Assembly (NCBI RefSeq): GCF_018336915.1 | Contig: NZ_CP064923.1 | Location: 3,960,001 to 3,992,000 of the forward strand | DNA length: 32,000 nt | Reading direction: 5' to 3' | Source: Acaryochloris marina S15 | GTDB taxonomy: Bacteria; Cyanobacteriota; Cyanobacteriia; Thermosynechococcales; Thermosynechococcaceae | Shown here: positions 1-32,000 of the stretch, one piece after another | How positions within the stretch are numbered: the first letter of the stretch is position 1 | How the letters are laid out: each line of letters begins with the position of its first letter | Made by a program: the position numbers and the translations under genes | The notes under the pieces: model-generated | Database searches by the model: none | Told to the model about the DNA's origin: nothing | Seen by the model: only the letters and a program-made list of their open reading frames with translations

Positions 1-1
1 C

Positions 2-481
2 ATGCCTGTGATGGATGGGTATGACTTTTTGGCTGCAGTTCGTCAGTCTGAAGCTATTCAAGGGACTCAGGTGATTGTTTCGTCAGCAACATTTACTCAA
101 AATGTTCAGAAGAGAGCATTTAATGCGGGCTGTAATGCTTTTTTGCCAAAACCCATCGATGCTCAGGAACTCTATAACACCCTTGCAGAACAACTACAGC
201 TGGAGTGGATTTATGAAACACCGGCAGAGGGGCATCCCTCGACACCTGCAGACAATACTGCCCAAATAAAGATTCCCACAGCAGCGGAACTGGAAGTTTT
301 GCTTGAATTCGCTGCTAGCGGCATCATCAAAGATTTCCGCGAGCAGCTCGCTCAATTAGTGGCATCCAACCTAGAGTATGCAGCCTTTGCCCAACCTCTA
401 ATGGTTCTATCCAAACAGTTCAAGATTGAAGAGATAGAGGTTCTGCTTGAAGATTATCTAAACCCATCGGACCCAGGATGA
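2..481 (+). CDS. 3' end of a hybrid sensor kinase / response-regulator gene (C-terminal half of the receiver domain plus a ~65-aa helical tail). The 5' part lies outside the window.
   Basis: The frame is open from the window edge. MPVMDGYDF...FLPKPI are receiver-domain motifs. The sequence aligns position by position with the receiver and tail of the downstream 2342-aa ORF (both contain AEQLQLEW[IV]YET), so it is a tandem paralogue. Confidence 0.75.
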   Translation: MPVMDGYDFLAAVRQSEAIQGTQVIVSSATFTQNVQKRAFNAGCNAFLPKPIDAQELYNTLAEQLQLEWIYETPAEGHPSTPADNTAQIKIPTAAELEVLLEFAASGIIKDFREQLAQLVASNLEYAAFAQPLMVLSKQFKIEEIEVLLEDYLNPSDPG

Positions 482-749
482 TGTGCTGACATGATCCCAT
501 TGCACCTTAAATCTATTGCAGCTTATGAGTTTTTGAGATTTGCAGATGAGCCTCTTAGCGGCCCCTTTCCTGAGATTTTGCATCCAAGGTAGTGGCGATG
601 ACCGCACATCTTTTTCCCCGATTCACGTTCCTTCATTCAAACTATGAGGCAATGGATTTTGGGGAGAGTGCCGGAAAGCAGTTCATTACTAGATTATGCA
701 ACTTCTGCTTTTCTGGGCATTCTCAATAGTAAGGGCTATTACAGGGAAT

Positions 750-3700
750 ATGGAGCATTCATCTGTTCGCTTACCTCATCATATGATTCTCCAGGGATAC
801 GCCCCCCTGGAGATCCTATATGAAGGACAAAACACGCTGGTCTACAAAGCCCTGCGGCTTGAGGATCGCACCCCTGTCATTATTAAAACGTCTTCGCCTC
901 ATGTAGCCCGACAATATTCCGATTATCTGACTTTTCGTAATCAATTCACAATTGGCTACGATCTTGACCATCCTGGAATTATCCAGCTTTTTAGTCTAGA
1001 ACCTTGCAGCCATACCTATGCTTTGGTGATGGAAGATATGCAGGGGATTCCTCTGTCTGAGTTCTTGCAGTCTTCTGTCTCTCTCACAGATGGCTTAAAT
1101 ATTGCTCTACAACTGGCAGAAGTGCTGCATTACCTTGGTCAACAGCGTGTCCTTCACAAGGATATCAAGCCTGCCAATATTCTGATTCATCCCCAAACGC
1201 TGCAGGTTAAACTCATTGACTTTGGGATTGCTTCCCTCTTACCCAAAGAGACCCAAGAGATCAAAAACCCCAATACCCTAGAAGGCACCTTAGCCTATAT
1301 GGCCCCAGAACAAACGGGGCGAATGAACCGAGGGATTGATTTTAGAAGTGACTTCTATGGCTTGGGCATCACGCTATTCGAGTTGTTTGCAGGGCAATTG
1401 CCGTTCCAAGTGGATAAGCCGATGGCATGGCTACATTGTCATATTGCCCAAGTGCCGCCTTCTCTAACGGAGTTTGGGGTACCAGAAGCTGTGGCGAAGG
1501 TCGTGGCTAAGCTACTGGCTAAAAATGCGGAAGATCGCTACCAGAGTGCGTTGGGGTTGAAACATGACTTAAAGCATTGCCTGACTCAATTAACGGAGCA
1601 GGGAGGGATTGAACCGTTTGAGTTGGGTAAAAAGGATGTGTGCGATCGCATCTTGATACCCGAAAAACTCTATGGTCGTGAGGCAGAAGTCAAAGCCTTA
1701 CTAGAGGCCTTTGACCGAGTCGCTCAGGGCAGTTCAGAACTGATGTTGGTATCAGGTTTCTCTGGGATTGGTAAAACGGCAGTCGTCAATGAAGTTCACA
1801 AACCTATCACCCAGAGACAGGGCTATTTCATCAAAGGCAAGTTTGACCAATTCAATCGAAATATTCCCTTTTCTGCCTTTGTCCAAGCCTTTCGTCGTTT
1901 GATAGGTCAACTGCTCGGGGCATCGGATGCTGACTTAAGACATTGGCGAGCCAAAATCTTAGCGGCTGTAGGCGAAAGTGGGCAAGTTCTGATTGAAGTC
2001 ATTCCTGAGCTAGACCGTATCATTGGTGAGCAGCCAGCTGTCCCTAACCTCTCAGGGACAGCTGCTCAAAATCGGTTTAATCTGCTGTTGGGCCAATTCA
2101 TCCAGATATTCTCCACAATAGATCATCCCCTAGTCATATTCTTGGATGACTTACAGTGGGCAGATTCGGCTTCCTTGAACCTGCTGCATCTGTTGATGAG
2201 TCGCTCAGACACAGACCATCTGCTAGTTCTGGGCGCTTACCGAAACAATGAGGTTTTTCCCGCCCATCCCCTGATGCTGACATTGGCTGATTTGCAGCAG
2301 CAAGATGCTTCGCTCCACACCGTCACCCTAGCCCCCCTAAGCCCAACCGACACCAACCAATTGGTCGCTGATACGCTGCTGTGTGCCTCTGATATTGCTT
2401 TGCCCTTGTCTGAGTTGGTGTATCTAAAGACCCAAGGAAATCCTTTTTTTACGACCCAATTTTTGCAAGGACTGCATAGGGATAACCACATCACTTTTGA
2501 TGCTGAAGCTGGATATTGGCACTGTGATTTGACTCAAGTGCAGCAGGCCGCTCTCACGGATGATGTGATCGTATTTATGGTAGGTCGATTGCAGACTCTA
2601 TCAGAGGCCACTCAGGCGGTATTGAAAATAGCAGCTTGTATTGGCAATCAGTTTGAGCTAGGCACCTTGGCCATCGTTTGTGAGCAGAGTCAAGCACAGA
2701 TCGCGACAGATTTATGGCCTGCTCTTCAGACCGGATTAGTGATTCCAGAGACAGAAAACTATAAGTTTTTCCAGGGAAATACCTGCTCTGAAATGGCTCG
2801 AAATGAGATGAAGATTGGGTATCGTTTTTTGCATGATCGGGTTCAACAAGCGGCCTACTCTCTCATCCCTGAAGAAAACAAGAAAGCATTTCATCTCAGG
2901 ATTGGTCAACTGTTGCTGCAGACAAGCACTAGCCTGGATCACAATATCAGTATTTTCAATATTGTAAATAGCCTCAATCAAGGCATTCACTTAATTGATG
3001 ATCCATCCCAGCGCCAACAGCTCGCCCAGCTCAACCTGGAAGCGGGCCAAAAAGCAAAAGCCTCGATGGCTTATACGGAAGCCGCCTCGTATTTAGAGAG
3101 TGGGATTCAGCTACTGAGTCATCAAGGGTGGCAGACCCAGTACAGCCTTACCCTTTCTCTGCATTCAGAGTTAGTGGATGTTCAATATTTAGGGGGTAAT
3201 TTTGAAGCTGTTGAGACGATTAACTCTAATGCCTTAGGACATATTTCGGCTATTGCAGATGCACTGCCTATTTACATTGCCCAAATTGCGAGTGACCAAG
3301 CTCAAGGAAAGATGTCGGCAGGTCTAGAGTTGTCTCTCACTATCTTGCAATCCCTTGGTATTGATATTTCGGTAGACATTAGCAAGGATACTATCCAGGA
3401 AATTCTGAATCAAACGCTAGCTGAATTTCAATCTAGAACGATTGATGAATTCGTTGCTTTACCCCAAATAAATGATCCTCAGCTTTTGAGAACTCAGGAT
3501 TTGCTCACCCTAATGGTGGGATATGCATACAAGTCTAAACCTGAGCTTTTACCAGTCATTATCTGCAAACAAATTTCGCTCTTATTACAGCATGGTAATA
3601 GCCCTGCTTCAGCTTCAATCTATGCTTTGTTTGGCATGTTATTGTGCGGTTTTCAAGAATTTAAATCAGGTTGTTTTGCAGGTGACGTCTCTCTGGCGGT

Positions 3701-6700
3701 AATGGAGGCTTTTCCTGCCAAACAATTTGAGATGAGGGCCAGGAATCTGATTTATGCCTATGTTACTCCTTGGCAGGAACCCCTCAAAAACTGCATCCCT
3801 CAGTTAAAACAAGGGTTTAAGATTGGTATTGAAGCTGGAGACCTTGAATATACAGCTTATGGCATCCACCACTATATTCAGTTTCTGTTCTTTTCTGGTG
3901 CTGATTTAGCCACCGTCGACCAAGAGAGTCATGCCAGTAGCAAAGTCCTAGAAAATTGTCGACAAGAAGGAATACTATTGGGTAGCCAATTATTCCACCA
4001 AACAGTCTTAAATCTGATCAACTCTAGGGATAAACCCTGGGAAATTGAGGGTGATATTTTTCAAGAATCTAAACATTTACAAGATTGGCAAGATAATAAT
4101 TTAGATGTTTTTATTGCATCACTGTATATCAATAAATTAGTAATCAGCCACCTATTTTACAACCCTGATTTGGGCGTGAAATATGCAGAGATAGCAAATA
4201 ATTCTTATGACGGATTAACAGGAGAAATTCAACTTTCATACTTGCACTTTTTTCGGGCACTCTGTTATTTAGCAATTCTCGATCAAGATACGACTGAAGA
4301 ACGCATCACTCGCTTGTCTCAGGTTGACAACGACATAGAAAATCTGGAGCGGTTTTCACGCCAGGCTCCGATGAATTTTCAGCATCAGGTCGATTTAATT
4401 AAAGCTGAAAAACATCGAGTGTTAGATCACAAGCTGGAGGCGATTGACGCTTATGATCTCGCGATTGCTGGTGCGAAGGAGAATGGTTTCATCCAGGAAG
4501 AAGCCCTGGGCAACGAGCTAGCGGCCAAGTTCTACCTCGACTGGGGCAAAGATAAATCTGCTGCGGCCTATATGCAAGAAGCTTATCGCTGTTATACCCG
4601 CTGGGGAGCCAAAGCTAAAACTGATGATCTCGAACAGCGCTATCCTGACTTACTTCAACCCATTCTCCAGCAGATATCACAGCCCCTAAATCCTCTGGGC
4701 ACCTTAGCGAGTCTTGTGAATACGAACCTATCGATTCATTCCTCGGCTTCAGTAACTGCGACCCGACCCAACCTCAATACTAATCTCGATTTTGCGACTC
4801 TTCTAGAAGGCGCTCAAGCCCTTTCAGACAGTCTCCATCTCGATGAATTACTAGAGAAGCTAACCCAGATGATGTTGAAAAATTCTGGGGCAGATAGCTT
4901 AGTATTGCTATTGCCAGAAACAGATAGTTCCTGGCATCTCAGAGCTACTGCTACCTCTGAGATGACACAACTGGTTTCTGAACCTCTCATTGGCAATCCC
5001 AACTTACCCGTTCAACTGATTCAATATGTCCAACATACCCAAGAGATTCTGGCTGTTGATGACCTAGATACCGACTTAGCTATCCTTGATGCTTACCTTC
5101 AGCAACATCACCCTTGCAGTGTTCTGTGCATGCCCATCCGGTATCAAGGCAATCTCAATGGCCTACTGTATTTGCAGAATCAATCGACTGCGGGGGTATT
5201 TACGTGCGATCGCATCACTGTACTCAACTTCCTCTGTTCCCAAGCTGCCATCTCCCTAGAGAATGCCAGACTTTATGAAGCGGCCACCCTCAGATCCTCC
5301 ATCATCGAAGCTGCCATTGATGGCATGGCGATATTAGAAGACGATAAATACATCTATCTAAATGAAGTCCATGTCTCTCTGTTTGGCTACGAAGTAGATG
5401 AGTTGATGGGGCAAAGCTGGGAAACACTCTATTCTTCAGCAGAGATACAACGTCTACAGACCATCGCCTTCTCAATCTTGGCAGAGACAGGGCAATGGTC
5501 AGGAGAAGCCACCGCAACTCGCAAAGATGGCAGTTCATTTGCCGAAGAAATCAGTTTATTTTTGCTAGATGATGGCAAGCTGATTTGTATCTGTCGAGAT
5601 ATGAGCGATCGCAAAACGGCAGCAGAGAACCTGCAGTTCAGCGAACAACGATTTCGCCGTGCCTTTGAAGATGCCCCCTTCCCCATCATGATCCATGCGG
5701 AAGATGGTGAAGTCCTCCAAGTCAATGCCACCTGGACAGCATTAACAGGCTACACTCAAGCAGATATTCGGACAACAGCCGACTGGACACTCAAAGCATT
5801 TGGGGAAGAAATCCACCCTAAAAACTGGGAGCAAGGCGAGTTCTTTATTCACACCCGAGATAGACAAAATTGCCTTTGGCAATTCAGTTCTGCGGCTTTA
5901 GAAGTCTTATCTGATGGCCGTCAAATCGTCATTTCCATGGCCGTAGATGTCACCCAACGGCGGCAGGCAGAAGATGATTTAAAGCAGGCCAATCAACAGC
6001 TAGAAGAGTACTCCCAAACCCTGGAACAAAAAGTTAAAGAACGCACTCAAGCCCTGCAGATGGCTAAAGAACGAGCAGATAATGCCAGCCAAGCCAAAAG
6101 TAAATTTCTTGCCAGTATGAGCCATGAACTCCGCACTCCCCTCAACGGTATCCTGGGCTATGCTCAAATCCTAAATCGCTCCACCACCTTGACGAAAAAG
6201 GAACGTCATGGTGTCCAGGTCGTTCATCAATGTGGTTCCCATCTCCTCACCCTGATCAATGACATTCTCGATCTTTCTAAAATTGAGGTTGGCAAACTTA
6301 AACTGAGCCCTACCAACACTCACTTACCTACCTTGCTGGCCAGTGTAGTCGAAATGTGTAAAGTCAAGGCTCAGCAAAAGGGCCTAGGGTTTAGCTACAT
6401 ACCGAGTCCTCAGCTCCCCGAAGTGGTGCTTGTTGATGAAAAATGTCTGCGGCAAGTGTTGATCAATTTATTGGGCAACGCGGTTAAATTTACCCACCAA
6501 GGCAGTGTTACCCTACGCGTCGATGTCCTCAACATCACTGAGACTCAGGCGTCACTCCTATTCCAAGTTATTGATACGGGGGTGGGCATTGACTCTGCCG
6601 ATCTAGCCAAACTATTTGAAGCTTTTGAACAGGTCGGAATTCTACAAAAGCAAGGGGAAGGAACAGGGCTAGGATTAGCGATTAGTCAACAGATTATGCA

Positions 6701-7724
6701 ACTGATGGGGGGAGAAATTCAGGTTGCTAGTCAACCGGGCAAAGGGAGTGAGTTTTCCTTTAGTTTGCTGCTCTCTCTCACTGGAGATAGGGGACGGCTT
6801 CAACCCCATCTCAGCCACCAGAACATTATGGGTTACCAAGGAAAACGGCAGCAGATCTTGGTCATTGACGATCTCCAGGAGAATCGGGAAGTCATCGTCA
6901 ATCTACTACAACCGCTGGGTTTCAATCTTTGTGAGGCCGAGCAGGGTCAGGACGGGTTAGACCATATACGCAAGCAGCAGACTGATCTGGTGATTACTGA
7001 CTTATATATGCCCATGATGGATGGTTTTGAATTTTTGAAACAGGTTCGTCATGATCCAGATCTGACACCAATAAAAGTCATTGCTTCATCTGCATCGGTT
7101 GACCCATCCAATCAGCAAATGGCTCTGGCTGTAGGGAGTAATGCTTTTTTAGTTAAACCTATTCAAGAGCAAGATTTACTAGAGGCGATTGCCGAGCAGC
7201 TGCAACTGGAGTGGGTGTACGAAACAACATTAGAAACTCAGCAAATCGAACCGCTGCCAACGGCATTACTGCTCCCCTCCTCCTCAATATTGGCATCTTT
7301 ACAAATGCTGGCCCAGCAAGGTTTGATCCAAGATCTACAACAGCAACTCAACCCGTTGCTTCACGTTAATGCTGCCTACGAACCGTTTGTTGAGCAGCTC
7401 TCATCCCTGGCTAAAGGGTCTAAGGTTGAGGAAATAGCAGCGCTATTGCAGCAATACCAAGAACAACAGTCTTCACCTCTATCAGATCTACCGAACAACG
7501 CACAGGCCCTAAAGACCTATCCATCTCCGGAAAATTTAGAGCGGCTGTTAGACATGGCAAGCAGAGGCAGTGTGTTTGAGATTATGGATGAATTATTAGT
7601 GATTCAGTCCACAGATCCCCAATGCCACTATTTTTGCCAAGAGCTCTTACGGTGGTCAGAGCAATTCGAAGTGGGTAAAATTCAAGTCTTTTTACAAGCA
7701 GCAGTGGATAAAGCCAAGGCTTAG
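750..7724 (+). CDS. Giant multi-domain dual kinase: Ser/Thr protein kinase, AAA_16-type P-loop NTPase, helical/TPR-like region, GAF, 2x PAS, HisKA, HATPase_c, receiver, duplicated helical tail.
   Basis: One 7-kb ORF. Motifs read directly:
- Ser/Thr kinase: [22 protein letters not shown]
- P-loop: GFSGIGKT (nt 1755-1778)
- H-box: SHELRTPLN (His codon 6123-6125)
- HATPase boxes: [20 protein letters not shown]
- Receiver: [14 protein letters not shown]...VKP
The track start at 696 adds a hydrophobic junk peptide. The ATG at 750 (MEHSS...) is preferred. Confidence 0.9.
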
Positions 7725-7732
7725 GGGTTGAA

Positions 7733-7752
7733 ACTGGCTTCCAGCGGCCAGT
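7733..7752. terminator. Weak hairpin between the convergent kinase and ligA genes.
   Basis: ACTGGC-ttccagcg-GCCAGT (6-bp stem, 8-nt loop) sits in the 33-bp gap between two stop codons. There is no U-tract. Confidence 0.3.
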
Positions 7753-7757
7753 AGAGT

Positions 7758-9890
<2,133 letters not shown>

Positions 9891-10772
9891 TCACTGCAGA
9901 AATGGATTGATCGAAATTGGTGTTTTTTGCAGCTTAGCCCCTGTAGGGGGGACAAAGCGAAAGGCATCGGCTGGGACCGAAGGGGGATTGGTGTAATGAA
10001 TCACTTTCTCTTGAATGTTGAAGTTTAAGGTTTGGTGGTCTTGACTGGCCATTTGCAAATACTTAATTTCAGACGTCAAGGCATCAATATAGGCTTGCAG
10101 CTGATATCCCTTGGCTTGATCCAAATAGGAGTAGGTGGTGTATTTAGCCCCATTTAGATGTTGGGTATCAGACTTGAGTCCAGCCTGATCCGGTGCCAAT
10201 TTAGTTTGCAAAATCTCCGCCAATTTATCTTCAGACACATTCACCAATAGAGCAATATTGTCTTTTCCGGCACTATTGCGGATGGTGGAAAAAAGTCTGG
10301 ATAACATGCCAGACAGAAAGTTGTCATTTGCATTTTGGAATTGTTGGTAACTGATCAGAGAGTAGACGTTGTTAACCAGATCATGAGTCCAGACCTGTTG
10401 GCCATCCGAAACCAGCAGATATTGTCTTCCTCCTTCGCCTGCCGGATCCATAAAAGTAATCTTGGTTCTGAATCGATTGGGTTCTTCTGAAATCGTTTGA
10501 ATTTGGGCAACGGAGACCAGATCCGCCCCTGGTGTTTTGGCCTTAAGGGTCAATTCTGATTTGAGCAAGTAGCGATCGTTGGCCAAGAACTGTCGCATTG
10601 CCCGAATGAGCAGGCCATAGTCAACCTTTTTCTCCGCTGAATGCACGAAGGGTTGGGCAACGGGCTGCAGACGTGGAGACTGAGACCAGGCCGGTTGAAC
10701 GAGCAATCCCACCATAAAAGCCGACAACAAACAGACATGGCGCTGATAGCCACAAAATTTCGTCATATTCAT
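9891..10772 (-). CDS. Exported hypothetical protein, possibly with a LolA-like/lipoprotein-sorting-like fold.
   Basis: N-terminal signal peptide (LLSAFMVGLLVQPAWSQ). The C-terminal ...PADAFRFVPPTGAKL... resembles the end of LolA-like domains. The track start at 10775 is a TTG, with an ATG at 10772. The product call is tentative. Confidence 0.5.
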   Translation of the reverse strand: MNMTKFCGYQRHVCLLSAFMVGLLVQPAWSQSPRLQPVAQPFVHSAEKKVDYGLLIRAMRQFLANDRYLLKSELTLKAKTPGADLVSVAQIQTISEEPNRFRTKITFMDPAGEGGRQYLLVSDGQQVWTHDLVNNVYSLISYQQFQNANDNFLSGMLSRLFSTIRNSAGKDNIALLVNVSEDKLAEILQTKLAPDQAGLKSDTQHLNGAKYTTYSYLDQAKGYQLQAYIDALTSEIKYLQMASQDHQTLNFNIQEKVIHYTNPPSVPADAFRFVPPTGAKLQKTPISINPFLQ

Positions 10773-10857
10773 CAACCACCTATGCCAGATATCGCCTGCC
10801 GTTCTAGCCTGGATTTTTGCCGTAGCCAGTCGGGCTTTGGCATAGGATGCCCCATTG

Positions 10858-11331
10858 CTACCCTGCTTTTTTCAGGGGTGGGCGATGATTTGTTTGAGTG
10901 CGAATCTGCTGACGAACATCGGAATAGGCATAGGCCCTGCCGTCACCCTGCTTCTGCATATGCTTAATCACAAATTCTTGATTATCGAGATAGGCCCCGA
11001 CGCCAAATTGTTCCGCCGCATTTTTGAAGGCATCAGCAATGGCCCGCTCAATCGGTGTGCCGTAGGTTTGCCTCTCTGGATAGGCTTTGTCGTTGCCCAC
11101 TCCTTCACGGGTTAAGCCTTCAAGGGTGAGCTGGCAGCGCACCACCACATATTCCCCCACAATCACCGGATCGCTATAGGTCACCGACCAGTCAGGGCAA
11201 ACCTCATTGAGGCGCTTCCGAATGCGCTGCCAAGGGATAAAGAACCATTTACCGCCCCCCGGAAGCACTCGATCTTGATGGTCGGCGGCTGGAAAGGGGG
11301 CTTTAAGTTGGTCGAGGCGTTCAGTCTTCAT
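10858..11331 (-). CDS. Rad52/Sak-like (DUF1071-type) single-strand annealing protein candidate.
   Basis: 157 aa. The pattern F.IPWQRIRKRLNEV.PDWS ... GVGND ... ERAIADAFKNAAEQFGVGAYL matches the Rad52/Sak core signature (beta-hairpin region followed by ..A..A.K.A...FG.G.YL). Recognised by eye only. Confidence 0.5.
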   Translation of the reverse strand: MKTERLDQLKAPFPAADHQDRVLPGGGKWFFIPWQRIRKRLNEVCPDWSVTYSDPVIVGEYVVVRCQLTLEGLTREGVGNDKAYPERQTYGTPIERAIADAFKNAAEQFGVGAYLDNQEFVIKHMQKQGDGRAYAYSDVRQQIRTQTNHRPPLKKAG

Positions 11332-11463
11332 GACTTTAATGGTTTAATAGTATATTTGTACCATATTATATCAGCATAAATAAAGAGACAATACACAAAT
11401 TACTGAAACCATTTATCAGCCTTTGGTCAACGATTCCTTAAGGTTTATTGCAGAATCCCCTGA

Positions 11464-12543
<1,080 letters not shown>

Positions 12544-12566
12544 TTCAGATATACGGCATCAAAACA

Positions 12567-12594
12567 AGAGCGCCGTGGGATTCCACGGCGCTCT
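12567..12594. terminator. Perfect 12-bp-stem hairpin between convergent por and hupE (likely a bidirectional terminator).
   Basis: AGAGCGCCGTGG-gatt-CCACGGCGCTCT, 24 nt after the por stop. The flanking U-tract is poor. Confidence 0.6.
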
Positions 12595-12644
12595 TCAGAT
12601 TTAAATCAAGCTAATTGCTTGGAGTGTAAGGCCTACAATTTCAC

Positions 12645-13307
12645 TCAACCCAGGACAACCGAGCTGAGAAATACAGCACCCATACCGCTCAGAACAAACC
12701 CGGCAAATCGCAGATTCAACAGACCTTGGCTCTGATTCTTTTTCTGAAGGGCTCTGCCAATGGCCCAGGCAGCCAAACTAATTGCTAGCTGGATGGAGAC
12801 AAACCCTAGCAGATAGGAAATGGTAGGCGTCATCTCAGCGCCAACGATGGCTTCACCATAGGCATAGCCATGAAACATACCGGAAACGGCCCCCAACAGC
12901 GATATCAGCCAGACATTCGTTTGTAATCCTCGGGCTAAAATCAGGCCAAATGCCAGGACTGAAGCCGAAATAAAGGCTTCAGGAGCCGGTAAGTCTAGGG
13001 CCTGTAAATGGATGCCTGTTCCTGCTAGGGACCCCAACACAAACAAAATCGGCACCATCGCTCCTTTGCGCATCAGGGCTGCGACGAGTCCGGCGGCAAT
13101 CACAAAGGCCAGATGATCAATCCCAATCACGGGGTGTCCCATCCCAGACATAAACCCTTCAAAAGCGTTGGCAGGTAGACGCCCATCCAAAGGATGATGG
13201 GCTAGGGCAGGGGATGAACAGGTTAATAAAGTGATAATCCCTAAAGTAATGCCAAGTCCTAGCCGTCGGCTGGGCATAGTGCTGCGGGATAGGGTGGAAA
13301 TGGTCAT
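12645..13307 (-). CDS. hupE: HupE/UreJ-family Ni/Co transporter (here most likely cobalt uptake for the nitrile hydratase).
   Basis: Signal peptide ending ...SPALA|HHPLDG, the HupE signature GMGHPVIGIDHLAF, and multiple TM helices. The track start at 13343 is a TTG. The ATG at 13307 has GAGGA ~10 nt upstream. Confidence 0.85.
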   Translation of the reverse strand: MTISTLSRSTMPSRRLGLGITLGIITLLTCSSPALAHHPLDGRLPANAFEGFMSGMGHPVIGIDHLAFVIAAGLVAALMRKGAMVPILFVLGSLAGTGIHLQALDLPAPEAFISASVLAFGLILARGLQTNVWLISLLGAVSGMFHGYAYGEAIVGAEMTPTISYLLGFVSIQLAISLAAWAIGRALQKKNQSQGLLNLRFAGFVLSGMGAVFLSSVVLG

Positions 13308-13343
13308 CGATTGGCTTTCCTCAGGTAGATGATGCAAATTCAA

Positions 13344-13703
13344 TTAGGAACAGGGTTCACTTTTACAATCCAGCAGTTGGGTCATTTGAGCCTCCAGCTC
13401 ACCAGCAGCAATGACCCCTGACTCAACAGCCACTTTTTCTAGGGCGGTTAACCAACAGTGATAATAGTCCCATTCTGGGTCATCTAGGGAATGGGTGGTT
13501 TCCCACTCATTGATGGTTTCGATCAGGGTCTGACGAAAGGCTTCCCATTCAAAATGGCCTTGCTTTGATAGGGCAATAGCAACCCCAAAGGCCATTTTCT
13601 CCCAATCTCGATCAAAATGCAGGTGACCGTCTTGGCGTGGAGGCGATTCTTCCGGAGACCCCATCAAACTCGTCGCTGCGAAGTGCTCAAATTGAGTAAA
13701 CAT
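13344..13703 (-). CDS. Nitrile hydratase accessory protein (small beta-subunit homologue, NhlE/NhhG/P14K type).
   Basis: DWEKMAFGVAIALSKQG parallels the beta-subunit N-terminus [16 protein letters not shown] encoded 1 kb upstream. It lies immediately after nthA. The ATG at 13703 has GGGAGG 9 nt upstream. Alternative starts are 13712 and 13742. Confidence 0.75.
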   Translation of the reverse strand: MFTQFEHFAATSLMGSPEESPPRQDGHLHFDRDWEKMAFGVAIALSKQGHFEWEAFRQTLIETINEWETTHSLDDPEWDYYHCWLTALEKVAVESGVIAAGELEAQMTQLLDCKSEPCS

Positions 13704-13719
13704 GACCGTCATCCTCCCA

Positions 13720-14343
13720 CTAGACTTGCACGGTGGCAACACCCATCATTGCTTCTGGGGTCAGTAAATCAGCTAGTTGAGCTTCACTGAGGCCCTCAGT
13801 TCCCGCTGGACGCATGGGCAGCACCCACCAGCGAATTTGGGCACTGCTGTCCCAGACTCGCACTTCTACAGAATCGTCCAAGGTGACGCCGAACTCTTTG
13901 AGGACGACACGAGGTTCCCTCACCACCCGTGCCCGAAAGGTCGGATCTTTAAACCAGTAGGGAGGCAAACCGAGGGTGGGCCAGGGATAACAAGAACATA
14001 AGGTACAAACAATGACGTTATGTACTTCAGGGGTGTTCTCGACAATTCGCATATGCTCCCCTTCCGCTCCAGACATCCCTGCGGGAAAGTCCAGTTCTTG
14101 ACAGGCGGCATTACAGTCTGCCAAGAGCCGCTGCTTGAATTCCAGATCGACCCAGGCTTTGGCGACCAATTTGGCTCCGTTAAACGGTCCCATTTCCGTG
14201 TCAAAATAGCCCAGAATTTGATCGACTGTCTTGCCCGTAATAATCCCTTTTTCGATCAACAACGACTCCAGGGCTTTGACCTTAGCAGCACTGTAGGTTT
14301 CACGATCAGCGCCATATTTAAATCCAGGATAGTTACTCGGCAT
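13720..14343 (-). CDS. nthA: Nitrile hydratase alpha subunit, cobalt type.
   Basis: The metal-binding claw V-C-T-L-C-S-C is encoded at nt 13990-14007 (TGT ACC TTA TGT TCT TGT on the minus strand). Thr in the third position marks Co-type enzymes; Fe-type enzymes have Ser. Confidence 0.93.
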   Translation of the reverse strand: MPSNYPGFKYGADRETYSAAKVKALESLLIEKGIITGKTVDQILGYFDTEMGPFNGAKLVAKAWVDLEFKQRLLADCNAACQELDFPAGMSGAEGEHMRIVENTPEVHNVIVCTLCSCYPWPTLGLPPYWFKDPTFRARVVREPRVVLKEFGVTLDDSVEVRVWDSSAQIRWWVLPMRPAGTEGLSEAQLADLLTPEAMMGVATVQV

Positions 14344-14346
14344 AAT

Positions 14347-15093
14347 CTAGGCGGCGTCCAAATAAACTTCAAAAATGTCGTTGTAATAAACCGACTTCGG
14401 CTCTGTTAGGGATTCAGGCCAAATATCTTCGGGCTGGAACAGCAAGCTGTACACAGGCATGGGTGTACCAATCCCATCTTCCGTAGGGAAGAAGTAGGTG
14501 AAGGCTCCTTCGTAAACCAGAACCACAACCGCTTCTCTGTCTCGCAACTGCCCCGGCAAACGACTATGGGCACCGGGGTGAACGTTTTTGACTTTGACCC
14601 GATCTCCCACCTTAAATTTGGGAGGAGCTGGGGCAGGTCGCATCGGCGAGTCCCCTTCTCGCAAATACTTTTCTACTTGGGTGTCGATCCCAGCTTTGCC
14701 ACCCTTGGGTAGGGGAGCGGCTGCTTTGGCACTATCTTCTAAGAACTCTGCGGTGCGGGTATCTAGTTCTTCCTGGGTAATGTAGCCTTCTTCCACAAAG
14801 AAGCCAGAAATGCCCCCCAGCCATTTTTCGTAATACCGCAACCGAAAATACTCAAAGGGATGCATGGCTTCGGCCCCTTGGCGCAGGTGCCCCCAAGTCC
14901 AGAAGCTCTTGAATTGGGTGGGAACCTTGGCAATCTCATATTTCGGGATGGAGGTATTGAGATGATTGCTGAGGGCCATCATAGCGGTATGGATACCAAA
15001 GATGCGCTTTTCCCAGGGTTCAACAAATACCTGTTTTTCGACGTTAACGGGATCTAGTCCTTCTAGACCCCCAAGATTATGCTGTAGTTTCAT
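14347..15093 (-). CDS. nthB: Nitrile hydratase beta subunit.
   Basis: [12 protein letters not shown]...[10 protein letters not shown]-terminus and SH3-like C-terminus ([12 protein letters not shown]...PGHSRLP-like). Its ATG (15093-15091) overlaps the TGA (15092-15090) of the upstream GTPase gene. It lies 3 nt upstream of nthA. Confidence 0.9.
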
Positions 15094-16082
15094 GCGGTTA
15101 CCTCTGCCATCAATGGGCGGGAAGCCAAGCAAGTCTGAAAACCCTGACGCAGCTCTGCTTCCTCTAAGTTTCTGCCAATAAAAACCAGTTCATTGCGGCG
15201 GGTTTCACCGGGACGCCAGGGTTTACCGGGTCTGCCGTCCAAGGTCATATGCACCCCTTGAAAGACAAACCGACGATCGGCTTCATCCATATCCAAAATG
15301 CCTTTCATGCGGAACAGGTCTGGACCCCGAGCTTGGACCAGCTGGTAAAGCCACCGATTAAGCTTGACGCTGTCCACGGTCCCCGTCTCGGTAATGGCGA
15401 CGGAAGAAACGGTTTGATCATGTTCATGGGCATCTTCGTCTAAAAACTCTGGATCGATGCTGAGGGCATGGCTGAGGTTAAAGGCTTGGACTCCTAGGAG
15501 CTGGTTCAGATCAATATTGCAGTTGGTGGTGGGATGTAGGGTTGCGATCGCATTCATGCTGCGCACCCGTTGGGTCAGAGTGGTCAGCACTTCTGGCGGC
15601 ACCAAATCCTGCTTATTCAGCAAAATTACGTCAGCAAAGGCGATTTGCTCTTGGGCTTCATTACTCTCCCAGTGGTCCCAAATATGCTTGGCATCCACCA
15701 CCGTCACCACTGCATCCAGCTGAGTTTGCCGCAGCATCACTTCATCCATAAAAAAGGACTGAATCACGGGGGCCGGATCGGCAAGGCCCGTGGTTTCAAT
15801 CACCAAGTGGTCAAAGCGGTCTTGCCGCTGCATGAGGTTACCAATAATCCGAATTAAGTCTCCTCGAACCGTGCAGCAAATGCAGCCATTGTTCATTTCA
15901 AAGACTTCTTCATCGGCGTCGATCACTAGCTGATGGTCGATACCAACCTCACCAAATTCATTGACGATCACAGCGATGCGCTGGTTATGCTCTTCCGTCA
16001 GAATTCGATTGAGTAAGGTGGTCTTCCCGGCCCCTAAGTACCCTGTTAAAACAGTGACTGGAATCTTTTGGATCAATGCCAT
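15090..16082 (-). CDS. COG0523 (CobW/HypB/UreG-class) metallochaperone GTPase.
   Basis: Walker [13 protein letters not shown], the metal-binding GCICC motif, LNKQD (NKxD), and a CobW C-terminal domain. Confidence 0.9.
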
Positions 16083-16095
16083 AGCCTCTCCTGAA

Positions 16096-17031
16096 TTAAC
16101 TCAACACCGTCATGACTCGAAACCCAATGGTCCGGTTTAAGCCCTGTTGGTCATATCCCGAACGGCTGGCCGAGCGGAGTCTCTCGGGAGGGTCTAGCCA
16201 ACCACCTCCACGAATAGCTCGCACGGTTCCCTGAGCTAGGGCTTTATGGCGATAGTTTGGCTGCCAACAATCGGCACACCATTCCCAAACATTGCCATGC
16301 ATATCGTGTAACCCCAAGGCATTAGGGGCAAAGCTCCCGACCTCTTGGGTTTGTCGCCGATAGTTCCCCGTTGTCTCACCGGCATAGGAATAGGTACTCA
16401 CATAATCTGCCCATTCACTGGTGATCGTGGCTCCGGTGTTGAAGGGGGTTTGGGTTCCTGCTCGACAAGCCTGTTCCCACTGAGCTTCATTTGGCAATTG
16501 ATAGGTCCGTCCGGTTTTATGACTGAGGCGCGTACAAAATTCAACGGCCTCTAGCCAAGAGATGCTTTCTACGGGACGGAGCGACCCCTGAAAATGAGCA
16601 GGGAATGGATCTAGCTCTCGCTCTACGGTTGGCAACGCCGCGACTGCAGCCCACTGCACTTGGGTAATGGGATATTTACTAATAAAAAAGGCAGGGACGG
16701 TGACGGCATGTCGAGGCCGTTCTTGAGCCAACGCCAGGTTTTCAGAACGGGAGGACCCCATCCAGGATTTACCCGATGAAATGGCTACCATTTCTAGGCT
16801 ATGCCCGGATTTTAATTCTTCTAGAAAGTATTTATTTTTTAGCTTTTCAAGGCCAACTAACTGACCGTTTTTATTAAGACTTGGAAACTCATATTCAAAA
16901 TGTTGTATATCAGCTAAAGACAAAGAATTAGGGTTAAAAAAACTGACACTTGTTAGCTTGTCTTGAATTGCAACTGCAAGGGCAATACTCCCTAATCCGG
17001 CAGTTTGCATAAATCTACGACGTTTTATCAC
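16096..17031 (-). CDS. Tat-exported FGE-sulfatase (SUMF1/PvdO-like) domain protein.
   Basis: With the GTG start the N-terminus reads [20 protein letters not shown], a twin-arginine signal. The C-terminal ~230 aa carry FGE-family blocks ([22 protein letters not shown]). It ends 13 nt upstream of the GTPase gene, with AGGAGAGG in the gap. Confidence 0.8.
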
Positions 17032-17137
17032 CTAGCTGAACCTCAGGATATCGGGTCAGGATGTATCAAATGATTTGACTGGAATAGATTTGAATAGCAG
17101 GTTGTATCACTAGAAAAATAGTTTTTTTAGCCTACCT

Positions 17138-17156
17138 ATAATACTCAAAGTATTAT
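17138..17156. promoter_or_regulatory. Perfect 8-3-8 palindrome overlapping a TATAAT hexamer in the divergent intergenic region.
   Basis: ATAATACT-caa-AGTATTAT. TATAAT lies at 17137-17142 on the + strand. The site is ~107 nt upstream of the FGE-like gene start on the other strand. Confidence 0.3.
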
Positions 17157-17460
17157 TTTTTACCTGCAGTGAATGTAATGGAATAAGTGCAAGGCATATG
17201 TATACCTTGATACAATGACTTGTAATATCATGAAATCAAAACACAAGGATAATCTTCTTTTTTATATCTCTGTTCTCAAAATAAAATTACCCAATCAGGC
17301 TGATGAATCGGTATTCATTTTTTGCATTTACTCTTGTTACAAATAGAGGATGGGGCACGGGTGCGAATCAACGTTGCTCAAATCTCTGGGGACTGGGATT
17401 TGAGGAATAATGGCTGTTAGGTGTTTCACTCAAACGCCGGACTATGGCGTGGATCAAAGG

Positions 17461-17946
17461 ATGTTTATGAAAATTTTCCTATGCAGTATGGGGGTACTCC
17501 TTCTATCGGAATCAGTATTGGCTGCCCCTTGTAAAATTTCTGAAAGTGTCTATCGAGATACTGATGGCCAAGGTTTTGAATTGGTATTCGGGGCCGCACC
17601 CACGGGGAGTCCGCTACTGGCAACCGTAACGCTTCAGCATCCAAAGCAAGTCCCACTGTATCGATTTGACCTGACCCAAGCCAATGGCTATGGTTCCATC
17701 TCCTTGATGTGGCGGCAACAACCTAAGTCTGAACGCCATAGTTTTCGCCTGAACTTTTTCAGTCAAGCCTTTCAATCGGCGACACCAGGTGTTTTTGGAC
17801 GAGAACCACAGGCTCCTAAATATGCCTTTATTACAGATTTGGCAAGTTTCGACTACTATCGACGCCGAGGTGCAATCTCAAATTCAACGGCGCCTTATCT
17901 CAAGGTCGTGCTGTGGGTTCATGATCGCTGTTTGAATAACAACTAG
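17461..17946 (+). CDS. Small secreted hypothetical protein.
   Basis: Signal peptide M(FM)KIFLCSMGVLLLSESVLA|AP. I recognise no family. The start could be 17461 or 17467 (AAAGG lies just upstream). The track start at 17410 adds a non-signal extension. Confidence 0.5.
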   Translation: MFMKIFLCSMGVLLLSESVLAAPCKISESVYRDTDGQGFELVFGAAPTGSPLLATVTLQHPKQVPLYRFDLTQANGYGSISLMWRQQPKSERHSFRLNFFSQAFQSATPGVFGREPQAPKYAFITDLASFDYYRRRGAISNSTAPYLKVVLWVHDRCLNNN

Positions 17947-17947
17947 C

Positions 17948-18625
17948 CTAGGCATATTGGTAGATGATTCGCGCCTGCTGTACCGTCACCGTTTCGCCCT
18001 CTACAAAAGTTGCTCGATCTGTTTCGACCAGTCCATAATTCTCAAATTCAGCGAGTTCGAAGGGCGACAAGGGCCAGGGTGGCCCCTCACACTCTTGTTC
18101 ATCAGGACGAATTCGGGTAACGACAAGCAGTTGTCCTGTTTTGGCTACGAGCAGTGCGATCGCACCCACGACTTGCTGACGTAAAGGGATGGGCAAGGCC
18201 TGAATATTTCGGCATTCATAGACCAAATCAAAAGCCTGGTTCCAGCTTGGGTCTAGATGAAAAAGATCGGCAACTTGATAGTCTACTGCTGAGTGAGGAA
18301 AACGCTGGTGGCACCATGCGATCGCAGTGGGTGATACATCAAACGCAGTCACCTGATAACCATGGGCTTGCAGCGCTTCAGCATCATTCCCCAAACCACA
18401 GCCAATCACCAGGGCTTTGCTATGGGCTGGCGGTTGGGGTTGCTCGGGTAACCACATTTGTAAATAAGGATGAGCCGTCGACTTGGCCCAAGGCACCTGA
18501 TCCGCATTGCCATTCGCTTGAGCATATAGGGGTTCAAACCAAGCATAGGGCTGGTTTTGGGCTTGGGCTTCCGAGGCTAAAGATTTAACCCGATTTTGCA
18601 CAGAGGGGGGCTGTTCTTCAAACAT
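17948..18625 (-). CDS. Class I SAM-dependent methyltransferase, TPMT-like (thiopurine/thiol/halide methyltransferase family).
   Basis: SAM motif I ALVIGCGLGNDAEAL, a downstream acidic residue (VTAFDVS), N-terminal W...PW tryptophans and the FDLVYE...L post-I motifs are as in TPMT-family enzymes. Its stop codon lies 1 nt from the stop of the convergent upstream gene. Confidence 0.75.
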   Translation of the reverse strand: MFEEQPPSVQNRVKSLASEAQAQNQPYAWFEPLYAQANGNADQVPWAKSTAHPYLQMWLPEQPQPPAHSKALVIGCGLGNDAEALQAHGYQVTAFDVSPTAIAWCHQRFPHSAVDYQVADLFHLDPSWNQAFDLVYECRNIQALPIPLRQQVVGAIALLVAKTGQLLVVTRIRPDEQECEGPPWPLSPFELAEFENYGLVETDRATFVEGETVTVQQARIIYQYA

Positions 18626-18703
18626 ATTCTTTTAGGGTTTCTTCTCAAGTATTACAGGGCAGACTAGTAGAACTGATCGAATAAACCAGCTTTGGGAGCA
18701 GGT

Positions 18704-19657
18704 ATGGTGAATTCAGAGCATGTGCAAATCCTGGAAAAAGGGACTGAAGCCTGGAATCAATGGCGGAAGGACAACCCAACAGTGAGTCCAGACTTACAAG
18801 GGGCCAATCTGAGTGGGAAAGACTGCTGCGAGATTAACCTCAGTGGGGCCAATCTAAACCAAGCCAACCTGAGCCGCACTTTCATCCGCTGGGCTAATCT
18901 GAGCCAAGCTCAATTGATCGGCGCACAGCTAACGGGGACAGATTTAAGCGGCACCAATCTGGAACATGTGAACCTCAGCCAAGCCAATCTCCAGGGGGCA
19001 ACAATGCGATGGGTAGACCTCTCCTTTGCCAATCTCACCCAAGCGAATCTCCAGGGAGCAACCCTAAGCGGTTCCAATCTCTGTCACTCCACCTTAACGG
19101 AGACTGATTTTAGACGGGCTGAATTTCGCTGGGCCGATATGCGAGGGGCCGACCTATTGGAAGCTGACTTAACCTGGGCCGATCTCCGGGGTGCCGATCT
19201 CAGATCTGCTGCCCTTGAATCTACTATTGCTATTTCTGCAGATTTTACCCAGGCCATTTTTACAGGGGCTTGTTTGCAGAACTGGGAAATCAGTATTGAC
19301 ACCAAACTCGATGATATTGAGTGCCTTCATATTTATCTGCAAGCAGACCAACAAGATCGTCAGCCACCGGAAGGGGACTTTACCGCCGATGTGTTCAGAA
19401 AGCTGGTGCAACCCAAGCTAGCAACTCTGGATTTAATCTTTATGGATGGTATTAACTGGCTGGCTTTTCTAACCGCCTTTCAATCGCTATGTACTAAATT
19501 TGAGCAGGATGAGATTGAAATTCGCGATGTTGAAAAAAAACATGGCGGAACTTATAGCATTCGCCTGAAGGTGGATAAGCATTCAGATCTGGAGAATATT
19601 GAAGCTTTTCTTAAACAGGCTTATGACCAACAACTCCTAACGACTAGCAAAGTTTAG
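18704..19657 (+). CDS. Pentapeptide-repeat protein with a ~120-aa non-repeat C-terminal domain.
   Basis: About 33 consecutive A(D/N)LXX pentapeptides (ANLSGANLNQANLSRTFIRWANLSQAQL...). GGAG lies 5 nt upstream of the ATG at 18704. The track start at 18692 is a TTG. Confidence 0.9.
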   Translation: MVNSEHVQILEKGTEAWNQWRKDNPTVSPDLQGANLSGKDCCEINLSGANLNQANLSRTFIRWANLSQAQLIGAQLTGTDLSGTNLEHVNLSQANLQGATMRWVDLSFANLTQANLQGATLSGSNLCHSTLTETDFRRAEFRWADMRGADLLEADLTWADLRGADLRSAALESTIAISADFTQAIFTGACLQNWEISIDTKLDDIECLHIYLQADQQDRQPPEGDFTADVFRKLVQPKLATLDLIFMDGINWLAFLTAFQSLCTKFEQDEIEIRDVEKKHGGTYSIRLKVDKHSDLENIEAFLKQAYDQQLLTTSKV

Positions 19658-19849
19658 ACCCAGAACGCTACTAAGACTGTCGAAAAGCAAGCATATTCAA
19701 GCATCTATCCTATAGAGGCCAATGTGTTCAGGAATATGGGTTGCTTTTTGTCCCCACGCGAATAATGCTGATATTGATGCTACAACCGTACTTTTCTTTG
19801 ATCAATATCGATTGGCATAAATTATCCGTGAATAGTAGAGGGGATAACT

Positions 19850-20248
19850 ATGGGCGCATGGGGATATGGCAACTTTGAAAATGACGATGCAATGGATTGG
19901 GTCGCCGACCTAGAGGGCTATTCGGACGATGGCATGATTATCGATACACTCAACACGATTATTGACCAAGCTGATGACTATCCCGAAGCCCCAGATTGCT
20001 CGGGTGCTGTTGCAGCAGCAGAGGCCATTGCGGCGCTCCTAGGGGAACCCCACGAAGATTGCCCGGATGAAATTGATGTGTGGGCTGAGGAGCGAACCTC
20101 TCCTTCAGCTACATTGGTGGCTAAGGCAAGGCAAGCGGTGGAAGTCATTATGTCTAACTCTGAACTCAAGGATTTATGGCAAGAATCAGAAGACTTTGAG
20201 GCTTGGCAATCGAGTTTGGAAGATTTACTAACTCGACTGCCCTATTAA
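19850..20248 (+). CDS. DUF4259-like small acidic protein.
   Basis: The MGAWGYGNFENDDAMDWV... N-terminus is characteristic of DUF4259. GAGGGG lies 8 nt upstream of the ATG. Confidence 0.65.
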   Translation: MGAWGYGNFENDDAMDWVADLEGYSDDGMIIDTLNTIIDQADDYPEAPDCSGAVAAAEAIAALLGEPHEDCPDEIDVWAEERTSPSATLVAKARQAVEVIMSNSELKDLWQESEDFEAWQSSLEDLLTRLPY

Positions 20249-20286
20249 TAAAGTCACAATCTAAAACAGTAAAAACATCCGTAAAT

Positions 20287-20331
20287 GAAACAGGAAGGCA
20301 CCACAGATACTCGTGGCCACCCTCCTGTTTC
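20287..20331. terminator. Long imperfect hairpin between convergent genes.
   Basis: GAAACAGGAAGGCACCAC...GTGGCCACCCTCCTGTTTC. The outer 12-bp arms have one mismatch and there is an inner CCAC/GTGG pairing. Confidence 0.45.
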
Positions 20332-20367
20332 AGTAATAGAAGGCTACGTTGGTAATTTACGCTTAAC

Positions 20368-20649
20368 TTAATGAGCTATTAGGTTAGAGTTCATTTGAAT
20401 AAACACCAAAGCCATTATGATTGCGAGCGCTACTAGCAACAGTGCTCTCCTTTCTTGAACAGACAGTTTTTCACAAGGGTCAATAGGTGGTGGAGGGACA
20501 GGAATCGTTCTGTGCCTCCCAGTTCGCGGAGGATCTGGGCGCACAAAAGGCTGTACTTCATGAGTAAGCCGATTGGTAGAGGATGCTGATGGTGTTCTCC
20601 CCCGATGGGGGGGCCGGATTCTGGAGGGACGACGGGCTGGACGACTCAT
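20368..20649 (-). CDS. Small Pro/Arg-rich protein with a single C-terminal TM helix (tail-anchored), translationally coupled to the haloperoxidase gene.
   Basis: Its ATG (20649-20647) overlaps the TGA (20648-20646) of the upstream gene. AAGGA lies ~12 nt upstream. The N-terminal 65 aa are highly basic and proline-rich, followed by ALLLVALAIIMALVFIQM. I recognise no family, and coding status is not proven. Confidence 0.45.
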   Translation of the reverse strand: MSRPARRPSRIRPPHRGRTPSASSTNRLTHEVQPFVRPDPPRTGRHRTIPVPPPPIDPCEKLSVQERRALLLVALAIIMALVFIQMNSNLIAH

Positions 20650-22565
20650 CGGCGACCAATCCTTCTAACATCGCCATCAAAGGTGGGTATTGATAAGACA
20701 AAAGGATCGGTTGAGTAGGTCAGGGCTTGTTCCTCTAGAATTCCAATCGCAATTTCTTCACCCATTCGCAAACTGTCGTAGTAGTCGGTGAAATAATGGA
20801 CCCCCGCCATATCTCTACCAATAGAGATATTGGCTGCAAGCTTATTCAGCTCACCTTCAAGAGTTAGAAAGTCATTTATGTTCCTATCTGGAACCAAATT
20901 GCCTACAGGAACACCTCCCCCTACACCAGGGCCAGGTAGATTAGGTGCACGAAAAACGATTGGATTATCTCCATTTGCCAAACGTTTAAATGAAATATTT
21001 GGACCTGATTCTGCAAGTACTGCACTCGTATCAAAGAATGCTTTGAGAATAGTCACACAAGCCCCAGCCACAGTTGCATGACCCGCTCCATAGGCGGGGT
21101 GCATTGGAGAACCTTCTGGGAATGCCATGGGTAAGAAATAACTACCACCATTCCCAGGCTGGGCGGCAGCTGCATTTAGAGCCTCAATTACATTTAATGT
21201 GCCACCACCATTGTTTTCCAATATGTTTCTATAACCTCCCATACTTGAACTCAAAGCTGGTGGGACTAGATTGGCAGGCACGCCATTGTTAGCTCGCAAT
21301 CGTTCTAGTTCAATACGAGCCGCTAACGCTTCAGGTCTCAGACGAATATGGTTATTGAATTTCTGGAAACGTACAGCCTTTAATGCGCGAGTAGCCACTT
21401 CAGTCACAAGGTTCAGAATATGAGGTCCACCATAGAGTGCAAAACCACCTGCATTACGCCGAGTTGCGGCATTACCTGCAGCTTGTCCTCCACCAGACAA
21501 ATGATCAAAACTAGGATCAAAGGGAGTTCCCATTTCTAGCAAAATGATGCAGGCATTAAGATAAGCTTCGTAAAGCGCATCGTAATGAACGTAAGTTGCT
21601 AAATCTCTAGGAGTTGAGATAAAGCGACGTGGTGGGCGATTCGGTTGAAGAACAGGATTCCCATTCGTGGGACCATAGGTTTCTCTTGGAGGACGAATAC
21701 CTCGCTGTGCCTGAACGTATTCAGGCATATTTTGCATATAATCTCTGCCTGGTTCTGCAATAGGCACTTTTTGATTGATTTGTAGAGCACCATAGGTAAT
21801 TAGCCCCTCATCAACACTGCCTCCGCCAACACCGTTAGGATCTCGATTAAGGTCAGTATTACCAATCAGTAGAAACTGCGACAAATAGGGACCGACTCCT
21901 ACTCCTGGAGATGAACCTCGAAATACAGTTTGTGCGTCCAGTTGGCCAGTACCACTGACTAGACGGGGGCGTCCAGTTTGGTTGCCAATGTAATCGAGAG
22001 CATTGAGGCGCACTATCGATTGATTAATAGAAGTATTAGCTCCTCCAGCTTCAAAATCATTGAAAGGTTGGTCACGGAGAATAGCTAATTCATACACCTC
22101 TGCCATTTCCAGAACCAGCTCTGGATTAGGATTGCCACAGCCATCTAATAAGGGTGGGGCTGGTGGCATGGTTACGGCTTGGGCATCAGGTCCTTCTAAG
22201 TCAAAAACAACCCCAGCCGTTGGGGCCTCCCATTGTCTAAAGTTATTGGGTAGAGGTGGTGGAGGTACAATCGGTTGTACTACCCCGGCAACAACCTCAT
22301 ATAAGGCACCATGCCGAACTGGCGTAGAAAAAGGATCGATAAAGCCGTCATCTATGGCTCGGCGGAATTCAACGAAATCATTGGGATCGGCTAGTAATCC
22401 GGTGTCGGGATGGTGGGGAAGTCCTTTTGTGAAGGACATAAAATATTGTGCGCCAGCATATCGTTGTTCATCGCCGTTGGCCTGATGGTCAGGATGATTT
22501 CGACTTCTAGCTAGCTCTGCGGCTTCAACTCGAACTGCATAGGAATCTTGTCGACGATCTGTCAT
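20646..22565 (-). CDS. Vanadium-dependent haloperoxidase (PAP2/acid-phosphatase-related).
   Basis: All three vanadate-site blocks are present: K402-x7-R410-P (KFNNHIRLRPE), PMHPAYGAGH496A, and R584DMAGVH590YFTD. AGGAAG lies ~8 nt upstream of the ATG. Confidence 0.9.
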   Translation of the reverse strand: MTDRRQDSYAVRVEAAELARSRNHPDHQANGDEQRYAGAQYFMSFTKGLPHHPDTGLLADPNDFVEFRRAIDDGFIDPFSTPVRHGALYEVVAGVVQPIVPPPPLPNNFRQWEAPTAGVVFDLEGPDAQAVTMPPAPPLLDGCGNPNPELVLEMAEVYELAILRDQPFNDFEAGGANTSINQSIVRLNALDYIGNQTGRPRLVSGTGQLDAQTVFRGSSPGVGVGPYLSQFLLIGNTDLNRDPNGVGGGSVDEGLITYGALQINQKVPIAEPGRDYMQNMPEYVQAQRGIRPPRETYGPTNGNPVLQPNRPPRRFISTPRDLATYVHYDALYEAYLNACIILLEMGTPFDPSFDHLSGGGQAAGNAATRRNAGGFALYGGPHILNLVTEVATRALKAVRFQKFNNHIRLRPEALAARIELERLRANNGVPANLVPPALSSSMGGYRNILENNGGGTLNVIEALNAAAAQPGNGGSYFLPMAFPEGSPMHPAYGAGHATVAGACVTILKAFFDTSAVLAESGPNISFKRLANGDNPIVFRAPNLPGPGVGGGVPVGNLVPDRNINDFLTLEGELNKLAANISIGRDMAGVHYFTDYYDSLRMGEEIAIGILEEQALTYSTDPFVLSIPTFDGDVRRIGRR

Positions 22566-23112
22566 AGAAATCTTCCTTTGGTATCTGTAGAGTAGTCAGT
22601 TATGTACTTCTGGATAAGCTGTCAGGTATTGACTGAAAAATTATGCGATTTTAGTAAAACATCACATTTGAGAAAGTGGTTTTAGAGTTTGCCCTTACTG
22701 ATAAGCACTAGGGAATAAATATCGTTAGCTCACCCTATTGATGTGATATTCAGCTACACGGTGGCTGTTAGGCCTAGCTGCTTCATCAACGAATAAGAGA
22801 GATAGAAGTATCTTTGAATCATTGGTTCTCTATAGTGTTGAGATTATGTGCGATAGGGCGTGAGAGATAGTGTTGAACTTTTTGTTAAGTTCCAATTTCT
22901 ATCATTCCTGTGAAAAACTGTTTAGGATTTAATTATGGTTAGGTAAAAGTCAAAAATTTATGTTTTTGTTGTATTTATTTCATGACCGTTTATTCATTGA
23001 TTTGTTTCTGCATCGTTAAACAAAAATAAGTACTGAAGGTGTTGACAAAAAATTGCTTGCATAATGACAGCTAGGCAGATTACGGCCTGAGCTATATTCT
23101 GGGAGCGAATTT

Positions 23113-26100
23113 GTGCCAATCGAAATAGGTCCGCTTGTTGGGGCGATCACAAAAATTGCCACACCTATTGCAGTCACTAAACTGCAACGGAATGAGGCCG
23201 TGATTAAACTGCTCAAGCAATTTGGTCTGGATCCTGAACACCCGCCTGCTGACTTTAGTGGTGTGTATGCCTATGCTCTAGTGGAATATTGTGTGGGCAA
23301 GCCTCCGCTGATGTTGGAGTTATTGCGGCAGGACGAAATTCGCCAGATTTTCAGGGAGTCATTTGAGCAAGATAATCCGAATATTCTGCTAGCTGAAGGG
23401 GAGCGTTATGTTCATGACTTTGCCTTAGGAGATGAGATTAGGGCTAAGGAAATTGACTACCCGCTTGAATTTGCACGTTTCAGTGCCATTTTTTTAGAAG
23501 TTGTCAATCGGACGAAAAAGCCTGCAGAGGTCAGACGCGATCAGAATATTGCCAATCTTCGTGATGGGTTAGATTTTGTCCAAGAACGACTTAATCGATT
23601 ACCAACAGTAGAAGCGATGCGAGCAGAGATGGCTCGCTTGGTTCCTCAAGCTGAACTGATGCTGCCAGGTGATAGCTCTGGGTGTAAAGAGAGTTGCCGA
23701 GCATATAGTCTGGCTCAGCAAATGCGCGGGTGGTTTGAGACGTTGGACTATGAGTTTGAGTCTTATGAGGCTTGGGAGGCAAACTACTTTGAGTGGATTA
23801 TTACTTATCGGGTGAGTCGGCGGCGGTTTAACCGTGTGCTGGTGAGAGGTGTGGATGGCGAGGGTGGCGTTGCAGATATTGAAGCTCTAGCGCAGTCGGT
23901 AAAAGGCCAACGTACTGATGAAGGATGGTTGGTGAGTAGTCGCCGATTGAGTCAGGCAGCAAAGGATTTGGTGGCCCAAACTGAGAATGAGTGTTTGGAG
24001 TGTTATACCTTTGATGAATTGTTGGATCAGGATGCAGATTTTAGTGGCTATTTGACTTGGCTGGAATCGGAGATTCTGAGCCGGAAGATTGATGAACAAT
24101 ATGTACCCCTAGCCTGCACGAAAGAAGAATTTAGTCCTCAAACTCAGCAACGAATTGCGTTAAGTCGATATGGCGAAGGAAATGGTTGGATTGATGGCTA
24201 TGTGGATGTGTGGTTGGATGACCCTGCCAAAGAACATATTTCTGTATTGGGAGAGTTTGGAACAGGAAAGACTTGGTTTACGCTGCACTATGCCTGGAAG
24301 GCTTTGCAAGACTATCGCGAAGCACAGCAACGAGGAACTGAGCGGCCTCGATTGCCTTTGGTGATTCCGCTGCGGGACTATGCCAAGGCTGTGAGTGTAG
24401 AGTCGCTGTTTTCGGAGTTTTTCTTTCGCAAGCATGAGATCCCGATTCCGGGATATTCGGCTTTTGAGCAGCTTAATCGAATGGGGAAGCTGCTGCTGAT
24501 CTTTGATGGCTTTGATGAGATGGCGGCGCGGGTGGATCGGCAGCAGATGATCAATAACTTTTGGGAGCTAGCCAAGGTCGTGGTGCCAGGGTCAAAGGCT
24601 ATTCTGACCTGTCGGACAGAACATTTCCCGGAAGCCAAGGAAGGGCGAGATTTACTGAATGCTGAGTTAAAGGCTTCGACCGCTGCCCTAACAGGTGAAC
24701 CGCCTCAATTTGAAGTGCTGGAGCTGGAAAAGTTTAATGAGGAGCAAATCCGGCAAGTGCTGTCCTTTCGAGCGGATGAGGAATCGGTGCAGCAAATTAT
24801 GGGCTATCCCCAGCTTTTAGATTTGGCCTGTCGCCCTGTGATGACGGAGTTGATTTTGGATGCGTTGCCGGAGATTACTGCTGGCAAACCAATCGACTTA
24901 GCTCGGGTGTATCTGTATGCTGTGCGGCGGAAGATGGAGCGGGATATTAAGGCAGAGCGGACCTTTACCTCCTTGGCGGATAAGCTCTATTTTCTGTGTG
25001 AGCTGTCTTGGGAAATGATCTTGTCGGATCAGATGCGACTGAACTATAAGCTTTTCCCAGAAAGGATTCGGAAACTATTTGGCCCGGTGGTACAGGAACA
25101 AACGGATCTGGACCATTGGCACTACGACATGATGGGGCAGTCGATGCTAATTCGGGATGCAGAGGGAAATTACAGCCCTGCCCATCGGTCACTGCTAGAG
25201 TTTTTTGTCGCCTACAAGTTGGTGGCCTTGTTGGGGGTTTTGGCTCCTGATTTTATTGAAATTGCTCAGGAGCAACCCCATGTCGATCAAGCGTTACTTC
25301 CACAGGAATATGGCTGGTGGGATTATTGCCAGCGACAAGTGGATGAGCAAGGTACTATCCAAAAGATTGCTCCTTTACTTCGGTTTAGATCTGGAGATAG
25401 GGAGAGTCTTCAGCCATTGCTAGTGCCTGCCCAATTGGCTAAGGCGATTTTAGATTTGGCTGTTCCAATGCTTGATTCAGCCCTAATGGTGGAACGGTTG
25501 CTTCCCCAAATTCAAGCTACTCGGGGACAAACTCAGGAGCAGGCAGGGTATTGGGGTGGTAACCTAACGCAGCTTTTGGTTGATAACAATCCTTGGGCGT
25601 TGGAAACCCATGATTTGAGCAACACCCATTTACAAGGGATTGATTTTGCAAATGTCAGCTTGCTACGAGTGAATTTAGCCAGAGCTAGCTTGGCAGAAGC
25701 CCATTTAAATAAAGTTCTAGGGACCATTTATACCATTGCTGTTAGCCCTGATGGTCAACTGTGGGCTATCGGAGAGGGCAACGGCAGACTGCAGATGTGG
25801 GATGCCAGTACCGGACGAGTGTTGTGGATTCGACAAGAACATTCTGCAGCAATTCAGTCGGTGGCCTTTAGCCCCGATGGCCAGCGGATTGTCAGTGGCA
25901 GTAAGGACCAAACCCTCCAACTCTGGGATGCCCAGGGCAACCCCATCGGCCAACCCTGGACAGGCCATACAGCTGGGGTCTTGTCGGTGGCCTTTAGCCC
26001 CGATGGCCAGCGGATTGTCAGTGGCAGTAATGACCAAACCCTCCGACTCTGGGATGCCCAGGGCAACCCCATCGGCCAACCCTGGACAGGCCATACAGCT

Positions 26101-27573
26101 GGGGTCTGGTCGGTGGCCTTTAGCCCCGATGGCCAGCGGATTGTCAGTGGCAGTAATGACCAAACCCTCCGACTCTGGGATGCCCAGGGCAACCCCATCG
26201 GCCAACCCTGGACAGGCCATACAGCTGGGGTCTTGTCGGTGGCCTTTAGCCCCGATGGCCAGCGGATTGTCAGTGGCAGTTATGACCAAACCCTCCGACT
26301 CTGGGATGCCCAGGGCAACCCCATCGGCCAACCCTGGACAGGCCATACAGATTGGGTCTGGTCGGTGGCCTTTAGCCCCGATGGCCAGCGGATTGTCAGT
26401 GGCAGTAATGACCAAACCCTCCGACTCTGGGATGCCCAGGGCAACCCCATCGGCGAACCCTGGACAGGCCATACAGCTGGAGTCTTATCGGTGGCCTTTA
26501 GCCCCGATGGCCAGCGGATTGTCAGTGGCAGTAATGACCAAACCCTCCGACTCTGGGATGCCCAGGGCAACCCCATCGGCCAACCCTGGACAGGCCATAC
26601 AGCTGGGGTCTGGTCGGTGGCCTTTAGCCCCGATGGCCAGCGGATTGTCAGTGGCAGTAATGACCAAACCCTCCGACTCTGGGATGCCCAGGGCAACCCC
26701 ATCGGCCAACCCTGGACAGGCCATACAGCTGGGGTCTTGTCGGTGGCCTTTAGCCCCGATGGCCAGCGGATTGTCAGTGGCAGTGATGACCAAACCCTCC
26801 GACTCTGGGATGCCCAGGGCAACCCCATCGGCCAACCCTGGACAGGCCATACAGATTGGGTCTGGTCGGTGGCCTTTAGCCCCGATGGCCAGCGGATTGT
26901 CAGTGGCAGTGATGACCAAACCCTCCGACTCTGGGATGCCCAGGGCAACCCCATCGGCCAACCCTGGACAGGCCATACAGCTGGGGTCTTGTCGGTGGCC
27001 TTTAGCCCCGATGGCCAGCGGATTGTCAGTGGCAGTGATGACCAAACCCTCCGACTCTGGGATGCCCAGGGCAACCCCATCGGCGGACCCTGGACAGGCC
27101 ATACAGCTCAGGTCTGGTCGGTGGCCTTTAGCCCCGATGGCCAGCGGATTGTCAGTGGCAGTGATGACCAAACCCTCCGGCTCTGGGATGCCCAGGGCAA
27201 CCCCATCGGCCAACCCTGGACAGGCCATACAGCTCAGGTCTGGTCGGTGGCCTTTAGCCCCGATGGCCAGCGGATTGTCAGTGGCAGTGATGACCAAACC
27301 CTCCGGCTCTGGGATGCCCAGGGCAACCCCATCGGCCAACCCTGGACAGGCCATACAGCTGGGGTCTTGTCGGTGGCCTTTAGCCCCGATGGCCAGCGGA
27401 TTGTCAGTGGCAGTGATGACCAAACCCTCCGACTCTGGGAGGTCGATACGGGCAAATGTTTAGCAGTCGTTCAAACAGGTTTATGTGGTGATATGAACTT
27501 TAGTGGCGCTCTGGGTTTAACAGAAGCCCAAAAGATGGCCTTGAAAGCGATGGGGGCTTACTGTAACGAATAG
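23113..27573 (+). CDS. NLR-like STAND NTPase: unknown helical N-terminus, restriction-endonuclease-like module, NACHT, short pentapeptide segment, 14 WD40 repeats.
   Basis: GTG start with GGGAG 7 nt upstream.
- Walker A: GEFGTGKT (nt 24250-24273)
- Walker B: LLLIFDGFDEM (nt ~24490-24522)
- Pentapeptide-like: LSNTHLQGIDFANVSLLRVNLARASLAEAHL
- Then 14 occurrences of the SPDGQ...LWD WD40 pattern
- Tail: ...GALGLTEAQKMALKAMGA. Confidence 0.93.
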   Translation: MPIEIGPLVGAITKIATPIAVTKLQRNEAVIKLLKQFGLDPEHPPADFSGVYAYALVEYCVGKPPLMLELLRQDEIRQIFRESFEQDNPNILLAEGERYVHDFALGDEIRAKEIDYPLEFARFSAIFLEVVNRTKKPAEVRRDQNIANLRDGLDFVQERLNRLPTVEAMRAEMARLVPQAELMLPGDSSGCKESCRAYSLAQQMRGWFETLDYEFESYEAWEANYFEWIITYRVSRRRFNRVLVRGVDGEGGVADIEALAQSVKGQRTDEGWLVSSRRLSQAAKDLVAQTENECLECYTFDELLDQDADFSGYLTWLESEILSRKIDEQYVPLACTKEEFSPQTQQRIALSRYGEGNGWIDGYVDVWLDDPAKEHISVLGEFGTGKTWFTLHYAWKALQDYREAQQRGTERPRLPLVIPLRDYAKAVSVESLFSEFFFRKHEIPIPGYSAFEQLNRMGKLLLIFDGFDEMAARVDRQQMINNFWELAKVVVPGSKAILTCRTEHFPEAKEGRDLLNAELKASTAALTGEPPQFEVLELEKFNEEQIRQVLSFRADEESVQQIMGYPQLLDLACRPVMTELILDALPEITAGKPIDLARVYLYAVRRKMERDIKAERTFTSLADKLYFLCELSWEMILSDQMRLNYKLFPERIRKLFGPVVQEQTDLDHWHYDMMGQSMLIRDAEGNYSPAHRSLLEFFVAYKLVALLGVLAPDFIEIAQEQPHVDQALLPQEYGWWDYCQRQVDEQGTIQKIAPLLRFRSGDRESLQPLLVPAQLAKAILDLAVPMLDSALMVERLLPQIQATRGQTQEQAGYWGGNLTQLLVDNNPWALETHDLSNTHLQGIDFANVSLLRVNLARASLAEAHLNKVLGTIYTIAVSPDGQLWAIGEGNGRLQMWDASTGRVLWIRQEHSAAIQSVAFSPDGQRIVSGSKDQTLQLWDAQGNPIGQPWTGHTAGVLSVAFSPDGQRIVSGSNDQTLRLWDAQGNPIGQPWTGHTAGVWSVAFSPDGQRIVSGSNDQTLRLWDAQGNPIGQPWTGHTAGVLSVAFSPDGQRIVSGSYDQTLRLWDAQGNPIGQPWTGHTDWVWSVAFSPDGQRIVSGSNDQTLRLWDAQGNPIGEPWTGHTAGVLSVAFSPDGQRIVSGSNDQTLRLWDAQGNPIGQPWTGHTAGVWSVAFSPDGQRIVSGSNDQTLRLWDAQGNPIGQPWTGHTAGVLSVAFSPDGQRIVSGSDDQTLRLWDAQGNPIGQPWTGHTDWVWSVAFSPDGQRIVSGSDDQTLRLWDAQGNPIGQPWTGHTAGVLSVAFSPDGQRIVSGSDDQTLRLWDAQGNPIGGPWTGHTAQVWSVAFSPDGQRIVSGSDDQTLRLWDAQGNPIGQPWTGHTAQVWSVAFSPDGQRIVSGSDDQTLRLWDAQGNPIGQPWTGHTAGVLSVAFSPDGQRIVSGSDDQTLRLWEVDTGKCLAVVQTGLCGDMNFSGALGLTEAQKMALKAMGAYCNE
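25861..27440 (+). repeat. In-frame tandem array of ~12.5 nearly identical 126-bp units (42-aa WD40 blades).
   Basis: GTGGCCTTTAGCCCCGATGGCCAGCGGATTGTCAGTGGCAGT recurs at 25861 + 126k for k = 0-12. Some units are 126/126 identical (25987 vs 26491; 26113 vs 26617). Confidence 0.97.
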
Positions 27574-27636
27574 TAGTCCCCGCACCTTTGCCAATGGATA
27601 TGCTTCAGTTAACAACCACCAGTATTCTGCTCACCC

Positions 27637-28566
27637 CTAGCTCTCTACAATCTCAACGGCGGAAGTCAGTTCCTTAAGCTCATCTGCCGATAGATCAGAC
27701 ACGATCGCATAGTGAAACTCACCATCACTCCAAAACACCCCACCCGGTCCATCTTGAATCGCTAGGTAAAGCTTCTCTGGCGTTAACTGGGGCAGTTCTG
27801 GTTTCTGGGAACGGGCAATTTGGTAAAACGATACCTGGCCATGTTGCTCCGTATCGTACATGATACGGACTCCCTTGGCCTTACCGAAGGTACAAACACT
27901 TCCCCCCAATAATTTAGAACTCATTTGGGAAAGAATCGGCATTGCCGAGGGCATGGGAGCCTGCGCTCTCAGTAGGGTCGCCAGCTCCATTGGTTGATTG
28001 CTGGGAATATCCACCGCCTTCAGCCCTTTTTTCAAGGACTTACGATGATCCACCAAGATTTGTTCTACCCCATGCCAGTTCTGATTGACGAACGTATCGG
28101 TGGTGGTAATGACAACATTCCTGGGAGTCGCCTGGTGCGTCGTGGGTGGCAGGGTTGCCATCAGATTTTTCTGCTCAGCTAACTCCTGCTGAACCTGAGC
28201 CAATTGGTGCTGAAAATGAACCGTCTGCACACCCAGAGCCACCGTGGTGACTGCCGCAATACTTCCAAAGATTTTGGCCCAAGGGCGGGGGGCTTTTGGA
28301 CTCGCTGTTCGCTGGGCAGGCGTCATAGGTTTGGTCTGGACCGCCGACTGCATCATCTGGTCCCGAGCCGAGGGTTGGGGCTGGGCTTCAGCCAGAGCAA
28401 AGGGCAATAGATCCAAGGTTTCTTGTAGCCCTGCCACCTCTTCCCACAAGGTAGGATGCTCGACCGCTAACTGTTGAAACTCAGCCATCTCTTCCGAGTC
28501 AAGGTTGCCAATCACATAGCCAGCAGCGAGTTCTTCAAATCGGTTGTGAGGGATAGGATCGACCAT
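27637..28566 (-). CDS. Putative membrane-spanning anti-sigma factor.
   Basis: It starts 4 nt after the ECF sigma stop. The N-terminal helical region (FEELAAGYVIGNLDSEEMAEF...) resembles anti-sigma domains. There is a single TM (IFGSIAAVTTVALGV) and an extracytoplasmic C-terminal domain. Confidence 0.65.
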   Translation of the reverse strand: MVDPIPHNRFEELAAGYVIGNLDSEEMAEFQQLAVEHPTLWEEVAGLQETLDLLPFALAEAQPQPSARDQMMQSAVQTKPMTPAQRTASPKAPRPWAKIFGSIAAVTTVALGVQTVHFQHQLAQVQQELAEQKNLMATLPPTTHQATPRNVVITTTDTFVNQNWHGVEQILVDHRKSLKKGLKAVDIPSNQPMELATLLRAQAPMPSAMPILSQMSSKLLGGSVCTFGKAKGVRIMYDTEQHGQVSFYQIARSQKPELPQLTPEKLYLAIQDGPGGVFWSDGEFHYAIVSDLSADELKELTSAVEIVES

Positions 28567-28570
28567 CAGA

Positions 28571-29185
28571 TTAAAGCTCCATTTGCGCTTGTAGAGACTG
28601 GCGAAGTTGAATCAGTCCCTTCCTCGCCCAGGTTTTGACCGTGCCTAATGGCTTGTCCAATTGCTCAGCAATTTGAGACTGACTGTATCCCCCGAAATAG
28701 CTGAGTTCTAATACTTGTCGATACTCACTGGGCAGTTCTGTTAAAGCCTGCTGGAGGACTTGGCGCTTTTCCGACTGACTGGCATGGTCCAAGGGGGTGA
28801 GAGAAGGCTTGGGCGACAAACTTTCCTGCCACTGGGACAAAATGCGACGACGATTCCCCTTCATCCGCAGTCGATCGATGGCTCGCGACCGAGTGACTGT
28901 AGCCAAAAAGCTCGATAGGGAGCCTCGACTGGGATTAAACGTACAGCGTTCCCACAGGCCCAGAAAGATCTCTTGCATTAAGTCTTCCGCTTCTGGGGAA
29001 TTGCCCAAAATTTTATAGGCCAGGGTATAGACCAAACTGGAATAGTGATCGAACAGATAGCCTAGAGCATCTAACTCCTGGCGCTTAATTGCCGCAACAA
29101 GTTCAACGGCATCTGCATAGTTAGCAGGAGGAACAGGGCGATTCTCCTCGGAGGATGGGTTGGGTTGAGGAACTTTCAAAAGCAT
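28571..29185 (-). CDS. ECF-type sigma-70 family RNA polymerase sigma factor.
   Basis: Region 2 (DLMQEIFLGLWER) and region 4 HTH (YSQSQIAEQLDKPLGTVKTWARKGL). The track start at 29206 is a GTG; an ATG lies at 29185. Confidence 0.88.
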   Translation of the reverse strand: MLLKVPQPNPSSEENRPVPPANYADAVELVAAIKRQELDALGYLFDHYSSLVYTLAYKILGNSPEAEDLMQEIFLGLWERCTFNPSRGSLSSFLATVTRSRAIDRLRMKGNRRRILSQWQESLSPKPSLTPLDHASQSEKRQVLQQALTELPSEYRQVLELSYFGGYSQSQIAEQLDKPLGTVKTWARKGLIQLRQSLQAQMEL

Positions 29186-29307
29186 TTGCCCACAGCAGGG
29201 TTGCACTCATTCTATATACGAGTCAGGTTTGCGATCGGATGTCGGTATCGCCAATTATTTTTTGACCACATCCAATTAACTCACTGGCTCGTACTGAAAG
29301 TAAGCCC

Positions 29308-29333
29308 AAAAAAAAGGGGGCATGGTTGCCCCC
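29308..29333 (-). terminator. Intrinsic-terminator-like hairpin plus U8 on the minus strand, with no upstream minus-strand gene.
   Basis: On the minus strand the sequence reads GGGGGCA-acca-TGCCCCC followed by TTTTTTTT (T-run = nt 29315-29308). It ends ~100-120 nt upstream of the ECF sigma start codon. Confidence 0.55.
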
Positions 29334-29449
29334 TAACATCACTTTATTTCTAGGACCCAGATTATCATGGCAATTCATGCAAAGCTAACCGGATGTCTTC
29401 AAGCCATAACTTCTCCGGCTGTAGCAAGTGATGATGCTTAGGGTTATAG

Positions 29450-30721
29450 ATGGTCTCTTCTCCTCTCCCTCATATTGTGGTTATTGGCGCTGGTTTTGGC
29501 GGCCTGCAAACGGCGGTTTCCCTGGGAGGAGCAACTGCTCGGGTCACTTTAATTGACCGGAATAATTACCACACCTTTGTGCCGCTACTCTATCAAGTGG
29601 CAACGGCAACCTTGGAGCCGGAGTGGATTGCATTGCCCATTCACAAACTGCTGCGTCGATATAAAAATGTTCAGTTTGTTCAGGGCAATGTTGAGACGGT
29701 TGACTTAACCGCTCGGCAAGTGCGAACCAAGCAACTGACATTGCAATATGACTATCTGGTGCTGGCTACAGGGAGTCAAACCCATTTCCAGGGGGTGCCG
29801 GGGGCAAAGGAACATGCTTTTCCATTACGGAGTTTGGAAGATGCGATCGCACTCAAGCATCATCTCTTACAGTGCATTGAACGAGCCGCCCAAACCTCAG
29901 ATCCAGCCGAACGACGTCAGTACCTCACGATCACGATTGTGGGAGGTGGGGCCACAGGCGTTGAAATGGCGGGAGCCTTAGTGGAACTCTGCCATCAGTC
30001 TTGGCCCAAAGACTATCCCTGGCTTCGGGATGATCCAGTCCAACTGCTTTTGGTGCAGTCAGGCCCGGAACTCCTCCCTGAATTTCCTCATCCATTGCGA
30101 ACTTACACCTATAAAAAGCTCGCTACTTTAGGTGTAAACATTCAGGTGCAGACCAAAGTCGCATCTGTTCATACCACCCATCTAGACCTGGAGAGTGGTG
30201 CCTTTATTCCCTGTGCGACCACCCTTTGGACCGCTGGGGTGAAAGCAGTCCACCCTCCCACAGAAACGCTACCCCTGGAGAATCGGGATAAAATCTCGGT
30301 TCTGCCTACCTTACAACTGCAGCAGTATCCCGAGGTCTATGCCCTCGGTGATACCGCCCAAGTTCCCGGTCAGACTTTAGCAGGCGTTGCACCCGAAGCC
30401 TTACAGCAGGGTGTGTGTACCGCCCGAAATCTGCGCCGTCAACTCAAAGGTCGCTCTCCCCAGCCCTTTCGATATCTCAATAAAGGCCGATTGGCGATCA
30501 TTGGCTGCTTTTCTGGAGTAGGCAAGATTGGCCCCTTCCCCATTCGGGGTTTTCTGGGTTGGTTTCTCTGGTTAGCCGTCCACCTGGTCTATACCCCTGG
30601 CTATCGCAATCGCCTCATGATCTTGATGACCTGGCTGCAATCCTTTAGCACCCGAGATAAATTAGCGCGGCAATTATTGACAAAGTCTCATGCTAAATCT
30701 CCCGTCCAATTTAAGAGGTAG
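29450..30721 (+). CDS. NDH-2-type NAD(P)/FAD-dependent oxidoreductase (type II NADH dehydrogenase family).
   Basis: Two dinucleotide folds (VVIGAGFGGL and IVGGGATGVE), GD motif (ALGDTA), and a C-terminal hydrophobic membrane-anchoring segment (FLGWFLWLAVHLVY). Confidence 0.88.
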   Translation: MVSSPLPHIVVIGAGFGGLQTAVSLGGATARVTLIDRNNYHTFVPLLYQVATATLEPEWIALPIHKLLRRYKNVQFVQGNVETVDLTARQVRTKQLTLQYDYLVLATGSQTHFQGVPGAKEHAFPLRSLEDAIALKHHLLQCIERAAQTSDPAERRQYLTITIVGGGATGVEMAGALVELCHQSWPKDYPWLRDDPVQLLLVQSGPELLPEFPHPLRTYTYKKLATLGVNIQVQTKVASVHTTHLDLESGAFIPCATTLWTAGVKAVHPPTETLPLENRDKISVLPTLQLQQYPEVYALGDTAQVPGQTLAGVAPEALQQGVCTARNLRRQLKGRSPQPFRYLNKGRLAIIGCFSGVGKIGPFPIRGFLGWFLWLAVHLVYTPGYRNRLMILMTWLQSFSTRDKLARQLLTKSHAKSPVQFKR

Positions 30722-30870
30722 AGACGTTTTATGGTCCTTCGCGTCCTGTCCCCAGCCCCACATAGAGTTCTGCTAGATCAAGAACTCAGAACATCAACAG
30801 CTTTGGCCCCAGCCAGGCTGCTCTACCCAATCAATATCTTTTGCTTTTAACCATCATTTAGAGGATCACC

Positions 30871-31278
30871 ATGACCCCAACTTCTACGGATTCCAATCTC
30901 TCTATGCAACAGTTTGCCTTATTGCTGTTACGCCTAGTGGTGGTATCGATCTTCCTCTACCACGGATTTCCCAAAGCAATTAACTGGGCCATGGCAGGCG
31001 AGAAATTTATTGGCTTTGGCTTACCCGGATTTTTAGGTCCGATTACAGGCATTGTGGAAGTGATTGCCAGTGTTCTGATTCTGATTGGGATTCAGAACTT
31101 CTGGGCCAACTGGGTGTTGGTGGCAATTATGGCAGGTGAGATCGCAACGGTTCAATTCCCCAAAGCCTTCAGCGAAGGTGCTTATATCGCCGGTCTAGAA
31201 CGAGACTTAATGATTTTGGTAGCCTGTGCCGTATCCGCCGCCTTTGGCCCCGGTGCCTTTGCCCTCAAGCAGCGCTAA
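30871..31278 (+). CDS. DoxX-family membrane protein.
   Basis: 135 aa with four TM helices and LLLLRLVVVSIFLYHGFPK, typical of DoxX. GAGGA lies 6 nt upstream of the ATG. Confidence 0.85.
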   Translation: MTPTSTDSNLSMQQFALLLLRLVVVSIFLYHGFPKAINWAMAGEKFIGFGLPGFLGPITGIVEVIASVLILIGIQNFWANWVLVAIMAGEIATVQFPKAFSEGAYIAGLERDLMILVACAVSAAFGPGAFALKQR

Positions 31279-31290
31279 AACCCTACCCCA

Positions 31291-31719
31291 TTAGAATTGG
31301 GTCCCTGTCCCTTTCTCCACTGGGAAATTAGCCCTACGCCAAGCTTTGATATCTCCCTCCAGATGGTAGATCTGAGCAAAGCCTGCTTTTAGGAGCGCTG
31401 TTTCCGCAATCTGAGCACGAAATCCTCGCTCGCAGTAGATAACAACATCTTGTTCAGCAAAAGTCTGCAGATCTTTAATCCGTGTGGGTACATCCTGGAA
31501 ATAAATCTGAATAGCCCCTGGGATATGCCCTGCCTCATATTCTTCGACCGTACGCACATCCAAAATAACGGGAGGATTACCTGCTTTAATTTGTGTCAAC
31601 AGTTGGGTTGGGGTGATCAGTTCATGGGCATCCCAACTCGGGGCACAGGCGGTTGTCCCCAGTATCACAACGATAGCGGGTACGACTCCACGAATGATGA
31701 TCGAATCTCGGCTTTGCAT
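31291..31719 (-). CDS. Single-domain rhodanese-like sulfurtransferase with an N-terminal signal/anchor.
   Basis: ILDVRTVEEYEAGHIPGA and the active-site loop YCERGFRA (CxxGxR). The N-terminal hydrophobic segment ends ...LGTTAC (possible lipobox). Confidence 0.85.
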   Translation of the reverse strand: MQSRDSIIIRGVVPAIVVILGTTACAPSWDAHELITPTQLLTQIKAGNPPVILDVRTVEEYEAGHIPGAIQIYFQDVPTRIKDLQTFAEQDVVIYCERGFRAQIAETALLKAGFAQIYHLEGDIKAWRRANFPVEKGTGTQF

Positions 31720-31737
31720 CCTTCAAGTTTGGGTAGA

Positions 31738-32000
31738 TTAAATGAGCTTCAATAGTTCACTAGGGGTATGGATCAGTGCATCAGCACCTGCTTGTTCTAA
31801 CTCCGCTAAACTGCCGTAGCCCCACAAAACCCCTAGACATCTGGTAAATCCTTGCCCCGCTGCCATATCACTAGCACGATCGCCAATCATCCACAGATCT
31901 GTATGCTCCTGCTCTTGAATATCACGTAATAGCTCAGCTTTATTGCGATCCAGTCCACAGCCCCAAACATCTATAAAATAGGGACGCAATGCAAAATAAT
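31738..32000 (-). CDS. HAD-superfamily hydrolase (phosphoglycolate-phosphatase-like), C-terminal part. The 5' end lies outside the window.
   Basis: HAD motif IV (WMIGDRASDMAAG). The reading frame stays open upstream of the track's Met to the window edge (...YFAMRPYFIDVWG). Confidence 0.7.
   Translation of the reverse strand, partial: YFALRPYFIDVWGCGLDRNKAELLRDIQEQEHTDLWMIGDRASDMAAGQGFTRCLGVLWGYGSLAELEQAGADALIHTPSELLKLI

Follow-up and report, generated by a model that had tools for sequence, protein, structure and literature searches.

Animal and fungal NLRs probably descend from bacterial NLR-like proteins. To our knowledge, every characterized bacterial NLR-like protein carries a recognizable enzyme or a pore-forming domain as its head. 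The fungal HET-E/NWD proteins carry WD40 repeats that are almost identical except for a few contact residues, and they trigger cell death when they encounter non-self alleles. The bacterial protein bNACHT25 has an active Mrr-like nuclease head, and its D48A substitution abolishes toxicity. WD40 arrays have been described as WRAP or highly repetitive when they belong to the WD40 superfamily, their median blade identity exceeds 60%, and their blades differ at few positions; according to published work, such variable sites are interaction hotspots.

Kibby et al. give D[GAS]hDE after Walker B as the NACHT signature. In their Table S1, the Acaryochloris marina protein WP_083776698.1 is annotated as “NNH5+NA-iREase1+NACHT+Pentapeptide+BetaPropeller” and placed in NACHT clade 11, with a pentapeptide element and a NACHT module of about 390 aa. 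The tested bNACHTs among the entries of their Table S2 considered here come from Klebsiella, E. coli, and Vibrio, with no clade-11 or cyanobacterial member among them. Here, we describe an A. marina S15 gene whose product has the same annotated architecture as WP_083776698.1. It lies in a stretch of 32,000 nucleotides, referred to below as the window.

An intact NACHT-WD40 gene in A. marina S15

The gene is a single ORF of 1486 aa with a GTG start and an in-range stop codon (Table 1). Its product is identical to RefSeq WP_212662416.1 (A. marina), a record titled “NACHT domain-containing protein” and located on a 5.88-Mb contig; the ORF originally proposed from the DNA letters alone (hereafter, the sequence-only reading) is real. 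The GTG start is supported by the NNH5 profile match, in which residue 6 already aligns with profile position 3 of 134, and by a GGGAG Shine-Dalgarno sequence 8 nt upstream that is kept in three Acaryochloris genomes. The leader containing this sequence is retained even in IP29b, whose sequence further upstream is unrelated. Together with its -10-like element, this conservation suggests that the leader may act as a promoter. A consensus promoter and terminator scan returned no more sites than shuffled sequence, and an Rfam scan of the window returned no RNA family.

The gene is isolated, as the sequence-only reading had claimed. The predicted AT-rich gap of about 550 bp measures 547 bp, with a GC content of 0.42 at 22001-23000 compared with 0.45-0.62 across most of the window. 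A divergent gene lies on the upstream side, and the convergent neighbor is 63 bp 3′ of the gene. Otherwise, the window contains ordinary chromosomal genes, for example those for LigA, nitrile hydratase, and CobW.

Table 1. Features of the NACHT-WD40 gene and its leader (window positions)
Feature	Residues	Position	Strand	Basis
Conserved leader just 5′ of the start codon		23059..23112	+	Shared by three Acaryochloris genomes
-10-like GCATAAT in leader		23059-23065	+	Cross-genome conservation; promoter role putative
GGGAG Shine-Dalgarno sequence in leader		23101-23105	+	Cross-genome conservation
Whole CDS	1-1486	23113..27573	+	ORF call; identity to WP_212662416.1
NNH5 (NACHT N-terminal helical domain 5)	6-137	23128..23523	+	PF22736, E=4e-47
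Linker	138-199	23524..23709	+	Model confidence
NA-iREase1, inactive restriction-endonuclease fold	200-305	23710..24027	+	PF22722, E=4e-40
Conserved pre-NACHT segment	306-375	24028..24237	+	Family alignment
NACHT nucleotide-binding domain	376-550	24238..24762	+	PF05729, 32.3 bits vs cut-off 26.7
Walker A GEFGTGKT	380-387	24250-24273	+	Motif scan
Walker B LLLIFDGFDEM (contains DGFDE)	460-470	24490-24522	+	Motif scan
CRTEHF sensor-like motif		24601-24627	+	Motif coordinates
Helical and winged-helix part of NACHT plus spacer	551-833	24763..25611	+	Near-invariant block; Table S1 span
PAHRSLLEFF motif	689-698	25177-25206	+	Nearly invariant in family alignment
Pentapeptide-repeat stretch	834-865	25612..25707	+	PF00805, marginal, 20.6 bits vs cut-off 20.2
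Fourteen 42-aa WD40 blades	867-1455	25711..27477	+	Profile matches and repeat analysis
Core 126-bp tandem array		25857-27440	+	TRF
Conserved C-terminal tail MNFSGALGLTEAQKMALKAMGAYCNE		27493..27570	+	Family alignment

The N-terminal NNH5 and NA-iREase1 modules

Residues 1-190 had initially been described as resembling nothing recognizable. Our profile search corrects this, as the extreme N terminus of this STAND NTPase gave a full-length match to Pfam NNH5 (profile positions 3-134 of 134). The predicted model of the N-terminal 190 aa is all-helical (pTM 0.80, mean pLDDT 77), and its helical region reaches about residue 176, past the NNH5 match. A Foldseek comparison of the NNH5 model with the PDB and BFVD (viral) gave only noise (best E 0.66 and 1.5, probability <0.1), and we therefore dropped the idea that NNH5 is a death-fold, CC, HeLo, or MLKL-like four-helix bundle. 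A sequence search of residues 1-860 against the PDB returned nothing at E≤1.

The linker that follows was modeled with low confidence, with pLDDT below 50 at residues 137-150 and across 162-192 in a 370-aa model and at residues 139-146 and 181-190 in the 190-aa model. Helices predicted at about residues 146-176 are of low confidence in the former and reach a pLDDT of about 80 for residues 151-170 in the latter. In some relatives (P0123, P0126, P0132, and P0136), an additional DUF4062/TIR-like domain occupies this region.

NNH5 is not confined to this architecture. It is the head domain of NB-ARC, nSTAND5, and AAA_35 NTPases and of further NACHT proteins as well, and it occurs in one protein (P0209, EAD1-CHAT-EAD10-NNH5-Macro) in which we found no NTPase, the sole such example inspected. 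This kind of distribution has been published for effector-associated adaptor domains, and this pattern of domain co-occurrence suggests that NNH5 may likewise serve as an adaptor.

The second module matches Pfam NA-iREase1 (“NACHT-associated inactive restriction endonuclease 1”) over its entire length (profile positions 1-106 of 106) upstream of the NACHT domain. Its landmarks are the helix QQMRGWFETLDY, the strand YFEWIITY with the invariant Glu-227, the strand RVLVRGV at the position expected for (E/Q)xK, and the strand EGWLVSSRRLS. The AlphaFold model contains an alpha-beta-beta-beta-alpha-beta core (pLDDT 75-92), and its best PDB neighbors are MspJI, AspBHI, EndoMS, AF1548, and the N-terminal domain of RPB5; most of these matches have a probability of about 1.0, but the E-values are weak (2e-3 to 2e-2).

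The catalytic residues of this fold have been lost. The LVRGV strand is conserved throughout the family, all 46 aligned members lack both lysine and acidic residues there, and Mrr_cat (PF04471) scored below threshold (17.9 bits vs a cut-off of 21), covering only profile positions 59-101, the C-terminal, non-catalytic part. The protein thus has neither the above-threshold profile match nor the intact D...(D/E)xK triad of an active Mrr-type PD-(D/E)xK nuclease. When compared with the active bNACHT25 REase head, the family profile gave a non-significant match of only 21 columns. Although the fold is REase-like, the missing lysine and acidic residues and the sub-threshold Mrr_cat score indicate that the module is most likely catalytically dead.

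These data agree with the sequence-only reading, which had suspected a degenerate Mrr-type PD-(D/E)xK module with VRGV in place of the expected lysine. The profile searches it had proposed for the N-terminal part matched NNH5, NA-iREase1, and NACHT, and the proposed structure prediction and fold search gave REase-fold neighbors for residues 190-310 and no PDB neighbor for residues 1-190.

The NACHT module

NA-iREase1 is always accompanied by the pre-NACHT segment, whose invariant residues include D307-F310, Y313, W316, Y330, C335, and W359. Matches without NNH5 still cover residues ~196-370 of the query. The adjoining NACHT domain scores above the curated Pfam threshold (E=1e-7) and contains both a GxxxxGK[ST] Walker A motif and the D[GAS]hDE signature, which are nearly invariant in 46 family members. 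Further downstream, the PAHRSLLEFF motif is located at a plausible distance from the P-loop, and its histidine (candidate His-691) may be the equivalent of the winged-helix histidine His-443 of NLRC4.

Both the P-loop and Walker B motifs and the tripartite, NLR-like order previously read from the sequence (N-terminal output, NACHT switch, and repeat sensor) were recovered by motif and profile matches, as were the two elements of the proposed sensor, the pentapeptide stretch (marginally) and the 14 WD40 blades.

The WD40 array and C-terminal tail

Profile matches identified 13 WD40 stretches, which with one degenerate first blade make 14, enough for two 7-bladed propellers. We counted blades by lag-42 autocorrelation, which is 0.91 for the query, because an S[PR][DN][GS] (SPDG-type) anchor failed on diverged orthologs. 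TRF reported a period of 126, 12.6 copies, 97% matches, and no indels, and the DNA sequences of the central blades are 94-100% identical.

Amino acid variation among the query blades is confined to blade positions 4, 5, 7, 23, and 39, and the variable nucleotide columns of the array comprise seven non-synonymous and three synonymous ones. The variable positions use few residue states (AGVL, AGVW, DWVW, and AQVW), which form an ordered variant pattern along the blades. Across 84 orthologs, family-wide entropy peaks at blade positions 4, 5, 7, and 23, and blades are more similar within one protein than between orthologs. The best PDB match of the repeat region was 2YMU (WRAP, E=8e-183), and Apaf-1 chains were also among the matches. 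The array belongs to the WD40 superfamily, exceeds the published identity threshold for WRAP or highly repetitive WD40 proteins, and differs at few positions; on these sequence features, we class it as a WRAP-type, recently homogenized propeller.

The protein ends in a conserved tail with the family consensus MNITGVxGLTEAEKxTLKALGAVE, for which a Pfam scan gave no significant match.

Distribution, orthologs, and gene neighborhoods

Orthologs were found in at least 448 cyanobacterial species genomes, apparently one per genome and many of them from filamentous or mat-forming cyanobacteria. They share 61-66% identity over the N-terminal 860 aa across orders, and their blade number is nearly always 14. 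In A. marina MBIC11017, the locus is syntenic with the window (flanking proteins 70-96% identical, the gene 89%), but the ortholog is split by an IS element with a DDE transposase. The MBIC11017 and MBIC10699 copies are both 5′-truncated (the IS insertion was verified in MBIC11017), and the CCMEE 5410 ortholog is fragmentary, whereas the S15 window carries the intact gene. These disrupted copies suggest that the gene is dispensable and turning over.

From species, length, and domain coordinates, WP_083776698.1 appears to be the same record as P0002 or UPI000A04E2FD. Given the architecture in Table S1 and the identity and synteny with the MBIC11017 copy, the window gene probably belongs to NACHT clade 11.

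Other heads replace NNH5 on the same chassis of NA-iREase1 and pre-NACHT segment, namely Peptidase_C14 (caspase), SIR2_2, Metallophos, Trypsin_2, DUF4062/TIR-like, SMEK_N, EAD4, and HTH domains.

We found no conserved operon partner, as none of the ten neighbors in the window recurs outside A. marina, and the neighborhood is not conserved even within the genus (the upstream region of IP29b is unrelated). The clusters found repeatedly in different genera are toxin-antitoxin-like (DUF433, PIN, and AbrB), XisI, or reflect Microcoleaceae-specific synteny. The sequence-only reading had proposed a neighborhood census, with a lack of defense-gene enrichment counting against it. That outcome was obtained in part: among the 130 nearest ORFs in 37 genera, no defense gene recurs beside the orthologs, and only sporadic matches and toxin-antitoxin genes were seen (PADLOC, as raw counts: mad3 5, mad8 4, and Type I R-M in one or two loci). 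PIN (10) and DUF433 (7) are the commonest Pfam families among these ORFs.

The protein itself matched no NLR, Avs, or bNACHT model in a PADLOC scan, nor any model of Avs/AVAST or other PADLOC systems; the scan returned only HEAT-ARM_XIII, located in the WD40 region, and weak matches of a generic P-loop kind. An NCBIfam scan gave EruA at 16 bits against a cut-off of 1000.

Discussion

We consider it reasonably probable that the gene product is a bacterial NLR-like STAND receptor of NACHT clade 11 and part of a cyanobacterial conflict system serving immunity or regulated cell death, and that its output is that of a non-enzymatic adaptor. A protein ligand, either from a phage or a perturbed or non-self cell component, would bind the variable propeller face and relieve autoinhibition, upon which the NACHT module would exchange nucleotide and oligomerize. 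The clustered NNH5/iREase heads would then act as a non-enzymatic adaptor that recruits or activates separate effectors, possibly via NNH5-NNH5 contacts, with no DNA cutting by the heads themselves. The conflict-system chassis is suggested by the relatives in which caspase, SIR2, trypsin-like, phosphoesterase, and EAD heads occupy the NNH5 slot in front of NA-iREase1 and the pre-NACHT segment. The variable sensor is suggested by repeats that are 97% identical and differ by mostly non-synonymous changes at a few positions, which are also the most variable in the 84 orthologs. Against this reading, the conserved N-terminal 860 aa and the fixed number of blades suit a conserved role in the cell better than an arms race, and the lack of a PADLOC NLR/Avs match, the absence of a recurrent defense neighbor in 37 genera, and the ordinary chromosomal window weaken it further.

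Some of these observations would also suit a receptor for allorecognition, kin discrimination, or development that is not antiviral, a functional analog of the fungal HET-E/NWD NACHT-WD40 proteins. Here, too, a NACHT domain is combined with a highly repetitive WD40 array that shows concerted evolution and has few hypervariable positions, and the gene lies outside recognizable defense islands. It is strongly conserved in many filamentous or mat-forming species, and Kibby et al. note that genomes rich in NACHT tend to belong to multicellular bacteria. Such a role nevertheless seems unlikely to us: the A. marina entry is in clade 11 and not in the HET-E/D clade 18, no polymorphic partner locus was identified, and few residue states at the variable positions leave little allelic information in a single genome. 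Moreover, Acaryochloris is unicellular. The high conservation of sequence and length across cyanobacterial orders, the chromosomal context, and the missing PADLOC match could also point to a housekeeping STAND-type regulator or scaffold, comparable with MalT or AfsR, that has no conflict role and whose WD40 homogenization is a neutral by-product of tandem-repeat recombination. We give this explanation little credence, because a gene that is IS-split or truncated in sister strains is evidently dispensable, its neighborhood is not maintained, and the same chassis bears caspase, SIR2, trypsin-like, and EAD heads. In addition, mostly non-synonymous variation at four blade positions is unlike neutral homogenization, and the profile search detected neither a DNA-binding HTH nor any other regulator-type output domain in the protein.

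The retained and well modeled REase fold raises the question of whether this module has kept its nuclease activity or binds DNA in a sequence- or structure-specific manner, so that the protein acts directly on DNA as do bNACHT25 or Avs proteins with Mrr/Cap4-type heads. In the family alignment, Glu-209 and Glu-227 are (nearly) invariant, Glu-227 tentatively occupying the strand position of the catalytic Asp-48 of bNACHT25 by manual alignment, and the conserved Arg-241, Arg-245, Arg-277, and Arg-278 could bind phosphate. We regard direct action on DNA as improbable, given the third strand without lysine or a second acidic residue, the partial, non-catalytic Mrr_cat match, the non-significant comparison with the active bNACHT25 head, and the designation of the family as inactive by the Pfam curators. 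Furthermore, relatives place genuine enzymes before the same module, which suggests that it is not the effector. It is very improbable indeed that the uniformity of the repeats is an assembly artifact of collapsed or mis-joined 126-bp units and that the real blade number or sequence differs. Repeats this similar over 1.6 kb are hard to assemble, and many database homologs, L001 and P0001 among them, are cut off within the array where their contig ends. However, the frame is open through exactly 14 blades, the near-universal number in the family, TRF detected no indels, the identical protein lies on a 5.88-Mb contig, and the variants follow an ordered pattern across the blades and not a collapsed consensus.

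A more specific version of the receptor with an adaptor output is possible, although we hold it to be doubtful. NNH5 could be an uncharacterized homotypic adaptor without a solved structural relative, a functional analog of death-fold and EAD adaptors. A widely conserved cyanobacterial NACHT receptor, its WD40 sensor hypervariable and self-renewing, would then recruit trans-acting, NNH5-tagged effectors of the CHAT or Macro type, leading to cell death or dormancy, and NNH5 would link NACHT, NB-ARC, nSTAND5, and AAA_35 STANDs to one effector pool.

The novelty implied by the sequence-only reading does not stand. Curated families already exist for both N-terminal modules, RefSeq contains the identical protein, the architecture is listed in Table S1 of Kibby et al., and WRAP-type WD40 arrays are published. 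This is a known kind of gene with a predicted function, and its domains and direct ortholog have already been catalogued. Our contribution is an intact reference copy and a set of comparative observations, not a new kind of system; we add the spread over at least 448 species, the WRAP-type array with its variable positions, the swapping of heads on a common chassis, the occurrence of NNH5 on other NTPases, and the lack of a PDB neighbor for NNH5. The NNH5-NA-iREase1-NACHT family has only a helical domain and a probably dead nuclease fold as its head, but few cyanobacterial NACHT proteins are as widespread or as well conserved. Its signaling route would show how an enzyme-less NLR passes a signal in bacteria. 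The ligand of the constantly re-homogenized WD40 sensor would answer a second question.

Comparison with known systems

Npun_R6612 (2YMU, WRAP) is likewise a cyanobacterial STAND NTPase with a C terminus of 14 near-identical 42-aa WD40 blades, which make up two 7-bladed propellers. Both genes show few, mostly non-synonymous blade differences and have disrupted copies in relatives. The N-terminal part of Npun_R6612 is shorter, however, with blades starting near residue 670 compared with 867 in the window protein. Npun_R6612 is reportedly co-transcribed with a TIR-STAND partner, whereas the window gene stands alone and carries the NNH5 and iREase head.

bNACHT25, other REase-headed NACHT proteins, and Avs proteins also place an REase fold directly before a STAND NTPase and follow the same NLR-like logic. 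In contrast to the active nuclease of bNACHT25, the window family lacks the catalytic lysine and the second acidic residue. The window protein has an additional NNH5 domain before the REase fold and a WD40 array as its sensor, whereas the C terminus of bNACHT25 is the short helical NCH1; bNACHT25 belongs to clade 6 and not clade 11.

Fungal HET-E/HET-D/NWD proteins share the combination of NACHT with highly repetitive, concertedly evolving WD40 repeats that have hypervariable contact positions. Their repeat number is variable, whereas that of the window family is fixed at 14, and HET-E/HET-D differ from the A. marina entry both in clade (18 vs 11) and in their N-terminal domains (HET and others). 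Finally, Apaf-1-like bacterial STANDs also end in a double WD40 propeller, and the chassis of the window family has caspase-headed relatives; however, Apaf-1 and its bacterial orthologs use an NB-ARC (AP-ATPase) module, whereas the window protein scores as NACHT with DGFDE.

Gene identity and domain architecture

The gene is a single ORF on the + strand, running from a GTG at 23113 to 27573 and encoding 1486 amino acids. This GTG is a credible start, because the match to the NNH5 profile starts at residue 6, the first few residues are common to the orthologues in the family alignment, and a Shine-Dalgarno sequence (GGGAG, 8 nt 5' of the GTG) is kept in three Acaryochloris genomes. The protein is identical in sequence to RefSeq WP_212662416.1, "NACHT domain-containing protein [Acaryochloris marina]", which is encoded on a 5.88-Mb contig. 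The sequence-only reading had described the gene as isolated, in agreement with the 547-bp, lower-GC gap between it and a divergent 639-aa ORF, and with the convergent gene 63 bp downstream.

Features of the NACHT protein (residues) and of the window (nucleotides)
Feature	Position	Strand	Remarks
NNH5 (PF22736)	aa 6-137		Pfam E=4e-47, full profile length
NA-iREase1 (PF22722)	aa 200-305		Pfam E=4e-40, full profile length
NACHT (PF05729)	aa 376-550		Pfam 32.3 bits, cut-off 26.7
Walker A	aa 380-387		GEFGTGKT
Walker B	aa 460-470		LLLIFDGFDEM
Pentapeptide	aa 834-865		Pfam 20.6 bits, cut-off 20.2, borderline
WD40	aa 867-1455		14 blades
Tandem repeat	25857-27440		Tandem Repeats Finder: 126-bp unit, 12.6 copies, 97% matches, no indels
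Blades 3-14	25963..27474		variants in higher-order pattern
C-terminal tail after last blade	27493..27570		kept across family; consensus MNITGVxGLTEAEKxTLKALGAVE; no Pfam assignment
Signalling ORF, 2342 aa	696..7724	+	Ser/Thr kinase, AAA_16 ATPase, GAF, PAS, HisKA, HATPase_c, receiver domain
Gene cluster	12645..17031	-	HupE/UreJ, nitrile hydratase beta subunit, CobW-family GTPase, FGE-sulfatase-domain protein (stand-alone, 311 aa)
Divergent ORF, 93 aa	20368..20649	-	no Pfam match
Divergent ORF, 639 aa	20646..22565	-	no Pfam match
Convergent pair	27637..29206	-	309-aa ORF without Pfam match directly after ECF-type sigma-70 factor (211 aa)

Both Walker motifs proposed from the sequence were located, and the protein satisfies the NACHT signature D[GAS]hDE of Kibby et al., the source also of the NNH, REase, and pentapeptide vocabulary. 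The N terminus, previously called unassigned, proved to hold the curated family NNH5, and the suspected degenerate nuclease is indeed NA-iREase1, which its curators define as a NACHT-associated inactive restriction endonuclease. In Kibby et al., Table S1 gives WP_083776698.1 (A. marina) as "NNH5+NA-iREase1+NACHT+Pentapeptide+BetaPropeller" in NACHT clade 11; the bNACHT proteins in the first of the three parts of their Table S2 come from Klebsiella, E. coli, and Vibrio. PADLOC and NCBIfam scans of the protein gave no system-level match, and a literature search found no experimental paper on the NNH5-NA-iREase1-NACHT-WD40 family. The protein's identity as an NLR-like receptor in a catalogued NACHT clade is secure. 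Existing catalogues cover the gene together with its domains and the behaviour of its repeats.

Family spread, neighbourhood, and turnover

In a protein search with aa 1-860, the part before the WD40 array, 1796 proteins matched at E<=1e-5. Each of the best 120 shows 61-93% identity along almost the full query; they are cyanobacterial wherever the source names an organism, and mostly 1470-1503 aa long. Scanning one genome per species placed relatives in at least 448 stretches; the best 80 of the 448 loci (about 38 genus-level groups by our own grouping) are all cyanobacterial wherever a taxon is named, two being labelled only 'uncultured bacterium', and their gene nearly always encodes 1470-1530 aa. 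Conservation is thus strong for a putative immune receptor. One homologue, P0012 of Allocoleopsis franciscana PCC 7113, has only 965 aa and lacks most of the propeller despite a finished-size 7.47-Mb contig; its array may be naturally truncated or disrupted rather than cut by a contig break.

The window is syntenic with the type strain A. marina MBIC11017 (10 of 10 flanking proteins 70-96% identical), where the orthologue (NC_009925.1, ~1.183 Mb) is split within its NNH5-coding part by an IS element. The splitting ORF encodes a 369-aa DDE_3 + HTH_23 transposase (10228..11337 (-) of this locus, L002), and what remains is an ORF of 1187 aa. The gene is truncated in the same way in MBIC10699, and CCMEE 5410 has just fragments of 508-529 aa. 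In Acaryochloris sp. IP29b, whose contig ends within the WD40 array, the upstream region (L001 2850..3415, set against window 22566..23130) shares only the ~75 bp next to the start codon and is otherwise unrelated, so the gene's surroundings differ even between members of one genus. Given the split, truncated, and fragmentary copies and this unrelated context, the gene is dispensable and reshuffled within the genus.

Ordinary chromosomal genes occur in the window, and none of its neighbours recurs beside orthologues outside A. marina. PADLOC matches were sporadic in the 130 ORFs lying nearest to orthologues in 37 genera. By raw count, the Pfam families seen most often there were PIN (10), DUF433 (7), XisI (4), and Uma2 (4), which are families of toxin-antitoxin and variable-region genes rather than of a dedicated partner. 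At loci L003-L080, toxin-antitoxin-type small genes recur within 6 kb of the orthologue in several genera, in varying positions (10 genera for DUF433-like, 7 for PIN, 4 for AbrB-like), and XisI-like genes also recur. The 639-aa and 93-aa ORFs were found, among the 80 loci examined, only in MBIC11017 (78-79% identity). The 309-aa ORF and the ECF sigma factor may form an anti-sigma/sigma pair, and the FGE-sulfatase cluster appears unrelated to the NACHT gene.

The N-terminal slot and the nuclease-like module

An exhaustive search with aa 1-370, the part before NACHT, yielded 568 clusters at 50% identity, many of which match only aa ~196-370, the iREase and a highly conserved pre-NACHT segment. 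The heads preceding these in such clusters include Peptidase_C14 (caspase), SIR2_2, Metallophos, Trypsin_2, DUF4062/TIR-like, SMEK_N, EAD4, and HTH domains. Such variety marks the chassis as a typical effector-swapping conflict system, in which NNH5 occupies the effector or adaptor slot. NNH5 also precedes NB-ARC, nSTAND5 (with a phosphoesterase between the two), AAA_35, and other NACHT modules, and it is embedded in the protein P0209 (EAD1-CHAT-EAD10-NNH5-Macro), in which no NTPase was detected. Kibby et al. and Kaur et al. described an "adaptor" class with which this distribution agrees. When aa 1-190 were modelled separately, the result was confidently all-helical (pTM 0.80). Kinship of NNH5 with death-fold or four-helix-bundle pore-formers is unsupported, since searches of PDB and BFVD with this model gave no meaningful structural neighbour.

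In the AlphaFold2 model of aa 1-370, residues 198-305 (pLDDT 75-92) adopt the order alpha-beta-beta-beta-alpha-beta-alpha-beta. The restriction-endonuclease fold is shared by every one of its best PDB neighbours (the MspJI and AspBHI nuclease domains, EndoMS/NucS, AF1548, and the non-catalytic N-terminal domain of RPB5), with weak E-values of 2e-3 to 2e-2 and probabilities mostly near 1. The Pfam match to Mrr_cat was sub-threshold and covers just the non-catalytic C-terminal part of that profile. Among 46 aligned family members, Glu-209 and Glu-227 are invariant or nearly so. The catalytic lysine reported missing from the window protein is missing from all 46: the expected (E/Q)xK strand reads LVRG[VI], with neither lysine nor an acidic residue, indicating that the loss dates from the ancestor of the family rather than being damage peculiar to this gene. 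When family profiles were compared with the active bNACHT25 REase, no significant match emerged; the mapping of Glu-227 to the catalytic Asp-48 of bNACHT25 is therefore manual and tentative.

The WD40 sensor

The 14 blades have 42 aa each, and the DNA of blades 3-13 is 94-100% identical, with just 10 variable nucleotide columns (seven non-synonymous, three synonymous) and all amino-acid changes at blade positions 4, 5, 7, 23, and 39. The array is the most uniform of 95 full-length orthologues (lag-42 identity of 0.91 versus 0.19-0.84). Within-protein variability averaged over 84 orthologues peaks at positions 4, 5, 7, and 23, as in the window array. In the nine family members compared, blades of one protein resemble each other (0.71-0.94) more closely than blades of distant orthologues do (0.43-0.57), which indicates that homogenisation has happened repeatedly and independently. 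Blades 3-6 (AGVL, AGVW, AGVL, DWVW) recur as blades 7-10, and blades 4 and 8, like blades 12 and 13, are identical in DNA; this higher-order pattern suggests duplication of multi-blade (~504 bp) segments by unequal recombination.

Proposed mechanism and comparison with known systems

Drawing on the architecture and on other STAND proteins, we favour, as somewhat the better bet, a three-step mechanism. A ligand would bind the variable face of the propeller, the NACHT module would undergo nucleotide-dependent oligomerisation, and the NNH5/iREase head would provide a non-enzymatic output by recruiting trans-acting effectors. A role in allorecognition, like that of fungal HET-E, seems unlikely. 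That the iREase retains some nuclease or DNA-binding activity is more doubtful still, and a regulatory role outside conflict is equally so. That the uniform array is a repeat assembly artefact is highly improbable.

For highly repetitive WD40 proteins, variable sites are published as predicted interaction hotspots. The closest solved match to the window blades is 2YMU (E=8e-183), the WRAP propeller of Nostoc punctiforme Npun_R6612, and the behaviour of the array fits the published descriptions of WRAP and its disrupted relatives throughout.

Follow-up and report, generated by a model that had tools for sequence, protein, structure and literature searches.

A homogenised WD40 array with diversity at predicted top-face contact residues in an NLR-like protein of Acaryochloris marina S15

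The nearly identical WD40 repeats described here are likely to be the ligand-sensing part of a stand-alone NLR-like (STAND/NACHT) protein, with a homogenised framework and with diversity at the top-face contacts, a reading to which we give a probability of about 0.7. The gene was found in a window of 32,000 nucleotides (the whole stretch of DNA that was analysed) from the cyanobacterium Acaryochloris marina S15. Comparison of syntenic loci indicates that in the A. marina lineage copies of a single blade have taken the place of 14 diverged ancestral ones, that the units have since been kept alike by unequal recombination within the array and gene conversion, and that amino-acid diversity is found almost entirely at codons 16, 18 and 39, 40, 42 of the unit, predicted canonical top-face positions. 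Selection that favours new or multiple specificities of binding would maintain this diversity or drive it. A predicted ligand on the top faces of the propellers would release NACHT-driven oligomerisation, which in turn would switch on the N-terminal NNH5/iREase-fold module in an anti-phage or non-self conflict response. Bacterial NLR-like proteins are now seen as related to the innate immune receptors of eukaryotes. For fungal allorecognition receptors there is ample documentation of homogenised blades that differ at contact residues; in bacteria they were previously just suspected.

The gene (23113..27573, forward strand, as are all the features below) has a GTG start and codes for 1486 aa, and an exact look-up identified its product as WP_212662416.1 / QUY45279.1. 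From the list of open reading frames, the translation and Pfam, it consists of NNH5, NA-iREase1, NACHT, a pentapeptide stretch, 14 WD40 repeats and a short tail. The N-terminal part contains NNH5, i.e., the NACHT N-terminal helical domain 5 (aa 6–137, 23128..23523; PF22736, E = 1.5e-47), presumably an effector or adaptor module, and NA-iREase1, a NACHT-associated inactive restriction-endonuclease-fold domain (aa 200–305, 23710..24027; PF22722, E = 1.8e-40), in whose region Pfam also gave a weak Mrr_cat match. The central NACHT NTPase module (aa 376–550, 24238..24762; PF05729, E = 1.5e-7) scored 31.9 bits, above the gathering score of 26.7, and has the Walker A (GEFGTGKTW, 24250–24276; motif GxxGxGK[ST]) and Walker B (LLLIFDGFDE, 24490–24519; motif hhhhD[GAS]hDE) that characterise a NACHT-type STAND NTPase. 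A short pentapeptide-repeat-like stretch (aa 834–865, 25612..25707; PF00805, E = 0.0016, below the gathering score), kept in the family consensus, separates the NACHT-associated helical region from the propellers. With the WD40 repeats at the C-terminal end the layout is tripartite, and the proposal made in a preliminary description, that the repeats are a sensor array, agrees with these Pfam domains of an NLR-like protein upstream of them. Regarding curated defence families, PADLOC gave no confident assignment, HEAT-ARM_XIII being matched by the WD region alone and mad8 being weak (E = 0.0015), and NCBIfam gave no confident defence family (16 bits for EruA, whose cut-off is 1000).

At the DNA level, TRF detected a single array (25857–27440) with a period of 126, 12.6 copies, 97% matches and no indels. 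Aligned in the phase SVAFSPDG... (unit i starts at 25858+126i and its codon k at +3(k−1)), it contains twelve full 126-bp units (25858..27369) with a mean pairwise identity of 97.0% in nucleotides and 93.9% in amino acids. Thirteen units had been counted previously; twelve are full, and the 13th homogenised one (27370..27440) matches the consensus over its first 71 nt alone, corresponding to strands a–c of the last blade. The total of 14 is completed by the first WD40 repeat (25732..25857), which is diverged and not homogenised (44% nucleotide identity to the unit consensus). Both ends of the repeat region show normal synonymous divergence from strain MBIC11017, with a dS of 0.59 for aa 834–915, which include this first repeat, and of 0.40 for the unique C-terminal tail EVDTGKCLAVVQTGLCGDMNFSGALGLTEAQKMALKAMGAYCNE (27441..27573 with the stop codon, from the translation), which is kept across the family. 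A 40-nt core of the unit has 13 exact occurrences for 0 expected.

Within the 12 full units 36 of the 42 codons are invariant, and all 12 variable nucleotide columns fall in codons 16 (K/N/Y/D; AAG/AAT/TAT/GAT), 21 (Q/R; CAA/CGA/CGG), 32 (Q/E/G; CAA/GAA/GGA), 39 (A/D; GCT/GAT), 40 (G/W/Q; GGG/GGA/TGG/CAG) and 42 (L/W; TTG/TTA/TGG), with codons 21 and 32 varying in just one or two units. The variation amounts to at least 11 non-synonymous and 3 synonymous events, the latter seen in four instances, CGG at 27178–27180 and 27304–27306, GGA at 26479–26481 and TTA at 26485–26487. The preliminary description had been accurate in the six codons, in every variant listed for them, in the four synonymous differences and in the G+C content of the unit, 78/126 for the consensus and above that of the rest of the gene (about 0.48). 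The clustering of 11 non-synonymous events in six codons or fewer had a P of 0.001 by simulation. A distance matrix, lag analysis and direct count showed that units 1–3 (25984..26361) and 5–7 (26488..26865), which have one difference in 378 nt, are the two copies of a three-unit block duplicated inside the array.

A near-perfect repeat of 378 bp is beyond short-read resolution, and assemblies of the locus from short-read metagenomes and from Logan (P0001, P0003, L001) had the array collapsed to one hybrid unit, as would be expected if unit order, number or variants could be mis-reconstructed and the pattern were partly technical. For S15 we consider such an assembly artefact very unlikely. The record is one 5.88-Mb contig, the blade total of 14 is the norm among 75 orthologous loci, and the reading frame is unbroken over the 1.6 kb of the array with zero indels. 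Moreover, the pattern of framework plus hotspots is repeated in MBIC11017, MBIC10699 and CCMEE 5410, independently sequenced finished or long-contig genomes, and a misassembly would be unable to make non-synonymous variants limited to hotspot codons.

The double 7-bladed propeller that had been envisaged is predicted by structure modelling. The AlphaFold model (pLDDT 82.6) has two confident blocks separated at residues 324–334, its top Foldseek match was PDB 2YMU (Nostoc WRAP, E = 6e-69), and the 7-bladed structure 7BIE fits it with a TM of 0.98 and an rmsd of 1.1 Å, all of which points to two 7-bladed WD40 propellers. The Fa/Fb sequence rule for top-face hotspots of WD40 proteins (Wu et al., 2012, PMC3419727) assigns D-1 to codon 16, R1-2 to codon 40 and R1 to codon 42, with codon 39 adjoining. 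In the secondary structure of the model codon 16 lies in the b–c turn and codons 39–40 just ahead of strand a; codons 16 and 18 flank the conserved Asp of that turn, and 39, 40 and 42 the conserved Val that starts strand a. The sequence rule, the modelled secondary structure and the literature coincide in that codons 16, 40 and 42 are predicted canonical top-face contact residues. The earlier placement of the variable sites on the top face is thus good for four of the six codons (16, 39, 40 and 42), since 21 and 32 are rarely variable and are not canonical hotspots under the rule.

The history of the array can be followed at one syntenic position of the A. marina genomes, which offers a natural series from the ancestral 14 diverged blades, through the re-amplified and homogenised 14-blade array in the intact gene of S15, to shrunken copies in IS-disrupted genes. 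The first state is found in Moss Beach (14 old diverged blades, within-array pS 0.45), whose blade 2 is the closest to the founder of the S15 units, and the last in MBIC11017 and MBIC10699 (9 blades each) and CCMEE 5410 (6 blades). Because the arrays with fewer blades lie in genes disrupted by IS elements, the variation in blade number may be decay and not adaptive polymorphism. A within-array pS below 0.1 was found only in S15 and MBIC11017 among the 75 orthologous loci. The MBIC11017 array (1+7+1 blades) has the same framework as S15 and different alleles at codons 16/18/39/40/42, so that codon 18 varies between strains, and in CCMEE 5410 (1+4+1 blades) the hotspot alleles are different again. 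In short, S15, MBIC11017, MBIC10699 and CCMEE 5410 have a common unit with different hotspot alleles and with fixed synonymous differences. A pair of the latter, at columns 75 and 114 (GCC vs GCA, ACA vs ACG), separates all the S15 units (12/12) from all those of MBIC11017 (7/7) and CCMEE 5410 (4/4). In P0005, an independent lineage with four near-identical units, codons 16, 39, 40 and 42 are variable, together with 19, 25 and 26.

Given the ancestral state in Moss Beach, an amplification certainly happened, and it could have been a one-off and very recent event in which about 13 copies were made of one blade, without any continuing concerted evolution or diversifying selection, and with mutations surviving later just at the least constrained surface positions. 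Arrays of this kind are read as young in the literature (Dunin-Horkawicz / Pereira and Lupas; Hu et al.), and codons 16, 39 and 40 are the least constrained in all the arrays of the family. We regard a single event of this type as unlikely. At least five lineages, with flanks that differ by a dS of 0.2–0.8, carry the array unit, and therefore the amplification is not recent compared to the divergence of the strains or it has spread between them. Furthermore, the synonymous differences fixed throughout the units imply homogenisation or re-amplification after the arrays separated. Near-identical strains also differ by allele swaps between units. MBIC11017 and MBIC10699 have only 5 nucleotide differences over the 3615-nt gene plus 3 kb downstream, and three of the five are in the array, at codons 42, 16 and 18, each reproducing the allele of another unit. 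Hot nucleotides differ at a rate 50-fold higher than the flanks do (Fisher P = 2.4e-4). These swaps look like gene conversion, for which the preliminary description had recommended a check.

Continuing homogenisation within the array is therefore the reading we prefer, because of the block duplication, the changes in blade number, the synonymous differences fixed by strain, the less-homogenised edge units and the conversion-like swaps. Concerted evolution combined with localised diversification, as first suggested from S15, is recognisable in the homogeneous array of each strain, the fixed synonymous differences, the different hotspot alleles and the number of blades. Against this reading, allele swaps of the same type between units are also expected from a misassembled repeat.

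The hotspots have an excess of non-synonymous changes. In S15 alone, the comparison of hot-codon non-synonymous with all synonymous events gave a binomial P of 2.9e-4, and pooling S15 and MBIC11017 gave 19 non-synonymous and 3 synonymous events in the hot codons against 1 and 4 in the framework (P = 3e-4), i.e., an omega of about 4.4 for hot codons and of 0.05 for the framework, from event counts that are small (14 in S15, 27 pooled). Neutral hotspots, as a single amplification would leave them, are expected to change, per site, at or below the rate of the synonymous sites in the same units, against an observed ratio of 4–8-fold (P about 3e-4). However, the hot-codon dN between S15 and MBIC11017 was 0.85, just about 1.5 times the flank dS of 0.555, as would suit that alternative, and the case for positive selection depends on using as yardstick the array's own synonymous rate, which is unusually low. 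The rapid diversification initially claimed thus holds as a non-synonymous excess over the synonymous rate of the array and is weaker, about 1.5-fold, against that of the flanks. In addition, variability in the old, non-homogenised arrays of the family likewise peaks at codons 16, 39 and 40, so relaxed constraint explains part of the localisation.

Diversity could also have been produced by targeted hypermutation of the hotspot codons, through a diversity-generating retroelement (DGR) or another mutator, and not by selection on ordinary mutations. The three synonymous variants of S15 are all in the six variable codons as well (P = 0.004), which may be a sign of localised mutation or of short patches that were imported, and DGRs are known to diversify STAND-associated sensors in multicellular cyanobacteria (PMC10907252). 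Sensors of that class would come with a reverse transcriptase, a template repeat and adenine-specific variation. For the S15 array there was no reverse transcriptase among the window ORFs scanned, the rest of the window contained no copy of the unit that could be a template, and the variable bases showed no adenine specificity, and in consequence a DGR or template-driven mutagenesis was rejected. The synonymous variants of MBIC11017 and CCMEE 5410 lie in framework codons, 27 and 30. The known targets of DGRs are C-type-lectin/FGS folds, not WD40. Hypermutation in any form seems extremely improbable to us.

The framework has a peculiarity of its own. In every strain pair tested, its synonymous divergence is about 7-fold below that of the rest of the gene, the flanks and the neighbours, and just two synonymous sites of the framework are different between strains. 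It is possible, although we put it forward tentatively and hold it for doubtful, that throughout the A. marina complex the framework is under its own regime, with a slow synonymous clock and a fast turnover of hotspots caused by cassette exchange or purging conversion. Otherwise diverged strains might swap repeat cassettes by recombining through the identical framework, and this, if true, would be concerted evolution of an immune sensor on the scale of an entire species complex. The other possibility is that framework mutations are removed by a conservative or biased conversion process. In either case the DNA of the receptor scaffold would be held constant while the specificity-determining residues diversify, and the slow clock, if confirmed, would be a new population-genetic feature. 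GC3 was already 0.57 in the founder blade, whose orthologue is blade 2 of Moss Beach, and is 0.67 in the S15 unit, and 6 of the 8 synonymous differences between the unit and the Moss Beach founder blade are AT->GC. Nevertheless, GC-biased gene conversion was rejected as the full cause, both for the high GC3 and for the slow clock, and could be part of it at most. Read against Moss Beach, both fixed synonymous substitutions between S15 and MBIC11017 appear GC->AT, about one third of the third positions are A/T, and across the family the elevated GC3 is seen just in these two related arrays.

The closest parallel in eukaryotes, to which the preliminary description had already pointed, is the NWD family of Podospora anserina (HET-E, HET-D, HET-R, NWD2; Paoletti et al., 2007, PMC1805685; Dyrka et al., 2014, PMC4986451). 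These proteins also have NACHT and WD40 with 42-residue units of very high internal identity, and as in A. marina the number of blades differs between strains and the units group by strain. The positively selected NWD sites 7/9 and 25/27 flank conserved residues (PMC1805685). [quoted passage not shown] Internal repeat conservation is about 85% or more in the NWD family and 97.0% (nucleotides) or 93.9% (amino acids) in S15; units group by strain and are polymorphic in number, although the 9- and 6-blade genes are IS-disrupted; and there is a top-face non-synonymous excess (omega about 4.4 in the hot codons), weaker when flank dS is the yardstick. In contrast, the S15 protein is bacterial and has NNH5 plus an inactive REase fold instead of HET or another fungal effector at its N terminus, exchange of units between paralogues was not detected among the A. 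marina arrays compared, there is no RIP, and the allorecognition role of the Podospora proteins is only putative in S15, with the shorter A. marina arrays in IS-disrupted copies. Considering this N terminus and the cyanobacterial host, we take the protein as an analogue and not a member of the fungal family. The correspondence of positions makes directly testable the idea of a shared strategy, ancient or convergent, of repeat homogenisation and hotspot diversification for intracellular receptors, and the locus names specific residues for swapping in specificity experiments.

Among prokaryotes, the best match to the S15 array in both sequence (E = 3.9e-220) and structure is the WRAP domain of Nostoc punctiforme Npun_R6612 (PDB 2YMU; Dunin-Horkawicz et al., 2014, as cited in PMC9218822), which also belongs to a cyanobacterial STAND ATPase and has 14 nearly identical blades in two 7-bladed propellers. 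WRAP and other highly repetitive prokaryotic WD40 proteins (Hu et al., 2017, PMC5587647) share with S15 few or no synonymous differences between units and hotspots as the diverse positions. Unlike WRAP, the S15 protein has a different STAND N-terminal architecture with no adjacent TIR-STAND partner, its 42-residue unit requires one gap per repeat in the alignment, and the syntenic orthologues in A. marina show directly the ancestral diverged array and its later turnover. The bacterial NACHT (bNACHT) anti-phage proteins, a family enriched in cyanobacteria (Kibby et al., bioRxiv 10.1101/2022.07.19.500537), have the same design of effector, NACHT and repeat sensor, and their catalogue includes beta-propeller sensors as well as N-terminal helical domains of the NNH type. 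No experimentally tested bNACHT is close to the S15 protein, for which an anti-phage role is putative.

As for the origin of the unit, a protein search with the doubled array as query found no arrays more than 73% identical outside the orthologues. The S15 paralogue P0288 was 65% and A. marina P0310 67% identical, each of these other STAND-WD40 genes of A. marina has a unit type of its own, and no exchange of units with paralogues was found among the arrays compared. A shared paralogue pool was discarded as the source, the best non-orthologous arrays being at most 73% identical. A plasmid or mobile origin was discarded too: a PLSDB megablast had no match, JGI metagenome contigs contained neither the 45-mer nor the 27-mer core of the unit as an exact match, and the exact 45-mer core was also absent from IMG/VR. 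Neighbour clustering over 84 loci found synteny within the genus only and no neighbour conserved across genera, so that a conserved partner gene was rejected; there was no TIR- or caspase-STAND partner gene next door, and promoter and terminator scans around the gene gave nothing informative. The neighbours in S15 code for a 639-aa protein (VCPO_2nd-like in the orthologues), a DUF4259 protein, a pentapeptide protein, a 309-aa protein and an ECF sigma factor.

The repeat array occupies positions 25857-27440 (period 126, 12.6 copies, 97% matches and 0 indels by Tandem Repeats Finder, which reported no second tandem array in the window) and is contained in the ORF 23113..27573 of the forward strand, which has 1486 codons and starts with GTG. 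The preliminary description had counted thirteen 126-bp units. Twelve are complete (25858-27369, +) and read in the ORF frame with the phase SVAFSPDGQRIVSGS-x-DQTL-x-LWDAQGNPIG-x-PWTGHT-x-x-V-x, but the thirteenth (27370-27440, +) keeps the consensus for 71 nt only and continues into a unique tail. A diverged WD repeat (25732-25857, +; 44% nucleotide identity) is located just 5' of the array, for a total of 14 WD40 repeats (1 diverged, 12 full and 1 partial). The 12 nucleotide columns that vary among the full units are confined to codons 16, 21, 32, 39, 40 and 42, leaving 36 of 42 codons invariant as had been claimed; the codon variants and the four synonymous instances listed at that stage were all recovered at their places, and the G+C of 78/126 is that of the consensus unit. 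GC3 was 0.67 in the array vs. 0.475 in the N-terminal part of the gene. Counting the first unit as 0, units 1-3 (25984-26361, +) and 5-7 (26488-26865, +) differ at a single position out of 378 nt and are a block duplication. The first unit has two private alleles, K16 and Q21, as expected if homogenization is weaker at the array edges. Long ORFs in other frames or on the opposite strand also cross the array (25736-27463, +; 25717-26472, 26280-27080 and 26485-27423, all -), the longest reaching 575 aa. The simplest view is that a periodic sequence free of stops generates such ORFs, although an overlapping ORF, if functional, could constrain synonymous sites.

The ORF represents an intact NLR-like gene, stand-alone and with a double WD40 propeller as sensor. 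Its product, identical to WP_212662416.1 / QUY45279.1 of A. marina S15 (encoded on one 5,881,945-bp contig), contains by Pfam an NNH5 domain (aa 6-137, E = 1.5e-47), an NA-iREase1 domain (aa 200-305, E = 1.8e-40) and a NACHT domain (aa 376-550, above its gathering score) with Walker A GEFGTGKTW and Walker B LLLIFDGFDE motifs. Neither PADLOC nor NCBIfam gave a confident defense-family assignment for the gene. Between NACHT and the WD40 repeats Pfam detected a short pentapeptide-like stretch (25612-25707), which together with the tail at 27441-27570 (…NFSGALGLTEAQKMALKAMGA…) is conserved family-wide. The best PDB match, both by sequence (E = 3.9e-220) and by Foldseek (E = 6e-69), was 2YMU, the WRAP domain of Nostoc punctiforme Npun_R6612, which like our sensor has 14 blades. 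When aa 832-1486 were modeled with AlphaFold2 using 43 orthologues (mean pLDDT 82.6), two high-confidence blocks were obtained, with a linker of low confidence between them (model residues 324-334), and the 7-bladed designer propeller 7BIE could be superposed on the model with a TM of 0.98 and an rmsd of 1.1 A. The 2YMU match, the two blocks and this superposition support the predicted double 7-bladed propeller, which had been anticipated in the preliminary description.

As to the location of the variable residues, the sequence rule of Wu et al. (2012, PMC3419727) defines three top-face hotspots, R1 (between the two bulky residues that open strand a), R1-2 (two residues earlier) and D-1 (the residue before the tetrad Asp). 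By this rule V41-x42-S1-V2 makes codon 42 R1 and codon 40 R1-2, codon 16 is D-1, directly before D17, and codon 39 adjoins R1-2. The DSSP assignment of the model agrees, placing residue 16 between strands b and c and residues 39-40 just before strand a. Codons 21 and 32, which vary in one and two units respectively, are not canonical hotspots under the same rule, so that the proposal of variation at the ligand-contact face stands for codons 16, 40 and 42 (with 39 adjoining), as predicted from sequence and model, and does not extend by this rule to the other two. In the NWD genes of Podospora the positively selected codons 7 and 9 flank a conserved residue in the d-a loop, and codons 25 and 27 the conserved b-c turn residue (PMC1805685). 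Here these correspond to codons 40/42, on either side of V41, and 16/18, on either side of D17; codon 18 is invariant within S15 and different between strains. The diversity is thus concentrated at the predicted canonical top-face contact positions, the same as in the fungal NWD receptors.

An excess of non-synonymous changes at these codons over the synonymous events of the array was borne out by the counts. For S15 alone, the 95.7 non-synonymous sites had at least 11 events and the 30.3 synonymous sites had 3; the hot non-synonymous events make up 11/14 of these, vs. 31% expected if the six codons were neutral (P = 2.9e-4), and their restriction to six codons or fewer has P = 0.001. When S15 and MBIC11017 were pooled and events counted on minimum spanning trees drawn for each codon, 19 non-synonymous and 3 synonymous events were assigned to seven hot codons and 1 and 4 to the 35 framework codons, i.e., omega values of about 4.4 and 0.05 (binomial P = 3e-4). 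However, in arrays of all age classes of the family the highest variability is at codons 16, 39 and 40, so that part of the hotspot pattern reflects low constraint, and between the consensus units of S15 and MBIC11017 the hot-codon dN (0.85) was only 1.5-fold above the flank dS (0.555).

A series of array states is provided by four syntenic Acaryochloris loci, those of strains Moss Beach, MBIC11017, CCMEE 5410 and MBIC10699. Moss Beach (77% identity to S15 in the N-terminal part) has 14 diverged units, with a within-array pS of 0.45 and the same GC3 as the flanks; its unit 2 (GC3 0.57) is the closest to the S15 unit, at 86% nucleotide identity vs. 76-80% for the others. The MBIC11017 gene (locus L002) is split at about codon 74 by an IS630-like element (6223-7360; DDE_3 plus HTH, with an apparent TA target) and has nine repeats, one diverged, seven full and one partial. 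Its framework has the protein sequence of that of S15, but all seven full units differ from all twelve of S15 at two fixed synonymous columns, 75 (GCA vs. GCC) and 114 (ACG vs. ACA). The MBIC11017 alleles are Y/D/S at codon 16 and L/W/R at codon 42, and it differs from S15 at codons 18 (N/K vs. Q), 39 (N vs. A/D) and 40 (Y/S vs. G/W/Q). In CCMEE 5410 (locus L086) the gene is in three pieces, the first gap (5900-6988) holding an IS with a DDE_Tnp_1 transposase and the second being a stretch of ~1.5 kb (8590-10137); its six repeats, three of them identical, have the MBIC11017-type framework, yet other hotspot alleles. The MBIC10699 orthologue, also interrupted by an IS630-like element (locus L084, 1859-2914), differs from MBIC11017 at only 5 of 3615 nt of the gene, and the 3 kb downstream of it are identical. 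The array contains three of these differences, TGG to TTG at codon 42 of unit 2 and, 8 nt apart in unit 5, TAT to GAT at codon 16 and AAC to AAA at codon 18, which make unit 5 identical to unit 6. All three copy an allele found in another unit, and the hot-nucleotide rate is about 50 times the flank rate (Fisher P = 2.4e-4). These conversion-like swaps, the strain-specific fixed columns and the differing hotspot alleles are what concerted evolution with local diversification, as first proposed from S15 alone, would leave between sister strains. In the A. marina lineage, ancestral diverged blades have been replaced by copies of one blade, and units continue to be duplicated, lost and converted. 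The variation in blade number may be decay, since the copies with 9 and 6 blades are IS-disrupted and the only intact one, that of S15, has 14; a functional allele may be restricted to 2 x 7 blades. Short-read metagenome and Logan assemblies of the locus collapsed the array to one hybrid unit. One Logan protein (P0003, SRR17348487, L082 3001-6003) is a mosaic, with the first ~300 aa (the NNH5/iREase region, including a ~30-aa insertion) Moss Beach-like and a C-terminal part 97-100% identical to MBIC11017, therefore indicating inter-lineage recombination inside this gene.

Between S15 and MBIC11017, dS was 0.555 in the non-repeat part of the gene (0.38-0.91 by segment) and 0.50-1.03 in eight syntenic neighbor genes. 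The framework of the consensus units (35 codons) differs at just 2 of its 25.3 synonymous sites (dS 0.083); two or fewer differences would be expected with a probability of 5.6e-4 under the flank pS and of 0.009 even under the lowest pS of any segment. The framework and flank values were 0.084 and about 0.5 for S15 vs. CCMEE 5410, and 0 and 0.17-0.30 for MBIC11017 vs. CCMEE 5410. S15, MBIC11017 and two metagenomic lineages, with flank dS of 0.45-0.78, share an identical sequence over the initial 45 nt of the unit. Across the A. marina lineages at large (window 25858-27440, L002 9890-10842, L086 10980-11554 and the loci L082 and L083), frameworks are near-identical at synonymous sites over flanks with dS of 0.2-0.8. 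Neutral concerted evolution predicts that the consensus diverges at the neutral rate, so another process must act on the framework. A uniformly slower clock fits somewhat better than a single horizontal transfer, because array relationships (S15 apart, MBIC11017 with CCMEE 5410) parallel those of the flanks. Cassettes exchanged between strains, a conversion process that is conservative or biased, or selection at the nucleotide level could be responsible. GC-biased conversion could account for the AT to GC direction of 6 of the 8 synonymous differences from Moss Beach unit 2, but it is at most part of the cause: read against Moss Beach, both fixed S15/MBIC11017 substitutions appear to be GC to AT, and about one third of the third-position bases of the unit are A/T, yet the strains differ at only those two synonymous framework sites.

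The N-terminal 873 aa used as query retrieved a large family of orthologues from cyanobacteria, both filamentous and other, with a length of about 1490 aa, identical domain order and 60-65% identity. Over 75 analysable loci the number of WD repeats is near-universally 14, and the mean within-array pS is 0.29-0.83, with the exceptions of S15 (0.049) and MBIC11017 (0.085); internal amino acid identity varies continuously between 0.4 and 0.92, the S15 value being among the highest. A metagenomic member with 65% identity (P0005, ENA, L085 1001-4453) has four near-identical units of another type (SVAISPDGSWIASGG.DRTVKRWA...) varying at codons 16, 39, 40 and 42, and also at 19, 25 and 26, and is an independent case of the same pattern. 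We found no further unit copies in plasmids, JGI metagenome contigs or IMG/VR, and no array in the protein collection closer to that of S15 than those compared. Two other STAND (nSTAND1-type) WD40 proteins, P0288 of A. marina S15 and P0310 of A. marina, each have an internally conserved array built of a unit type of its own, with 65-67% identity to the one studied here. Homogenized sensor arrays seem to be recurrent in the S15 genome, separately in each gene.

According to works cited in PMC9218822, WD40 or TPR repeats with high internal conservation had already been published for bacterial STAND proteins, with a probable link to innate immunity and rapid turnover. The diverse positions are known to be the hotspot ones (PMC5587647), and it has been suggested that the repeats of bacterial NLRs may evolve under the fungal regime (bioRxiv 10.1101/2020.01.06.895854). 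As the literature searched contained no explicit demonstration in bacteria, the S15 locus is a new and unusually clear bacterial case of an already known pattern, in which the slow synonymous clock of the framework is the only aspect that may be new. We infer that hotspot diversity is selected for recognition. Ligand binding would lead to NACHT oligomerization, and this in turn to a response presumably mediated by the NNH5/iREase fold.

The gene is surrounded by ordinary chromosomal genes (a methyltransferase, a pentapeptide protein, a DUF4259 protein, a 639-aa protein, an ECF sigma factor and a pyridine-nucleotide oxidoreductase). Neighbor clustering over 84 related loci recovered only within-genus synteny and thus no conserved partner gene. 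The pentapeptide-repeat protein gene is a separate one, at 18692-19657, 3.5 kb upstream. Farther away, 696-7724 (+) codes for a 2342-aa multidomain sensor with Ser/Thr kinase, AAA_16 (STAND-like) ATPase, GAF, PAS, HisKA, HATPase_c and receiver domains. The cluster at 12645-17031 (-), comprising HupE/UreJ, nitrile hydratase alpha and beta, an extra beta-N-like ORF, a CobW-family GTPase and an FGE-sulfatase-domain protein, has the appearance of a nitrile hydratase operon of the cobalt type that includes genes for metal handling. Near the NAD-dependent DNA ligase gene at 7758-9890 (-), a small Rad52/Rad22-family protein (10858-11331, -; E = 4.7e-9) is unusual on a bacterial chromosome and may be phage-derived.
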